64,000 nt of DNA from Eubacteriales bacterium (GTDB lineage Bacteria > Bacillota > Clostridia > Oscillospirales > CAG-272): positions 45,085 through 109,084 of the forward strand of contig JAZNCE010000120.1 in NCBI GenBank assembly GCA_045587385.1. The letters run 5' to 3'. Shown here one piece after another: positions 1 to 64,000 of this stretch. Each line of letters starts with the position of its first letter. Position 1 is the first letter of the stretch. The position numbers and the translations under genes are program-made. The notes under the pieces are model-generated. The model was not told the origin of the DNA. It was given only the letters and a program-made list of their open reading frames with translations, and made no database searches.

Positions 1-318
1 ACCGTCCACCAGTACGGCAACATCCTTGCCAAACAGCTTTTCAATCTCCTTGAGGTTGGTCTTTTCCGCGCAGTCCTCCACGGTATCGTGAAGAAGCGCA
101 GCACAGATAGAGTCGGTATCAAGCTCCAGTCCGGCTACGATCTCCGCGACGGCAACCGGGTGAGATATATATTTTTCACCGCTGACGCGATACTGTCCTT
201 CATGCAGATTGTCCGCGTATTCAAACGCTCGCGTGATCTTTTCCACATCATATTTTTTTCCGGTCGCCTTGAGAATATCAAGCAGCCTCGTAATATCAGT
301 ATGAACCGAATTTTGCAT
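1..318 (-). CDS. relA: RelA/SpoT-family (p)ppGpp synthetase/hydrolase, N-terminal part only (gene continues past the left edge)
   Basis: Absent from the ORF track because it has no stop in the window. My translation of the minus strand from the ATG at 318-316 gives MQNSVHTDITRLLDILKATGKKYDVEKITRAFEYADNLHEGQYRVSGEKYISHPVAVAEIVAGLELDTDSICAALLHDTVEDC..., which contains the HD hydrolase-domain motifs. It lies 17 nt downstream of recJ, the usual Firmicutes order. Confidence 0.85.
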   Translation of the reverse strand, partial: MQNSVHTDITRLLDILKATGKKYDVEKITRAFEYADNLHEGQYRVSGEKYISHPVAVAEIVAGLELDTDSICAALLHDTVEDCAEKTNLKEIEKLFGKDVAVLVDG

Positions 319-335
319 AAAATTTCCTCTTGAAG

Positions 336-2525
336 TTATTGACATTGCATACGCAGCTTTTTCAGTATCTCCGAATTTTCAATGTTGGTCTTAGCTACGT
401 TACAGTATACGTCAAAAATGTACAGATTTTCTCCGGGCTCTTTCACACCGCAAAGATTGAGCTCCGAAAGAATAGCAATAATGAATTTTAACTTGATATA
501 GTTGATTTGGAGAGCCGAGGTAAGATTCAGCGTGGAGAGCAGCGTCTTATGTGAAAAAGTATTATGGCCTATGCGGCATTCTCTGCGCAACAGCTTATAT
601 ACCTCTGCGATATCGTCTCTGCCCGGCAATATGTTTTCTGCTGCGCTGAACATATCTCCCTCCAGGATCTGTTGATATCTTTCCCTTTCAAAACGGCACT
701 TTTCAGCGTAATCGTCAGAAATACGCATATCCTTAACGATCAACTGCAGGCTTTTGACGTTCTGGTACTCGTTAATGCTGAGCTGGAACATCACGTCCAC
801 GCAATCCGAAACGCTGAAGGGACAGGTCGATGCGGGAGTTCCGAACCAAACAGCCTGCATCTGCAAACCATCCTTGGCAAGAATGATCTTACAATGCTTG
901 CCTGCACCGAGCGGAATGATCTTATAGACGGTCAGATTTCTGCAAACCAGCTCAGGCGTGGGATTGGCAACGCCAAAGGGTTCAAGCGCACAAAGCTCAG
1001 CCGCCAAGGGCATGGTAAGCTGCTGAACGTCCACCTCGCAGTCCGCCTCATATCGGATATCCAACGCATCGCTGTCAAGGTTTTCTCTTGCGTACTGATT
1101 AATTCTCTGTCGGAACTCATCAATATTGCATCTTGCAATAGACAAGCCTGCAGCAAGCTCATGGCCGCCGTATCTGGTTAAAAGATCACTGCAATACGTC
1201 AAAGCGTCCACAAGGTTCATACCCTTGATGCTTCTGCCGGAGCCCTTGCCAACGTCGTCAAGACTTGCATAGCCTCGCGTTGCGCCGTCAAACGAGATCA
1301 GCACGGAGGGCAAGCCGTATTTTTCCGTAATTCTGGACGATACAATACCGATAATGCCCTGCTGCCAGGAATCATCCTCCAGTACGATCACTTTGTCGTT
1401 TTGGAAGTCATGCTGCTGTTCAATCGTTTTATACGCCTGCTCGGCAATGCGGTTTTCCTCGATCTGACGCTGCGTATTGATCTTGCAAAGCTCCTCGGCA
1501 CGTTCTCTTGCCGCATCGGGATCCTGCTCAAGCAGCAATTCAACCGCCTTGGTAGCACTGCTGATTCTGCCGGCTGCGTTGATTCTGGGCGCAATACCAA
1601 ACCCTATAAAGCCCGACGTGATCTTTTTTCTCTTGGGCGGCTGATCCTGTCTTGCGTTCGGATTATATGAAGACGCCTCAATTAAGGCATCCAAGCCGCA
1701 TCTTTGCGTGTTTTGCACCGCCTCAAGTCCGACGGACACAATATATCTGTTCTCATCAATGATCGGCATAACGTCTGCGATCGTACCGATTGCGGTCAGG
1801 TCCACGTAATCACGGCACACAGCTTCAATTGCCTGTGCATCAGATTTGCCGCATTTGCGGTATTCATACATCTCATACGCGCAGATCAGCTTAAATACAA
1901 CGCCTACACCCGCAAGCTCCTTAAAAGGATACGGGCAATCGGGTCTGTGCGGATTGACCACCGCACACGCGCAAGGCAACTCGGCACGGCATTCGTGATG
2001 GTCGGTAATGACCATGTCAATTCCCTTTTGTGCGGCAAATTCGACTTCACGGTCCGCAGTAATGCCGGTGTCGACCGTAACGATCAAGGTAACGCCATGA
2101 TCCGCCAGCACCTCGATCGCTGCATCGCACAATCCGTAACCCTCTTTATCTCTGCTGGGAATATAGTATACGATATCCGCGCCTTTGCTTTGCAGATAAA
2201 GGTAAATAGACGTAACGGAAGTGACGCCGTCCACGTCATAGTCTCCGTAAATTGCAATCGTTTCGCCTTTTTCAATCGCCTTTGCAATTCTCTCGACAGC
2301 CTTATCCATATCCTTCATCAAATAAGGGTCGTGCAAGGACGATACGTTTACGTTCATAAATGAATACGCCTTTTCGGGAGTATCGTATCCCCTGTTATAA
2401 AGCAGTCTGGCGGTGATATGCGATACACCGACATGCTGTGCAATATGCGCAATTCTTTGATCGGTCTCGCCCTCGTCAGGCGTATACAAGACCGACCACA
2501 CGCGCTCTCTTTTGAGTTCGTTCAT
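336..2525 (-). CDS. recJ: single-stranded-DNA-specific exonuclease RecJ
   Basis: 729-aa ORF with DHH-family motifs (IAIYGDYDVDGVTS, VTVDTGI, VITDHHE) and a DHHA1-type GGH motif (RYGGHELAAG). Confidence 0.9.
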   Translation of the reverse strand: MNELKRERVWSVLYTPDEGETDQRIAHIAQHVGVSHITARLLYNRGYDTPEKAYSFMNVNVSSLHDPYLMKDMDKAVERIAKAIEKGETIAIYGDYDVDGVTSVTSIYLYLQSKGADIVYYIPSRDKEGYGLCDAAIEVLADHGVTLIVTVDTGITADREVEFAAQKGIDMVITDHHECRAELPCACAVVNPHRPDCPYPFKELAGVGVVFKLICAYEMYEYRKCGKSDAQAIEAVCRDYVDLTAIGTIADVMPIIDENRYIVSVGLEAVQNTQRCGLDALIEASSYNPNARQDQPPKRKKITSGFIGFGIAPRINAAGRISSATKAVELLLEQDPDAARERAEELCKINTQRQIEENRIAEQAYKTIEQQHDFQNDKVIVLEDDSWQQGIIGIVSSRITEKYGLPSVLISFDGATRGYASLDDVGKGSGRSIKGMNLVDALTYCSDLLTRYGGHELAAGLSIARCNIDEFRQRINQYARENLDSDALDIRYEADCEVDVQQLTMPLAAELCALEPFGVANPTPELVCRNLTVYKIIPLGAGKHCKIILAKDGLQMQAVWFGTPASTCPFSVSDCVDVMFQLSINEYQNVKSLQLIVKDMRISDDYAEKCRFERERYQQILEGDMFSAAENILPGRDDIAEVYKLLRRECRIGHNTFSHKTLLSTLNLTSALQINYIKLKFIIAILSELNLCGVKEPGENLYIFDVYCNVAKTNIENSEILKKLRMQCQ

Positions 2526-2656
2526 GATTAAAATCCTTCATCCGTTTCGTTCCATTTCTCCTCGGTCTCATCGGCACCGACAGAGCATGATAACAATTCT
2601 TTTTCAAAATTATTTTTTCTAAATTCTCAAAAATGTCAATATGCTAAAATATCATA

Positions 2657-4303
2657 TCAGTCGCGGAAAGGTGCTGTGCGCTTCATCACTGCAAGCGCTG
2701 TGTTCACGCCGTCCACTGCCGCACTTGTGATGCCGCCGGCGTATCCTGCTCCTTCGCCGCAAGGATAAACGTAAGGAAAACCGATCGCATTTCTCTGCTC
2801 GGTTCGCGAAATGCGCACGGGCGCACTCGTTCTGGTTTCCGCGCCGGTCAAAATCGCATCTTCTGCGGCAAACCCTTGGATCTTGGTATCAAAGATCTCC
2901 AACCCGTATCGAAGTGTGCGATTGACCGCTTCAGGAAAAATAGTTGCGAGGTCCGCCGTTTTGGTTTTGCCATTCATATAAGTGGGCATCACGCGAGAAG
3001 GCTCATGTGCACTTCTGCCATGCAAATAGTCTCCAACCGTCTGAATGGGTGCTGTAAAATCAGATCCGCCCAAAGCAAACGCTTTTGCCTCGAAGCTTCT
3101 TTGCAACGCGATTGCACCTTCAACCAGGCTGCCATTAACCGCCTCATAATCCTCACAGCCCAGCGAAACCACCACGGCTGCATTGGAATTGCGCCCGTCT
3201 CTTGCACGATTACTCATGCCGTTAACCACAAGTCCTCCCTGCTCTGACGCCGCAGCCATGACCTCTCCCCCCGGACACATGCAAAACGTGTACACACCGC
3301 GCTGCGTGCGCGTATCCGATAGTGCGTACTCTGCATGTCCAAGTGCAGGGTGTCCTGCAAAATCACCGTACAGTGCGCAATCGATATCCGAGGTCAAATG
3401 CTCAATTCTGACACCGACAGATATCGGTTTGGCGACAAGCTCCATTTGCTTTTGCAGCAGCATTTGATAGGTATCGCGTGCACTATGCCCAACCGCAAGC
3501 ACGATCGAACTGCACAAAATATCCCCTTGCGTGGTATGCGCCGTGACCAACCCGTCAGCGTTCTGATCAAAACCGTCAAGCTTGCAGCGGTACATCACTT
3601 TTCCCCCGAGTGTCTCAATGCTTTCAAGCATATGATCCACTACGGTACGAAGCATATCGGTACCAACGTGAGGCTTGGAAAGCAGCATGATATCCGCAGG
3701 TGCACCGTGCTCCACCATGGTTTTGAGCACGTAGGTGCATTTGGGGTCATGAATGCGCGTCATGAGCTTACCATCCGAAAACGTGCCTGCTCCGCCCGCA
3801 CCAAACTGTACGTTGGAATCCGTGTCGAGCTGTTGCGTCCTATAGAAATCAGACACGCTTTTTACACGATCCTTAACGCAATCTCCCCTGTCTATAATGA
3901 TCGGACGATATCCGTTACGTGCAAGCATGAGCGCCGCAAACAACCCGGCAGGTCCCATGCCAACCACCAAGGGCGGTGCGCTCAAAACAGCCTGTCCATA
4001 TTCCGGCAGCAACGGCTCTGCTTGCAAAAGTCTGATCTTTTGCCGCTGCAGCAACGCTTGATTGGCAGGGTATGTGCCGTCGGCATGCACCGCCAGCACC
4101 GAATAAACAAACTGCACGTTCGCACGGTCTCTTGCATCAACCGATCTTTTGAACAAGCTGAAGGTATATTGCCCCGGCTGCTGCCCAATCTTCTTTAATC
4201 TTTGCTTTGCTTTTGCAAAGACTTCCTGCTCCTGTGCGTCCAAAGGGACAGTGACCGATTCGATCACCATCCCTAAAGCGCATTCATACTTATGAGTTGC
4301 CAT
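2657..4303 (-). CDS. NAD(P)/FAD-dependent oxidoreductase (COG2509-like uncharacterised FAD dehydrogenase)
   Basis: 548 aa with the dinucleotide-binding motif VVGMGPAGLFAALMLARNG. The overall layout matches the FAD-dependent dehydrogenases found next to cdaA-cdaR in Firmicutes. Confidence 0.65.
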   Translation of the reverse strand: MATHKYECALGMVIESVTVPLDAQEQEVFAKAKQRLKKIGQQPGQYTFSLFKRSVDARDRANVQFVYSVLAVHADGTYPANQALLQRQKIRLLQAEPLLPEYGQAVLSAPPLVVGMGPAGLFAALMLARNGYRPIIIDRGDCVKDRVKSVSDFYRTQQLDTDSNVQFGAGGAGTFSDGKLMTRIHDPKCTYVLKTMVEHGAPADIMLLSKPHVGTDMLRTVVDHMLESIETLGGKVMYRCKLDGFDQNADGLVTAHTTQGDILCSSIVLAVGHSARDTYQMLLQKQMELVAKPISVGVRIEHLTSDIDCALYGDFAGHPALGHAEYALSDTRTQRGVYTFCMCPGGEVMAAASEQGGLVVNGMSNRARDGRNSNAAVVVSLGCEDYEAVNGSLVEGAIALQRSFEAKAFALGGSDFTAPIQTVGDYLHGRSAHEPSRVMPTYMNGKTKTADLATIFPEAVNRTLRYGLEIFDTKIQGFAAEDAILTGAETRTSAPVRISRTEQRNAIGFPYVYPCGEGAGYAGGITSAAVDGVNTALAVMKRTAPFRD

Positions 4304-5105
4304 TTTCCGTTCCGTTCACGGGGGCGGCATCCACAGGAGCAACGTTGACCATAACGGTAGGCAGCGTGTAACGAATTCCATCGATAGGATTGGAATTGTT
4401 AAACAGCTCTTCACCATTCTCATCTAAGAAGCTGGCGCTTGCAACCGTCATTTGCTGTTGTCCTACGATACTCGGATCAAAATTCAAGAGATCCAATCTG
4501 ATCTTAACGCTGTCGATCTTGGATACCTCCTGTTCCGTACCGATGACCTTAAAGCTGATATTCTCCTCCACGAGTGCAAGGCTGTACTGAACGACGGTAT
4601 CAACGTCATCCACTTTTTCCACCTTTTCCACGGTAGCAGGCAGCTCAACCGTGCAAGCAACCTCTTTGGAGACGTTTACCGTAACCACCGCAGGTGTAAT
4701 ATCATAGTCCTTGAGCTCTACCTTATCGCCATTCGCGCTTTCACCGACCAAATATGCTTTCACGGTAGCAACACCGTCAACAGCGGTTCGGATATCCACG
4801 GAAAGGCGTATGTTTTGTGCATCGATCTTGGCAAGCTCACGGTTTGTGCCACGAATGGAGATAGACGCAAACTGTGCGCTCAAGGAATCAAAATCGATCT
4901 CCGGATTGTTTTGGTTAAACTCGGTCAGGCTCGCATCGTCCACCACTACCGGGATCTGATTATAGGTTTTGGTAATGATATCGTCGTTTGTCGCCTGTGC
5001 GTAGAGCCAGATGCTGAACGCTACGATAAAGCACCCGATCAGCGCGGCAATGCTGATGCTCTTCTTTTCCTTGAAAGCGGGCGATGCAGTATTATTGTTT
5101 TTCAT
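4290..5105 (-). CDS. cdaR: YbbR-domain protein, putative diadenylate cyclase regulator CdaR
   Basis: 271 aa with an N-terminal TM helix and then repeated YbbR-like units (ISIRGTNRELAKIDAQNIRLSVDI, FKVIGTEQEVSKIDSVKIRLDL). Its start overlaps the cdaA stop by 4 nt. Confidence 0.65.
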   Translation of the reverse strand: MKNNNTASPAFKEKKSISIAALIGCFIVAFSIWLYAQATNDDIITKTYNQIPVVVDDASLTEFNQNNPEIDFDSLSAQFASISIRGTNRELAKIDAQNIRLSVDIRTAVDGVATVKAYLVGESANGDKVELKDYDITPAVVTVNVSKEVACTVELPATVEKVEKVDDVDTVVQYSLALVEENISFKVIGTEQEVSKIDSVKIRLDLLNFDPSIVGQQQMTVASASFLDENGEELFNNSNPIDGIRYTLPTVMVNVAPVDAAPVNGTENGNS

Positions 5106-6040
5106 CTTACACCCTCCTCGCCGTTATCGTTGGTCTTGTCATCGGTATCAATGGAATCGGAAATTCTTGCACCATTCTGTGCTGCGGGCTTCTTTTTACG
5201 ATACTCCATAAAGCTATACAGCGCATCGTGTAGATTCTTATAATCATAGTTTCTGTAAAGAGATCCGCCAAAAGCAATGGAAATAATACCGTTCTCCTCG
5301 GAGACGATAATGACCATAGCGTCACTGACCTCGGTAATGCCGACACCTGCGCGATGGCGCGTACCCAAATCGTGCACGACTTCCTCGTTATCCGAAAGAG
5401 GAAGCTTGCATGCGGCAGCCGCAATGCGGTCTCCTTCAATGATCACAGCACCGTCGTGCAAGGGAGCTTTATTGACGAAAATATTTCTCAAGAGCTTCTC
5501 AGATACCTTGGCATCCAATCTTTCTCCCTTGTCCATGTAATCCTGCAACTTGGTCGTACGCTGTACTACGATCAGCGCACCGTACCCTTCAGAAGAAAGC
5601 GAGCAAGCAGCAGACGCGATCTCAGCAGACACGTGCTCGATCTCCGCAGCCGTACCCATTCTTTCTCCGCTGCCGAAGCGACCGATGCGAAGCGAAGTGC
5701 TGCCCACGCGCTCAAGCGCATCACGCAGCTCGGGCTGGAAGATGATAACGACAGCCACCAAACCGACCGTCAGAAAATTATCCATGATCAATCCCAGCGC
5801 CTTCATGTCCAGTACGCTGCAGATCATAAATATGCCAAACAAAGCCGCAACGCCAATCAACAGCTTTCCGGCTCTGCGTCTTCTGACAAATCTGTATAAA
5901 TAGTAAAGCAAGCCCGTTAACAGTAAAATATCCAGTAAGTCGATCACGGGATGCATGTTGTTGATCGGAAACAGAATAAAGTCCTCAATAAACGTGCGAA
6001 GTGCATTTAAAAGCTCCTGCCATTCGATCATTGAAGTCAC
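5102..6040 (-). CDS. cdaA: diadenylate cyclase CdaA (c-di-AMP synthase)
   Basis: 312 aa with three N-terminal TM helices and then DAC-domain motifs (HDGAVII, GTRHRAGVGITE, VSEENG). It has an acidic C-terminal tail of roughly 30 aa, longer than usual. Confidence 0.9.
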   Translation of the reverse strand: MTSMIEWQELLNALRTFIEDFILFPINNMHPVIDLLDILLLTGLLYYLYRFVRRRRAGKLLIGVAALFGIFMICSVLDMKALGLIMDNFLTVGLVAVVIIFQPELRDALERVGSTSLRIGRFGSGERMGTAAEIEHVSAEIASAACSLSSEGYGALIVVQRTTKLQDYMDKGERLDAKVSEKLLRNIFVNKAPLHDGAVIIEGDRIAAAACKLPLSDNEEVVHDLGTRHRAGVGITEVSDAMVIIVSEENGIISIAFGGSLYRNYDYKNLHDALYSFMEYRKKKPAAQNGARISDSIDTDDKTNDNGEEGVR

Positions 6041-6137
6041 CGCCTTTGCAATAAAATCCTTTTTATATTATATCACAACCGCTGCATAATTTCAACACTA
6101 TTTATAAAAAATTTATATATTTATATTATTTAAAATA

Positions 6138-6171
6138 ACACCCGAAAGCTCGCGAAAAAGCTTTCGGGTGT
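6138..6171 (-). terminator. rho-independent terminator after the 784-aa lipoprotein gene
   Basis: 12-bp stem ACACCCGAAAGC / GCTTTCGGGTGT, followed by a T-rich tract on the minus strand. Confidence 0.6.
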
Positions 6172-6187
6172 CGGTTTTATGATTTGT

Positions 6188-8542
6188 TTAATCTTTCACG
6201 GTATCCGCTACCTTCTCGGCAAGCAGCACACGCACTGCATGCAGGTAGTCGTCATCATCGGTATAGGTAATAACGTCCTTTGTCACCATAGCAACCATGT
6301 CGTCCGACGCTTGCTCCCCTGCCGCTTGCTCCAGCATGGTCAGCATCTGATAATCCTGAATGCCGAGACGGATGTTCTCAAGTCTGAACGAAGAAACCGG
6401 CTCGTATACGCCAACCTCTGCACCGCTGTACAGCAGCACGCCGTCACCGTACACACTGGTGATTACGGTGGAAGCAAGGTCGTTATAAGGATCTGCAGAC
6501 CAGTAGGTAGAACCCCAGTAAAGCAAGCCCGTTGCATCGGTCATCTTGCACTGCCATACCGTTACGATCGGCTCGGTGCCGTCACCCGTTGCAAGCCAGT
6601 TTGCATAAGGCTGGTTGGGTTCCCAACAGAAATACAGCCACAGCTCGTCGCCGGCTGCAACCTCCGCCTTCATTCTTTCGGCAAAAGAACCATATTGGTC
6701 GTCCTGCAGCTTGGTGGTCAGATACTGCGCGCCGCTGATGATCGACTTTTCTCTGGGCGTAAATGCAAAGATCTTGGTGCACCAGATCTGCGTATAGGGC
6801 TGCATGAACGTGATCTGATCCACGCCCTCAATGGTGATGTTGGTAAAGAACGGAGAGACCTGTCTGTAGCCGGGATACGTGCTTGCAAGTCTTTCGCCGT
6901 TCGATTTCAGCTGATACAGAAGATCCGTATTCGTGGGCTCGTCGACGTAGTAGAAGTAACCCTTTTCCAGCCACGCAGGATTCTGAGAAAGCATCGCATA
7001 AGCACCTGCCTCGTCACCGCCATTACTTTCCTTAATGCTGAACGAGGTCACTCGAGGGTTGTCCAGATACTCGGTCACGCGGCTATCCCACAGCGAATAC
7101 GGCAGATTATAGCAAGAGATGCGGTTTTCCAGCATGAAATCGTAGTAGAGCTTGTAAAGATCTTCAGCGGAATAATCGTTCATTCCCTTTTGTGCATACG
7201 AGTTAGAGATCACCCAAGGAGACATCTGCACCGCCGTCTTGAGTGCGGTGTGCTCGGAGAGCGAGAAACCGTACACGTACGCATAGACGTTGGCTGTCTT
7301 GATGCACGCACCGGTATCTGCGTCATACACGCTCACGGTCGCACTGTACAGACCTGCAGGCTGATTCTCTTGCGCCCATACCTTGAGCACAAAGCCCTGC
7401 GAGTTATTTTGCGCAACGCTGACAGCGCCGTTTACGGGCGGCAGCGCATCGGGCACCCAATCGTTGCCGATCTTCACGTAATGCTCGCGCAGCAGCTTGG
7501 TGGTCATCGTGTTACCCTGTCCGTCGGCCATTTCCGTGACCTCAACACGGATATTTCTTGCAGATGCGGTAGGTGCAACGAAGAACTGGCAGTTCTCAAT
7601 GCTGTTACCCGCCATATGCATGACGTATGTGTTCAGATCAGAAGGAGTGATCGTATCACGGTAGGTCTTTTCGGTCATGTGGTCAAACCAGAAAAGCACG
7701 GAAGCATCCTCGTCGGAAGCAGTAAGCTTATCGTAATTGACACCGTTTACCGCACTCTCCTTGAGATCCGATCCCTGTCCGGGCTTGGTCATGTCCACGT
7801 CAAAGCTCTGATAAGCTTCACCCGCAGTTTTATAAAGGTCAATGGAGGCAATATAAACGGACTCCCCGCCGCCCGAAGGAGCAACCAAAAAGTCAAAGCG
7901 GAACATGTTGATCGCGCCCGACCAATTTGCTGCGGACAGATCCATCACAACGTACTGCCAATCGGGGTTGGTCTGGTCAAAGGTCATGACCTTACTCATG
8001 CCACCGACGGGAGATTTGGTGCTGCCTGCGGCATAGAACACCTCAAAGCCATCGCTTGTCGCGTTCTCTGCCTTGATTTTGAGCACAACGTACTTATACT
8101 CGTCCGCGCTTGCGGCTGTCATTCCGAATTTTTTCAGATAATTCTTGTACTCAAAGTGAATAAAGGGATCGTTTGCACCATCCTTAGTGGTCAGCTTCAA
8201 CACGTATCCGCATTGCTCGTCCTTAACGATCTCATACGTGCACTGATTGGCGTTTTCCAGAATTTTTCTCCAAGTAAACGCCTCATCACCCGTAAAGGTA
8301 ATACTCGTTGCGGACATGGGGTTGTTCAATTCGTTGGTTGTAGTAATTTCCTCGGTTGTCGGCTCCTCGGTAGTCACATCGGTAGTGGGCGGCTCTGTTT
8401 GCGCGGGATCACTCGTTTGTTCATCATCCGTAACAGATGTTTCTTCGTTGTCAGCGGGCACATCGGTGCGGCATGCAGCAAACACGACACAGCCAAGAGT
8501 CAGCAGTGCCAACATTACCAGTAAAACTTTCTTGAAGCTCAT
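6188..8542 (-). CDS. secreted lipoprotein, putative glycoside hydrolase (GH123-like / DUF4091-like C-terminal half)
   Basis: 784 aa with a lipobox signal peptide (LLTLGCVVFAAC) and a Thr/Glu-rich linker. The C-terminal half carries motifs I associate with DUF4091/GH123-type proteins (YFYYVDEPT, LWLYFCWEPNQPYANW). The family assignment is from memory only. Confidence 0.5.
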   Translation of the reverse strand: MSFKKVLLVMLALLTLGCVVFAACRTDVPADNEETSVTDDEQTSDPAQTEPPTTDVTTEEPTTEEITTTNELNNPMSATSITFTGDEAFTWRKILENANQCTYEIVKDEQCGYVLKLTTKDGANDPFIHFEYKNYLKKFGMTAASADEYKYVVLKIKAENATSDGFEVFYAAGSTKSPVGGMSKVMTFDQTNPDWQYVVMDLSAANWSGAINMFRFDFLVAPSGGGESVYIASIDLYKTAGEAYQSFDVDMTKPGQGSDLKESAVNGVNYDKLTASDEDASVLFWFDHMTEKTYRDTITPSDLNTYVMHMAGNSIENCQFFVAPTASARNIRVEVTEMADGQGNTMTTKLLREHYVKIGNDWVPDALPPVNGAVSVAQNNSQGFVLKVWAQENQPAGLYSATVSVYDADTGACIKTANVYAYVYGFSLSEHTALKTAVQMSPWVISNSYAQKGMNDYSAEDLYKLYYDFMLENRISCYNLPYSLWDSRVTEYLDNPRVTSFSIKESNGGDEAGAYAMLSQNPAWLEKGYFYYVDEPTNTDLLYQLKSNGERLASTYPGYRQVSPFFTNITIEGVDQITFMQPYTQIWCTKIFAFTPREKSIISGAQYLTTKLQDDQYGSFAERMKAEVAAGDELWLYFCWEPNQPYANWLATGDGTEPIVTVWQCKMTDATGLLYWGSTYWSADPYNDLASTVITSVYGDGVLLYSGAEVGVYEPVSSFRLENIRLGIQDYQMLTMLEQAAGEQASDDMVAMVTKDVITYTDDDDYLHAVRVLLAEKVADTVKD

Positions 8543-8553
8543 ACAAATCTCCT

Positions 8554-9999
8554 TTATCTGCGGTTTCTAAGCATTTCATGCTTGATATCCCAAAGCTTTT
8601 GAGAAAGGTCAACGTAATACTTGTGAGGATTGGTAAATCTGCGCACCTCGTCCCACATACCCAAAATCTCCTCCTCGCAATGCGCCTTAATCTCTTCAAT
8701 CGTGGGCAATTCATAGACCTGCACACCGTCCTTGAATACGGGCACCATCAGCTCGGTTGCGGTATAGTCCTGCATGACCTTACGCTTCCAGGTGTGCTCA
8801 GGGTCAAAGATCTCGTAGGGTTGGCTGTCGTCTATGACCTCGTCGTGCAAGCAGATGACGTCCGCCTCTGCCTTGCCCGTGGTTTTACCGCGCAGTCTGT
8901 AAATCTTCTTGAAGTGCGGCGTGGTGATCTTACCGACGTTTTCGCTGATTTTGATCTTGGGTTTGATGCTGCCGTCCTCGTTTTCCACGGCGACCAGCTT
9001 GTACACACCGCCAAAAACGGGTGCAGACAACGAGGTGATCAGACGCTCACCGACACCGAACGCATCTACGCACGCCCCTTGACGGATCAGCTCGCGGATA
9101 ATATACTCGTCAAGCGAGTTGGAAACCACGATCTTGCACTCCGTCCAGCCTGCCGCATCCAGCATCTCTCTGACTTTTTTTGTCAGATAGGTGATGTCGC
9201 CCGAGTCAAGGCGCACACCGCATTTGGTAATACCAAGGGGCTTTAACACCTCGTTGAATGCGCGAATGGCGTTGGGCACGCCGGATTCCAGTACGTTATA
9301 GGTGTCGATCAACAGCGTAGCATTGTCGGGATAAATCGAGCAATAGGTCTTGAACGCTTCATACTCGGTATCAAACATCTGCACCCAGGAATGCGCCATA
9401 GTGCCCGTCGCGGGAACGCCGTATGCGATATCCGAAATGGTGCATGCCGTACCGGACGCGCCGCCGATATATGCGGCGCGCGCACCGAGAATTGCAGCGT
9501 CACTGCCCTGCGCACGTCTGGAGCCGAACTCGCTGATGGGTCTGCCCTTTGCCGCACGAGCAAGTCTTGCAGCTTTAGTCGCAATCAGCGATTGGTGGTT
9601 GATCATCATAAGCACGTAGGTTTCAATGAACTGTGCCTCGATGGCTTTTGCACGCACGGTCATCAAGGGCTCGCCGGGAAATACGACCGTTCCCTCGGGA
9701 ACAGCCCAGATATCACCGGTGAATTTGAAGCCGCGCAGGTAGTCAAGGAACTCTTCACTAAAGCAATTTTTGTCGCGCAGGTATTGGATGTCCTGCTCGT
9801 CAAAGTGCAGATCGTTGATGTACTGCACAACCTGCTCAAGTCCCGCTACGACCGCAAAACCACCGTTGTCGGGGTTGGATCTGTAGAACACGTCGAAATA
9901 GGTGATTTTATCTTTGAAGCCGCAAGCAAAGTAACCGTTGCTCATGGTCAATTCGTAAAAATCACACAGCATTGTCAAGTTTCTTGAGATGTCTTTCAT
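8554..9999 (-). CDS. pncB: nicotinate phosphoribosyltransferase
   Basis: 481 aa. The N-terminus LTMLCDFYELTMSNGYF and later GTMAHSWVQ are typical of NAPRTase. Confidence 0.9.
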   Translation of the reverse strand: MKDISRNLTMLCDFYELTMSNGYFACGFKDKITYFDVFYRSNPDNGGFAVVAGLEQVVQYINDLHFDEQDIQYLRDKNCFSEEFLDYLRGFKFTGDIWAVPEGTVVFPGEPLMTVRAKAIEAQFIETYVLMMINHQSLIATKAARLARAAKGRPISEFGSRRAQGSDAAILGARAAYIGGASGTACTISDIAYGVPATGTMAHSWVQMFDTEYEAFKTYCSIYPDNATLLIDTYNVLESGVPNAIRAFNEVLKPLGITKCGVRLDSGDITYLTKKVREMLDAAGWTECKIVVSNSLDEYIIRELIRQGACVDAFGVGERLITSLSAPVFGGVYKLVAVENEDGSIKPKIKISENVGKITTPHFKKIYRLRGKTTGKAEADVICLHDEVIDDSQPYEIFDPEHTWKRKVMQDYTATELMVPVFKDGVQVYELPTIEEIKAHCEEEILGMWDEVRRFTNPHKYYVDLSQKLWDIKHEMLRNRR

Positions 10000-10102
10000 T
10001 TTAAGTCAGCCTTCTTCCTGTAATTTATTGATAATATTATAACAAACCATGCAAAGAATGTCAATGCGAAACGCGATATTTTGCGTTTTTTTATGCGAGG
10101 TC

Positions 10103-10131
10103 TTGCAATCATGTAAATATCGTGCTATAAT
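10103..10131 (+). promoter_or_regulatory. sigma-70-type promoter for nadE (TTGCAA-17 nt-TATAAT)
   Basis: -35 TTGCAA at 10103-10108, an exact 17-nt spacer, and -10 TATAAT at 10126-10131, about 34 nt upstream of the nadE ATG. Confidence 0.6.
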
Positions 10132-10164
10132 ATCATACAGAATATGGTTTTTTCGGAGGTTTCC

Positions 10165-12060
10165 ATGAAACACGGATTTATCAAAATAGCAGCCGCTGCG
10201 CCCGAGATCAGACTCGCCGATGCAGCATATAACGCAGAGATATTGGCGCAAACCGCCCGCAATGCCTATGAAAACGACGGCGCGCGCATCATCGTATTTC
10301 CCGAGCTGTGCCTGACGGGCGCAAGCTGCGGTGACCTGTTCTTTCAAAGCACGCTGTTAAAGAGTGCAAAGGACGCGCTTGCGACGTATCTCGAGCTGAC
10401 CGCCGATCTGGACGTGATCTCGGTTGTGGGTCTGCCCATGCAAATGAACGGCAAGCTGTATAACTGCGCAGCAGTATGCAGCGCGGGCACGCTGCTTGGC
10501 GTTGTTCCTTCCGCCAACGCAGACAGACACTTTGCAAAGCTTGGCGATGCGGCTTACGCGTTCGATCCGTTTGGCGACGGCATGCAGGTCTGCAATTTCG
10601 GCAATAACACGATCTTCTCCTGCTCCGATATGCCCGAGCTCAAGATTGGCGTATGCGTTGGCGAGGGTGATATCACCGACCTTTGCGCGGCAAGTGCGAC
10701 CCTGATCTGCCGCACAGCAGCAACTCCCGAGATCGCGGGAAGTGATTGCAAGCTGTATAACGAAGCGCAACATTTGTCCTGCGAGAATCATTGCGCATAC
10801 CTCTTCTGTAACGCAGGCAGAGGCGAATCCACCACCGACGCGGCATACGGTGCACGCGCCATTATCGCCGAGGACTGCAAGCTTCTTGCAAGCAGAAAGC
10901 CCTTTGATTTTACCGCGGATTACGTATGCACCGAGATCGACGTGCAGCTATTGAACAGCGAGCGCGTCAAGGACGCTGCGTTTACCAATAAGACCGGCAA
11001 CCGCGAGTTTGCCGAGGTGGATTTCTCACTTGGCTACACCGATACCGAACTGACGAGATTTGTCGATCCCCTGCCCTTTGTCGTTCCCTTTAATCATGAC
11101 GCCGGCTGGGAGAGCATTCTGCACATTCAGACCGAGGGATTGCGCGCACGCGTCAAGGCTGCACACGCAGACACGCTGGTGCTTGGCATTTCGGGCGGTC
11201 TTGACTCCACGCTTGCCCTGCTTGTGGCAGTAGATGCTGTCAAATCTTTGGATATGCCCACTAACAAGGTGCTTGCCATTACCATGCCCGGATTTGGCAC
11301 GACCGCAAGAACCAAGAACAATGCAACCGTGCTGTGCGAGCAGCTGGGCGTTGACTTCCGTGAAATTCCGATCGGTGAGTCTGTCGCCCTGCACTTTAAG
11401 GACATTGAACATGATCCTTCCAATCATAACGTTGTCTATGAAAACAGCCAGGCGCGCGAGCGCACGCAGATTCTGATGGACGTTGCCAACCAATGCAACG
11501 GTCTTGTCGTAGGAACGGGTGACCTTTCGGAATCGGTGCTGGGCTGGGCTACCTATAACGGTGACCACATGTCCAACTACAGCGTCAACTGCGGCGTTTC
11601 CAAGACCATGGTACGCAATCTGGTGGCATATGCTGCGCGTAAGTACAGAGCTTTGGGCGAGGTTGCCATTGCGGACGCGCTGGACGACGTAGTCGGCACG
11701 CCCGTCAGCCCCGAGCTGCTCCCCGCAGATGAGAACGGCAACATTGCGCAAAAGACCGAGAATCTGGTAGGCCCCTACGAGCTGCACGATTTCTTTATTT
11801 ACAATGCCCTGCGCTACGGCTTTGGACCCGAAAAGATCTACCGCCTTGCATGCTATGCGTTTGCAGGTCAGTTTGATGGTGAAACCGTCGCGCGTTGGCT
11901 CAAGGTCTTTACCCGCCGCCTGTTCACCCAGCAATTCAAGCGTTCCTGCATGCCCGACGGTCCTGCCGTCTGCGACGTAAGCATTTCCCCTCGCGGCGGT
12001 CTGTCCATGCCCTCCGATGCGTGCATGAATGCGTGGATGCAGGAAATTGAGAATATCTAA
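10165..12060 (+). CDS. nadE: glutamine-dependent NAD+ synthetase (CN-hydrolase domain + NAD synthetase domain)
   Basis: Track ORF 10144-12060. I prefer the ATG at 10165 (MKHGFIKIAAAAPE) because GGAGG at 10155-10159 precedes it. It has an N-terminal nitrilase-like domain (VFPELCLTG) and the PP-loop GISGGLDSTLALLV. Confidence 0.9.
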   Translation: MKHGFIKIAAAAPEIRLADAAYNAEILAQTARNAYENDGARIIVFPELCLTGASCGDLFFQSTLLKSAKDALATYLELTADLDVISVVGLPMQMNGKLYNCAAVCSAGTLLGVVPSANADRHFAKLGDAAYAFDPFGDGMQVCNFGNNTIFSCSDMPELKIGVCVGEGDITDLCAASATLICRTAATPEIAGSDCKLYNEAQHLSCENHCAYLFCNAGRGESTTDAAYGARAIIAEDCKLLASRKPFDFTADYVCTEIDVQLLNSERVKDAAFTNKTGNREFAEVDFSLGYTDTELTRFVDPLPFVVPFNHDAGWESILHIQTEGLRARVKAAHADTLVLGISGGLDSTLALLVAVDAVKSLDMPTNKVLAITMPGFGTTARTKNNATVLCEQLGVDFREIPIGESVALHFKDIEHDPSNHNVVYENSQARERTQILMDVANQCNGLVVGTGDLSESVLGWATYNGDHMSNYSVNCGVSKTMVRNLVAYAARKYRALGEVAIADALDDVVGTPVSPELLPADENGNIAQKTENLVGPYELHDFFIYNALRYGFGPEKIYRLACYAFAGQFDGETVARWLKVFTRRLFTQQFKRSCMPDGPAVCDVSISPRGGLSMPSDACMNAWMQEIENI

Positions 12061-12173
12061 CTACTATGCTGTACGCGCAACACTAAAATTCTTTATAATG
12101 TTGCAATTACAATGTAACAGAGAACCGTCACCTGTTACACTTACAATAGAACTCATGAAAGGTGTACATTGAT

Positions 12174-13076
12174 ATGAAGAAATTGACCACTCTCTTAATT
12201 TTAGTACTTGCAGTAGGCTTGACTTTTGCGGGTTGCCAAAACGGTATGCAGGACGAGTCCAATTCGTCGGATCAGTCGACAAACATCGAAACCTCTCAAC
12301 CTGTAAAAAATGAAGTATTTTTGCAAAGCGAGGTGATCGAAACCACGCCCTACGGAACGACGCGCTATCAAATGGAGTACGATAGCATGGGACGACTGAT
12401 TACGCAAACAGTCTATGCTGACGGTCAAGATCCGACAGTTTATACATATACGTACGATGCATTTGGATATTTGAATAGCGATACGCGGACGGGGAGCATT
12501 GAATATGCCGAGCAATGGGAAAACGACGAAGATGGAAGAATACTGTCCGGAAGTGTTGTTATCAAATCCTCTTTTGGTACAACAAAAACTTCCTACACAT
12601 ACCAATACGATGAAAACGGTCGCGTTTCCGTTTACACACTGTCCGATGAAGCCGGGAAGATTACACAAAAGAAAGAGTACGAATATATCGATTCCAATGG
12701 CAGTTATTCCGTCACAATAACCAGTGCAAGCATGCCAACACAAACAATGACATATATGATTGATTCCCAAGGAAACCTCGTGGAGCAAACTACAAAATCA
12801 GGGGATCGGGAAATCTCTCAAATCAAATATGATGCATACGGAAACGTTATCCAATCGGTCGCCAACGGCGTTGTCACCAACTCGGAAAACATCTACGAAC
12901 AAGAATTGCTGACACAGGTCAAGGTGCTTGACGGAGAAGGAAACCTTATGCAACAAAGAGTAAATACCTATGATCAAAATAACATGCTTGTATTGTCTGT
13001 GATTACCGATGCGTCGGGAACGGTTATCAACCAAACCGAAATAAAATATACCTTATGCGTAATCGAACAAGAATAA
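12174..13076 (+). CDS. small YD/RHS-repeat lipoprotein
   Basis: ATG at 12174 (MKKLTTLLILVLAVGLTFAGC lipobox). It carries about ten degenerate YD repeats (EYDSMGRL, YTYDAFGYL, YQYDENGRV, KYDAYGNV, NTYDQNN). Confidence 0.55.
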   Translation: MKKLTTLLILVLAVGLTFAGCQNGMQDESNSSDQSTNIETSQPVKNEVFLQSEVIETTPYGTTRYQMEYDSMGRLITQTVYADGQDPTVYTYTYDAFGYLNSDTRTGSIEYAEQWENDEDGRILSGSVVIKSSFGTTKTSYTYQYDENGRVSVYTLSDEAGKITQKKEYEYIDSNGSYSVTITSASMPTQTMTYMIDSQGNLVEQTTKSGDREISQIKYDAYGNVIQSVANGVVTNSENIYEQELLTQVKVLDGEGNLMQQRVNTYDQNNMLVLSVITDASGTVINQTEIKYTLCVIEQE

Positions 13077-14200
13077 TTATCCTTGCCGGAACGTGCCTTT
13101 GCTTGCTTGCATGCTTCGCATGTCAGACACATCCGGAAAGCAATACACCCCCGATCACGGAAACTACCGAGTCCGAAAACGAGCAGCCTTTATACGTGCA
13201 GTCTTTAGAGGTGAATGAGATTGGTGTTCCGTATGAAAAGCTCTCTCCAAAGGCAAGAGTTCCTTGGGATTTGTGCTTATATCAAGATTATCTGTATGTT
13301 GGGGCAGGAGATTATGATGCCAACCTTTCTCCAAAGGTATTTCAAAGATATCACACAGAGAACGGCGCATGGGAAAGCTGTGGTAAGGTTTATGATGAGC
13401 AAATTCATCGCTTTATTGAGATTGGCGATCAATTATGTGTTCCGGGGGCAGATCCTTTGGGAGATTGGTCCAAAGGCAATTACTATATTCTGCAACAAGA
13501 TGCTTTTTCCTTACAAAGAGTCATTCCGAATGCGATTCATACTTTTGATATAGTTGAATACGACGGAAAGCTGTTTGTGGGAAACGGTGTTTCTGCCGGT
13601 AAATATCCGGTTGAAGTATCGGAAGTCGGGAGTGATTCGTTTACACAGGTGATCTTTTATAAGAATGATCACGCTCTTGATACTCGAGCATTTACAGAAA
13701 TCCGAGTGTACGATTTCTTTGTTTGTAATGATACTCTATATGCCTTCTTGACATTGGATGCGGAGCGTTCTGTTTACCGTTATGAAAACGGTGCATTTGT
13801 TTATGATAATCTGTGGACGTATAAGCTTGTTTGGGTTCGGGATGAGGTTCATGTCCCGATTTGGGCAAAAGTCTCTCATAACAATACCGTATATTTGACC
13901 ACGGGACTATTGTATGCGACGAACGATTTGAATACTTTTACCGCTATAGATGTTGGCAATACACAACGGATCACAGACATTCTTGTATATGATGACGTTG
14001 TCTATGCTTTGGGATATTGCAAGCTTGACACGGGGATATATGAAAATCGAATATTCAGATTATCGGAACAGCAGTCTGTCTTGGTTGCATCATTCCAAAA
14101 TCAAGCTCCTGCCATATCCTTTGCCCGTGATGAATCCACGTGGTATTTCGGATTGTCAGCCCCTGAAGCGGGTTGCATTATATCTGCAAGTATTAAATGA
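13055..14200 (+). CDS. lipoprotein of unknown function, repeated beta-strand (propeller-like) appearance
   Basis: 381 aa with signal/lipobox MRNRTRIIILAGTCLCLLACFAC. It overlaps the preceding ORF by 22 nt. I recognise no family. Confidence 0.5.
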   Translation: MRNRTRIIILAGTCLCLLACFACQTHPESNTPPITETTESENEQPLYVQSLEVNEIGVPYEKLSPKARVPWDLCLYQDYLYVGAGDYDANLSPKVFQRYHTENGAWESCGKVYDEQIHRFIEIGDQLCVPGADPLGDWSKGNYYILQQDAFSLQRVIPNAIHTFDIVEYDGKLFVGNGVSAGKYPVEVSEVGSDSFTQVIFYKNDHALDTRAFTEIRVYDFFVCNDTLYAFLTLDAERSVYRYENGAFVYDNLWTYKLVWVRDEVHVPIWAKVSHNNTVYLTTGLLYATNDLNTFTAIDVGNTQRITDILVYDDVVYALGYCKLDTGIYENRIFRLSEQQSVLVASFQNQAPAISFARDESTWYFGLSAPEAGCIISASIK

Positions 14201-14208
14201 GGTAAAAA

Positions 14209-14382
14209 ATGATTGACGATCGAAAAGAATCTTTATGGATTCATTGTCCGATCTGCCAAGGAAAAACAAGGATCAAAGTATATGAAGATACTGTTCTTGA
14301 AAAATTCCCGTTATACTGTCCGAGGTGTAAAGAGGAAGTTCGGATAGACGTTGTAAAATCGAAAATGGTGTTAAGCAAGTGA
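14209..14382 (+). CDS. cysteine-rich KTR-type zinc-ribbon protein (57 aa)
   Basis: Below the ORF-track size cut-off. My translation is MIDDRKESLWIHCPICQGKTRIKVYEDTVLEKFPLYCPRCKEEVRIDVVKSKMVLSK, with two CxxC pairs and the GKTR / FPLYCP(R/K)CK pattern of the Clostridial Cys-rich KTR family. The ATG lies 8 nt after the previous stop, and a terminator follows. Confidence 0.65.
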   Translation: MIDDRKESLWIHCPICQGKTRIKVYEDTVLEKFPLYCPRCKEEVRIDVVKSKMVLSK

Positions 14383-14401
14383 GCCCGACACAAAAGTGCA
14401 A

Positions 14402-14443
14402 AGCCAGCTTTCCGTTCAAAACGGATAAGCTGGCTCTTTTTTG
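14402..14443 (+). terminator. rho-independent terminator
   Basis: Stem AGCCAGCTT / AAGCTGGCT with a 16-nt loop, followed by CTTTTTTG. Confidence 0.75.
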
Positions 14444-14509
14444 TTGCATCAAATGCAACCACTCTTTGCCAAATTCTTGCATTTGGCGCAACTTTTTTTC
14501 AAAAACATC

Positions 14510-14538
14510 TTGCAAAATTGCCGTTTATACTGTATAAT
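14510..14538 (+). promoter_or_regulatory. sigma-70-type promoter for rhaA (TTGCAA-17-TATAAT)
   Basis: -35 at 14510-14515, 17-nt spacer, -10 at 14533-14538. Confidence 0.6.
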
Positions 14539-14598
14539 GTATCTTGACTATATATGTTCTCAAAAATTTGTACATATATCAATCAGGAGGAATTCAAA

Positions 14599-15843
14599 AT
14601 GAATCAACGCTATGAATCCGCAAAGCAGATCTACGCTAAGTACGGTGTTGACACCGAGGCTGCGATCTCCAAGCTTTCCGACATTCGCATTTCTATGCAC
14701 TGCTGGCAGGCAGACGACGTTCTTGGTTTCGAGAACAACGGCCCTCTGACCGGCGGTATTCAGACCACCGGTAACTATCCCGGCAGAGCAACCGGCCCCG
14801 ATCAGCTGTTTGCAGACCTGGAAAAGGCTCTCTCTCTGATTCCCGGTACTCACAAGATCAACGTTCACGCGAACTACGCAATCTTCGAGGACGGCGAGTT
14901 TGCTGACAGAGACGCGCTTGAGCCCAAGCACTTCCAGAAGTGGGTTGACTTCGCTAAGAAGCACGGCATGGGTCTGGACTTCAACCCCACCTATTTCTCT
15001 CACCCCAAGGCTAACGGTCTGACCCTTTCCTCTCCCGACGAGGAGATCAGAAAGTTCTGGGTAAGACACGGTATCTGCTGCATGAAGATCGCTGAATACT
15101 TCGCAAATGAGACCGGCTATCCCTGCGTTATCAACTTCTGGACCGGCGACGGCTTCAAGGATATTCCCGCTGACCGTATGGGTCCCCGTATGAGATACGC
15201 ACAGTCCCTGGACGAGATCCTGGCTTGCGGCTACGACAAGACCAAGGTTTACCCCTGCGTTGAGTCCAAGGTATTCGGTATCGGCGTAGAGTCCTACACC
15301 GTTGGCTCCGGCGAGTTTGCTCTGTCCTACGCTCTGTCCCGTGGTATCGTTCCGCTGTTCGACAACGGTCACTACCATCCCACCGAGGTCGTTTACGACA
15401 AGCTGCCCGCAATGCTCTGCTTCTCCGAGAAGCTGGCTATGCACATCACCAGACCCATTCGTTGGGACTCTGACCACGTTGTAAACTTCGACGACGACAC
15501 CAGAGAGATGATGATGGAAGTCGTTCGCTGCGATGCTCTTGACAGAGTATTCCTGGCTACCGACTACTTCGATGCTTCTATCAACCGTGTAGCTGCTCTG
15601 GTTATCGGTATGAGAAGCGTACAGAAGGCTCTGCTTTACGCTCTGCTTTCTCCCAATGCCGAGATGAAGGCTCTGCAGGATGCAGGCAACACCACCAAGC
15701 TGATGATGCTGCGTGAGGAAGTCAAGACCCTGCCCTTCGGCGATATCTGGACCGAGTTCTGCGAGAGAAACGGCGCTTGCGCTTGCTCTTGCTGGTTCAA
15801 GGAGATCGAGGAGTACGAGGCTGAGGTTCTCTCCAAGAGATAA
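14599..15843 (+). CDS. rhaA: L-rhamnose isomerase
   Basis: Start moved to the ATG at 14599 (AGGAGG 8 nt upstream). MNQRYESAKQIYAKYGVDTEAAISKLSDIRISMHCWQADDVLGFE matches the RhaA N-terminus. Confidence 0.9.
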   Translation: MNQRYESAKQIYAKYGVDTEAAISKLSDIRISMHCWQADDVLGFENNGPLTGGIQTTGNYPGRATGPDQLFADLEKALSLIPGTHKINVHANYAIFEDGEFADRDALEPKHFQKWVDFAKKHGMGLDFNPTYFSHPKANGLTLSSPDEEIRKFWVRHGICCMKIAEYFANETGYPCVINFWTGDGFKDIPADRMGPRMRYAQSLDEILACGYDKTKVYPCVESKVFGIGVESYTVGSGEFALSYALSRGIVPLFDNGHYHPTEVVYDKLPAMLCFSEKLAMHITRPIRWDSDHVVNFDDDTREMMMEVVRCDALDRVFLATDYFDASINRVAALVIGMRSVQKALLYALLSPNAEMKALQDAGNTTKLMMLREEVKTLPFGDIWTEFCERNGACACSCWFKEIEEYEAEVLSKR

Positions 15844-15862
15844 TTACATACCTAAATTTTAT

Positions 15863-15896
15863 GGGGCAGTTGCGTACAACTGCCCCTATTTCTATT
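15863..15896 (+). terminator. rho-independent terminator after rhaA
   Basis: Stem GGGGCAGTTG / CAACTGCCCC, loop CGTA, tail TATTTCTATT. Confidence 0.7.
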
Positions 15897-15923
15897 GACA
15901 TTTGCCGCCAAATTATGTATAAT
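15895..15923 (+). promoter_or_regulatory. consensus sigma-70 promoter (TTGACA-17-TATAAT) for the 1130-aa lipoprotein gene
   Basis: -35 TTGACA at 15895-15900, 17-nt spacer, -10 TATAAT at 15918-15923. Confidence 0.65.
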
Positions 15924-15951
15924 ATATACAATTAACCAATGGAGGTACTTT

Positions 15952-18900
15952 ATGAAAAGACTTTTGCCTTTCCTGCTTGCGCTGCTGCTCTTGCTCCCCT
16001 GCTTGGCAGCGTGCAAAACTCCCCCCGCACCCGATCAAGAAACCGGCACTGATGCACCCGATATCATTCCCACCGCACAGCCGCTTGTGCTGGTAAAGGA
16101 CGGCGCGAGTGAATACGTCATCGTTCGCCCTGCCGATATCACGGCACAAGATCCTGCGTTTATCGCTGCCGTACTGTTTCGCGACACCGTGGAACAGCTG
16201 ACCGGCGTGGCTTTGCGGATCGTGACAGACGATGAGAATGCCTATGCTGTTGCCGATAAGGAAATCGTGATCGGCAATGCGCGCGGTGCTGCATATGCAC
16301 AAAGTGCAGTATACGTATCCGAAAGCAAGCTTTTCATCGGCGGCCAAGCGCAACTTTTGTCCGATATGGTGGCAGCATTTTTTAAGAACTGCTTTGCATA
16401 CGATCTTACTTCCGAGGAGGTAAAGCAAATGACCGAGCTTTCCGTTCCCGCTGATTTTGCCATGGATCAGGCAGGCACTATCATTGTACCGGAAATCAAG
16501 CAAGATGCTACGGCATGGGGCGACAACGTCGCATATGCCGACGAGGTTGCCAACCTTGTCAACTTCCGCTATCTGGATCAAAAAAGAGATATTGCCGAGA
16601 TCACAAACGGGGATATGCGCCTTGTCTACAATCTTGATATCAAGGACAACAAGCAGGTTGCAGGTCTTTACAACAAGCAAGGTGCCGCTTATCTGACCAA
16701 CACCATGGACGCATTTGTCATTGCAGACAACGGTGAAAAGCTGTATGCATCCATGTCAGGCCCCGGTGCACGCGGTAACATCTACCGCTTTGGCTATTAT
16801 TACTATGATATTCATTTCCTGGATCAGGGCTTCCTTCCCTCTTCTTATAGCGTTGATGAGAGCGCGGGCAGCTACGATCTGCTTGCCAAGGCGCGTAAGA
16901 TCAACACACATGACATCAAATCCGCTGAACTTTCTGACGGAGTTCTGACCGCTGTGGTTGACAGCACGACGGACCCCTATTTCCATTGGAGTGTAAAGTA
17001 TAACACCGAGGATTTCAATGCGCTGCAGATCACCATGCGCACTCAACATTCCAACAAGGTCACGCTGTATTTCCACGTTGGCAACGGAGGCGGCTTTAAC
17101 GCTGATCAGCTGACCTCCTTCTCGGTTGACCCCGGCAAAGAATTTTGCACCGTCATTGTTCCTTTGGAAGGCATCCCGAATTACACCGATAAGGTAAATG
17201 CAATTCGTGTAGACTGCGGTGATAAGGCGGGTGAAGTAATCGAAATCAAGGAAATGAAGGCGATTAAGATCAACACGACTTCATCAACCAACATGAAGCT
17301 CGACCGCAACTATCACGTATACGGTGATAAGATGCACGAGCAGATCCGCGTGGTAGCAGACGGAGATACCAAGGGATTTGCGGGCTTTGGCGCACAGACC
17401 AAGATCGAAGCAAGCCGCGTATCTGCTCTCGTCATCGCGGACAAGAACGGCAAGCACACCACGATTGACGGTATTGATACCGCAAGCGTTGCTTACGTCG
17501 GCTTTGATATTGCCGACGCAGGCATATTCGGTTACATCTTCCCTGCAGAAAGTAAATACGTGGGTGACGTAAGCGTCACGCTTGAGGACGGCTATTACGT
17601 GATCACACAGACCTATACCCCTGCATCGACCTCCTTGAAATCTCATGAAAGCTATTCCATCGGTCACCGTATTTATACAGACGAGAGCCACTCCTTTGAC
17701 GAACTGGAGCGTCAGGCGTATATCGAGCGCAATCCGCTGACCGACGTCAAGATCGTAACCCAGCGCGACAATGCTAAGTTTGCAGGCTATAACAGCCTGA
17801 TCGGCTGCTACACCTATACGCTGAACGGTACTGATTTCAATCCCGCTTACTACAAAGATCCTCAATGGCAATTCATCGTAGATACGCAAATCAACGGTGA
17901 CGACTACGACCGCAATATTTACGTATTCGCACATACGACCACGTCCGGTGCGCTGGAGTGCAGCGTTGTACTGGATGGAAATGATGCTCTGCTGCCCATC
18001 AACGTAGAAGTTTGCAAAAACTTCAAGGGTGAGTACGAGGAAACGCTGTTTGATCCCGAAGATATGCACTACGGCTATGCAATCTTCCCCATTACCGTAG
18101 ACAAGAACCAGACCAAGCACTTCAAATCTGTCAACCTGTATCAGAACTGGGGTAAAGTGCCGCTCAAGCAGCTGTCGTCCATTCAGTTTATTGCACCGTA
18201 CTATCACCTTTCCTGCGGTGTCACCGAGACCAACTGTATAGCCCCCTACTACGTATACGGCAAGGATTACTGGACGCTGCCCGATTTCCGTGCAATGTCC
18301 TCGCCTCTGTGGAACAGTCAGCCGCAGCACACCAGTGCGGGCAGACTGTACTGGCTGCAGTACACCGATGCAAAGGGTGATTTCTACGGTTCCGAATCGC
18401 AGACCGCAGATATCTCCTCTTCCGGTCCCGTTTACGTGGATATTGACATGAGCTATCTTTCCGACGACGGCAAGATCCAAGTCGATTACAGACAGGTGGA
18501 AATGGCACAGTCGGATGAAACCAGAACCTACTATACGCTTGATCTGACTGTACTGGAGGATCTTGAAATCAAGGATTTCGTCAACAACTTCTCGTTCTTC
18601 TCCATGGACGGCAGAGCGATCGTATATAAGAAGCTCGGTTATCTGGACGAAAATAATCAGCCCCAGACCGTGGAGCTTAACCTGAGCGAGCACACAAACT
18701 ATTATAAGCTCGGCAAAGAAGGCGCATATTTTGATTACTACATCGACTCCGATCCCACGCATAAGATGGTCGATTCGGTCAATATGGCTGTTGTGATCAA
18801 GGATTACGCAATGGTCATTGGCGGCAAAACCTACGACGGCAACCTGGTACTCAAGGAAAGCTTTGACGGCGAGGTCAACCTTGCAACCCTGACCGCAGAC

Positions 18901-19344
18901 CTTGGTGACGTGACCCTGCGTGCAGGTGATACGGTTCGCATTGATATGATCCTGCTGCCTTGGGGCTCGCCCGAAAGCACGGATGATTCCAACGTGCGCG
19001 GTGTCAGAGAGGATTCGATTCTCTCGCCTATCAAGACCGAAGCAAGCGTTGGCACTGTGATCGCTGACACTTACCTGCCTACCGTGATGGCACAGAATAA
19101 CACCGCAGAATTTACCGTCAGCGGTGGCGGCTCTACCATTTACGCGGTACGCGTTTACGGCTTTGATTCCTTCACCAAGCCCACTATTCAGGTGCTTGAA
19201 GGCGGCAACTGGGTCGATTACGATTACCAGCATTACAGCTATGACGGTTACATGTCCTTCCGCGAGGATGACGGTACGTATTCTTTCGCCTTCTCGTTTG
19301 AAATGACAGACGGCGAAGCACGCACCTTCCGCGTGACGCAGTAA
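15952..19344 (+). CDS. very large secreted lipoprotein of unknown function (possible glycan-active enzyme)
   Basis: Start moved to the ATG at 15952 (GGAGG at 15941-15945). It has the lipobox MKRLLPFLLALLLLLPCLAAC. About 1130 aa with no motif I can assign. It has its own promoter and terminator. Confidence 0.6.
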   Translation: MKRLLPFLLALLLLLPCLAACKTPPAPDQETGTDAPDIIPTAQPLVLVKDGASEYVIVRPADITAQDPAFIAAVLFRDTVEQLTGVALRIVTDDENAYAVADKEIVIGNARGAAYAQSAVYVSESKLFIGGQAQLLSDMVAAFFKNCFAYDLTSEEVKQMTELSVPADFAMDQAGTIIVPEIKQDATAWGDNVAYADEVANLVNFRYLDQKRDIAEITNGDMRLVYNLDIKDNKQVAGLYNKQGAAYLTNTMDAFVIADNGEKLYASMSGPGARGNIYRFGYYYYDIHFLDQGFLPSSYSVDESAGSYDLLAKARKINTHDIKSAELSDGVLTAVVDSTTDPYFHWSVKYNTEDFNALQITMRTQHSNKVTLYFHVGNGGGFNADQLTSFSVDPGKEFCTVIVPLEGIPNYTDKVNAIRVDCGDKAGEVIEIKEMKAIKINTTSSTNMKLDRNYHVYGDKMHEQIRVVADGDTKGFAGFGAQTKIEASRVSALVIADKNGKHTTIDGIDTASVAYVGFDIADAGIFGYIFPAESKYVGDVSVTLEDGYYVITQTYTPASTSLKSHESYSIGHRIYTDESHSFDELERQAYIERNPLTDVKIVTQRDNAKFAGYNSLIGCYTYTLNGTDFNPAYYKDPQWQFIVDTQINGDDYDRNIYVFAHTTTSGALECSVVLDGNDALLPINVEVCKNFKGEYEETLFDPEDMHYGYAIFPITVDKNQTKHFKSVNLYQNWGKVPLKQLSSIQFIAPYYHLSCGVTETNCIAPYYVYGKDYWTLPDFRAMSSPLWNSQPQHTSAGRLYWLQYTDAKGDFYGSESQTADISSSGPVYVDIDMSYLSDDGKIQVDYRQVEMAQSDETRTYYTLDLTVLEDLEIKDFVNNFSFFSMDGRAIVYKKLGYLDENNQPQTVELNLSEHTNYYKLGKEGAYFDYYIDSDPTHKMVDSVNMAVVIKDYAMVIGGKTYDGNLVLKESFDGEVNLATLTADLGDVTLRAGDTVRIDMILLPWGSPESTDDSNVRGVREDSILSPIKTEASVGTVIADTYLPTVMAQNNTAEFTVSGGGSTIYAVRVYGFDSFTKPTIQVLEGGNWVDYDYQHYSYDGYMSFREDDGTYSFAFSFEMTDGEARTFRVTQ

Positions 19345-19364
19345 ACAAAATCCATAAATATGGA

Positions 19365-19395
19365 GGGAGCGCGTTTGCATTGCAAACGCGCTCCC
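19365..19395. terminator. perfect 15-bp hairpin, probable bidirectional terminator
   Basis: GGGAGCGCGTTTGCA / TGCAAACGCGCTCCC. The tail is weakly T-rich on plus and more T-rich on minus. Confidence 0.55.
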
Positions 19396-19431
19396 GTTGC
19401 TATATGATAAATGATCGACGCCTTGTTTGTC

Positions 19432-19660
19432 TTATTTATTCAAGATAAAATCAGATAATTTGTACAATGTTTGATTTACTACACCGACATCCTCAACAAA
19501 CAAGTTTGAAATAACATCGCCATATGCTGATGCAATTTGTGGATAAGTTAAGCCATCTCCTTCAAAATGCACACCAATGCTGAAGTTGTGGCCAACCAAT
19601 GTAACTGATTTATAACCTACTTCTGTTTTATAGTCGTCGAATGATTGGCGGCTTTTTCAT
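19432..19660 (-). pseudogene. small AT-rich ORF interrupted by a 1-nt frameshift in a homopolymer directly after its ATG
   Basis: ATG at 19660-19658, 5 nt after the anti-sigma stop. As written it reads MKKPPIIRRL-stop. Removing one A from the A5 run (plus-strand T5 at 19653-19657) gives a 76-aa ORF MKSRQSFDDYKTEVGYKSVTLVGHNFSIGVHFEGDGLTYPQIASAYGDVISNLFVEDVGVVNQTLYKLSDFILNK ending at 19432. Confidence 0.3.
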
Positions 19661-19663
19661 TCT

Positions 19664-20635
19664 TTAGTTTGCAGGTCTCGGTCTATCGGTTACTTCTTCT
19701 CCACCTTCATTGAACTCATCAAAGACCGTTCCGTAATCTACGTGATCCATATTGATATCAGCAATCTCAATTAGCCAATTCAGATCCTCCTCGGCAAATC
19801 CTTCAAAATAGTTTGTTCCTTTCCAACGAAGCTGCTTATAGTATGGGTCAAACAACATCTCGACTGACGTACCGTTTTCAAATTCCATCGTTACTTTTCT
19901 TTGAGTTTGAATGGAAAGAGGAAGTGTACCATTTAGATATTTCTCACTATGATGATCGATGCGCTCGGAAAAAGTGATCTCTGTGTCAATCAAAGCACCG
20001 AAAACATTAAACAGCTTTTCGATCTGCTCATCATCGGTTACGGTTACGGTGTTGACCTTTACCATTTTATAATAATCTTTGTTGGAGTAGATTGCTTTCT
20101 CAAACTTTACGCTCTTAATATCATCTGCGCTCTTCACGTTGAAGATGTTTTCAAGCAAGTAACCGAAGCTGAAGGGCTCTGCACCCTTTTCCCAATAGTT
20201 CATATCAGAGAACCGGAGCAAATGGATAACACCATCATTAGTTACTGCGATAAGCTGAGCTATATCGTCGTGCCCTTTGAGCTTGTAGAGCTTCTGCGTT
20301 TCTGTTTCAAGATACAAGTCACCGATCTTGCTCTCAAGGGTGAGCTTGTCAAAGTTGCTCATATCGTTCACATGTAAATATGATGCACAGTAAACATCAT
20401 CAAGCTTTATAGAGGTATAAATTGCCGCTTGATCACTCGTTCCCAATCCCGGAACAAACAGCCACAGCGAAGCACTTACGAGCAGAGCAAAGCAAGCCGC
20501 CATCGACGCCCACTTCACCCAAGTGCGCTTTTTCGGTTTCTTTTTTGCTGCGAGATCTGCTTTCATATCGAAATAACGGTCAAGAATGTCCGAATCCAGA
20601 TCTGTAATAGCATCTATGAGTTTTTCTTGTGTCAT
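19664..20635 (-). CDS. membrane-anchored putative anti-sigma factor with a unique extracytoplasmic domain (pair 1)
   Basis: 323 aa with an ATGA overlap to the upstream sigma gene. The N-terminal motif LIDAITDLDSDILDRY is shared with the two other anti-sigma candidates. It has a single TM (WASMAACFALLVSASLWLFV). The C-terminal roughly 250 aa are unassigned. Confidence 0.5.
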   Translation of the reverse strand: MTQEKLIDAITDLDSDILDRYFDMKADLAAKKKPKKRTWVKWASMAACFALLVSASLWLFVPGLGTSDQAAIYTSIKLDDVYCASYLHVNDMSNFDKLTLESKIGDLYLETETQKLYKLKGHDDIAQLIAVTNDGVIHLLRFSDMNYWEKGAEPFSFGYLLENIFNVKSADDIKSVKFEKAIYSNKDYYKMVKVNTVTVTDDEQIEKLFNVFGALIDTEITFSERIDHHSEKYLNGTLPLSIQTQRKVTMEFENGTSVEMLFDPYYKQLRWKGTNYFEGFAEEDLNWLIEIADINMDHVDYGTVFDEFNEGGEEVTDRPRPAN

Positions 20636-21222
20636 ACTATATAACCCTCACTTTCAAGTTGCTTTTTGAGTCCAATTTTGATTGCTTCGATCTCTCGCTT
20701 GACGGTAGAAACGCTACAGCCGAGTTCCTTGCTGATTGTCGAAATGGGATCGGAAATATAATATCGGCTGACGAAAATGAACATTTGTCTGTCGGGGAGT
20801 GATCTGACGAAATTACTTATGCTTTTGGCGAGTTGTTTGGTTTCTATTTCTGCGGTCATATCGCCATCATCTGCTATGAAATCTTCAAGCTCGGAAAGCG
20901 AAACCGTGAATTCCGATGCGATACGCTTTTGACGTTTGTTTGCTCTGAATCGGTCGATTGCCGTTCTCCGCATAATTGATCCGAGAAACGCCTGTAATGC
21001 CACGGGTCTTGCCGGAGGGATCGCATTCCAAGTACCGATATATGTATCGTTCAGACATTCCTCGCTATCACACATATCGTGGACAATGTTCATCGCCACC
21101 GAAAGCAAGAACTTTTTGTACTTGATGTCGGTTTCCTTGATTGCCTGCTCGTCACGTTGCCAATATAGATCAACGATCTTCTCGTCACTCATAACAGAGT
21201 TCGCTTTTGTTTGAAGTTCCAT
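20632..21222 (-). CDS. sigma-70 family (ECF-like) RNA polymerase sigma factor, paralog 1
   Basis: 196 aa. Region 2 reads LYWQRDEQAIKE...DSEECLNDTYIGTW, and the region-4 HTH reads ISTISKELGCSVSTVKREI. A GGAGG RBS is present. Confidence 0.85.
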   Translation of the reverse strand: MELQTKANSVMSDEKIVDLYWQRDEQAIKETDIKYKKFLLSVAMNIVHDMCDSEECLNDTYIGTWNAIPPARPVALQAFLGSIMRRTAIDRFRANKRQKRIASEFTVSLSELEDFIADDGDMTAEIETKQLAKSISNFVRSLPDRQMFIFVSRYYISDPISTISKELGCSVSTVKREIEAIKIGLKKQLESEGYIV

Positions 21223-21355
21223 AACACACCTCCTTCCATGTTTTTGAAAGGCCCTTCATAAGTAATAGTCGCTACTTTTTTCAAAATGGCTCACATTTTT
21301 TGAAAGTTTTTCGGATTTTTTATATTATAACATATTTTTGAGGAAAATTTCAAAT

Positions 21356-21381
21356 AAGGCGAGCGCGGAAACGCTCGCCTT
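21356..21381 (-). terminator. rho-independent terminator after mntP
   Basis: Stem AAGGCGAGCG / CGCTCGCCTT with a 6-nt loop. Confidence 0.6.
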
Positions 21382-21403
21382 ATTTATTCGATTAAAATTG
21401 CAA

Positions 21404-22036
21404 TCAAGCAAACAGCCCCGCGAACCAATTCCAGACAAATTCAATGACACCGTACTGATCCAGCACATTCTTGACGCCAAGCAGGCAAAGCACGATACCG
21501 CCTGCAAGCTGCGCCTTGCGCTCATATTTATCGCCAAACACGTTACCGATCTTAACGCCGAGCGCAGAAAGCGCAAACGTGATCACGCCAATCAAGGTAA
21601 CGCTGAGCAGCACCTTGGGGATTGTCATATCCGGGCGAAGACCGTAGCCGACGCCCACGACCATAGCGTCAATACTGGTGGCAACCGCCATGGGAAACAT
21701 GACCTTTGCGGTCAATGACGCATCCTGATCGCAGCAGGAGCAACCTTCCTCCTGCTTTTCAAGTGCTTCCTTGATCATGCCGCCGCCGATAATGGCAAGT
21801 AACACGAATGCGATCCAACCCGTGAACATTTCAAGGTAGTCACCGAAAAACTTATTCAAAATACCTGCCAGTAAAAATCCCAGCGCAGGCATGAGCGCCT
21901 GAAAAGCGCCGAACCATCCGCCTACAATGGCAGCCTTACCCAAGGTTGCCTTTTGCATGGAAAGTCCCTTACAAATTGCTACGGCAAACGCGTCCATCGC
22001 AAGTGCCACAGCCAAAATCAATAATTCAATTACCAT
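21404..22036 (-). CDS. mntP: manganese efflux pump MntP
   Basis: 210 aa, multi-TM, with the N-terminus LAVALAMDAFAVAICKG typical of MntP. Its start overlaps the upstream ORF by 11 nt. Confidence 0.85.
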   Translation of the reverse strand: MVIELLILAVALAMDAFAVAICKGLSMQKATLGKAAIVGGWFGAFQALMPALGFLLAGILNKFFGDYLEMFTGWIAFVLLAIIGGGMIKEALEKQEEGCSCCDQDASLTAKVMFPMAVATSIDAMVVGVGYGLRPDMTIPKVLLSVTLIGVITFALSALGVKIGNVFGDKYERKAQLAGGIVLCLLGVKNVLDQYGVIEFVWNWFAGLFA

Positions 22037-22916
22037 TCTCTACTCCACTGCTTATGTGCAATATTTGTCCGTCATACATCTCTACGGTCGTATCATAATA
22101 CTGTTCCTGAAAATAGATCGCGCGGCACACGCCAAGCGCATCGTACGCAGTGCCCTTTGCGCATGCAACCAGTTTGTCTTCCACGTCGTCTGCACGGTGC
22201 ACGATCGCAATCACGTTGCCCTCAAATCGCTCCAATGGCTGCTCTGCACCAAGGCAGTACACGTCAAGCTCTTCGCCATCGCCGCCAAGCACGCCCGGAA
22301 TGTACCCGTAATTGACGGGATACAGCAGCTGCTTGTTCCCTTTCACGTGCAAGTACCCGATCGGTCTGTCAATCTCAGCTTCGATCCGTTTTCCGAGATA
22401 CGACCATACCATAGCCTTGCGCAGATGATACGAAATGAAATCCGCTTTAGCATCGGTATAAGCGACACGGTCGTTTGCATACTGCTCGGCAAGCGATTGC
22501 TTCAAAGCCCCGTATTCTTGCCTTACGTCTTCAAAAGTACGTAAGTAATCCCTGAAGTTGACGTAATTGCGCCATTCCATACCCATGTGTATGACCACGT
22601 GAATATGCGCCCTGCGCAGCTCCCCCTCGCCATCCACAAACAGCATATTGTGCGCGTCATCATGAGAGGGTCTGTGCAAAAAGCCCGCCTGCTCCATTTT
22701 TGCAATGATTCTGTCATCGAAGGATTGCACGCCAACCGCTACGTCAATAATGGGTTTGGCGCAAAGTCCGGACACGGACGTGCTGCCCACGTGCTCAACA
22801 GCCAAAGCAAGATCGCCTAGGGCCGCAGATATTAGCGCACAATACTGTGCGCCATGGTCATCCCACGCATGCTCATGCGCAAAAAGCTGTACAGTTCCCC
22901 TTGCAAGGCCAAGCAT
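22026..22916 (-). CDS. fusion protein: GrpB-family domain + family-I inorganic-pyrophosphatase-like domain
   Basis: Start moved to the ATG at 22916 (GGGAGGA 6 nt upstream). The N-terminal half has GrpB motifs (VEHVGSTSV, KPIIDV, HIHVV). The C-terminal roughly 120 aa have a PPase-like core (YPVNYGYIPGVLGGDGEELDVYCLG). Confidence 0.55.
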   Translation of the reverse strand: MLGLARGTVQLFAHEHAWDDHGAQYCALISAALGDLALAVEHVGSTSVSGLCAKPIIDVAVGVQSFDDRIIAKMEQAGFLHRPSHDDAHNMLFVDGEGELRRAHIHVVIHMGMEWRNYVNFRDYLRTFEDVRQEYGALKQSLAEQYANDRVAYTDAKADFISYHLRKAMVWSYLGKRIEAEIDRPIGYLHVKGNKQLLYPVNYGYIPGVLGGDGEELDVYCLGAEQPLERFEGNVIAIVHRADDVEDKLVACAKGTAYDALGVCRAIYFQEQYYDTTVEMYDGQILHISSGVENGN

Positions 22917-23026
22917 TTCGATTCCTCCCAAAGCCCAAATCTCACATATTTTATCACAAAATTCCCGTGTTGTCTATAGGTTCACAAAATGTTTACATAT
23001 ATTGTTAAAAATATATCACACTTTAC

Positions 23027-23055
23027 TTGACTAAAGCAATACTTTGTAGTATAAT
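23027..23055 (+). promoter_or_regulatory. sigma-70 promoter for the his operon (TTGACT-17-TATAAT)
   Basis: -35 at 23027-23032, 17-nt spacer, -10 at 23050-23055. The leader is only about 30 nt. Confidence 0.65.
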
Positions 23056-23091
23056 CTTGGTATCCTTTTAATATATAAGGAGGATTTTTAA

Positions 23092-24156
23092 ATGGCAATC
23101 AACCAATATGCAATGACTCCTGCGGAACAGACCATCACCAAATGCGCCGAGCTTTATGCAAAATACGGCTATCGCAGGTTTACCATGAATAAATTTGAGG
23201 ACTATGCCCTTTACGCCGAAAACAAGAACTTCTTGGTGGACGGCAGACTTTTGACGTTCACAGACGGCTCCAAGCTCAAGGCGCTCAAGCCCGATATTAC
23301 GCTTTCTATTGTCAAAAGCCTTGCTGCCAATCCCCGACTCCCCCTCAAGGCGTTTTACAATGAAACCGTGTATCGCGTCAAAAAAGGCGAAAAGGAATTC
23401 AGCGAGTTGCATCAGATGGGACTTGAACTGATCGGCGACGGCAGCATTTACGCAACAAGTGAGGTGCTGGGTCTTGCCAAGACTTCGCTGGACGCCATTG
23501 ATGAAAACAATATTCTGGATATCTCTCATATGGGCATTCTCATGTCGCTCATAGACAAGGCGTGTGAAAACGGTGTGGATCGTGAAGAGCTGATTTCGCT
23601 GATCACACAAAAGAATGCGGACGGCATTGCCGCCGTGCTCGGTGCAAAACATCCGCTTGCAATACTGGTAAATTCCTACGCGCCGATTGGTCAAATGATC
23701 CTCGTACTGCAAAAGATGTTGCCCGATATGCCTGCTGTTCATGAACTTGCCCAGATTGCAGACGTGCTTTGCGCTATGGAACTTGACACAGGCGTATATC
23801 TTGATTTCTCGCTCATGCATGACTTCGGTTACTATAACGGCATCATTTTCAAGGGATATATCAAGGACGTGCCTGTTTCCGTGCTTTCGGGCGGACGTTA
23901 CGATCCCCTGCTTGACCGTTTTGGCATCAGCACAGCCGCTCTCGGATTTGCCATTTATCTTGACTATATCCGTTATACCGAAACCAAGCACGATGCTGAA
24001 GCGCTGTTGTTGTACACCGAACAGGATAAGGCAGCCGACGTTGCGCGCGCCGTTAATGCGTTGACCGAGCAAGGCTATCTGGTGCTTGCAGCGCAAACGC
24101 AACCCGAAAACCGTAGCTTTGTAAAAGTTTTCCACGTTAAGGAGGTGCTCGCATGA
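23092..24156 (+). CDS. hisZ: ATP phosphoribosyltransferase regulatory subunit HisZ
   Basis: 354-aa HisRS-like paralog without an anticodon domain. It sits directly upstream of, and overlaps, a short-form hisG. Confidence 0.85.
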   Translation: MAINQYAMTPAEQTITKCAELYAKYGYRRFTMNKFEDYALYAENKNFLVDGRLLTFTDGSKLKALKPDITLSIVKSLAANPRLPLKAFYNETVYRVKKGEKEFSELHQMGLELIGDGSIYATSEVLGLAKTSLDAIDENNILDISHMGILMSLIDKACENGVDREELISLITQKNADGIAAVLGAKHPLAILVNSYAPIGQMILVLQKMLPDMPAVHELAQIADVLCAMELDTGVYLDFSLMHDFGYYNGIIFKGYIKDVPVSVLSGGRYDPLLDRFGISTAALGFAIYLDYIRYTETKHDAEALLLYTEQDKAADVARAVNALTEQGYLVLAAQTQPENRSFVKVFHVKEVLA

Positions 24157-24770
24157 TCAAAATTGCATTACCCAAGGGCAGACTTGGCGACAAGGTGCTT
24201 GCGCAGTTCGAGGCAGCGGGATATGCTTGCCCCGAGATCCATACGCCCTCCAGAAAGCTTGTATTTTCCACCGACGAGGTTTCTTATTTCTTCGTCAAGC
24301 CCTCCGACGTACCGATCTACGTGGAACGCGGTGTTGCAGACATTGGCGTTGCGGGCAGCGATATTCTCATGGAATACGAGCCGGACGTGTATTCCCTGCT
24401 CGATCTTGGTATTGGCAAATGCCGCATCTGCGTAGCTGCCAAAGCAGAATTTGAGGATGATTACGGTCGCCCCTTACGCGTGGCAACCAAATTCAAAAAC
24501 GTGGCATCCAAGTATTACGGCTCGCTTGGCAGAACCATTGATATCATCAAGCTCAACGGCTCAATTGAGCTTGCTCCCATTCTCGGACTTTCGGACGTGA
24601 TCGTTGATATCGTGGAAACCGGCACCACACTCAAAGAAAACGGACTTGTTGTCAAGGAGGAAATCGCCCCCATCAGCGCAAGACTGATCGCCAACAAGAC
24701 CTCTTACAAATTCAACAGCGCGCAGATTACAAATCTGCAAAAAAAGCTGCAGGAGCAAAGAAAGGACTAA
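24153..24770 (+). CDS. hisG: ATP phosphoribosyltransferase (short form)
   Basis: 205 aa: MIKIALPKGRL..., DVIVDIVETGTTLKENGL. Confidence 0.9.
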   Translation: MIKIALPKGRLGDKVLAQFEAAGYACPEIHTPSRKLVFSTDEVSYFFVKPSDVPIYVERGVADIGVAGSDILMEYEPDVYSLLDLGIGKCRICVAAKAEFEDDYGRPLRVATKFKNVASKYYGSLGRTIDIIKLNGSIELAPILGLSDVIVDIVETGTTLKENGLVVKEEIAPISARLIANKTSYKFNSAQITNLQKKLQEQRKD

Positions 24771-24774
24771 GGTC

Positions 24775-26052
24775 ATGATTCGCATATACGATTTCAACGC
24801 GGTTTCGGATGAGGAAATTTTCAACCGTTCCGAGGACGCCTTCAACGTTCAAGATGCGGTAACTGAAATTATCGCAAACGTCAAAGCACAAAAGGATGCT
24901 GCGCTGCTGGCTTATACGGAAAAATTTGATAGGGTCAAGCTTGATGCGCTGCAGGTTTCCGATCAGGAAATCGCAGAGGCGTTTGCGGGCAGCGATCCCG
25001 ATTTTATCCGCGTGATGCGCGACGCAGCCGCAAATATTGAAGCATATCATAAAAACCAGGTGCGCCAAGGTTTTGAAATCAAGAAGGAAGGCGGCATCGT
25101 GCTTGGTCAGAAGATCACACCCTTAGCCAAGGTTGGTATCTACGTACCCGGCGGTACGGCTGCATACCCCTCTACCGTGCTTATGAACAGCATTCCCGCA
25201 AAGCTTGCGGGTGTTGGCGAGATCGTGATGGTCACGCCTCCCATGCGCGACGGCAAGGTAAATCCCGCTATCCTTTGCGCAGCAAAGATTGCAGGCGTGG
25301 ACAAGATCTTCAAGATCGGCGGTGCGCAGGCGGTTGCTGCATTGGCATACGGCACCGAGTCTGTTCCCGCTGTAGATAAGATCGTGGGGCCCGGCAACGC
25401 TTTCGTGGCTGAAGCAAAGCGCCAGGTATATGGCAAGGTTGCCATTGATATGATCGCAGGTCCTTCCGAGATTTTGGTACTGGCAGACGGCAAATCCAAC
25501 CCCGCATTCGTGGCTGCAGACCTGCTTTCCCAGGCGGAACACGATAAAATGGCAAGCGCGGTGCTTGTCACCGATAGCGAACTGCTTGCGCTTGCAGTGC
25601 AAGCAGAGGTAGAGCGTCAGCTTTCCATTCTGCCCCGTGAGCAGATCGCGCGCCCCTCTATTGATAATTTCGGCAAGATCATCGTTTGCGCAGACTTGTG
25701 GCAAGGCATTGAGGTTGCCAACCGCATAGCTCCCGAACACCTTGAGATCTGTGTGGACAACCCCTTTGATTATCTTGACAAGATTGAAAATGCGGGTTCT
25801 GTCTTCCTTGGCAGATACTGCCCCGAGGCACTGGGCGATTATTACGCAGGCACCAACCACACACTCCCCACAAGCGGCACGGCAAAATTCTCCAGCCCCT
25901 TGTCGGTTGACGATTTTATCAAGAAGATCTCTTATACCTACTACGACCGCAACGCTATACAGAAAGCGGCGTCCGACATTGCACTGTTTGCCCGCAAGGA
26001 AGGTCTTGAGGCACACGCAAGAAGCGCCGAGATCAGGTTGAGCGATGAGTAA
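24775..26052 (+). CDS. hisD: histidinol dehydrogenase
   Basis: 425 aa with motifs IDMIAGPSEILV, QAEHD and NHTLPT. Confidence 0.95.
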   Translation: MIRIYDFNAVSDEEIFNRSEDAFNVQDAVTEIIANVKAQKDAALLAYTEKFDRVKLDALQVSDQEIAEAFAGSDPDFIRVMRDAAANIEAYHKNQVRQGFEIKKEGGIVLGQKITPLAKVGIYVPGGTAAYPSTVLMNSIPAKLAGVGEIVMVTPPMRDGKVNPAILCAAKIAGVDKIFKIGGAQAVAALAYGTESVPAVDKIVGPGNAFVAEAKRQVYGKVAIDMIAGPSEILVLADGKSNPAFVAADLLSQAEHDKMASAVLVTDSELLALAVQAEVERQLSILPREQIARPSIDNFGKIIVCADLWQGIEVANRIAPEHLEICVDNPFDYLDKIENAGSVFLGRYCPEALGDYYAGTNHTLPTSGTAKFSSPLSVDDFIKKISYTYYDRNAIQKAASDIALFARKEGLEAHARSAEIRLSDE

Positions 26053-27100
26053 GTTCTTCTCCCGCAAGCCTGGTGAGATCAAGGCATACGTGCCGGGCGA
26101 ACAGCCCAGAAACGTGCAGCAGCTCATCAAGCTCAACACCAACGAATCGCCCTTCCCGCCCGCTCCCGAGGTCATAGATGCAGTAGCGGCTGCGGCACAG
26201 AAGGCAAACTTGTATTGTGATCCTACCATGTTAAAGCTGCGAGAGGATCTTGCAAGCATTTACGGCTATACCCCCGATTTTTTTACGCTGGGTAACGGCT
26301 CGGACGAGCTTTTGTCCTTTGCATTCCTTGCGTTTTGCAACAAAGAGATCGGTGTAGCATACGCGGATATTACCTACGGCTTTTACAGCGTGCTCTCCCG
26401 TCTGTATGCGACGGATACCAAGATCATACCGCTGGATGCGCAGTATTGCATCAACCCCGAGGATTATACGGCTTTAGGCAGAACGATTTTCATTGCCAAC
26501 CCCAACGCCCCCACAGGCATTGCGCTGACGCGCGCGCAGATTGAGGGTATCCTGCAAGCCAATCCCGATAACGTGGTGGTCATTGACCAGGCGTACGTGG
26601 ACTTTGGTGCAGAGTGCGCAATTCCTTTGGTGGAAAAGTACGACAATCTGCTTGTGGTCAACACCTTCTCCAAATCCCGCAGCTTTGCGGGCGGCAGAGT
26701 AGGCTTTGCAGTAGCGCAGCCTGCGCTGATCGCGGATCTGGAAACAATTCGCAATTCCATCAACCCGTATAACGTAAACTCGCTCTCGCAGGCTGCTGCG
26801 CACGCCATCCTGCAGCATAACGATTATTACATGCAAAATTGCAGCATCGTTGCCCAGAACCGCGAGTATCTGATAAAGCAACTTGATGCGCTGGGCTTTA
26901 CTACGCTTCCCTCCCTGACCAATTTCGTGTTTACAGGGCATCCCGCTATTTCGGGTGAGCAGCTGTATCTGCAGCTCAAGCAACGTGCCATTTTGGTACG
27001 CTACTTCGATTCTCCCAGACTTCGCGACTTCTGCCGTATCACAATAGGCACGCGCGAGCAGGTCGATGCCCTGCTGGGTGCCATCAGATCCATCCTCTGA
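26045..27100 (+). CDS. hisC: histidinol-phosphate aminotransferase
   Basis: 351-aa class-II aminotransferase (LNTNESPFPP, TFSKSRSFAG), at the expected position in the his operon. Confidence 0.9.
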   Translation: MSKFFSRKPGEIKAYVPGEQPRNVQQLIKLNTNESPFPPAPEVIDAVAAAAQKANLYCDPTMLKLREDLASIYGYTPDFFTLGNGSDELLSFAFLAFCNKEIGVAYADITYGFYSVLSRLYATDTKIIPLDAQYCINPEDYTALGRTIFIANPNAPTGIALTRAQIEGILQANPDNVVVIDQAYVDFGAECAIPLVEKYDNLLVVNTFSKSRSFAGGRVGFAVAQPALIADLETIRNSINPYNVNSLSQAAAHAILQHNDYYMQNCSIVAQNREYLIKQLDALGFTTLPSLTNFVFTGHPAISGEQLYLQLKQRAILVRYFDSPRLRDFCRITIGTREQVDALLGAIRSIL

Positions 27101-27114
27101 AAGGAGAACTTTTC

Positions 27115-27702
27115 ATGAGAACTTGTGAAATTAAAAGAAAGACCAATGAAACCGATATCGCCCTTACCTTAAATCTTGACGGAACGGGCAGCTCCGAAAT
27201 CAAAACCGATTGCGGCTTTCTCGCACACATGCTGACATTGTTTGCGCGCCACGGCGGATTTGATCTGACCGTGAGCTGCAAAGGAGACAGCGAGGTGGAC
27301 TTCCACCACACCGCAGAGGATATCGGCATTTGCCTGGGGCAAGCATTTGCAAAGGCACTTGGCGATTGCAAGGGCATTTGCAGATACGGTGATATCATTC
27401 TGCCCATGGATGAAGCCCTCATGCTTTGCGCAGTGGATATTTCGGGTCGCCCCTATCTTGGCTACAGCGTGGAAATCCCCGCTGCACGCGTGGGTGATTT
27501 TGATACCGAGCTTGCAGAGGAATTCTGGTTGGCGTTCGTGCGTCACGCAGGCATGACGCTGCACTTCAGAATGCTTGCGGGCAAAAATTCGCACCACATC
27601 ATTGAAGCAGAGTTCAAGGCAGCTGCGCGCGTGCTTGCCAAGGCTTGCACCGTTGACGCTGCAAAAGCAGACCAAATTCCTTCCACCAAAGGTGTATTAT
27701 GA
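27115..27702 (+). CDS. hisB: imidazoleglycerol-phosphate dehydratase
   Basis: 195 aa with motifs HHTAEDIGI and NSHHIIEAEFKA. Confidence 0.95.
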   Translation: MRTCEIKRKTNETDIALTLNLDGTGSSEIKTDCGFLAHMLTLFARHGGFDLTVSCKGDSEVDFHHTAEDIGICLGQAFAKALGDCKGICRYGDIILPMDEALMLCAVDISGRPYLGYSVEIPAARVGDFDTELAEEFWLAFVRHAGMTLHFRMLAGKNSHHIIEAEFKAAARVLAKACTVDAAKADQIPSTKGVL

Positions 27703-28337
27703 TTACGATTATCGACTACGGCGTGGGAAACCTCTTTTCCCTTGCCTGCTCGTTTGAAAAGATCGGCGAGCAAGTATGCATCACCTCTGATGCGCAGACG
27801 ATTTTGCAGGCAGAGCGCATCGTATTGCCGGGCGTAGGTGCATTTGAAGATGCAGCAAATAAGCTTCGTCAAAGCGGACTGGATGCCATTGTCAAGCAAA
27901 AAGCGGCTGCAGGCACGCCCATTTTGGGCATTTGTCTTGGCATGCAGATGCTGTTTGACAAAAGCTTTGAATTTGGCGAGCACGAGGGACTTGGATTGAT
28001 TCCCGGTGCGGTCTGTCCGATCGCGCCCGTGATCGGAGACCTCAAGACTCCGCAGATGGGCTGGAACGCGCTCATTTTTCCCAAGGATAAACCCAAGCAC
28101 CCTATTTTCAAATACGTAAACGAGGGGGATCACGTATATTTCGTGCACTCTTACGCTGCTATGCAATGTGATGCTTCGGTCAGTGCTCTGACCGAATACG
28201 GCTCGCTTCTGACCGCTGCCGCATGCCGCGGTAACGTATGCGGCACACAGTTCCATCCCGAAAAGAGCGGTCGCGTGGGGCTTGAGATTCTGCGCGCATT
28301 CACTGAATTTGACCCTCAATCCACCAAGGAGGTTTGA
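27699..28337 (+). CDS. hisH: imidazole glycerol phosphate synthase, glutaminase subunit
   Basis: 212 aa: IDYGVGNL, GICLGMQ, FHPEKS. Confidence 0.9.
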   Translation: MITIIDYGVGNLFSLACSFEKIGEQVCITSDAQTILQAERIVLPGVGAFEDAANKLRQSGLDAIVKQKAAAGTPILGICLGMQMLFDKSFEFGEHEGLGLIPGAVCPIAPVIGDLKTPQMGWNALIFPKDKPKHPIFKYVNEGDHVYFVHSYAAMQCDASVSALTEYGSLLTAAACRGNVCGTQFHPEKSGRVGLEILRAFTEFDPQSTKEV

Positions 28338-28341
28338 TAAC

Positions 28342-29061
28342 ATGATACTTTTCCCTGCTATAGACCTCATTGGCGGTAAGGCGGTACGCCTGACCAAGGG
28401 CGATTACGCGCAAATGACGGTTTACAATGACGATCCAGTTGCGGTCGCTAAGTCCTTCGAGGACGCGGGTGCAACACATATTCACGTGGTAGACTTGGAA
28501 GGCGCACGTGACGGCACGACCCCCAATTTTGAAACGGTTTGTGCCATTATCCGAAACACTTCCCTCAAATTAGAGATTGGCGGCGGCATCCGCGATATGC
28601 AGACCGTGGAAAAATACCTGGGCGCAGGCGCATTCCGCGTCATTCTCGGCACGGCTGCACTGACAGCCCCGGATTTTCTCAAGGCTGCGGTTGCAAAATA
28701 CGGTGACAAGATTGCCGTGGGCGCAGACCTGCGTGACGGCATGGTCGCCACGCACGGCTGGCTGCAGACCTCAAGCGTTTCCGGCGCGGAGTTTATCCGT
28801 TCCATGCAAGAGATCGGCGTGCGCGTGATCATCTGTACCGACATTTCCAAGGACGGCGTCATGGGCGGCACCAACCGTGCGCTGTATCAGTCCCTGCAAG
28901 CCGAATTCCCGCAGATGTGCTTTACCGCATCGGGCGGCATTTCGGATATAGAAACGGTCAAGGCACTTGCCGATATGCACATGTACGGCGCTATCTTGGG
29001 CAAAGCACTCTACACGGGTGCGATCAACCTTGCAGACGCGGTACGGGAGGTGGCAGAATGA
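28342..29061 (+). CDS. hisA: ProFAR isomerase HisA
   Basis: Start moved to the ATG at 28342 (GGAGG upstream): MILFPAIDLIGGKAVRL. Confidence 0.9.
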   Translation: MILFPAIDLIGGKAVRLTKGDYAQMTVYNDDPVAVAKSFEDAGATHIHVVDLEGARDGTTPNFETVCAIIRNTSLKLEIGGGIRDMQTVEKYLGAGAFRVILGTAALTAPDFLKAAVAKYGDKIAVGADLRDGMVATHGWLQTSSVSGAEFIRSMQEIGVRVIICTDISKDGVMGGTNRALYQSLQAEFPQMCFTASGGISDIETVKALADMHMYGAILGKALYTGAINLADAVREVAE

Positions 29062-29816
29062 TCACCAAACGTATCATTCCCTGCCTGGACGTCAAAGACG
29101 GCAGAGTGGTCAAGGGCGTTAACTTTGCAGGTCTGCGCGACGTCAATTCGCCCGTGGAGCTTGCCAAATACTATAGCGACAACGGCGCTGACGAGCTTGT
29201 TTTTTATGATATCGCTGCATCGGCTGCAGATCGTGCCCTGTTTACCGATATTTTGACAGAGACCGCCAGAAACGTTTTTATCCCGCTTACGGTGGGCGGC
29301 GGCATCAATGCGCTTTCCGACTTTGAACGCGTACTTGCCTGTGGTGCGGACAAGGTCAGCGTCAATACGGGTGCTATCAAGAATCCCGACCTGATCTATG
29401 ACGCAGCGCGCCGATACGGCAGCCAATGCGTCGTGCTTTCCGCAGATATCAAGCGCGTGGACGGCACTTTCCGCATTTTTGCCAAGGGCGGACGCGAAAA
29501 CACCGGCATCGAGGCTCTGGAATGGGTCAGACGCGCCGAGCAAAACGGTGCGGGCGAGATCGTGGTCAATTCCATTGACACCGACGGCGTCAAGCAAGGC
29601 TTTGACCTGGAAATGCTGCAGGCGGTATGCGATACAGTCAAGATACCCGTGATTGCATCGGGCGGTGCGGGCAGCGTGCAGGACTTTATTACCCTTTTCA
29701 AAACTGTACCCGGTGTGGATGCGGGGCTTGCCGCATCGGTATTCCATTTCGGAGAAATAAAAATTCCCTCGCTCAAAGCAAAGCTTGCCGAGCAAGGGAT
29801 CGTTGTGAGGTTATAA
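29058..29816 (+). CDS. hisF: imidazole glycerol phosphate synthase, cyclase subunit
   Basis: Start at the ATG at 29058 (ATGA overlap with hisA): [20 protein letters not shown]. Confidence 0.95.
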
Positions 29817-29817
29817 A

Positions 29818-30465
29818 ATGATTGATATAAAGGATTTGAAATTTGATCAGAACGGACTCATCCCCGCAATCGTGGTGGATGCAGCCGACGGCAAGGTGCT
29901 CATGCTTGCCTATATGAACGCAGAGAGCCTGCAGATCACCATGGACGAAGGCACGACCTGCTTTTGGTCGCGCTCCAGACAAGAGCTTTGGAGAAAGGGC
30001 GAAACATCTGGCAACCGCCAGCACGTGCTGTGCATCAAGGCGGACTGCGACCGAGACACCTTGACCGTGCTTGTCAATAAGGACGGCCCCGCCTGCCACA
30101 CGGGCGCAGAGACATGCTTTAACGATCTGCTTTACACAAGCGGCACGCAGGAGCCTTTCTCTCTTAAAACCTTAGAGGCACTGCTTGCCGACAGACGCGA
30201 AAAGATGCCCGAGGGCTCTTATACCACCTATCTGTTTGCCAAGGGCATGGACAAGATACTCAAAAAGGTGGGCGAGGAATCCACCGAGGTCATCATTGCG
30301 GGCAAAAATCAGGATAAGGCTGAAGCTATTTATGAGATTGCGGACCTTGCCTATCACGTCATGGTCATGATGAACGAAATGGGCATCTCGGTCGACGAGG
30401 TCAAGGCAGAGCTTGCCTCCAGACACATCATTGACCATAAGGTCAAGCAGGAAAAAATGAAATAA
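29818..30465 (+). CDS. hisIE: bifunctional phosphoribosyl-AMP cyclohydrolase / phosphoribosyl-ATP pyrophosphatase
   Basis: 215 aa. The HisI part reads [17 protein letters not shown], followed by the HisE part YTTYLFAKG...EESTEV. Confidence 0.9.
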
Positions 30466-30467
30466 TC

Positions 30468-30510
30468 AAAAATCCCAACAGGCGCGAAAACCTGTTGGGA
30501 TTTTGTTTTT
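30468..30510. terminator. bidirectional rho-independent terminator between convergent genes
   Basis: Stem AAAATCCCAACAGG / CCTGTTGGGATTTT, flanked by A- and T-runs. Confidence 0.75.
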
Positions 30511-30513
30511 AAG

Positions 30514-31713
30514 TTAATTTCTTTCGCAAAACGCGCCGTTGGTGAAGTCCGGGAAGTCGACGGGTGCGCCGCCCTTGGCGATAGACATTTCGGACAGCGG
30601 GGTGACAGCCATCCATGCTGCTGCATCGTAGACGTCAATGGGGCAAGGCGTACCGTTGCGGACTGCCTCGATAAATGCGTCGTAGACCAAGCCGTCCATG
30701 CCGCCGTGGCCGCCGCGCAGTCCCTCCTTGAGATACTTCTCCCAAACGGGATGCTCGTACTTTTCCAGGTACTTTTCCGCGTTGTTCCACTGTACGGACC
30801 AATTCCAATGGTCCGCGGGAGTAAAATCGGAATCCAGGTAAATCGAGTTGTTATCTTCCATATACATACCCAGCGTGCCGCGAACGGTAAATCTGCGGCT
30901 GTAGGCTCTGGGCAGTGTGGTATCCAGGCTGAGCGAGATGGTCTCACCGTTGGCACACTTGATGATGGTGGTGACTACGTCACCCTGCGCGAAATTCGCA
31001 GTACGCAGCGCAGGATCGACGTTTTCATGCTGCTTTGCATATTCGTTCATGCCGCGCGACTTGCTTGCCACGGAAACGAGCGACAAAAAGCGGTTGCCGC
31101 GGTTGATATCCAGAATCTGTGCGATGGGTCCAAGCTCGTGCGTGGGGTAATTCTCGCAGTTTCTGTGCAGATAATTGCGCAGTCTGTAGTGTCTGTTTTC
31201 CTTGCCGAGTGCGATCTCGTCGCGCAGGTCGTGACAATAGCCGCCCTCGCAATGTACGATCTCGCCGAACAGCCCCTGCTTGATCATGTTCATGACCATC
31301 ATTTCGGTGCGACCATAGCAGCAGTTTTCAAGGAACATAAAGGGCGTTCCTGTCTGCTCGTAGGTGCGCACCAGATCCCAGCATTGATCGATGGAGTACG
31401 CGCCGCCAACCTCCATACCGACGGCAATGCCCTTTTGCATCGCTTCAATGGCGATCGGTACGTGGGATTCCCAGGAGGAAAGAATCATCACCGCATCTGC
31501 AAGCTCCTTATTGAGAACGTCATGCCAATTCGTGCTTGCAAAGGGTGCAGGTTGACCGTGGCGCACAACGGTATCCACGCCCCACTGTACTCTATCCTCA
31601 TATGTGTCGCATACAGCGGTCACGACCATGTTATCCATTTCCAACAAACAATGCTCCATCATATATTGACCGCGGCAACCAATGCCCACGACAGCCACTC
31701 TTACTTTTTCCAC
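30514..31713 (-). CDS. Gfo/Idh/MocA-family NAD-dependent oxidoreductase (possibly GH109-like glycosidase)
   Basis: I prefer the GTG at 31713 (GGAGG 6 nt upstream; VEKVRVAVVGIGCRG Rossmann start). The C-terminal GGHGGMDG motif recalls NAD-dependent GH109 enzymes. This is from memory and uncertain. Confidence 0.6.
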   Translation of the reverse strand: MEKVRVAVVGIGCRGQYMMEHCLLEMDNMVVTAVCDTYEDRVQWGVDTVVRHGQPAPFASTNWHDVLNKELADAVMILSSWESHVPIAIEAMQKGIAVGMEVGGAYSIDQCWDLVRTYEQTGTPFMFLENCCYGRTEMMVMNMIKQGLFGEIVHCEGGYCHDLRDEIALGKENRHYRLRNYLHRNCENYPTHELGPIAQILDINRGNRFLSLVSVASKSRGMNEYAKQHENVDPALRTANFAQGDVVTTIIKCANGETISLSLDTTLPRAYSRRFTVRGTLGMYMEDNNSIYLDSDFTPADHWNWSVQWNNAEKYLEKYEHPVWEKYLKEGLRGGHGGMDGLVYDAFIEAVRNGTPCPIDVYDAAAWMAVTPLSEMSIAKGGAPVDFPDFTNGAFCERN

Positions 31714-31796
31714 AACTGACCTCCGGGGTTGATATTCAAAATTACATAGATAATATATCATATTTCCGCATTTTTGTCAAGAATTTCTCAAAACTA

Positions 31797-31825
31797 TTGC
31801 AATGTTTTCTCGGTTGTGATATAAT
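31797..31825 (+). promoter_or_regulatory. sigma-70 promoter for trkA-trkH (TTGCAA-17-TATAAT)
   Basis: -35 at 31797-31802, 17-nt spacer, -10 at 31820-31825. Confidence 0.6.
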
Positions 31826-31860
31826 TGATATGTATGTAAACTTCTATATGGAGAAAAGCT

Positions 31861-33216
31861 ATGAGAATTATCATCGTTGGTGCAGGTACGGTAGGTACTG
31901 TTATTTGTACCAGACTTGCACAAGAACATCATAATATTACGCTGATCGACCATAATGTCGCGGTTCTGAATGAAATGAACACCAAGTTTGACGTGATCGG
32001 TGTCGAAGGAAACGGTGCGTCCGTCTCCACCTTGCGCAAAGCAGGCGCAGACAAGGCGGACTTGCTGATTGCCGTAACCAATCAGGACGAGTTGAATATT
32101 CTTTGCTGTGCATCCGCAAAAAAGCTTGGCACCAAGCACACTATTGCGCGTGTGCGTAACCCCGAGTACAGCGAGCTGATGCAGATGATCAAACAGGACC
32201 TCAACCTCTCTTTGACTATCAATCCCGAGCTGGCGGTTGCCAAAGAGATTTCCCGTATGCTGCGCTTCCCTTTTGCCACCAAGGTGGATACCTGTTATCA
32301 CGGCAGAGTGGAGCTTGCGGAGCTTGTGATTGCCGAAGGCTCTCCTCTTTGCGGCATGACCATGGCACAACTGCATACAAAGCTCAATCTGCGCTTTCTG
32401 ATTTGCGGCGTTTTGCGCCAAGGTAAGGCGTATATCCCCAAGGGTGATTTTATCCTCGCTGCGGGAGATCAGGTCTGCGTGACCGCTCACGACGAGGAGC
32501 TGGTCAACTTCTTTAAGGCAATAGGCGCGTACAAGCACCCTGTCAAGGACGTTTTAATCGTGGGCGGCGGCAGAATGACCTATTATCTGCTCAACCATCT
32601 GCAGAAAACCAAGATCCGCGCAACCGTCATTGAGCCGGACAAGACGCTTTGCCGCGGACTTGCCGAACGATTTGACTGCAACGTCATCCGTGATGACGGC
32701 ACCAATCAATCCGTGCTCAAAGAAGAAGGCATTGCCAACGCTGATGCATTCCTTGCTCTTTCCTCCGAGGATGAAGAAAACGCAATCGTTTCTCTGTACG
32801 CAAAAACGCAGGGCACCAAAAAAATCATTACGCTGATCAGTGCCATGCAGTACGTGGATCTCTTTAAGGGTATGGGGCTTGACGGCATCGTATCGCCCAA
32901 ATACTCCACGTCCAACGAAATCTTGCGCTACGTAAGATCGCTTGCCGTTACCAAGGACATTGAGATCGAATCCCTGCACAAGCTTATGGAAGATAGCTTT
33001 GAAGCGCTTGAATGCGTGATCAAAGAACCGGTTGAGGGCATTACGGGCATTCCGTTGAAGAACCTCAAGCTCAGACGCGATGTGCTGATCGCAAGCATTG
33101 TTCACAAGGACAAAATCGTTATTCCTTCCGGTAATGATAAAATGGAAAGCGGCGACACGGTCATACTGTTTACCACGGGTGTTGAAATCAACGACATAAA
33201 GGATATTTTAAAGTAA
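31861..33216 (+). CDS. trkA: Trk system potassium uptake protein TrkA (two RCK modules)
   Basis: 451 aa with duplicated NAD-binding starts (MRIIIVGAGTVG and VLIVGGGRM). Confidence 0.9.
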   Translation: MRIIIVGAGTVGTVICTRLAQEHHNITLIDHNVAVLNEMNTKFDVIGVEGNGASVSTLRKAGADKADLLIAVTNQDELNILCCASAKKLGTKHTIARVRNPEYSELMQMIKQDLNLSLTINPELAVAKEISRMLRFPFATKVDTCYHGRVELAELVIAEGSPLCGMTMAQLHTKLNLRFLICGVLRQGKAYIPKGDFILAAGDQVCVTAHDEELVNFFKAIGAYKHPVKDVLIVGGGRMTYYLLNHLQKTKIRATVIEPDKTLCRGLAERFDCNVIRDDGTNQSVLKEEGIANADAFLALSSEDEENAIVSLYAKTQGTKKIITLISAMQYVDLFKGMGLDGIVSPKYSTSNEILRYVRSLAVTKDIEIESLHKLMEDSFEALECVIKEPVEGITGIPLKNLKLRRDVLIASIVHKDKIVIPSGNDKMESGDTVILFTTGVEINDIKDILK

Positions 33217-33217
33217 T

Positions 33218-34657
33218 ATGAATTATCGCATGCTACGGTATCTGCTGGGATGCATCTTGTTCATCGAAGCCATTCTGATGACGCTGCCCCTGGCTGTATC
33301 ATTAATCTCGCATGAGAACATCATGCCTTTCGTATATACGATCGTAATTCTGCTTGTCATTTCGCTGCCATGCGTCATCCTGAAACCCAAAAACACGCAC
33401 ATCTACGCCAGAGAAGGCTTTGTTTGCGTCAGCGCAGCTTGGATCTTGCTGGCAGTATTCGGTGCTCTCCCCTTTATTTTCAGCGGAACGATCACCAATC
33501 CCATAGACGCATTTTTCGAAACGGTATCGGGCTTTACCACCACGGGTGCGTCCATTCTGCCCGCTGTGGAGCACCTGCCGCGCGGCATCCTGTTCTGGCG
33601 TAGCTTTACGCACTGGATCGGCGGTATGGGTGTACTGGTATTCATGCTTGCTATTCTGCCAAGCGCAGGCGGCGAAGCGATCCACCTGATGCGCGCAGAG
33701 GTGCCCGGCCCCACAAAGGGCAAGCTTGTGCCCAAGATGCGCCAGACCGCGCTGATCCTTTACGGTATTTACATTGTGTTGACGTTGATAGAGGTTGCAT
33801 TGCTGCTGATGTGCAAAATGCCGCTTTACGACGCAATCGTCAATTCCTTTTCAACTGCCGGTACAGGTGGCTTCTCGGTGCTGAATAATTCCATTGCCGG
33901 CTATAACAGCCCTGCGGTTGAGTGGATAATTGCCGTTTTCATGCTGCTGTTCGGCATTAACTTCAATCTGTTCTTCTTCATTTTGATCGGAAGAATCAAG
34001 GAAGTGTTTAAAAGCGAGGAACTGCGCGCTTATCTTTGCGTAGTAATTGCTTCAGTAGCGGTCATTTTGATCAACACCTATCATATGTTCGACTCCTTCG
34101 GACAAGGCTTACGTGCCGTCTTCTTCCAGGTTTCGTCTATCATGACAACAACCGGATTCTGCACGACAGAGTTCAACGAATGGCCCGTACTATCCAAAAC
34201 AGTGCTCGTCATGCTTATGATGATTGGTGCTTGTGCCGGATCTACCGGTGGCGGCTTGAAAATCTCGCGTATCATGATCTTATGCAAGAACATTGTCCGC
34301 GAGATCAAGCACATGATCAGACCCAGATCCGTGAACGTTGTTCGCGTAGACGGAGAGGTTGTGCCCGATGAAACGCTTCGCTCCGCTACGGGATATTTGA
34401 CGGTTTACATTCTGGTGACGATTGTAACAATGCTGATTATTTCCATCGACGGCATCAGCATGGAAACCAATCTGACCGCAGCAATCTCCTGCGTCAACAA
34501 CATCGGTCCTGCACTTGGTGAATTCGGTGCCTTTGGCAACTTTACGCCCTATTCCGACCTTTCCACGTTTGTGCTCTCGTTTGCAATGCTGTTTGGCAGA
34601 TTGGAGCTTGTACCCATGCTGGTACTGTTCTCCCCCTACGTATGGAAAAAGAGATAA
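33218..34657 (+). CDS. trkH: TrkH-family potassium transporter
   Basis: 479 aa, polytopic, with selectivity-filter-like TTTGAS, TAGTGGFS and TTTGFC segments. Confidence 0.9.
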   Translation: MNYRMLRYLLGCILFIEAILMTLPLAVSLISHENIMPFVYTIVILLVISLPCVILKPKNTHIYAREGFVCVSAAWILLAVFGALPFIFSGTITNPIDAFFETVSGFTTTGASILPAVEHLPRGILFWRSFTHWIGGMGVLVFMLAILPSAGGEAIHLMRAEVPGPTKGKLVPKMRQTALILYGIYIVLTLIEVALLLMCKMPLYDAIVNSFSTAGTGGFSVLNNSIAGYNSPAVEWIIAVFMLLFGINFNLFFFILIGRIKEVFKSEELRAYLCVVIASVAVILINTYHMFDSFGQGLRAVFFQVSSIMTTTGFCTTEFNEWPVLSKTVLVMLMMIGACAGSTGGGLKISRIMILCKNIVREIKHMIRPRSVNVVRVDGEVVPDETLRSATGYLTVYILVTIVTMLIISIDGISMETNLTAAISCVNNIGPALGEFGAFGNFTPYSDLSTFVLSFAMLFGRLELVPMLVLFSPYVWKKR

Positions 34658-34665
34658 CAAAAAAT

Positions 34666-34699
34666 GACGGCGAAGGCTTTTTAGCCTTCGCCGTTTTTC
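34666..34699. terminator. bidirectional rho-independent terminator
   Basis: Stem GACGGCGAAGGC / GCCTTCGCCGT followed by TTTTTC. Confidence 0.75.
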
Positions 34700-34700
34700 T

Positions 34701-35669
34701 TTATTTGGTTACGTTTTCGGGATTCCCTTGGCTTCTGTATGCTGCAAGCACGAGTCTGACGACCTTGGCAGCCTCTGCTCCGTCGATTGCAAAGTGTCTT
34801 CCCGTAGCTGCGCAGTCATAAAAATCTGCGATCAGTGCGCCATGGCCGGAGCCGTAGCATGCTTTTCCAAGCGCCAATGCTCCCTCCTCGTAGTGCTCGT
34901 GGCGGTTGCCGTACAAAACGTCCTTGGGCATGATCTTGAGCCATTCCCCGTCCGCACGTACGGTCAGCTCGACCGGGCAATCGGTTGCACCGCCGTTGGT
35001 CGCATAGAAGGTAAAGCCCTGATTGGGCTTGCCTGCTAAGATCACGGCTGTATCCTCAACCTCAATATCCTCTGACAGAGTCATGCAGGAAACACTAGCG
35101 CAAAGCTTCTCCGGCATGCCGACAAACCATTGCACCAGATCCAGCGTGTGCAACGCTTGATTGATCAGCACCCCACCGCCCTCGGTCTCCCATTTTCCTC
35201 TCCATGCGCCGGAAGCATAATATGCAGCATCTCTGTACCACGTCACACTAGCGGTCGCACAGAGGCTTTTTTTGCCCTCCAAATAGGACTTGACGGCAAG
35301 ATTGGCTGCATTGTATCTGTTTTGCAGACATACGCCCAGCTGAGCCTTGCTGTTTTTTTCAGCCTCCAGGATGCGAGGGATATCTTCTTCTCTGATACAC
35401 AGAGGCTTTTCGCAAAGCACGTTGATTCCCCGCTCCAAAGCAGCGATGATCATGTCGGCATGCAGGTAATGCGGTGTGCAGATATGTACCACGTCGATCT
35501 GCTCGCGTTCCAGCATCTCCACGTAATCCGTATAATGATGTTGCCCCGGAGCATTGCGCAAGGCGGTTTCATTGACGTCACACACCGCTACGATCTCATG
35601 CCCCTGACTATGAAGCACCTGCTCATGCAGCTTGGCTATATTACCGTAACCGATTATGGCAGATCTCAT
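34701..35669 (-). CDS. Gfo/Idh/MocA-family oxidoreductase
   Basis: Start moved to the ATG at 35669 (AAGGAG upstream): MRSAIIGYGNIAKLH..., with EKP motif CEKPLC. Confidence 0.8.
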   Translation of the reverse strand: MRSAIIGYGNIAKLHEQVLHSQGHEIVAVCDVNETALRNAPGQHHYTDYVEMLEREQIDVVHICTPHYLHADMIIAALERGINVLCEKPLCIREEDIPRILEAEKNSKAQLGVCLQNRYNAANLAVKSYLEGKKSLCATASVTWYRDAAYYASGAWRGKWETEGGGVLINQALHTLDLVQWFVGMPEKLCASVSCMTLSEDIEVEDTAVILAGKPNQGFTFYATNGGATDCPVELTVRADGEWLKIMPKDVLYGNRHEHYEEGALALGKACYGSGHGALIADFYDCAATGRHFAIDGAEAAKVVRLVLAAYRSQGNPENVTK

Positions 35670-35679
35670 AAAATTCTCC

Positions 35680-36858
35680 TTATTTAGAGCCAAACGTGCC
35701 TGCGGTATCTGCAATTGCACCGTCTTCGCAGGTCTTTTTCTTGGAAGTTGCTACGTGCTGCTCAAGCTCACGCAGATATCTGTCCTCATCAACAGGCAGC
35801 ATAATGGGCTCACCGTTGTTCCAACCCGAAAGCTCCATAGCGTTCATCAGCTCAACGCCGTTGATGCCCTCTTTACCGTCAACAAACAAGGGCTCTTCAC
35901 CGCGAATTGCTGCGATAAAGTTGTTGATTATACCCATGTGCTGGGGGTTCTCACCATCTGTCTCAACCTCGGTCAAGGTGCACTTAGGAGGAACGAAACC
36001 GATTGTTGCAGTCTTAGACCACTCCTGAGAGTCCTGCTCGTTCTGCCAATAGTACAGCTTATTGTTCTCTACCAGCAGCTTACCCTTGGTGCCCGAGATC
36101 TCAAAGCGGTTGGTACCGGGAGCTTCACCCGTGGTAGTGATAAACATGCCCGTTGCACCGTTCTTATAGCGGAAATATGCGGTTACGTCATCCTCTACTT
36201 CAATATCGTGCCACTTACCGTACTGGCAGAAGCCGTTGACCTGCACGGGCAGCTCGCCAACTACCCACTGTACAAGGTCGATCTGGTGGGGGCACTGATT
36301 GAACAGAACGCCACCGCCTTCGCCTTCCCACGTCGCTCTCCAGCTACCGCTATCGTAATACTGCTGGGTGCGGTACCAGTCGGTAATGATCCAAGTCACT
36401 CTCTGCAGCTCCCCAATGCCGCCTGCCTGCACGATCTCGCGCATTTTGCGGTATACACAGTTGGTACGCTGATTGAACATCATGGCAAACAGCGCGTTCG
36501 ACTGCTTGGCAACCTCATTCATCTCCTTGACCTGCTTAGTATAGACGCCTGCGGGCTTATCGCAGATGACGTGAATGCCGCGCTTGAGCGCTTCTATTAC
36601 CATTTCAGGGTGGAAATAGTGCGGAACAACGACCATGACCATATCGCAAAGACCGCTGTCCAGCATGTCGATGTAATTATCAAAATATGCGATGTCCTGA
36701 CCCACGGTTCTTGCTTTCATAGCCTCAATCTTGACGGGATTGTTATCGCAAAGTGCGGTGACCACACCGTTCGGAATCTTGCCGGGAATGAACAGCCCCG
36801 CCATATAGTGCGTGCCCTGATTACCAAGACCAATAATACCAACTCTTACCTTTTCCAT
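35680..36858 (-). CDS. Gfo/Idh/MocA-family oxidoreductase (long form)
   Basis: 392 aa: MEKVRVGIIGLGNQG, CDKPAG. Confidence 0.8.
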   Translation of the reverse strand: MEKVRVGIIGLGNQGTHYMAGLFIPGKIPNGVVTALCDNNPVKIEAMKARTVGQDIAYFDNYIDMLDSGLCDMVMVVVPHYFHPEMVIEALKRGIHVICDKPAGVYTKQVKEMNEVAKQSNALFAMMFNQRTNCVYRKMREIVQAGGIGELQRVTWIITDWYRTQQYYDSGSWRATWEGEGGGVLFNQCPHQIDLVQWVVGELPVQVNGFCQYGKWHDIEVEDDVTAYFRYKNGATGMFITTTGEAPGTNRFEISGTKGKLLVENNKLYYWQNEQDSQEWSKTATIGFVPPKCTLTEVETDGENPQHMGIINNFIAAIRGEEPLFVDGKEGINGVELMNAMELSGWNNGEPIMLPVDEDRYLRELEQHVATSKKKTCEDGAIADTAGTFGSK

Positions 36859-36871
36859 GTCTGTGTCCTCC

Positions 36872-37642
36872 TTAAAGGTTTGCTTTGATGTATTTGATGC
36901 TGCGTCCGACCTGCTCCATGGTGTCGGGCAGCGTTGCTGCGTTGTCCTGCTCTACAAGGAAATACTGCGCGCCTGCGGCTCTCATGCGAGGCAGCAGCGA
37001 AGTAAAGTCAATGTTACCGTCGCCAACGGGTGCAAAGACGGGGGTAAATCCACCGGGATTTTCGGGAGTATTGGTGATCATGTAGTCCTTTAAGTGGACA
37101 CAACAGATTCTTCCCTTCAATCTGTCAATCGTTGCGCCGACGTCCACGCCGCCGTACTGCAGCCAGTAGGTATCCAGCGTGTAGTTGATGTAGGGTGCAT
37201 TCTCAATGATGTAATCAAACACAGTCTGTCCGCCGTGCTTGAAGAATTCAAAATGGTGATGGTGATAGAAGAAGGAGAAGCCGTTTTGCTGCATGACCTC
37301 ACCAGCTTTATTGAGCTGCTCGATCATCTGCTTGCATCTGCTCTCATCAGCAATCGCATCTGGCGGCATAGCACCAAGACCGATGTTTTTGCAACCGAAC
37401 TTCGCGTGCTCCTCCATGAGTGCCTGCGTATCGTTTACAATGCGATCCATGGGCACGTGGGTCAGCACCACGGGTAAGCCCGATTGTGCACTGACGCGCG
37501 CGATTCTATCCGCATCAAAAGCACCGCCCGAATACTGGATATAGGAGTATCCCATCTCCTTAAGTGCCAAAGCAGCCTCTAAAAAATGCTCCTCGGTATC
37601 CAGATAATTACGGATGGAATACAAATTAAGTCCCGCTTGCAT
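36872..37642 (-). CDS. sugar phosphate isomerase/epimerase (xylose-isomerase-like TIM barrel)
   Basis: The start is uncertain (TTG at 37651 in the track, ATG at 37642). TIM-barrel family pattern: YHHHHFEF, VHLKD, LVEQD. Confidence 0.7.
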   Translation of the reverse strand: MQAGLNLYSIRNYLDTEEHFLEAALALKEMGYSYIQYSGGAFDADRIARVSAQSGLPVVLTHVPMDRIVNDTQALMEEHAKFGCKNIGLGAMPPDAIADESRCKQMIEQLNKAGEVMQQNGFSFFYHHHHFEFFKHGGQTVFDYIIENAPYINYTLDTYWLQYGGVDVGATIDRLKGRICCVHLKDYMITNTPENPGGFTPVFAPVGDGNIDFTSLLPRMRAAGAQYFLVEQDNAATLPDTMEQVGRSIKYIKANL

Positions 37643-38495
37643 CTTTCTCAAATCCCTCCTTGGTCTGCACGTAGCCGTTTTGCAGCAGCAGCTCTTTCAA
37701 GGCTGCGACAGCAGCGTCAAACGCCTGATCATTGTTCTCAAACGTAAACTTGTTTTTCATTTCACTTGCATCGATCTGGGCATATCCCGCAAACACGCGC
37801 AAGTGAGGTTCCAGCGTCAGTACCGCGTCCGCGTTCGGATCGATCATGGCGATCAGTTGCCCGATCCTGCCGTCACCGTGTCCTGCAGGCACGATCTCGC
37901 CTGTTTTCGCTATCACGTCCTTGACGTGAAAATAGTTGGTGTGTGCGTGCATAGCCTCCAGCGTTTGTGCGGAATCCTGACCGCATTGCAGATAGTTGGC
38001 AGGATCATACACGTGGGCAAGCCCCGGCACGTTTTGCTTGATCAGCTGCACGCGCTCCAAAGTGTCGCCTAAAATGTCCTTTTCGTTTTCATGGCACAGC
38101 AGCACGCCGAATTTTTCAGCCGTCTCCACCATGCGTTTCAGATAATCATATACTTTCTCGGGCTGATCATACGCGCCGAAAAAGCTGAACATACGGATTC
38201 TCTTGCAGCCGAATACGTTTGCAAGCTCGCAAACGTGCGCCACGGTTTGCAGATACTCCTCAATATCCACGGTAATATCCACTTTCCCAAGTGGCGAACC
38301 GATCGACCAGACCTCAATACCTGCAGCATCCAGCTCCGCCTTGATCTGCGCAGCCTCATCAAGCGTCAGATCCTTGACGTTTTTACCGTTTACCGAACGC
38401 AGCTCGGTCAAAGCAATATCATTTCTCGTCATTGCGGCAATCTGCCCTTGCAAAGAAGCAGATGCTTCATCCGAAAATGCACAAAGTCTTATCAT
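37626..38495 (-). CDS. sugar phosphate isomerase/epimerase (xylose-isomerase-like TIM barrel)
   Basis: Start moved to the ATG at 38495 (MIRLCAFSDEAS). Motifs: CHENEKD, FHVKD, TLEPH. Confidence 0.7.
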   Translation of the reverse strand: MIRLCAFSDEASASLQGQIAAMTRNDIALTELRSVNGKNVKDLTLDEAAQIKAELDAAGIEVWSIGSPLGKVDITVDIEEYLQTVAHVCELANVFGCKRIRMFSFFGAYDQPEKVYDYLKRMVETAEKFGVLLCHENEKDILGDTLERVQLIKQNVPGLAHVYDPANYLQCGQDSAQTLEAMHAHTNYFHVKDVIAKTGEIVPAGHGDGRIGQLIAMIDPNADAVLTLEPHLRVFAGYAQIDASEMKNKFTFENNDQAFDAAVAALKELLLQNGYVQTKEGFEKDASGT

Positions 38496-38569
38496 AGTGT
38501 CCCTTTCTTGTAATCCCAACGATTTCTAAGAAAAAATCGCCCTATAATTTGCAAATCCCATTGCTTTTT

Positions 38570-38598
38570 TTGCAATAATATTGTACAATATATATAAA
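38570..38598 (+). promoter_or_regulatory. sigma-70 promoter for the uxaC operon (TTGCAA-17-TATAAA)
   Basis: -35 at 38570-38575, 17-nt spacer, -10 at 38593-38598. The spacer contains the palindrome at 38578-38591. Confidence 0.55.
38578..38591. promoter_or_regulatory. perfect 14-bp palindrome ATATTGTACAATAT, candidate GntR-type operator
   Basis: The sequence is its own reverse complement. The TTGTACAA core fits the generic GntR-family (n)GT(n)AC(n) half-site logic. It lies inside both divergent promoters. Confidence 0.5.
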
Positions 38599-38608
38599 GC
38601 TCTGTCAA
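38580..38608 (-). promoter_or_regulatory. sigma-70 promoter for the TIM-barrel/oxidoreductase operon (TTGACA-17-TACAAT)
   Basis: On the minus strand, -35 TTGACA is at 38608-38603, the spacer is 17 nt, and -10 TACAAT is at 38585-38580. Confidence 0.55.
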
Positions 38609-38654
38609 GAGCATGTGCAAAACTATTTTTATTTTTTACAAACAGAGGTACTAC

Positions 38655-40049
38655 ATGAAGCAATTTATGGACCGCGACTTTTTGCTCGGAAGTGATACTG
38701 CAAAGACGCTTTATCACGATTACGCAGCACAACTTCCCTTGGTAGATTACCATTGTCACATTGATCCGCGCGAGATCTATGAGAATAGGCAATTTGAAAA
38801 TATCACGCAGATCTGGCTGGGCGGAGATCATTACAAGTGGCGCATTATGCGCTCGAACGGTGTGCCCGAGGAATACATTACAGGCAATGCTCCCGACCGC
38901 GAAAAATTCCAGAAATTCGCCGAAACACTTCCGCGCTGCGTGGGCAATCCCATGTACCATTGGTGCCATCTTGAGCTCAAGACCTATTTCGGCTACGAGG
39001 GCGTGCTGAACGGAGAAACGGCACAAGAGGTCTGGGATCTGTGCAACGAAAAGCTCAAGGTCATGCGTGCGCGTGATTTCATAGCGCAGAGCAAGGTTGC
39101 CATGATCGGCACGACCGACGATCCCTGCAGCGATCTTGCCTATCACGCGCTGATCGCAAACGAGGGACTTGACTGCAAGGTTTGCCCCAGCTTCCGTCCC
39201 GACCCTGCGCTCAATATGCACAAGCCCGGCTTTGCAGCATACATCGAAAAGCTTGGCAAGACCGCAGGCATGGAGATCAGGACCGTAGCCGACGTCAAAG
39301 CTGCGCTTTCTGCAAGAATGGATCATTTTGCAGCACACGGTTGCCGCGCAAGTGACCACGGACTTGATTATATCATGTATCGCGAAGCAAGCGAGAAAGA
39401 GATCAACGCATCCCTGGCAACGGCACTTGCGGGCGGCACGGTAACCAAGGAACAGACCGAAGCATATCAGACCGCGCTGCTGCTCTTCTGCGGACGCGAA
39501 TATGCGCGCCGCGGTTGGGTCATGCAGCTGCACTTCTCCTGCATGCGTAACCCCAACAGCCGCAGATTTGCCGAGCTTGGTCCCGACACCGGCTTTGACT
39601 GCATTGCCGTGACCGATAGCTGCGCACCGCTGTACAGACTCATGGACGCATGGGACAAGGACGGACAGCTGCCGCGCACAGTGCTTTACAGCCTCAACCC
39701 CGCTGATAACCAATGGATCGACACGCTGCTGGGTGCTTTCCAGGATAGCTCGATCCCCGGCAAGGTACAGCATGGCAGCGCATGGTGGTTCAACGATAAC
39801 AAGGTGGGCATGCAGGATCAGCTGACCAGCCTTGCCAACCTTGGCATTCTCGGCAACTTTATCGGCATGCTGACCGACTCGCGCTCCTTCCTCAGCTATA
39901 CAAGACACGAGTACTTCCGCCGCATTCTCTGCAATCTGATCGGCACGTGGATTGAAAACGGCGAGTATCCCTGCGATATTCCCGCGGTAGGTGCACTCGT
40001 ACAAGATATCTGTTACTACAACGCAGCCCGTTATTTTGGACTTGAATAA
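38655..40049 (+). CDS. uxaC: glucuronate isomerase
   Basis: Start moved to the ATG at 38655: MKQFMDRDFLLGSDTAKTLYHDYAAQLPLVDYHCHIDPREI...GDHYKWR. Confidence 0.95.
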   Translation: MKQFMDRDFLLGSDTAKTLYHDYAAQLPLVDYHCHIDPREIYENRQFENITQIWLGGDHYKWRIMRSNGVPEEYITGNAPDREKFQKFAETLPRCVGNPMYHWCHLELKTYFGYEGVLNGETAQEVWDLCNEKLKVMRARDFIAQSKVAMIGTTDDPCSDLAYHALIANEGLDCKVCPSFRPDPALNMHKPGFAAYIEKLGKTAGMEIRTVADVKAALSARMDHFAAHGCRASDHGLDYIMYREASEKEINASLATALAGGTVTKEQTEAYQTALLLFCGREYARRGWVMQLHFSCMRNPNSRRFAELGPDTGFDCIAVTDSCAPLYRLMDAWDKDGQLPRTVLYSLNPADNQWIDTLLGAFQDSSIPGKVQHGSAWWFNDNKVGMQDQLTSLANLGILGNFIGMLTDSRSFLSYTRHEYFRRILCNLIGTWIENGEYPCDIPAVGALVQDICYYNAARYFGLE

Positions 40050-40063
40050 AGGAGATTTCCCCT

Positions 40064-41146
40064 ATGCAAATGACGTTTCGCTGGTACGGCGAGGGCAACG
40101 ATAAGATCAGCCTTTCCGATATCAAACAAATTCCCGGTGTGACGGGAATCGTTTGGGCATTGCATGATAAAATGCCCGGTGAGGTTTGGCAGCCCGAAGA
40201 AATTGCCAAGGTCAAAGAGCAGCTTGACGCTTACGGCTTTAACATGGACGTGGTGGAGTCGGTCAACGTGCACGACGACATTAAGATCGGTCTTCCCTCC
40301 CGTGACGCTTACATTGAAAACTACAAGCAGACCATTCGCAATCTTGCCCCCTTTGGCGTCAAGGTCATCTGCTACAACTTCATGCCCATTTTCGACTGGA
40401 CCAGATCCAATCTGTTCCACCCCGTAGGCGACGGCTCGACCGCGCTGTTCTATGAAAAGAATATGATCCAGGACGATTACAACGCCATGGCAAAGTACAT
40501 TCTGGATTTCACCGAGAAATACAACATGTCCTTCCCCGGTTGGGAACCCGAGCGTATGGCAAAGCTGGATCAGCTGTTCAAGGCATACGCTGACGTGGAC
40601 CACGAAAAGCTGTGGGCAAACCTCAAGTATTTCCTGGAAGCACTTATGCCCGTATGCGAGGAGACCGGCATCAAAATGGCGATCCACATGGACGATCCGC
40701 CTTGGGACATTTTCGGTCTGCCCAGACTTCTGGTGGATGAGCCCTCGATCGACCGTTTCCTTTCTATGGTCGATCACCCCTGCAACTGCCTGACGCTTTG
40801 CTCGGGCAGCCTGAACGCAAACCCCGATACCAACGTAGCCACCATTGTGCGCAAGCATTGCGACCGTATTGCGTTTGCCCATATCCGTAACGTCAAGCAC
40901 TTCGAGAACGGTGACTTCTCCGAGGCTTCCCACCGCGACTGCGACGGTGACACGGGTATTCTGGATATTCTGAAGGCTTACCACGATTGCGGCTTTGACG
41001 GCTATATCCGCCCCGACCACGGCAGACATTTGTGGGGAGAGGGTCCCGGTACGGTACGCCCCGGTTACGGACTTTACGACCGCGCACTCGGCATTATGTA
41101 TATGCTGGGCGTTTGGGACATGCTTGATAAATTGGAGGAGAAATAA
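40064..41146 (+). CDS. uxuA: mannonate dehydratase
   Basis: 360 aa: MQMTFRWYGEGNDKISLSDIKQIPGVTGIV. Confidence 0.95.
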   Translation: MQMTFRWYGEGNDKISLSDIKQIPGVTGIVWALHDKMPGEVWQPEEIAKVKEQLDAYGFNMDVVESVNVHDDIKIGLPSRDAYIENYKQTIRNLAPFGVKVICYNFMPIFDWTRSNLFHPVGDGSTALFYEKNMIQDDYNAMAKYILDFTEKYNMSFPGWEPERMAKLDQLFKAYADVDHEKLWANLKYFLEALMPVCEETGIKMAIHMDDPPWDIFGLPRLLVDEPSIDRFLSMVDHPCNCLTLCSGSLNANPDTNVATIVRKHCDRIAFAHIRNVKHFENGDFSEASHRDCDGDTGILDILKAYHDCGFDGYIRPDHGRHLWGEGPGTVRPGYGLYDRALGIMYMLGVWDMLDKLEEK

Positions 41147-41147
41147 T

Positions 41148-41990
41148 ATGATCAACTTACCTTTGAAAATAGACTATACCGATAAGGTTGTCGTGATTAC
41201 CGGTGCCGGCGGACTGATCTGCGGCGCAATGGCACGTGCATTTGCACAGTGCGGTGCCAAGGTGGCAGCGCTTGACTTAAACCTTGATGCTGTGACCAAG
41301 CTTGCTGACGAGCTGACCGCAGAGGGCTTTATCTGCAAGGGCTACAAGGCAAACGTGCTGGATCCTGCGGCTCTTGAAGAGGTGCACGCGCAGGTTCTTG
41401 CAGACCTTGGCAAGTGCGACGTGCTTGTCAACGGAGCAGGCGGCAACAACCCCAGAGCTACCACATCCAACGAGTACCATCACGAAGCAACTCCCCAGGG
41501 TAAGTCCTTCTTTGATCTGGACGCGGACGGCGTTGACTTTGTATTCAAGCTCAACTTCCAGGGCACGCTGCTGCCCACGCAGGCGTTTGCCAAGGATATG
41601 CTGGAGACGGGCGGCTGCATTCTCAACATTTCCTCCATGAACGCATATACCCCTCTGACCAAGATCCCCGCATACTCTGCTGCAAAGGCTGGTATTTCCA
41701 ACTTCACACAATGGCTGGCAACGCACTTTGCAGGCACGAATATCCGTTGCAACGCCATCGCTCCCGGTTTCCTTGTTTCCGCACAGAATTACTCTCTGCT
41801 CTTTAATGCGGATGGCACTCCCACCGCAAGAAGCGCAAAGATTCTGAACGGTACGCCCTGCCACAGATACGTACAGGCTGAGGAGCTGCTTGGAGCTACG
41901 CTGTTCCTTTGCGACGACAAGAGCGCATCTGCCATTACGGGCGTTGTGCTTCCCATCGACTGCGGTTTTGCCGCTTATTCGGGTGTATAA
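41148..41990 (+). CDS. SDR-family oxidoreductase, probable D-mannonate/fructuronate oxidoreductase
   Basis: Start at the ATG at 41148 (MINLPLKIDYTDKVVVITGAGGLICG). It has the catalytic YSAAK. Its position is between uxuA and eda. Confidence 0.75.
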   Translation: MINLPLKIDYTDKVVVITGAGGLICGAMARAFAQCGAKVAALDLNLDAVTKLADELTAEGFICKGYKANVLDPAALEEVHAQVLADLGKCDVLVNGAGGNNPRATTSNEYHHEATPQGKSFFDLDADGVDFVFKLNFQGTLLPTQAFAKDMLETGGCILNISSMNAYTPLTKIPAYSAAKAGISNFTQWLATHFAGTNIRCNAIAPGFLVSAQNYSLLFNADGTPTARSAKILNGTPCHRYVQAEELLGATLFLCDDKSASAITGVVLPIDCGFAAYSGV

Positions 41991-42002
41991 GGAGGCTGCA
42001 CT

Positions 42003-42629
42003 ATGACCGTACTTGAAAGATTTTCCCGCGTTGGCATCGTCCCCGTGGTCGTCATTGACAAGGTGGAGGACGCTGTTCCCACTGCTAAAGCTTTGCTTGC
42101 GGGCGGCGTGGACGTGATGGAGATCACCTTCCGCACCGCTGCTGCACCCGAGGCGATCAAGGCTGTAGCCGAGGCTTGCCCCGACATGCTGGTTGGCGCA
42201 GGCACCGTGCTCAACGTAGAGCAATGCAAGCAGGCGATTGAAATGGGAGCTGCGTTCATCGTCTCCCCCGGCTTTGACCGCGACGTAGTCGCTTACTGTA
42301 TTGATAACGGCATTGCAACCACCCCCGGTTGCGTTACGCCCACCGAGATCACGGCTGCGCTCAATATGGGACTTAAGGTCATCAAGTTCTTCCCTGCCAA
42401 TATCTACGGCGGTTTGAACGCAATGAAGAACCTCTCCGCGCCCTTCGCAGGCGTCAAATTCCTGCCCACGGGCGGTATTAACACCGCAAACGTGCGCGAA
42501 TACATCGATGCTCCCTTTATCCAGGCAGTCGGCGGCTCTTGGATCTGCCCCCGTGCCGATATTGCAGCAGGCAATTTCGATAAGATCACCGCACTGTGCA
42601 AAGAAGCACGCAGCGCAGCATTCGATTGA
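42003..42629 (+). CDS. eda: 2-dehydro-3-deoxyphosphogluconate / 4-hydroxy-2-oxoglutarate aldolase
   Basis: 208 aa: GVDVMEITFRT, KFFPA, PTGG. Confidence 0.9.
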   Translation: MTVLERFSRVGIVPVVVIDKVEDAVPTAKALLAGGVDVMEITFRTAAAPEAIKAVAEACPDMLVGAGTVLNVEQCKQAIEMGAAFIVSPGFDRDVVAYCIDNGIATTPGCVTPTEITAALNMGLKVIKFFPANIYGGLNAMKNLSAPFAGVKFLPTGGINTANVREYIDAPFIQAVGGSWICPRADIAAGNFDKITALCKEARSAAFD

Positions 42630-42641
42630 TAGGAGGCTATT

Positions 42642-43670
42642 ATGGCAAAGATTATTACCTTCGGTGAGCTGATGCTCAGACTTCAGCCCTTCAATTATGA
42701 AAGATTCGTGCAGGCAAGTCAGGTGGAATTCTCCTTTGGCGGCGGTGAGGCAAACGTAGCGGTTTCTCTTGCCAACTACGGCATGGACGCAGCATTTGTC
42801 ACCAAGCTCCCTGCACACGCCATCGGTCAGGCAGCCGTCAATTCCCTGCGCAGATACGGCGTGGATACCTCCATGATCGTGCGCGGCGGTGACCGCGTGG
42901 GCATCTATTACAACGAAAAGGGTGCTTCGCAGCGCGGTTCTGTCTGCATTTATGACCGTGCAAACTCGGCAATCGCAAAGGCTGACGCTGCGGATTTTGA
43001 TTGGGACGCTATTTTTGACGGTGCGGATTGGTTCCACTTTACCGGTATTACCCCCGCGCTGGGCGAAAACGTAGCTGCGATTTGTCTGGATGCCTGCAAG
43101 GCTGCAAAGGCACGCGGCATCAAGATCTCCTGCGACCTCAACTACCGCGGCAAGCTGTGGACGCGCGCGCAGGCTCGCGAGACCATGACCAAGCTTTGCG
43201 AGTACGTGGACGTTTGCATTTCCAACGAGGAGGATGCAAAGGACGTATTCGGCATCGAGGCTGAGGCAACCGACATTTACGGCGGCACGCTCAACCACGA
43301 GGGTTACAAGTCGGTTGCAAAGCAGCTGGCTGACAAGTTCGGATTTGAGATGGTTGCTATCACGTTGCGTGAGAGCCACAGCGCAAGTGCAAACGGCTGG
43401 AGCGCAATGCTGTATAACGTAGCCGAGGATGCTTACTGCTTCTCCAAGAAGTATGAGCTGACCATCATTGACCGCGTTGGCGGCGGTGATTCGTTCGGCG
43501 GCGGCTTGATCTATGCGATCTTAAACGGCAAGAGCACCCAGGCGGCTGTTGAATTTGCAGTTGCGGCATCCGCGCTCAAGCACACCATTGGCGGTGACTA
43601 CAACATGGTCACGGTTGCCGAGGTGGAAAAGCTGGCAGGCGGCGACGGCTCGGGAAGAATTCAGAGATAA
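42642..43670 (+). CDS. kdgK: 2-dehydro-3-deoxygluconokinase (PfkB family)
   Basis: 342 aa: GGGEANVA, DRVGGGDSFGGG. Confidence 0.9.
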   Translation: MAKIITFGELMLRLQPFNYERFVQASQVEFSFGGGEANVAVSLANYGMDAAFVTKLPAHAIGQAAVNSLRRYGVDTSMIVRGGDRVGIYYNEKGASQRGSVCIYDRANSAIAKADAADFDWDAIFDGADWFHFTGITPALGENVAAICLDACKAAKARGIKISCDLNYRGKLWTRAQARETMTKLCEYVDVCISNEEDAKDVFGIEAEATDIYGGTLNHEGYKSVAKQLADKFGFEMVAITLRESHSASANGWSAMLYNVAEDAYCFSKKYELTIIDRVGGGDSFGGGLIYAILNGKSTQAAVEFAVAASALKHTIGGDYNMVTVAEVEKLAGGDGSGRIQR

Positions 43671-43685
43671 GAAATTGCATATAGG

Positions 43686-43716
43686 AAAACCCACAGGGAG
43701 TGCCCTGTGGGTTTTT
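43686..43716. terminator. bidirectional rho-independent terminator
   Basis: Stem AAAACCCACAGGG / CCCTGTGGGTTTT, loop AGTG. Confidence 0.8.
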
Positions 43717-43720
43717 GTTA

Positions 43721-45175
43721 TTATTCGATAAGAATTCTTCCATCAGTACAGAAAACCTGAATTTGGTGATCGGTACAAAAAATGTCACCGCTCCCTACAT
43801 GCATAGTCCATTCGGCTTTTGTACCATTATAATTTATGGTACGAAGTGTACTATTGGAAAATGCCTCACTTCCAATATACACATTTGGAGATGTTATATC
43901 AAGAATCTCAATAGCGGAACTATGAAAAGCCTTTCCACCTATCGTCTGAACGTTATCTGAAAGAATGACCACGTTCAAATTTCGACATTGTGAAAATGCT
44001 GCATCACTGATCTTCCCTACATTCTTGGGAATCACAATTTTTATTAATCCGGAGCTATAAAATGCACTTGTCCCCATCGTTAAAAGACTTTCAGGCAGAT
44101 CTATCTTTTGCAAGGATGAGCAATACGAAAATGCGGAACCGCCAATCGTCAGAACATCCCCCGTAAATACGACTTTTTCCAGATATTCGTTGTAAGAACA
44201 CATTTCCTCGGGAATATGCAAGATATTGGGCGGGATTTCAATTTCCGTAATATTAGCATTCTTGAATGCGGCAATACCAATAGCTACCAAAGAGTCCGGC
44301 AAATTGATCGTTTCAAGATTCGGACACGAAAATGCATATGCGCCTATCTCGTTCAAGCCATCGGGTAATACAACCTCTTTCAGGTATTCATCGTTTTTGA
44401 AAGCATTATCCGCTATACTTTTGACGGGTATGCCCTCTATTTCTTCCGGAATAATCACGCGATATCGGAAACCGGAATCACTCTGTGATTTATTCGTGAA
44501 TCCTAAAACCACAAATAAGTCTCCACGTTCATTCAATTGATACTGTACATCCTGATCATCCACACGAATTACACCCGGTTCTAATGGAGGCAAAGCTTCT
44601 GTTTCCGATTCAAATTCAGTATCTGTTTCCGTTTCGGTATCCGTTTCTCCTATGATCGCGTCAATCTCATCCTTGTGCTTCATATAATACTCATACAATC
44701 TCTCAAGGAAATCCCCGAGATCCTGCATGCTCTCGCCCACAAAGCCATCACTTTGCATGGATTGCAGCTTATCGATGACCGAATCATCCGTACCTGCGCT
44801 GAGAGCTTTGAAGAGCTCTTCGGTAAACTTCCATTCGATCCAATTCAGCTGCAGCGCACTTTGCGCAGGTGGCGTAGGATCGTCGGGATCGTCCGGATCT
44901 GCGGGCTGCTTATCCAACGGGAACAGCACGTTCTCGATGACTTGGCTGCCCCATTCTTGCACGGGCTTGCTGCCAAGCACGATAAAGGACAGCGGCAGAG
45001 AGACAAGCAGCATGGAGAAGACCAAAGCAAGGCAGGCTGCGCTGATGAAGATGCCGCGGTTTCTCTTTCGGCGTCTTGATTTGAGAATGGACAGCTTGGT
45101 TTCGTACTGCACATACTCAATGATATACTTTTGGTCAATGGCGGAAATCGCGTCAATCATTACGTTCTTATTCAT
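43721..45175 (-). CDS. membrane-anchored putative anti-sigma factor with BspA-type leucine-rich-repeat ectodomain (pair 2)
   Basis: 484 aa with an ATGA overlap to its sigma gene. N-terminal MIDAISAIDQKYIIEY, one TM, a conserved juxtamembrane module, an acidic TETETDTEFESETE linker, then LRR units (IGAYAFS..L..I.LP.SL..IG..AF). Confidence 0.6.
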   Translation of the reverse strand: MNKNVMIDAISAIDQKYIIEYVQYETKLSILKSRRRKRNRGIFISAACLALVFSMLLVSLPLSFIVLGSKPVQEWGSQVIENVLFPLDKQPADPDDPDDPTPPAQSALQLNWIEWKFTEELFKALSAGTDDSVIDKLQSMQSDGFVGESMQDLGDFLERLYEYYMKHKDEIDAIIGETDTETETDTEFESETEALPPLEPGVIRVDDQDVQYQLNERGDLFVVLGFTNKSQSDSGFRYRVIIPEEIEGIPVKSIADNAFKNDEYLKEVVLPDGLNEIGAYAFSCPNLETINLPDSLVAIGIAAFKNANITEIEIPPNILHIPEEMCSYNEYLEKVVFTGDVLTIGGSAFSYCSSLQKIDLPESLLTMGTSAFYSSGLIKIVIPKNVGKISDAAFSQCRNLNVVILSDNVQTIGGKAFHSSAIEILDITSPNVYIGSEAFSNSTLRTINYNGTKAEWTMHVGSGDIFCTDHQIQVFCTDGRILIE

Positions 45176-45747
45176 AGACCGATCCCCTCCTCTTGAAGTT
45201 TTTCGCGAAGGGTTTGCTTGATGTACGCGATCTGCTTGGAGACCTTGGAGCGACTTACGCCCATTTCGCTTGCAATGTCATCGATCGACTTGCCGAAATA
45301 GTATCTTCCAAGGAAAATATACCGCTGATCCTTATCAAGGCTTGCAATATACGATTCGATGACCGTGGCGAGCATGTGCGCATCATCCGTTTCGCGCACA
45401 TCCGCCAGCACGTCCTCCAGCTCGGAGAGTGATACGGCTTGGCTCATCGCGGCTCTTTTCTGCGCCTTTTGTCTGCGACCGACCATCAAGGACTGGTTGC
45501 GGATAATGGCAGCCAAAAAGGCTTTGAGCAGATACGGGCGTTCGGGCGGAATGGTGTTCCATGCAGCCAGATAGGTGTCGTTGAGGCACTCCTCACTGTC
45601 TTGCATATCTTTGAGAATATTGTTTGCAATTTTCAGCAAATACGCGCGGTATTTGTCGTCGGTGTGTTTGATAGCATTCTCATTGCGCGCCCAGTATAGC
45701 GCAATGATCTCATCGTCGCTCAGAATGCGGACGTAGTTCGTTTCCAT
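45172..45747 (-). CDS. sigma-70 family (ECF-like) RNA polymerase sigma factor, paralog 2
   Basis: 191 aa: LYWARNENAIKH...DSEECLNDTYLAAW, HTH IDDIASEMGVSRSKVSKQI. Confidence 0.85.
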   Translation of the reverse strand: METNYVRILSDDEIIALYWARNENAIKHTDDKYRAYLLKIANNILKDMQDSEECLNDTYLAAWNTIPPERPYLLKAFLAAIIRNQSLMVGRRQKAQKRAAMSQAVSLSELEDVLADVRETDDAHMLATVIESYIASLDKDQRYIFLGRYYFGKSIDDIASEMGVSRSKVSKQIAYIKQTLREKLQEEGIGL

Positions 45748-45839
45748 ATCATTCTCCTTTCAGCATCCTTCACCCTTATAGATGCGTTTTTTTAGAAAAA
45801 GTGTACGGTTTTGGAAAAATATTTTTTATTTTTATAAAA

Positions 45840-45863
45840 TCGGTGGGAGCAAGCCCCCACCGA
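45840..45863 (-). terminator. rho-independent terminator after the fucosidase gene
   Basis: Stem TCGGTGGG / CCCACCGA, with a T-run on the minus strand (TTTTATAAAA). Confidence 0.6.
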
Positions 45864-45871
45864 AATCGATA

Positions 45872-46840
45872 TTATTCCTCTCTCTTGCCAACCTCGCGCA
45901 GAATTTCAAGCGCAGGCACGGGAATTCTGCCAAGATGGTCGGGTCCTACGTTCAGCAGGTAGTTGACGCCGCGGGCGTTGAGATGATTCTTGATGCGAAT
46001 GACCTCGTCTGCATTCTTCCAGTTATCGTCAAAATACTTAAAGCCCCAGGTATCGTTGAGCGTAGTGGGAGATTCCACCAGTATGTCCTCCATATATTCG
46101 TCGGGAATGACGTTGTCGCCCATGGAAACGTAGTCGCCAAGTCCGTTGCCTATGCGGGAATTCAGCAGGCATTCGGGCTGCAGCTCTTTGACAAGATCGC
46201 GCAATTCCTTGGATTGCTCGGGCGTGATCTGAAAAGGCGTATCACACCAAAGCAGGCAAATATCACCGTACTTGGTCAAAATCTCACGGATCTGCGGCAG
46301 GATCTTTGCGCGGAAGCATTGCTCATAATTCTTATGATCATCGTCCGGGAAATCCCAGTTGTTGGTCCAATGCGTGTCGTCAATATTCAGGTGCGAGGGA
46401 TGATAACCGCCGCCGTTGGGCTCATGCCAGTCAAGCTCCTGAGAATAATACAAACCCAGCTTAAGCCCATGCTTTTTGCAAGCCGCTGCGATCTCACCGA
46501 TCACGTCTCTGCCAAAGGGCGTTGCGTCTACCACGTTGTAGTTGTCGTACTCGGATTTGAACATGCAAAAGCCGTCGTGGTGCTTACTGGTCACGACCAT
46601 GTAATTCATGCCCGCATCCTTGGCAAGCTTTACCCATTCTTCCGCATCAAAGTAAATGGGGTTGAACGCCTTTGCAAGCTGCGCATATTCCTCGTTCGGA
46701 ATACGGAAATACGCCTGCGCCCATTCTGCGATCATACCAATGCGCTTTCCGCGGTGCTCCCCTGCCAGCAGCGAATACAGACCCCAGTGGATCATCAAAC
46801 CGAATTTGGCCTCTTTTTTGAACCATTCCTTATTGGTCAT
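45872..46840 (-). CDS. alpha-L-fucosidase (GH29 catalytic domain only, no signal peptide)
   Basis: 322 aa: FGLMIHWGLYS, VVTSKHHDGFCMF, LGLYYS. Confidence 0.85.
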   Translation of the reverse strand: MTNKEWFKKEAKFGLMIHWGLYSLLAGEHRGKRIGMIAEWAQAYFRIPNEEYAQLAKAFNPIYFDAEEWVKLAKDAGMNYMVVTSKHHDGFCMFKSEYDNYNVVDATPFGRDVIGEIAAACKKHGLKLGLYYSQELDWHEPNGGGYHPSHLNIDDTHWTNNWDFPDDDHKNYEQCFRAKILPQIREILTKYGDICLLWCDTPFQITPEQSKELRDLVKELQPECLLNSRIGNGLGDYVSMGDNVIPDEYMEDILVESPTTLNDTWGFKYFDDNWKNADEVIRIKNHLNARGVNYLLNVGPDHLGRIPVPALEILREVGKREE

Positions 46841-46844
46841 TGCC

Positions 46845-47423
46845 TTATTCTCCTATCTTTCCGTTGTATGTAAAGAATTTTGTGTTGTACACGTATGCAA
46901 CCTCTGCGTTGCCCAAGCGTCTGACGATATAGAATTTATCGCCGCGCAGCGAGGTATTCTCCAGCCCCTTGGGCGAGATATACATCTCCTTGCTCCAGGC
47001 GTACAGCTTATCAGTCTCGGGCACGCGCCACGTGGCGTTTTGAAACACAAAGACCGTAACGGTTTTGGTATAATGCGTATGCCTTCTGCCAAAGCTACCG
47101 GCGGTATGCGGCTCGTATACAGTTTCGGTGGTAATGTGCGAGAGCGTGTCGATCTCCACGAGCAGCTCACCGTCATGCTGCACCTCAAAGATCACATCCT
47201 GATCTTCCCTGTTTTGCTTGACGTACAGATAAATGGGAATAATGGCAAGCAGTCCAACCGCGATGCCAAGCAACACGTGTACCAAAACGCCCGCCAAGAT
47301 CGCCGCAACCCCAATGGGTATGATCCACACGAGCGTTTTATCGTCGTTTGCATCTGCCTTTTTGACCTCGTTACCAAGCACGTCCTGCCTGATGATCTCG
47401 TCTGTCAATATTTCTTTGGTCAT
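46845..47423 (-). CDS. 2-TM membrane protein, tandem paralog P1 (unknown family)
   Basis: 192 aa with an AAGGAG RBS. It has a charged N-terminus, two TM helices and a roughly 110-aa C-terminal domain ending AYVYNTKFFTYNG. Confidence 0.6.
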   Translation of the reverse strand: MTKEILTDEIIRQDVLGNEVKKADANDDKTLVWIIPIGVAAILAGVLVHVLLGIAVGLLAIIPIYLYVKQNREDQDVIFEVQHDGELLVEIDTLSHITTETVYEPHTAGSFGRRHTHYTKTVTVFVFQNATWRVPETDKLYAWSKEMYISPKGLENTSLRGDKFYIVRRLGNAEVAYVYNTKFFTYNGKIGE

Positions 47424-47429
47424 ATCGTT

Positions 47430-48014
47430 TTACTCCTTATATGTAAAGAACTTTTCGCTGTACAGATCCACGACCGTTTGCGGATCGTTTTTCATTGTCA
47501 CAATAATATAGGTGTCCCCGTATTCGGACATCTGCAGCCAGACCGATAATCTTGACGGGCAGCTCGAACCGTTTCTCTTATCGTGATAAATGCGATATTC
47601 CTTGCCCTCTTCAAAGGTGACCACATCATAGCCGTGATCCATCAAGGAATGCCACGGGTCAAACTCCACGAAGCTTAAAAACTTGGCGCGCTCGATGACG
47701 ACCTGTCCGCCGTCCTTATTTTTGACCGCGCGGATCAACATGACCGTTTTATATATCAGATATGCGCATACCGCTGCCAGCGCAAGCAGGACAACGCCGC
47801 AAAACGCCATAAAACCCACCGCTTGATCTGCGGGCTCTTTTGCAAGCTCTTTGAACAACCGGGATGCAAAGATCGCAAACACGATTGCCGTGATCACGCC
47901 TGCCGCACCGTATATCGGGAAATAGAAATACGCGCCGCGGTTGAATTTTTTGAGCAGCATTTCCCTTGTAATGACTTCTCTTCTGTCTTCTTGCACGTTA
48001 TCCCTCCGTGTCAT
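47430..48014 (-). CDS. 2-TM membrane protein, tandem paralog P2 (unknown family)
   Basis: I prefer the ATG at 48014 over the TTG at 48017 used in the track. It has the same architecture as P1 and a C-terminus VDLYSEKFFTYKE. Confidence 0.55.
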   Translation of the reverse strand: MTRRDNVQEDRREVITREMLLKKFNRGAYFYFPIYGAAGVITAIVFAIFASRLFKELAKEPADQAVGFMAFCGVVLLALAAVCAYLIYKTVMLIRAVKNKDGGQVVIERAKFLSFVEFDPWHSLMDHGYDVVTFEEGKEYRIYHDKRNGSSCPSRLSVWLQMSEYGDTYIIVTMKNDPQTVVDLYSEKFFTYKE

Positions 48015-48570
48015 CAACGTATTCGTACAAAGCCTCGGGATAGATCATCTGCAGCTCCCAGCTCTTTTTCTGATAAATCACCAAAATAAAGGATGCCCCC
48101 ACACCGAATTTGTCGCGTGCACGGTTTTTCTCGGACTCTGTCCACAGCCCCTCTTTCATGGTAAAGGTGTTTCCTCGCGCAAATTCAAACACGTCGTATT
48201 CGATTTCTTTTAACGTGTGCGTGCGGTGGCTGTAATAGGTTTCCACGCACTTGCGCACTTCGGTCAGCGTGTCAATCATCACGGTGACGTCGCCCTGCGT
48301 AACGCTGTGCTTCTTTTGATGCATGTCAAAGATCAACTTGACGCCGCCAATGAGCAAAATGGGAATAGCGGCGCATGGAATAATACCAAAAAGAAAGCCA
48401 AGCAAAAGATTGACCTCGCGCCATATCCAATTTGCCGCAAGCAGCATCACCAAAAACGGCACACACGCGCCAAAAGCCGCGAATATCATCATCTGAAATT
48501 TGTCGGTCGCGCGCTCGGTTATGGTTCGCACTATATCAGATCTTTTCAGTATCTTTCTCTGCTCTGTCAT
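47998..48570 (-). CDS. 2-TM membrane protein, tandem paralog P3 (unknown family)
   Basis: Start moved to the ATG at 48570 (AAGGAGA 5 nt upstream; MTEQRKILK). It has the same architecture. The IDTLTE motif matches IDTLSH in P1. Confidence 0.55.
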   Translation of the reverse strand: MTEQRKILKRSDIVRTITERATDKFQMMIFAAFGACVPFLVMLLAANWIWREVNLLLGFLFGIIPCAAIPILLIGGVKLIFDMHQKKHSVTQGDVTVMIDTLTEVRKCVETYYSHRTHTLKEIEYDVFEFARGNTFTMKEGLWTESEKNRARDKFGVGASFILVIYQKKSWELQMIYPEALYEYVDDTEG

Positions 48571-48603
48571 ACGCTTCTCCTTGCTTTGACAATCATTATA
48601 CAC

Positions 48604-48632
48604 ATTATACCAAATACAAGCGCAAATGTCAA
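48604..48632 (-). promoter_or_regulatory. consensus sigma-70 promoter (TTGACA-17-TATAAT) for the P3-P2-P1-fucosidase operon
   Basis: On the minus strand, -35 is at 48632-48627, the spacer is 17 nt, and -10 is at 48609-48604. Confidence 0.65.
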
Positions 48633-48640
48633 CAAATCGC

Positions 48641-48678
48641 AACAAAAAGAGATGCCCCGACGGAAATTCCGTCGGGGC
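48641..48678 (-). terminator. rho-independent terminator after anti-sigma 3
   Basis: Stem GCCCCGACGG / CCGTCGGGGC, followed on the minus strand by ATCTCTTTTTGTT. Confidence 0.75.
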
Positions 48679-48691
48679 TTGCGTATGTCGT

Positions 48692-51024
<2,333 letters not shown>

Positions 51025-51028
<4 letters not shown>

Positions 51029-51609
51029 ACCGTGTAGCCCTCCTTTTCCAGTGCACTTTTCAAGGAAGTCCTGATGTAGGCAACGTCTGCATTGACAGTA
51101 GAGCGGGCAACGCCAAGCACCTGCGCGATCTCGTCAAGAGGTTGCGCATCGTAATAACGGGCAAAGAATACGTATCTCTTTCGTTCGTCCAGCGTGCGCA
51201 GCCATGCGCTGATCACCTCGGCAAGCTGCGCTGCATCACTTTCGGTGTAATCATCGCCATCCTCAAGGGCATATCCCTGCAGATCCTCAAAGGATGCAAC
51301 AAAGCATGGCGGTATGCTCTTTTTGCGGTGCTTTTGACGGTAACGGTCAATTGCCTGATTACGCATGATGCTGCCAACAAATGCTTGCAGCACGCGCGGA
51401 CGTTTGGGCGGAATGGCATTCCACGTGTCTAAATAGGTATCGTTGAGGCATTCCTCACTGTCCTGCATATCCTGCAGGATATTATATGCTGTTTTGAGCA
51501 GATAGCTGCGATATTTGATGTCCGTATGCTTGATCGCGGCTTCATCCCGCGCCCAATACAGCTCAATGATCGCTTCATCGCTGAGCATATAGCTGTTTTC
51601 TTGCTTCAT
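51025..51609 (-). CDS. sigma-70 family (ECF-like) RNA polymerase sigma factor, paralog 3
   Basis: 194 aa: LYWARDEAAIKH...DSEECLNDTYLDTW, HTH LDEIAQVLGVARSTVNADV. Confidence 0.85.
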
Positions 51610-51693
51610 AATGCTTCTCCTTTATATGTCCTTCACCTATATAGACGATGATTTGTCGGGAAACGTCCGACGTTTTTTGAAAATTTTTCAAAA

Positions 51694-51717
51694 AACGGGC
51701 GAAAAATTTCGCCCGTT
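51694..51717 (-). terminator. rho-independent terminator after asnS
   Basis: Stem AACGGGCGA / TCGCCCGTT, followed on the minus strand by TTTTTGAAAAA. Confidence 0.65.
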
Positions 51718-51728
51718 TCTGTTTTTGA

Positions 51729-53123
51729 TTAATATTCTGCGTTGCCAACCGTTCTGGGGTAAGGAATGACGTCGCGGATGTTGGAAACACCGGTCAAGTA
51801 CATGATAATACGCTCAAAGCCCAGACCGTAGCCTGCGTGCTTGGTGCCACCGTACTTGCGCAGGTTGACGTACCACCAGTAGTCCTCTTCCTTCAGGTTG
51901 CACTCTGCCATTCTTTCAAGCAGAACGTCCAGTCTCTCTTCTCTCTGGCTACCGCCGATGATCTCACCGACACCGGGAACCAGCAGGTCCATAGCGGCAA
52001 CGGTCTTGCCGTCGTCGTTGAGTCTCATATAGAAGGACTTGATCTCCTTGGGATAGTCAATGACGAATACGGGACAGCCGTAAACCTGCTCGGTCAGGTA
52101 TCTCTCGTGCTCGGTCTGCAGATCGCAGCCCCAGGATACGGGATACTTGAAGTCTGCGCCCGACTTGGACAGCAGCTCAACAGCCTCGGTATAGGTCACC
52201 TTCTTATATTCGCTCTTGGCAAGCGTGTTGAGTCTTTCCAGCAGGGTCTTATCCACAAAGCTGTTAAAGAAGTTGAGCTCGCGCTCGCAGTTTTTCAGCA
52301 CGTGCTTGATGATATACTGGATCATATCCCATGCAAGCTGCATGTTGTCGTTCAGATCGGCAAATGCGATCTCGGGCTCGATCATCCAGAACTCTGCCGC
52401 ATGACGCGCGGTGTTGGAGTTCTCTGCACGGAAGGTAGGACCAAAGGTATAAATGTTACCAAACGCCATAGCGTAGGTCTCGCCCTCCAGCTGACCCGAA
52501 ACGGTCAGGTTAGCGGACTTGCCAAAGAAGTCCTGCGAATAATCGATCTTGCCGTCCTCGGTCTTGGGCGGGTTCTCCATATCCATGGTAGTCACGCGGA
52601 ACATCTCGCCTGCGCCCTCGCAGTCGGATGCGGTGATCAGAGGGGTGTGTACGTATACGAATCCGCGCTCGTGGAAGAAGGTGTGGATTGCATAAGCAAC
52701 CTCGCTGCGTACGCGGAAAACTGCGGAGAACAGATTGGTTCTGGGACGCAGATATGCCTGCTCACGCAGATACTCCACGGTATGACGCTTCTTCTGCAGA
52801 GGGTAATCGGGAGTGGAGGTGCCTTCTACCTCAACGGAGATAGCCTTGATCTCAAAGGGCTGCTTCATTTCGGGAGTCAGCTCCACGGTACCGACAACGA
52901 CCAGCGATGCGCCAACGTTCTGCTTTGCAATCTCGGTATAATTGTCGATCTTATCTCTCTCAAAAACGATCTGTGCGCCGGTAAAGCAGCTACCGTCGTT
53001 GAGATCGATAAAGCCAAACGCCTTGCTATCACGAATGCTTCTTGCCCAACCGCCAAGCACGACCTGCTTGCCGGAGTAGGCTTCCATATCTTCATAAATG
53101 CTTCTGATCAGATCTCTTTTCAT
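51729..53123 (-). CDS. asnS: asparagine--tRNA ligase
   Basis: 464 aa with an OB-fold N-terminus ([21 protein letters not shown]) and class-II motifs (FRAENS, GLGFERI). Confidence 0.95.
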
Positions 53124-53145
53124 TTCTATTGCTCCTTGCTAATAA

Positions 53146-53877
53146 TTACTGTCCAAATCCGCCTAAAAGACCGCCAAGCTGTCCGTAACCGGGGATCATT
53201 TCCTCAAGAATGCCGTCCATGTATCCGTCATTCCCCTTCATGGCGTTATATACCGACTCGTAAATGGCATCGTATATCGCACCGCCAACAACCTCATTGA
53301 TGCGTTCCACAACGGAGTTTGCCACAGCCTCCGCGGTTTTATCTGCGATATAGTCGCGCAAATCGTCCGCATCATCCTCGGGCAGCTGCTCCTCGGTGGT
53401 CTCCTCATCTGTCGGCTGCTCGGTGGTCTGCTCGGTCTTTTCGAAGCGATCTTCGATCCAAGCCTTGATCAGCCCTTTGATAAACTCGGAGGTCGAGCTG
53501 CTGCCTATGTATAGATCCAACACCTCAGCGATGATCTTCTCATAGTCATAATCGCCGTTGCCAAGTCCGCCAAGCGAACCCAACAGATCCTCCACTATGC
53601 CGCCATATTCGGTGGTCACTTCCTCGGTGGTCGGCTCTTCGGTGGTTTGCTCGAACTTACCGATTGCTTCTAAGATCGACTCTGCCATCTGGTTCTTGAG
53701 ATCCTCGATCTCTTGATCGGAAAGCTCAGGTTCTGTCTCTATTTCCGTTTCTTTTTCGGTCTCGCGTTCTGTTTCCTTGGGGTCGTCTTTATTATCCTTG
53801 TCACCGCATGCGGCAAGCACGGACACAGTCATCAGCAACACAAGCAGCAATGCAACAAGTCTCAAATACTGTTTCAT
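53146..53877 (-). CDS. highly acidic Glu/Thr-rich lipoprotein of unknown function
   Basis: 243 aa with the lipobox LLMTVSVLAAC. It ends 22 nt before asnS, whose RBS follows directly. Confidence 0.55.
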   Translation of the reverse strand: MKQYLRLVALLLVLLMTVSVLAACGDKDNKDDPKETERETEKETEIETEPELSDQEIEDLKNQMAESILEAIGKFEQTTEEPTTEEVTTEYGGIVEDLLGSLGGLGNGDYDYEKIIAEVLDLYIGSSSTSEFIKGLIKAWIEDRFEKTEQTTEQPTDEETTEEQLPEDDADDLRDYIADKTAEAVANSVVERINEVVGGAIYDAIYESVYNAMKGNDGYMDGILEEMIPGYGQLGGLLGGFGQ

Positions 53878-53923
53878 ATGTTTGCTGTTCCTTTCTCTAT
53901 CAGGTATTTATAAAACACTAATC

Positions 53924-53952
53924 ATTATAACATTATTTATCCGTAATGTCAA
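53924..53952 (-). promoter_or_regulatory. consensus sigma-70 promoter (TTGACA-17-TATAAT) for the acidic lipoprotein-asnS unit
   Basis: On the minus strand, -35 is at 53952-53947, the spacer is 17 nt, and -10 is at 53929-53924. Confidence 0.65.
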
Positions 53953-53997
53953 CCTTTTTACAAAAATACAGTAATTTCCTTGCGTTTTTTCACGCGA

Positions 53998-54031
53998 AAA
54001 AAGCCTGTTCCCGATTGAGAAACAGGCTTTT
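53998..54031 (-). terminator. rho-independent terminator ending the long minus-strand operon
   Basis: Stem AAGCCTGTT / AACAGGCTT, followed on the minus strand by TTTTTTCG. Confidence 0.75.
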
Positions 54032-54035
54032 CGGT

Positions 54036-55991
54036 TTATTCATTGTATTCTATGATGACAGATACGGAGGTTGAGTCAAACGCGTTGCTCTTATTCATGT
54101 TAATGACCAAAGCAATGCGATCACCCTTTTTGACATCTATCTCCAACGCACCGTCAAATACTTCGCCCGGGGAAAGCAGCACGTAGCCGTCCTTGCCGTC
54201 AAGCAACGGTTCACCGTTCTTGAGGATGGCATACATCACACCGTCGCTCTGATCGGATACGATACTGAGTGTGGGCTTATACTGCATTACGCCGTCCACG
54301 GGTGCTTCAAACACCAGTGCAGCGTCGTAGGAATCCGGGTGCATGCTGCCTTTTGCAATCAAGGTAAATGCAGCCTTGCCCTGCCAGCGCGCATTTTGTG
54401 CGTCCCAGGTCATTTCGGTAAACTGGCCGCGCTTTTGATGGTAGCTCATATAATACCAGTTGCCTTTTCCCTGCTCTGTTGAAAAGCCGCTTGGGAATGC
54501 GTAAAAGCTGTTGGGCTGGTCGATCACCTTATCGGAAAGATCATCCTTGACCGTGATGTTGACAAACTCTCCATCCTTGGCAAGCGCGTAGTAGCTTGTG
54601 ATAAATGCACCGGGATTGCCCTTGCGCAAAAGATCCGTCAGCGAGATCTCCATAGCGGGCTCAGTCAGCGTGGTGTCAATCACCTCAGGAACGTTATTGC
54701 CAAACCACGTGTCAATCAGCTGCTTCCATACCCATTCATAATCGCGGTAGTTTTGGTCAATTTCCCAGTTTGCAATACTCAGATAGGTGCAACCGCGCGC
54801 ATACGCATCCATTCCCTGATCCAAATACTTCTCGGGCGTGGCACCGGTCTGTCGCGGTCCATCGATCTCCTGAGCAAGCATGATATGCGGTGCAAACGTA
54901 CCATTAGAATAATCCAAAGAAAATTCATGCTCGGTGTTGGGACCGTCATCAATCCAAACCACGTCGGCAAGCTCGGCAAGATCTGCTGCCGCCAGCGTAC
55001 CGCGAGAGAGAGAAGCAGCGTCATGAATTGCGCCAAATTGCAGCGCATACTTACTATCGGGGCTGATCTGCTTTTGCGCAACAGCCAGCGCGTCGATCAT
55101 TTGCTTGAGCTTTTGGTGGCGGAACTGATACCAAAGCTGACCGAGGTGATCGGATGCAACGGTAGACGGCGGCACAACCTGATCAAATGCGGTGTAATCC
55201 GTACCTGTTACTGCATTCAGCGCATGGATATCTGCAAATTTTTCCTGCAGAAATGCGTGGAACTGTGCTTTTGCAGGTTCGGAATAGTCATATTCCCCTG
55301 CGCACCAGTATTCACTTTCCGCATACTGCGAAAATGCGGGCAGATAGAACAGTACGTCGGATGCATACTTTGCCTCGTACCGCTCGACAGCTGCTGCATA
55401 AAATGCTACGGCGGCATTGACAGCACTTTCGGAACAGAATGAGATCATGGTGCGCATACCGTCGATAGAGCCACCCTTGCAAAGATTGCCGCTCGGATCG
55501 TACATCATCTGATCAAGTCCGATGATCTTATCGTCAGCACGGCGAGTCAGGTCAATGGAAATGGCAACCTTGAGCCCCTTTGTCTTGACCACGTATTCGA
55601 TCATGGGATCGAATGCAGAAAAATCATACTCGCCTGCCTTGGTGGATTCCATGCGGCTCCACGGAATATGCACCTTGATGGCATTAAATCCGGTCTCGGC
55701 AGCAGCATCCACAATGGATTCAAATTGCGCCTGCGACATGGGAGTAAAGTTCCAGATACGGTAGATAAAGTATCTCTCGCCTACGTTACGCGGATCATTC
55801 ACGACGGTTTCCTCCTGGGTGGTGTCTTCTTGCGCGTCTGTCGTTTGCTCGGGGTTCGCGGTAGTATCCTCTTGGGTGCTCTGCTCTTCACTCGATTGCT
55901 CGGGAAGCTGCTCGGACGGCGTTGTGGTGCACGCCACCGTGCCAAGGCAAAGCGCAAGCAGCAGCAAAAGTGCGATCTGTCTTACGTTCAT
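54036..55991 (-). CDS. secreted lipoprotein, putative clan GH-A glycosidase (GH42/35-like N-terminal TIM barrel)
   Basis: 651 aa with the lipobox LALCLGTVAC. The segment FNAIKVHIPWSRMESTKAGEYDFSAFDPMIEYV resembles the start of GH-A beta-galactosidase-type barrels. Confidence 0.5.
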   Translation of the reverse strand: MNVRQIALLLLLALCLGTVACTTTPSEQLPEQSSEEQSTQEDTTANPEQTTDAQEDTTQEETVVNDPRNVGERYFIYRIWNFTPMSQAQFESIVDAAAETGFNAIKVHIPWSRMESTKAGEYDFSAFDPMIEYVVKTKGLKVAISIDLTRRADDKIIGLDQMMYDPSGNLCKGGSIDGMRTMISFCSESAVNAAVAFYAAAVERYEAKYASDVLFYLPAFSQYAESEYWCAGEYDYSEPAKAQFHAFLQEKFADIHALNAVTGTDYTAFDQVVPPSTVASDHLGQLWYQFRHQKLKQMIDALAVAQKQISPDSKYALQFGAIHDAASLSRGTLAAADLAELADVVWIDDGPNTEHEFSLDYSNGTFAPHIMLAQEIDGPRQTGATPEKYLDQGMDAYARGCTYLSIANWEIDQNYRDYEWVWKQLIDTWFGNNVPEVIDTTLTEPAMEISLTDLLRKGNPGAFITSYYALAKDGEFVNITVKDDLSDKVIDQPNSFYAFPSGFSTEQGKGNWYYMSYHQKRGQFTEMTWDAQNARWQGKAAFTLIAKGSMHPDSYDAALVFEAPVDGVMQYKPTLSIVSDQSDGVMYAILKNGEPLLDGKDGYVLLSPGEVFDGALEIDVKKGDRIALVINMNKSNAFDSTSVSVIIEYNE

Positions 55992-56003
55992 AGCGTCTCC
56001 TTA

Positions 56004-56951
56004 TCAATAAAAGGTTGCGACCTCTTGGGTGGGCTTGGTGGCAAATTCGGTCTTTTCCGCGTAAAGCACGGGACCGGGTCTGCCGTAAAGCTTATGCTTT
56101 TCAATCTTGATCTTGGCGGTCACGACCGTCCAATCGCGGGTCTTGAAGTTGGTCGCTGTCGGGAAATAGCAGACAAGCGCGTTATATGCAATATCGTCTG
56201 CGCAGCAGGTCATAACGTGTCTGCCGATGACAAGTCCGTTCTTGCCCAGCGCGCGGTCACGCGCCACGATGCCCTTGAAGCGTACAGTCTTGCCGTCGTA
56301 CTTTTCTGTATCCTCCGCAAGATCGCGGTACCAAACGGCATAGTCCTCGTCCTTGATGTCAATGATGGGTGCATCAATATCAAAAGGCAGCGGATCTTCG
56401 ATCTCGTCGTATTCCACGTGTCCGTCCGGATAATCGTAGGTAATGGACGCGCGGGTGCTTACGCTGCGCACCACGCGATGGATCTCCTCTTTATCAATGA
56501 CCTCGGGTGTGCGGTTGAGCACGATCATTTCGCAATCCTGCAGCTTATCTACCATAAGCTGACGCATATTTGCATTGTAGGTCAAAAATGTCTTGGCGTC
56601 CGCAAACATCATGTTCTGGAAAATAAACCAGTCTGCGGGCAATGCGGCATACAGCTTGGAGAGCAGCCACATACCGTTATATTCGATGATCACGCGATCG
56701 ATCTTGTGCTTTTTGTAAAGCAGGGTCAGATAGTCACGCGTCAGCATTTCGGGATCGTCAAGCAACTCAAGATAGACGTTCTTGCCCCAGAATCGGTCAA
56801 GATCCAGCTCCTCAATGCCCTCTTCGCACATGATCAGCAGCGTTTTTTCACCCGAATTGAAGCGCTGATCCTCCATGGACTCCTGAATGATGTGCGTTTT
56901 GCCACCCTCCAAAAAGCCCGTGAAGACGTATACGGGAATTTTGTTTGCCAT
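56004..56951 (-). CDS. G3E/COG0523-like GTPase lacking the CxCC motif, with a C-terminal TCC-containing (DUF1980/YcgQ-C-like) domain
   Basis: 315 aa with Walker A TGFLEGGKTHI. It has no GCICC. The C-terminus reads RHVMTCCADDIAYNALVCYFP...WTVVTAKI. Confidence 0.55.
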   Translation of the reverse strand: MANKIPVYVFTGFLEGGKTHIIQESMEDQRFNSGEKTLLIMCEEGIEELDLDRFWGKNVYLELLDDPEMLTRDYLTLLYKKHKIDRVIIEYNGMWLLSKLYAALPADWFIFQNMMFADAKTFLTYNANMRQLMVDKLQDCEMIVLNRTPEVIDKEEIHRVVRSVSTRASITYDYPDGHVEYDEIEDPLPFDIDAPIIDIKDEDYAVWYRDLAEDTEKYDGKTVRFKGIVARDRALGKNGLVIGRHVMTCCADDIAYNALVCYFPTATNFKTRDWTVVTAKIKIEKHKLYGRPGPVLYAEKTEFATKPTQEVATFY

Positions 56952-56953
56952 GA

Positions 56954-58171
56954 TTATCCCTCCGAACGCTTGAGCGTGACACCCAGCAGCTCACCGATGG
57001 CATCAATATTCAAATTCGAGCCGATAACGCACAGTCTGCCGATAATGCCTGCTGCACCCGTGCGAATATCGGGCTCACCGGGAACGTAGTCAAAGTGGAT
57101 CCAGTTGCCCCCGTCCCCTGCTACGATGCCCTTTGCGCGCAGCACGATGCCATACTTGCCCTCGTCGCAAAGCTCGTCAAGCTGCTGTGCAAGTTTCTCT
57201 GCATTGAACTTTGCCGTGGTTTCCGCACCTGCGCTGACGAATACTTCGTCTGCGTGGTGGTGATGGTGATGACCGCCGCAGCCGCAGCTGCAGGTCTCGC
57301 CATGCTCGTGATGATGTTCATGTTCGTGTCCGTGTTCGTGATCATGATCATGACAACCGCAATCGCAGTGCTCGTCGTGATCATGGTGATGATGCTCATG
57401 CTCATGATCGTGGCAGCCGCAATCGCAGTGCTCGTCATGGTCATGATGATGGTGATGCTCGTGCTCATGCTCGTGATCGTGACAGCCGCACTCGCAGTGC
57501 TCGTCATGATCGTGGTGGTGATGATGCTCGTGCTCGTGGTGTGCGTGAGCCAGTCTTGCAAGCTCTGCCTCTAAGGTGTCCTTGCGCTCCATCGCCTCGA
57601 GCAGCTGCTCTGCGCTCAGAATATCCCAATCGGTTGTCACAATGGTTGCGGTTGCGTTGTGCTCACGCAGCATAGCAACGCACTCGGAAATCTTCTTTTC
57701 GCTTGCAGTACCGGTGTGAGAGAGTACGATACAGCCTGCGTTGGCAACCTGATCGTTAAAGAACTCACCGAAGTTCTTCATATACATTTTGCACTTGCCT
57801 GCATCCACAACGGTGGTGAACGCATTGAGCTCTGCACCCTCTACGTGCAAGTTCTGCACCGCTCTGATAACGTCGGACAGCTTGCCGACGCCCGAGGGCT
57901 CGATCAGAATTCTGTCGGGGGCGTACTGCTCCAGCACCTGCGTCAGCGCCTTGCCAAAGTCACCGACCAGCGAGCAGCAGATGCAGCCGGAATTCATTTC
58001 GTTGATCTGAATACCTGCCTCTGCAAGAAAGCCGCCGTCAATGCCGATCTCACCGAATTCGTTTTCGATCAGCACCAGCTTCTCGCCCGCATAAGCCTGC
58101 TCGATCATTTTTTTGATCAGCGTGGTCTTACCCGCGCCCAAAAAACCGGAAAAAATATCAATCTTGGTCAT
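56954..58171 (-). CDS. COG0523/CobW-family G3E GTPase metallochaperone with a giant His/Cys-rich repeat linker
   Basis: Start moved to the ATG at 58171 (MTKIDIFSGFLGAGKTTLI). It has the CxCC motif SGCICCS and a CobW_C-like end (GIVLRAKGIV...WIHFDYV). A 98-residue His/Cys tract lies between them. Confidence 0.8.
   Translation of the reverse strand: MTKIDIFSGFLGAGKTTLIKKMIEQAYAGEKLVLIENEFGEIGIDGGFLAEAGIQINEMNSGCICCSLVGDFGKALTQVLEQYAPDRILIEPSGVGKLSDVIRAVQNLHVEGAELNAFTTVVDAGKCKMYMKNFGEFFNDQVANAGCIVLSHTGTASEKKISECVAMLREHNATATIVTTDWDILSAEQLLEAMERKDTLEAELARLAHAHHEHEHHHHHDHDEHCECGCHDHEHEHEHHHHHDHDEHCDCGCHDHEHEHHHHDHDEHCDCGCHDHDHEHGHEHEHHHEHGETCSCGCGGHHHHHHADEVFVSAGAETTAKFNAEKLAQQLDELCDEGKYGIVLRAKGIVAGDGGNWIHFDYVPGEPDIRTGAAGIIGRLCVIGSNLNIDAIGELLGVTLKRSEG
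57254..57547 (-). repeat. coding tandem repeat (about 63-69 bp units, three copies plus a degenerate fourth) encoding HHHHDHDEHC(D/E)CGCHDHEHE
   Basis: The protein reads HHHHHDHDEHCECGCHDHEHEHE / HHHHHDHDEHCDCGCHDHEHE / HHHHDHDEHCDCGCHDHDHE..., then GETCSCGCGGHHHHHH. Confidence 0.85.
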
Positions 58172-59867
58172 AGTAATCTGAATCCTTTTTCTTAGTGCCT
58201 CTGTATACGTAGTTGAGTCTGCCCAGAGGTGCGGCATCACCCTTATCGTAAAAGTCCTCAACGCTCGTCAGCTCCTCGGTGCTGTCCGCAACCTTGAACC
58301 AAACGGTAAAATCGTCCTGATCAAGACCAATGACTGCGCGAGGTGCGATAACCAGCAGCATATTGCCCTGGCAGCGATACACGATATCACCGAAATCAGC
58401 GGCGCGCAAGCCGTCCACAATGACACCAACCGTGCTGGTGTGATCATCTACGGGCTTGTTGTTCAGCACGTACTGATATTCCTTACCACCGTCGGTATTG
58501 AGGTAAATTCTCAACCATGTGCCCGTACCATCATACGGCTTGACTTCTTCCTTGGTCACGATGCCGAAATAGATGAAATCGTCATCATGGCTGACGGTCA
58601 CGCCGGTAATGGCATTGCGCTGGGTGTGATTTTCATATACGGTGCCATAGCCCTCTGCGTTTCTTGCAAAATCGCCGTCCGAGAAGTTGTGGTACTCTGC
58701 CCAGATCTCCTCTGCCTCGTCCTGCTCGGAATCGTTGTTGTAATCCACGGGAGAAAGCTCGGCAAAGCTGTCGTATTCGTCTACGCCCTTATACTTACGG
58801 ACGTAGTCAACCAGCTGCATGAAATAGTTATCAAAGTAGCCGCCGCGCATCATTTCCAAATCACGGCTGTACTCATAGTTGGCGCAGTCCACAAACATGA
58901 TAGGACGCTCGGGAATACCCTGCCATCTGCCCGCGATCCATTCGTTCCAGCCTGTGACAAGCACGATGGGCGGATCGGTTTCGATGGCGCGGTCAAACTG
59001 CTCGGCAAAATTGTAGCCGTGCAGATACGCATCGGGATCGGGATCGTTATGCATATCGTGGAAGCCTCTGCCGTTGTTATCGGTCTCACCGTACATGACG
59101 GAGTCGCCAAATCGCAGCTGAGGATGCTGGGCAACGGATACGTTGATAACCTCGTTCTCGCCCTTGAGATTTTCAAATACACGCTGCGGACGGGTAAAGT
59201 CCATCCAGGGCCAGCCACCCTGCTTATCGGGCTCGTTGGGCCACTGCGACATCTTGATATTAAAGAATTCTCTGCACTCGGGCGAGCACTCCTCTTCTAC
59301 CGCGATGATCACGGGCTTGCCTTCAAAGCAGAACCACGTGTCGGGGCAATACTTTGGCGCATAGATCTTGTCGTAGATCTCCTGCACGGTCTTGCCGGAA
59401 TGAGTGTTGGTATAGAACATCACCTTGGGGATCTTCCAGCCGTCCTTGGCGTATTCGTCCAGCACGCGCATGACGAGCTTGACGTTATGCTCATAAATGC
59501 AGGCGTTGGTAGTATCAAAGAACAAAAAGTCGATGTCTGCCTGAATCAGCAGCTTCATGTGACGGCGCACGACCCACTCGTCATCCGAATAGTAGTAGCC
59601 GTAAAAAGGCTCGCCCCAGTGATGATAAGTGCCGATCTTGCCCCAGTATTCCGCATCCACGTGCTCTCCAGCATCGGGGTGCTCCGCGGTGATCTTGGAA
59701 ATGTCGTAAGGCTTGTGTCTGCCGTGCTCACCCAGCCACAGGAAATAGAACATTCCCACAAGGCGTCCTTCTCTGCGTGCGGGGGCGTTTTCGCGGTCGG
59801 CTGTTTTTCTGCCCAGCGCGTCGATTGCCATCAAGGGACCATTGGCGTAGTTCTTATACTGTTCCAT
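58158..59867 (-). CDS. cytoplasmic putative glycoside hydrolase (family not assignable by eye)
   Basis: 569 aa with no signal peptide. Motifs FYFLWLGEHG, GYYYSDDEWVVRRHMKLLIQADIDFLFFDTTN and VTGWNEWIAG are typical of TIM-barrel glycosidase-like proteins. Confidence 0.45.
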   Translation of the reverse strand: MEQYKNYANGPLMAIDALGRKTADRENAPARREGRLVGMFYFLWLGEHGRHKPYDISKITAEHPDAGEHVDAEYWGKIGTYHHWGEPFYGYYYSDDEWVVRRHMKLLIQADIDFLFFDTTNACIYEHNVKLVMRVLDEYAKDGWKIPKVMFYTNTHSGKTVQEIYDKIYAPKYCPDTWFCFEGKPVIIAVEEECSPECREFFNIKMSQWPNEPDKQGGWPWMDFTRPQRVFENLKGENEVINVSVAQHPQLRFGDSVMYGETDNNGRGFHDMHNDPDPDAYLHGYNFAEQFDRAIETDPPIVLVTGWNEWIAGRWQGIPERPIMFVDCANYEYSRDLEMMRGGYFDNYFMQLVDYVRKYKGVDEYDSFAELSPVDYNNDSEQDEAEEIWAEYHNFSDGDFARNAEGYGTVYENHTQRNAITGVTVSHDDDFIYFGIVTKEEVKPYDGTGTWLRIYLNTDGGKEYQYVLNNKPVDDHTSTVGVIVDGLRAADFGDIVYRCQGNMLLVIAPRAVIGLDQDDFTVWFKVADSTEELTSVEDFYDKGDAAPLGRLNYVYRGTKKKDSDYYDQD

Positions 59868-59899
59868 GATAAAGCTCCTTTTCTCTGATTTGCAGTTGG

Positions 59900-60253
59900 T
59901 TATTCGACGTAAGAAGTTACGATAATGTCTGCACCCGTGCCAAGCAGGTTGGCAATGACAACGTCACCCTGCTTGACGGTAGCGGGGGCTACGCAAGCGT
60001 TGATCTCCTTCATGCAATCAAACAGCAGCTCCTTGGGAACTGCTTTATTGGACTTAACGGCAACCACCTCACCACTCTCGGTCATAACGGTGGTGGTCAG
60101 CGTTCTCGTAGGTGCGGTGCATTCCGCAACAGCATAGTCAGTGCCGCGCTTGCAGGCGTTACCCTTAACGCTCAGCACCTTTTTGTCCTCCAGCTCCACG
60201 GTCAGCGTGCAGCCGCGAGGACAAATGATACAAGTCATTTCTCTTTGTGCCAT
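59900..60253 (-). CDS. DUF1667-domain protein (third subunit of the GlpA-like FAD dehydrogenase trio)
   Basis: Start moved to the ATG at 60253 (GGAGGA upstream): MAQREMTCIICPRGCTLTVE...GNACKRG. Confidence 0.8.
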   Translation of the reverse strand: MAQREMTCIICPRGCTLTVELEDKKVLSVKGNACKRGTDYAVAECTAPTRTLTTTVMTESGEVVAVKSNKAVPKELLFDCMKEINACVAPATVKQGDVVIANLLGTGADIIVTSYVE

Positions 60254-60257
60254 GACT

Positions 60258-61502
60258 TTAATCCTCCAATCCGATCGTGATCGTGCCCTCTGCCAGCTCG
60301 GCAAGCACCTGGGCGGTCAGCTTGACCGTCTCCATCTCACCGGGGGCGAGCTTGATCTTCTTTTTATTCGAAATTATGCGGTCACCGCACTTGACAACGA
60401 CTCTCTTGTCGCGGAATACGTCGGCAACGCGGAAATATACTGTCGTATCCTGTGCGCTGGTGATCTTCTGCGGCACGGTGTAACGTACGCCGCCTACGGG
60501 CTGCAAGGTAATATCCACGCGCTCGCTTTGCTTATCTGCAAGATAGTCTGCAGCAGCGCAGCCTGCAATTTCAGCTTCCTCGGATACGTAGTCCACCAAG
60601 TCGTGCACGTGCAGCACGTTACCGCATGCAAACACACCGGGAATGGAGGTCTGTCTGCTCTGGTCGGTCACAGCACCGCCCGTGATTCTGTCCATGGTAA
60701 TGCCCGCGCCCTTGGTCAGTTCGTTCTCGGGAAGCAGACCGCAGGAAAGCAGCAGCGTATCGCACGCGATGTACTGCTCGGTCTCCTTGATGGGATTGCG
60801 GCGCTCGTCCACCTTGGCGATAGTCACGCCCGTGACTCTGTCCTTACCGTGGATCTGTACAACGGTGTGCGACAGCATCAGCGGAATACCGAAATCGTTC
60901 AGGCACTGCTCGATATTACGCGCCAAGCCGCCCGAATAAGGCATCAGCTCGCAAACAGCCTTGACCTTTGCGCCTTCGAGCGTCATGCGGCGCGCCATGA
61001 TCAGACCGATATCACCCGAACCGAGGATAACGACCTCTTTACCGGGCATATAGCCCTTGATATTGACATATTTCTGTGCAGTACCTGCGGTATAGATACC
61101 CGAGGGACGTGCACCTGCGATATTGAGCGCACCCTTGGGACGCTCGCGGCAGCCCATGGCAAGAATGATCGCCTCTGCCTGAATGTGCATAATACCGTCT
61201 GTGGGATTGACTGCGGTGATCACCTTGTCCTCGGTAATACCGGTTACCATGGTGCCCACCTTGTAAGGAATGCCCAGCTCCTTGACCTGCTCTGCATAGC
61301 GAGCGGCATACTCGGGGCCTGTCAGCTCCTCACCGAATTTATGAAGACCGAAGCCGTTATGAATGCACTGGCGCAGAATGCCGCCCAGATGTGCTTCGCG
61401 CTCCAAAATCAGCAGATCGGTCACGCCTGCCTTATATGCAGCAACTGCCGCGCTCATGCCTGCGGGGCCGCCGCCGACGATTACCAAAGATACCTTAGTC
61501 AT
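60258..61502 (-). CDS. NAD(P)/FAD-dependent pyridine nucleotide-disulfide-type oxidoreductase
   Basis: 414 aa with two Rossmann motifs (IVGGGPAGMSAA and VILGSGDIG). Confidence 0.8.
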   Translation of the reverse strand: MTKVSLVIVGGGPAGMSAAVAAYKAGVTDLLILEREAHLGGILRQCIHNGFGLHKFGEELTGPEYAARYAEQVKELGIPYKVGTMVTGITEDKVITAVNPTDGIMHIQAEAIILAMGCRERPKGALNIAGARPSGIYTAGTAQKYVNIKGYMPGKEVVILGSGDIGLIMARRMTLEGAKVKAVCELMPYSGGLARNIEQCLNDFGIPLMLSHTVVQIHGKDRVTGVTIAKVDERRNPIKETEQYIACDTLLLSCGLLPENELTKGAGITMDRITGGAVTDQSRQTSIPGVFACGNVLHVHDLVDYVSEEAEIAGCAAADYLADKQSERVDITLQPVGGVRYTVPQKITSAQDTTVYFRVADVFRDKRVVVKCGDRIISNKKKIKLAPGEMETVKLTAQVLAELAEGTITIGLED

Positions 61503-62943
61503 TGTGCTCCCCTCCCTTGGTTCTGCCGTAGTTAATGATAGATGCGCCGCCCGACTTGGTGACCTGCTCGTAAGGAATGCCCATCTCTCTGGACAGAATC
61601 TCTACGATGATGGAAGAACAGAAGCCGCCCTGGCATCTGCCCATGCCGCTTCTGGTACGGCGCTTGACGCCGTCCACGTCGCGCGCACCGGGATTGGTAC
61701 GGATGGCTGCCACGATCTCGCCCTCGCTGACACCCTCGCAGCGGCAGACCATGTTGCCGTATGCGGGGTTCTCTTTGATGACCTCGTTCTTCTGATCATC
61801 AGTCATTTTGTTGAACTTGATGGCTCCCTTGGTGCGTACGGGCGACCAATCGTCCTTTTTCTCAAGAGTCAATCCCTCGGCAGCAAGCAGCTCTGCGCAA
61901 TACTCTGCAAGTGCAGGTGCGCTGGTCAGACCGGGGCTTTCAATACCGCCAAAGGTGATAAAGCCGGGTGCGGATGCATGGATGATGAAGTCACCCGTGC
62001 TGCCAACAGCACGCAAGCCCGTAAAGCTGGTAATCACAGCGTTAAACGGAATGTTCTGCACGTATCTTGCACTCTGCGCGCGGATCGATGCAGTGCCTGC
62101 TGCGGTGGTGTCAAGGTCTTCCTTATCGGTCAGTTCCTCTGCGGTGGGACCAAGCATGACGTTGCCGCCCGTGGTGGCGGTCACAAGTATACCCTTACCC
62201 TTGGGGGTGGGAGTGGAAAACAGAGTAAAGTTGGTCAAGGAAGGCGTGAACGCCTTGTCCAGCACCATGTATTCACCGCGTCTGGGGTGAACGCTAAAGG
62301 AATCGTCACCTACCATAGCGGCGATCTTATCGGAATACAAGCCTGCGCAGTTGACAACGTACTTTGCGCGCACACTCTGCTCTCCTGCATACAGCACGTA
62401 AGCATCATCCTCGCGCTCAATGCGGTCAACCTCAAAATTGCGGATAAACTCAGCGCCGTTATCCATTGCATGTCCAAGACCTGCATCGCAAAGACCAAAG
62501 GGGCTGACGATGGCGCCCGTGGGTGCGTAGAGCGCGCAGGTTACCTCCTCGGTGACGTGGGGCTCAAGTGCTACCACGCCCTCGCGGTCCAGCAGCGCGA
62601 GATCGCGCACGCCGTTTTTGACACCGCGCTCGTAAAGGTCGCTAAGGGTTGCCTTGTCCTCATCGGTATATCCAAGTACCAGCGAACCGTTGCGCACGTA
62701 CTTGACACCGAGATCGCGACAAACCTGCTCCATCATTTCAGAGCCGCGCACGTTAAAGCGTGCCTTAAGCGTGCCGGGCTTTGCATCAAAGCCTGCGTGC
62801 ACAATGGCACTATTGGCACGGGATGCACCCGTGCAGACGTCGTTTGCGCGATCCACAACGCAAACGCTGAGCTTGTAAGCGGACAGCTCGCGTGCACACA
62901 GTGCACCGACCACACCCGCTCCGACGATACATACGTCAAACAT
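61495..62943 (-). CDS. FAD-dependent glycerol-3-phosphate-dehydrogenase-like oxidoreductase with a BFD-like [2Fe-2S] domain
   Basis: Start moved to the ATG at 62943 (GGAGGA upstream): MFDVCIVGAGVVGA. The C-terminus reads CRCEGVSEGEI...GRCQGGFC. Confidence 0.8.
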   Translation of the reverse strand: MFDVCIVGAGVVGALCARELSAYKLSVCVVDRANDVCTGASRANSAIVHAGFDAKPGTLKARFNVRGSEMMEQVCRDLGVKYVRNGSLVLGYTDEDKATLSDLYERGVKNGVRDLALLDREGVVALEPHVTEEVTCALYAPTGAIVSPFGLCDAGLGHAMDNGAEFIRNFEVDRIEREDDAYVLYAGEQSVRAKYVVNCAGLYSDKIAAMVGDDSFSVHPRRGEYMVLDKAFTPSLTNFTLFSTPTPKGKGILVTATTGGNVMLGPTAEELTDKEDLDTTAAGTASIRAQSARYVQNIPFNAVITSFTGLRAVGSTGDFIIHASAPGFITFGGIESPGLTSAPALAEYCAELLAAEGLTLEKKDDWSPVRTKGAIKFNKMTDDQKNEVIKENPAYGNMVCRCEGVSEGEIVAAIRTNPGARDVDGVKRRTRSGMGRCQGGFCSSIIVEILSREMGIPYEQVTKSGGASIINYGRTKGGEHND

Positions 62944-62993
62944 AAAAATCCTCCGTTTTCCATAGTATGGCATTATATTTTTATTCAGAATAT

Positions 62994-63022
62994 ATTATAT
63001 CACCAATCCCCTTTTCCGTCAA
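62994..63022 (-). promoter_or_regulatory. sigma-70 promoter (TTGACG-17-TATAAT) for the long minus-strand operon
   Basis: On the minus strand, -35 is at 63022-63017, the spacer is 17 nt, and -10 is at 62999-62994. Confidence 0.6.
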
Positions 63023-63040
63023 GAAAATTCCGCATTTTTC

Positions 63041-63069
63041 TTGACAATTTTTCATGGGTATGTTAGACT
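63041..63069 (+). promoter_or_regulatory. sigma-70-like promoter (TTGACA-17-TAGACT) for the right-edge gene
   Basis: -35 at 63041-63046, 17-nt spacer, and a weaker -10 at 63064-63069. Confidence 0.45.
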
Positions 63070-63103
63070 AAAATCAAACAAAACATACAAACCGGAGGTA
63101 ATT

Positions 63104-64000
63104 ATGTCAAAGCATTTCAAATTGAGTTTGCCCGATGCGGGCAAGGACGTTTACATGCCCCGCAAGACCCAGACCTGGGGATACCGCTACGGTCCCTCCA
63201 TCATGGTCGAGGGCGACGTTTGCCGCGCGTGGTTCGCCTCTCCCGGTGACTGCTTTGAGGCGGACTGGTTTACCTACAGAGAGTCTTATGACAAGGGTGA
63301 GACCTGGACGCGCGAGCGCGTTGTGCTGACACCCACACCCGACTCTATGGACTGGTTTTCGGTTTGCGATCCTGCCGTGTTCAAGTACGGTAAATACTAC
63401 TACATCGGCTACACCTCCACCATTTTTGCCGACGGCGGCGGTGTTTGCAACAACGGCTTCGTGGCACGCTCCGAGCATCCCGACGGCCCCTTCTTTAAGT
63501 GGACGGGAAAGGGCTGGGGCGAATACCGCGACGGCTGCGCATGGATGGGCAGTCCTGCGCCTATCATCTACTACGACGAGGATTGGAAGCACTGGGGTGC
63601 GGGAGAATTCTCTTTCGTGGTCAAGGATGACGTGCTGTATATCTATTATACCTGGACCTCCAAAAAGATCGACGGCAAGACCTATTCGCAGACCCGCGTA
63701 GCAACTGCGGATATCACGCGCGAGGATTGGCCCGCGACCATCGTGCAGCACGGCGTAGCAGCAGTGCGCAACTCCACGGGCAACGACTCTTATGACGTGG
63801 TCTACTGCGAGGAGCTTGACAAGTTTATTGCCCTTTCCACCGATAAGCGTTTTTCTGCGGACAGCTTTTTGTCGGTTTCCGAGTCGGACGACGGCTTGCG
63901 TTTTACCAGAGTCAACGACATCCGCACCAACACCTGCTTTATGCTGCACAACTGCGGCATTTCGGGCGACGCGCAGCACCATATCAAACAGAGCGATACC
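63104..64000 (+). CDS. beta-propeller glycoside-hydrolase-like protein (GH43-superfamily-like), 5' part; continues past the right edge
   Basis: Absent from the track because it has no stop in the window. The ATG at 63104 has GGAGG at 63094-63098, and the frame stays open for 299 codons to the edge: MSKHFKLSLPDAGKDVYMPRKTQTWGYRYGPSIMVEGDVCRAWFASPG...WFSVCDPAVFKYGKYYYIGYTS. I prefer it over the antisense track ORF 63107-63982. Confidence 0.6.
   Translation, partial: MSKHFKLSLPDAGKDVYMPRKTQTWGYRYGPSIMVEGDVCRAWFASPGDCFEADWFTYRESYDKGETWTRERVVLTPTPDSMDWFSVCDPAVFKYGKYYYIGYTSTIFADGGGVCNNGFVARSEHPDGPFFKWTGKGWGEYRDGCAWMGSPAPIIYYDEDWKHWGAGEFSFVVKDDVLYIYYTWTSKKIDGKTYSQTRVATADITREDWPATIVQHGVAAVRNSTGNDSYDVVYCEELDKFIALSTDKRFSADSFLSVSESDDGLRFTRVNDIRTNTCFMLHNCGISGDAQHHIKQSDT

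Follow-up and report, generated by a model that had tools for sequence, protein, structure and literature searches.

Three tandem, highly diverged membrane-protein paralogs (P1, P2 and P3) appear to form a self-contained four-gene operon with an AlfC-type GH29 alpha-L-fucosidase in the window, by which we mean the whole 64,000-nucleotide stretch of DNA analysed here. P1 is the canonical member of a large family of two-helix membrane proteins, and it lies directly upstream of GH29 in every closely related locus. We tentatively suggest, with a probability of roughly 0.3 to 0.4, that members of the family are tethered to the membrane and serve as binding or adaptor modules on its cytoplasmic side, and that P1 was recruited there to the AlfC-like enzyme in this clade.

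A predicted four-gene operon with its own promoter

The genes run in the order P3-P2-P1-GH29 on the minus strand. The features of the predicted operon are as follows:

48654..48678, minus strand: terminator-like intrinsic hairpin, 11 bp stem with 9 GC pairs, then a T run
48604..48632, minus strand: sigma-70/SigA-type promoter, TTGACA at 48632-48627, 17-nt spacer, TATAAT at 48609-48604
47998..48570, minus strand: P3, 190 aa, divergent paralog, ribosome-binding site (RBS) AAGGAG at 48582-48577
47430..47996, minus strand: P2, 188 aa, probable GTG start at 47996, RBS GGAGGG at 48007-48002
46845..47423, minus strand: P1, 192 aa, canonical member with all family motifs, always directly upstream of GH29
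45872..46840, minus strand: AlfC-type GH29 alpha-L-fucosidase, 322 aa, Pfam PF01120 Alpha_L_fucos (2.9e-69)
45840..45863, minus strand: terminator-like intrinsic hairpin, then TTTTAT, after GH29 at the 3' end of the operon

Both terminator-like hairpins are strong. The first closes the upstream sigma/LRR unit after its LRR gene and forms the 5' boundary of the operon. It is also kept ahead of the promoter in the related loci L003 and L005-L009. The promoter matches the consensus at 12 of 12 positions, with TG before the -10 element, and is the sole perfect match within 45000-49500; an extra copy of TATAAT lies 5 nt downstream of the one in the promoter. The 5' UTR measures only about 26 nt, and an Rfam scan of the whole window found no RNA leader or riboswitch family. 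TTGACA or TTGACT, a 17-nt spacer and TATAAT head the unit in nine related loci, regardless of which paralog leads. The initial annotation had described co-transcription of the paralogs with GH29 from a perfect TTGACA-17-TATAAT promoter, and the single unit and the conservation of its promoter in relatives bear this out.

The three paralog ORFs keep the coordinates first assigned to them except at the start of P2, which had been placed inside the end of P3. We place it at GTG 47996 because all nine P2 homologs in the database are 183-188 aa long and the P2 ORF of L007 is itself only 188 aa. This most likely start follows the P3 stop (TAA 48000-47998) by one base and lies 5 nt past GGAGGG. The RBS of P1 (AAGGAG) overlaps the P2 stop, and that of GH29 (AGGAG) is inside the 3' end of P1, where it had originally been reported. 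Even with the revised start, the packing of P3, P2 and P1 is tight enough for coupled translation.

Neither a sugar transporter gene nor a fucosyl-GlcNAc-Asn pathway gene was found adjoining the operon. We also asked whether the operon belongs with the ECF sigma / LRR anti-sigma pairs that flank it. Such a link was rejected since the operon has its own SigA-type promoter, and it is contradicted by the occurrence of the operon without those genes in L009 and in an rnf/ApbE context.

P1 is the canonical member of a family without a database match

P1, P2 and P3 are true tandem paralogs within one family. Their pairwise likeness is weak (BLASTP E = 0.009-0.056), runs in collinear register and covers the motifs quoted in the initial annotation. 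Profile comparison of the P1 and P3 families gave E = 5e-6 over 155 columns. With hhalign, a profile of 54 family members matched the P3 family over its full length (96.9%, E = 1.5e-10, 181 columns) and the P2 family over the C-terminal 109 columns only (96.1%, E = 3.7e-9). Hydropathy and AlphaFold2 point to the same layout in all three: a charged N-terminus, two hydrophobic helices and a beta-rich C-terminal domain of about 110 aa. The transmembrane (TM) helices are predicted at about 27-47 and 53-77 in P3, and at about 24-46 and 59-88, with a loop of 12-16 aa, in P2, the most divergent paralog. The original description of three diverged tandem two-TM paralogs of about 190 aa with a shared layout therefore stands, on profile matches of 96-97%, hydropathy and AlphaFold2.

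The canonical motifs of the family are an N-terminal KExLT..I..D, LSHI..E..YEP, WR.P, HY.WS, GL.NTS, GD.FY and Y.YN.K.F. P1 carries them as MxKExLT..I..D, LSHI..E..YEPH, WR.P, YAWSK, GLENTS, GD.FY and Y.YN.KFF. P2 and P3 have lost them and retain only remnants (IDTLTE..E.YY.H, GD.YI.V and LYSEKFF.Y / IYPEALYEY), which marks these two as divergent offshoots. P1 is thus canonical, while P2 and P3, together with a fourth paralog (P4) found in some relatives, are degenerate lineage-specific duplicates.

A profile search seeded with P1 recovered at least 500 clusters at 50% identity with E <= 1e-3, including 245 with E <= 1e-10. Nearly all of the representatives are 180-210 aa long and aligned end to end, with polar and aromatic motifs conserved within the beta domain. 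The named sources are all Clostridia metagenome-assembled genomes (MAGs), and the family has so far been found solely in uncultured Clostridia from the guts of animals, ruminants among them.

The initial annotation could not assign P1-P3 to a family, and our searches gave the same outcome. Pfam, NCBIfam, PADLOC and PHROGs returned noise-level matches from hydrophobic segments only, the best PADLOC and PHROG matches having E >= 0.03. A Pfam scan across 54 diverse members revealed no family in common, and the family profile, run against PDB sequences, found nothing below E = 0.28. No family relatives were found in IMG/VR viral contigs, and a phage origin, which we had considered, was dropped on this ground.

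The paralogs are under purifying selection

Compared with orthologs from as many as 13 further MAG loci, dN/dS was 0.07-0.19 for P1, 0.11-0.23 for P2 and 0.11-0.25 for P3, and all three genes are under purifying selection. The initial annotation had named a lack of such selection as grounds for doubting the ORFs; the overall range of 0.07-0.25 shows the opposite. These values and the conservation across hundreds of clusters exclude the reading that P1-P3 are not real genes.

Divergence is unevenly distributed along the operon. It rises sharply in P1 and in the first half of P3 relative to the stretches on either side, with sharp breakpoints: pS is 0.56-0.80 in P1 and in the first 90 codons of P3, versus 0.25-0.37 in the adjacent GH29. 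Very divergent P1 alleles, whether replaced or retained, still abut nearly identical GH29 genes. The divergence histories of P1, P2 and P3 are discordant, and the flanking LRR genes are hypervariable as well. Such sharp allele mosaicism inside an operon that is conserved in other respects lends itself to the study of recombination and balancing selection among gut MAG populations.

A helix hairpin and a beta domain that probably faces the cytoplasm

An AlphaFold2 model of P1 built from 54 diverse sequences reached a pLDDT of 91.9 and a pTM of 0.85; an earlier model from 20 close sequences had a pLDDT of 74 and no structural matches. In the better model, a conserved N-terminal beta strand (4-6) is followed by two helices (8-47 and 50-83) and then by beta strands, the last of which (163-169, 175-180 and 184-186) form the C-terminal end; there is no C-terminal helix. 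The central 38 or so residues of the helix hairpin are hydrophobic and would form the membrane part, and its charged ends a stalk. Foldseek searches of PDB and BFVD with this model gave no match at E <= 1e-3, and the fold resembles OB-like and DUF2500 domains only weakly.

Lysine and arginine cluster to either side of the hairpin and are sparse in its loop, and strand 4-6 lies on the same side of the model as the C-terminal beta domain. Because of this, both termini are most probably cytoplasmic, as had been proposed initially. Each paralog has very little predicted extracellular exposure, and the hairpin is almost without an external loop.

The fucosidase resembles AlfC over its whole length

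The GH29 assignment of the initial annotation is confirmed by the Pfam match given above. The protein consists of the catalytic domain alone, without a signal peptide and without a C-terminal beta-sandwich domain. It matches Lacticaseibacillus casei AlfC (PDB 6O18) at E = 6.3e-124, spanning residues 4-332 of the 345-aa AlfC. It keeps the equivalents of AlfC E39, D200, R229, D242, N243, E274 (E256 here) and W283 (W265 here); the roles of the nucleophile and other essential residues have been established in AlfC (PMC7718225). Judging by these residues, GH29 appears to be an intact AlfC-type cytoplasmic alpha-1,6-fucosidase, and from the whole-length match we infer an alpha-1,6 specificity for Fuc-GlcNAc(-Asn).

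The pairing of membrane proteins with a GH29 that lacks a signal had been considered unexpected. AlfC, however, is itself a single-domain enzyme without a C-terminal domain (PMC7718225) and a cytoplasmic alpha-1,6-fucosidase, and alfC is co-transcribed with, and dependent on, the membrane-protein gene alfH (PMC6960285). As far as the enzyme is concerned, the pairing therefore holds no surprise.

Linkage to GH29 is clade-specific

We searched related loci with a 20-member alignment. In all 14 loci where P1 identity is at least about 60%, GH29 directly follows the P1 ortholog. It was within 10 kb of a canonical family member in none of 25 more distant loci, where the operonic neighbours are mutually unrelated (radical SAM, methyladenine glycosylase, M20 peptidase, GH28, FMN reductase, MiaA, GT87, PTH2 and thioesterase). 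Clustering the neighbours in 40 loci and comparing 20 putatively operonic neighbours with Pfam identified no recurrent partner outside the GH29 clade. The association with GH29 is therefore clade-specific and not family-wide. The missing GH29 and the heterogeneous neighbours in the 25 distant loci indicate that the ancestral role of the family is independent of GH29. Since the MAGs behind the 14 loci with GH29 are related to one another, the linkage must partly reflect simple inheritance.

Within the clade, the unit of promoter, one to four paralogs and GH29 is conserved while its flanks change. AsnRS and sigma/LRR genes flank it in the window, L003 and L005-L008, and rnf/ApbE/TMEM164-like genes in L002, L010, L011 and L013. 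The order P3-P2-P1 is common to the window, L003, L005, L006 and L008. Elsewhere, L009 is a minimal promoter-P1-GH29 unit, two paralogs (P4 and P1) are present in L002, L010, L011 and L013, L007 has four, and L014 carries a 619-aa gene between P2 and P3. P1 alone is always present across the related operons, and the P1-GH29 junction measures 4-14 nt with the RBS inside P1. Most of the distant species carry a single family copy. The initial annotation had proposed a survey of whether the family always occurs in tandem and beside GH29; it does neither.

Proposed role and alternatives

The family may follow the logic of the short NfeD proteins, whose membrane anchor bears an OB-like barrel for engaging what the neighbouring gene encodes. 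In the GH29 clade, P1 would act together with the AlfC-like enzyme on the cytoplasmic face of the membrane, and might, for instance, keep this soluble tetramer at the point where core-fucosylated glycopeptides are imported. On this view the extra paralogs would be optional variants that can replace one another, and not fixed subunits of one complex. A bolder form of this proposal, in which we place little confidence, sees the family as a hitherto unrecognised class of cytoplasmic adaptors, a modular 'metabolon anchor' whose barrel docks a soluble enzyme at the membrane, the AlfC-type fucosidase in the GH29 clade. Interchangeable, recombining P1-P4 variants and alleles would tune the membrane partner or transporter to which the enzyme couples, with divergent allele classes kept in gut populations.

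The P proteins could instead do a general membrane-associated job independent of GH29, shared with the single-copy canonical members of other Clostridia, the fucosidase merely ending a strongly expressed operon. Such incidental co-transcription, which we consider doubtful but a serious candidate, fits a family that is usually single-copy among heterogeneous and often housekeeping neighbours, with GH29 absent from 25 of 25 distant loci and present in a single group of related MAGs. It accounts poorly for a P1-GH29 junction and shared promoter that outlast flank rearrangements and changes in paralog number, including the minimal unit of L009, and for divergent P1 alleles that still abut nearly identical GH29. 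A direct part in uptake is a further possibility: oligomers of the hairpins would form a small-subunit channel that admits 6'-fucosylated substrates and replaces the MFS permease AlfH. The P genes do precede an alfC-like gene, which is where L. casei has its permease gene (PMC6960285), and no other transporter gene adjoins the operon. Yet the hairpins have nearly no external loop and resemble no transporter family, the family mostly occurs without any glycosidase, and the literature that we searched offered no example of such proteins taking up sugar, all of which makes a channel very improbable.

The tandem arrangement itself invites two other explanations. The initial annotation had pictured a hetero-oligomeric membrane complex; if all three of P1, P2 and P3 were required together, their tight packing would allow coupled translation, and the order held in the window and four relatives and the purifying selection on all three would be expected. 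Such an obligate complex is nonetheless unlikely because related operons carry one, two, three or four paralogs: P1 only in L009, P4 and P1 in L002, L010, L011 and L013, and four in L007. In addition, a 619-aa gene splits P2 from P3 in L014, and the divergence histories of the three genes disagree. A role in conflict or immunity, with diversifying membrane paralogs guarding against a membrane-acting toxin or phage and allele swapping under diversifying or frequency-dependent selection, could explain tandem diverged paralogs in one to four copies, the mosaic divergence of P1 and of the first 90 codons of P3 with its sharp breakpoints, and the hypervariable LRR genes next door. We regard this as improbable too. 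No toxin, secretion-system, integrase or defence gene was found near the operon, PADLOC and PHROGs gave no match and IMG/VR no viral relatives, distant members of the family lie among housekeeping genes, dN/dS of 0.07-0.25 does not indicate positive selection, and only a very small part of each protein is predicted to lie outside the cell.

If P1 does act as an adaptor, it would provide a first functional handle on a family of at least 500 clusters at 50% identity, the handle being a constant, biochemically understood partner enzyme that takes core alpha-1,6-fucose off fragments of host N-glycans. Such an adaptor would further show how the cell can organise a soluble glycosidase at its membrane when no permease gene is dedicated to it. 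Should the link be incidental, the result would be a new family of the domain-of-unknown-function kind, expanded in tandem in one lineage, of value for annotation and otherwise ordinary.

Comparison with known systems

The structural likeness of best probability for the C-terminal beta domain is DUF2500 (PF10694; E. coli YhhM; PDB 3Q6C, 3RD4 and 2L0C). Foldseek, with the whole model searched, gave E = 0.24-0.67, a probability of 0.47-0.69 and a target-normalised TM-score of 0.48-0.55. Like the family described here, DUF2500 proteins have a small beta domain on a membrane anchor and no known function. Unlike it, the 119-aa YhhM has one N-terminal hydrophobic segment in place of a hairpin, stalk and N-terminal strand. 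The DUF2500 HMM matched none of P1-P3 at E <= 1 and none of the 54 members at E <= 0.01, and we rejected membership after hhalign of the family profile with E. coli YhhM gave a probability of 0.2%.

Fold resemblance to BFVD entries is weak. The best match was a 'putative membrane protein' of Acinetobacter phage ME3 (E = 0.014, probability 0.97); the only link to DUF3592 was a Pandoravirus protein at E = 0.75. The beta domain of DUF3592 sits between two TM helices, whereas both helices come before it in the P1 family. DUF3592 (PF12158) had no Pfam match in P1-P3 or the 54 members; it and the phage proteins are membrane-anchored small beta domains of which the function is not known (PMC12482557). 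Bacterial PH domain proteins of the YdbS/YdbT type (bPH_2), which pair a TM hairpin with a PH fold that ends in a C-terminal helix, were likewise rejected, there being no Pfam match and the model ending in beta strands without such a helix.

For short NfeD, Pfam found no match in P1-P3 or the 54 members, no NfeD structure was among the top 50 Foldseek matches, and no SPFH/Band_7 (stomatin/flotillin) gene was present among the scanned window genes and the related-locus neighbours. Short NfeD proteins (PF01957; for example B. subtilis YuaF) begin with membrane helices, continue into an OB-like beta-barrel in the cytoplasm, and are encoded in an operon with a protein thought to be their binding partner. 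The family shares this architecture and operon setting, as a functional analogy only and not as membership.

The closest parallel for the operon is alfHC. The two differ upstream, where three two-helix-hairpin proteins stand here and no MFS permease; P1-P3 have no Pfam or NCBIfam match to MFS or other transporters and so are not permeases of the alfHC type. The L. casei alf locus also differs in alfR2, asnA2 and sugK, which have no equivalents near our operon. Like AlfC, the enzyme here is without a signal peptide and a C-terminal domain, and as in alfHC the fucosidase gene is distal and the membrane-protein genes are proximal.

Organization of the operon

P3, P2 and P1, three tandem paralogs with two predicted transmembrane helices each, precede the AlfC-type alpha-L-fucosidase gene (GH29) in one minus-strand operon.

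Features of the operon
48678-48654, minus strand: strong hairpin terminator, 5' of the promoter, ending the upstream gene
48632-48604, minus strand: promoter, TTGACA-17-TATAAT with TG extension (12/12 match)
48570-47998, minus strand: P3, 190 aa
47996-47430, minus strand: P2, 188 aa
47423-46845, minus strand: P1, 192 aa
46840-45872, minus strand: GH29, 322 aa
45863-45840, minus strand: second terminator, 3' of GH29

The promoter is the only perfect TTGACA-17-TATAAT match between 45000 and 49500. Two ribosome binding sites sit on the ends of preceding genes, with AAGGAG overlapping the P2 stop and AGGAG lying within the end of P1. The initial annotation described the ORFs, the promoter and the GH29 ribosome binding site correctly, apart from placing the P2 start inside the end of P3. 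P2 almost certainly starts instead at GTG 47996, one base 3' of the P3 stop and 5 nt after GGAGGG, because all its database homologs are 183-188 aa and the P2 ORF of L007, a related locus from another metagenome-assembled genome (MAG), is itself 188 aa long.

The -10 hexamer is duplicated in the window at 48593-48609 (TATAATgtgTATAAT), while related loci mostly keep the first, perfect copy alone (TATAATgtgTGTAAT or similar). Long ORFs lie opposite GH29 (45782-46873, plus strand, 363 aa), P1 (46656-47549, plus strand, 297 aa) and KdgK (41277-43379, minus strand, 700 aa); all of them overlap a well-supported gene, and they are most probably spurious.

The operon is flanked by two gene pairs (48692-51609 and 43721-45747, minus strand), each made up of an ECF-type sigma factor gene and an overlapping downstream gene for an anti-sigma-like membrane protein. 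These membrane proteins have an N-terminal region that is conserved and carry an acidic linker as well as BspA-type LRR_5 repeats; their LRR parts are highly variable, or only partly alignable, across related MAGs (21-100% coverage, 73-98% identity). On the other side, 31861-43670 contains TrkA/TrkH, two GFO/IDH/MocA oxidoreductases, two xylose-isomerase-like TIM barrel proteins and a plus-strand UxaC-UxuA-(short-chain dehydrogenase)-Eda-KdgK hexuronate cluster, and no fucose or GlcNAc-Asn pathway genes. The operon's neighbors are the two ECF sigma/BspA-type LRR pairs, AsnRS, the hexuronate-catabolism genes and TrkAH; no transporter or other pathway gene adjoins it.

Family membership and selection

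Pairwise BLASTP matches among P1, P2 and P3 were always collinear but suggestive only (E = 0.009-0.056). Each protein has a separate ortholog set (31, 9 and 15 proteins; alignments A1-A3), and the profiles of these sets were compared. P1 matched P3 over 155 columns (86%, E = 5e-6) and P2 over the C-terminal 61 columns (E = 4.6e-4), while the P2 and P3 profiles were collinear at E = 0.059. The P1 alignment, searched exhaustively as a profile against 1.84 billion cluster representatives, matched at least 500 proteins at E <= 1e-3 and, at E <= 1e-10, 245; almost all of them are 180-210 aa long and aligned end to end. The profile of a 54-member alignment built from these matches (A4) recovered both P3 (96.9%, E = 1.5e-10, 181 columns) and P2 (96.1%, E = 3.7e-9, 109 columns). 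These matches bear out the proposed paralogy and place the three proteins in one superfamily.

All the family motifs (MxKExLT..I..D, LSHI..E..YEPH, WR.P, YAWSK, GLENTS, GD.FY and Y.YN.KFF) are present in P1, and P2 and P3 keep only remnants of them. P1 is therefore the canonical form, from which P2 and P3 depart as degenerate offshoots. P1-P3 matched nothing in Pfam, NCBIfam, PADLOC or PHROG, the 54 family members gave no Pfam match, and a PDB sequence search with the family profile gave none either. By these searches, the proteins form an undescribed family, outside any described one. Since dN/dS is 0.07-0.25 for P1, P2 and P3 (Nei-Gojobori, orthologs in up to 13 related loci), they are real genes under purifying selection, the absence of which would have counted against the initial annotation.

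Protein architecture

In the hydropathy profile of all three proteins, a hydrophobic stretch of about 38-60 residues is divided into two helices; the loop between them has 12-16 residues in P2 and is very short in the other two. Lys and Arg cluster on either side of the hairpin rather than in the loop, which favors an N-in/C-in topology. AlphaFold2 modeling reached a pLDDT of 74 with 20 close sequences, and 91.9 (pTM 0.85) with the 54-member alignment. The latter, high-confidence model predicts a short strand at the N-terminus (residues 4-6), a pair of long helices (8-47 and 50-83) reaching well past the hydrophobic core to form a charged stalk, and a C-terminal beta-rich domain (strands 87-103, 119-127, 131-133, 163-169, 175-180 and 184-186) with one short helix.

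Foldseek found nothing at E <= 1e-3 in the PDB or among viral models. The highest-probability PDB matches were the DUF2500 structures 3Q6C, 3RD4 and 2L0C (probability 0.47-0.69, TM-score about 0.5 on the target), followed by OB-like barrels of RuvBL, proteasomal ATPases and CTC1. The DUF2500 resemblance has no counterpart in sequence: hhalign of the family profile against the DUF2500 prototype, E. coli YhhM, gave a probability of 0.2%. The best viral match was an unnamed Acinetobacter phage membrane protein (E = 0.014), and a DUF3592 protein also appeared (E = 0.75). The C-terminal domain of the model is best described as a small beta barrel, possibly OB-like, on a membrane-anchored stalk.

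Distribution and linkage to the fucosidase

Wherever a source name was seen, the family member was a "hypothetical protein" of a Clostridia MAG. With one genome scanned per species, 36 loci were recovered, all in MAGs that carry the label Clostridia, Eubacteriales, Oscillospiraceae, Acutalibacteraceae, Lachnospiraceae or Candidatus Flemingiibacterium; most come from the gut of yak, sheep, roe deer and cattle. No relatives were found in the viral contigs searched, and on this evidence the family is restricted to gut Clostridia.

Paralog number is variable. Most distant species have one copy, several loci have two (with an intervening gene in L001, L023, L024 and L035), the window, L003, L005, L006, L008 and L014 have three, and L007 has four. 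The family is therefore not always tandem. Some relatives have, ahead of P1 and in place of P3/P2, a fourth type of paralog, P4 (about 193-197 aa; L002 5423-6004; L010, L011 and L013 about 9417-10004); in L007 (9411-10004) it occurs in addition to them, giving the four tandem paralogs. Family members split into overlapping ORFs in L037 (902-1545; 145 + 78 aa) and L039 (6578-7167; 69 + 168 aa) are either frameshifted pseudogenes or MAG assembly errors.

Nor is the family generally found beside GH29. In each of the 14 loci where P1 identity is about 60% or more, the fucosidase gene directly follows the P1 ortholog; none of 25 more distant loci has one within 10 kb. Operonic neighbors of the distant members are unrelated to each other and include radical SAM, methyladenine glycosylase, M20 peptidase, GH28, FMN reductase, DUF3784, MiaA, GT87, PTH2, 4HBT thioesterase and GtrA-like proteins. 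Within the GH29 clade, the flanks are AsnRS and ECF-sigma/LRR pairs in the window, L003 and L005-L008, and an rnf-ApbE-TMEM164-like context in L002, L010, L011 and L013. The terminator and the TTGACA-17-TATAAT promoter at the head of the unit are always the same, no matter which paralog leads, and in L009 the unit consists of promoter, P1 and GH29 only. P1-GH29 is a stable, lineage-specific module, resistant to rearrangement, to which a variable number of paralogs is added.

Immediately 5' of the family gene(s), a TMEM164/YwaF-like membrane protein (PF14808, 2.9e-19) is encoded in rnf/ApbE-context loci (L002 4563-5336; L010, L011, L013, L014) and in the otherwise unrelated, distant L039 (5740-6510); from these few cases, it may be a recurrent neighbor. 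Beside distant members, L032 (2068-2622) and L025 (4698-5240) encode other small membrane proteins whose soluble domain is beta-rich (TM-beta-TM, or 2TM plus beta domain) and which showed no Pfam match and no detectable similarity to the P1 family.

Mosaic divergence

Divergence between the window and the syntenic loci L003, L005, L006 and L008 differs strongly along the operon.

Amino-acid identity and synonymous divergence (pS), window versus syntenic loci
GH29: 98%; pS 0.25-0.37
P2: 86-95%
P1: 73-76%; pS 0.70-0.80 (near saturation)
P3, first 90 codons: 61-71%; pS 0.56-0.64

At the nucleotide level, P1 (46845-47423) and the first 90 codons of P3 (48300-48570) are 62-78% identical (pS 0.56-0.80), whereas GH29, P2 and AsnRS are 91-96% identical (pS 0.14-0.37; AsnRS itself 91-96%). 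A comparison with L005 in 60-nt windows shows identity dropping at the P1 start codon from 95% to 62-68% and returning to 95-100% where GH29 begins; P3 drops to 72-78% over its N-terminal and hairpin region and is back at 93-100% over the beta domain. The breakpoints are sharp and fall at gene or domain borders. dN/dS is low throughout. The pattern looks like replacement by old divergent alleles via recombination rather than relaxed constraint. MAG chimerism keeps a small chance of accounting for the pattern, although the same mosaic is seen against five independent MAGs.

Possible role and comparison with AlfC

The fucosidase is closely homologous to AlfC of L. casei (PDB 6O18, E = 6.3e-124) and to an enzyme of Bifidobacterium asteroides. 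AlfC forms tetramers and has a single domain, without the usual C-terminal one; its nucleophile is D200, and its essential residues are E39, R229, D242, N243, E274 and W283 (PMC7718225). All seven are kept in the alignment, indicating an intact AlfC-type enzyme.

We tentatively propose (probability roughly 0.3-0.4) that the family protein is a membrane-tethered binding module facing the cytoplasm and that, in the GH29 clade, P1 would be a partner of the fucosidase on the membrane's inner face, P2 and P3 being optional variants. Short NfeD proteins, whose OB-like barrel sits on a membrane anchor and binds the protein encoded by the neighboring gene, provide the analogy. It concerns a possible way of working and not identity, as the P1 family does not belong to NfeD by the tests applied.

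Almost as probable is that co-transcription is incidental and the P proteins have a role independent of GH29. A conflict or immunity role would fit the tandem diversification and mosaic alleles, but genomic context lends it no support and we consider it improbable. The P1-P2-P3 hetero-oligomer suggested in the initial annotation is, as an obligate complex, similarly improbable, being weakened by copy numbers of one to four per locus, and a small-subunit uptake channel in place of the L. casei permease AlfH seems the least probable. The initial annotation holds as an observation, and its interpretation is supported in part: in the paralogy, the joint transcription with GH29 and the predicted topology, but not in its surprise at the fucosidase nor, if an obligate complex is meant, in the hetero-oligomer.

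The finding overturns no expectation so far; it is useful for annotation, and the AlfC partnership offers a tractable entry point to the family. L. casei transcribes alfC together with the MFS permease gene alfH, and AlfH imports 6'-fucosyl-GlcNAc-Asn, which AlfC defucosylates intracellularly (PMC6960285). A signal-less GH29 after membrane-protein genes, which the initial annotation found unexpected, is therefore a known arrangement. Both operons place a signal-less, catalytic-domain-only GH29 downstream of membrane-protein gene(s), but those of the window are of another nature (P1-P3, not an MFS permease), and its operon, unlike alfHC, is not accompanied by a transporter or pathway gene. The enzyme is known and the membrane-protein family is new, while the theme of a small membrane-anchored beta-domain protein beside a cytoplasmic glycosidase is a familiar one.
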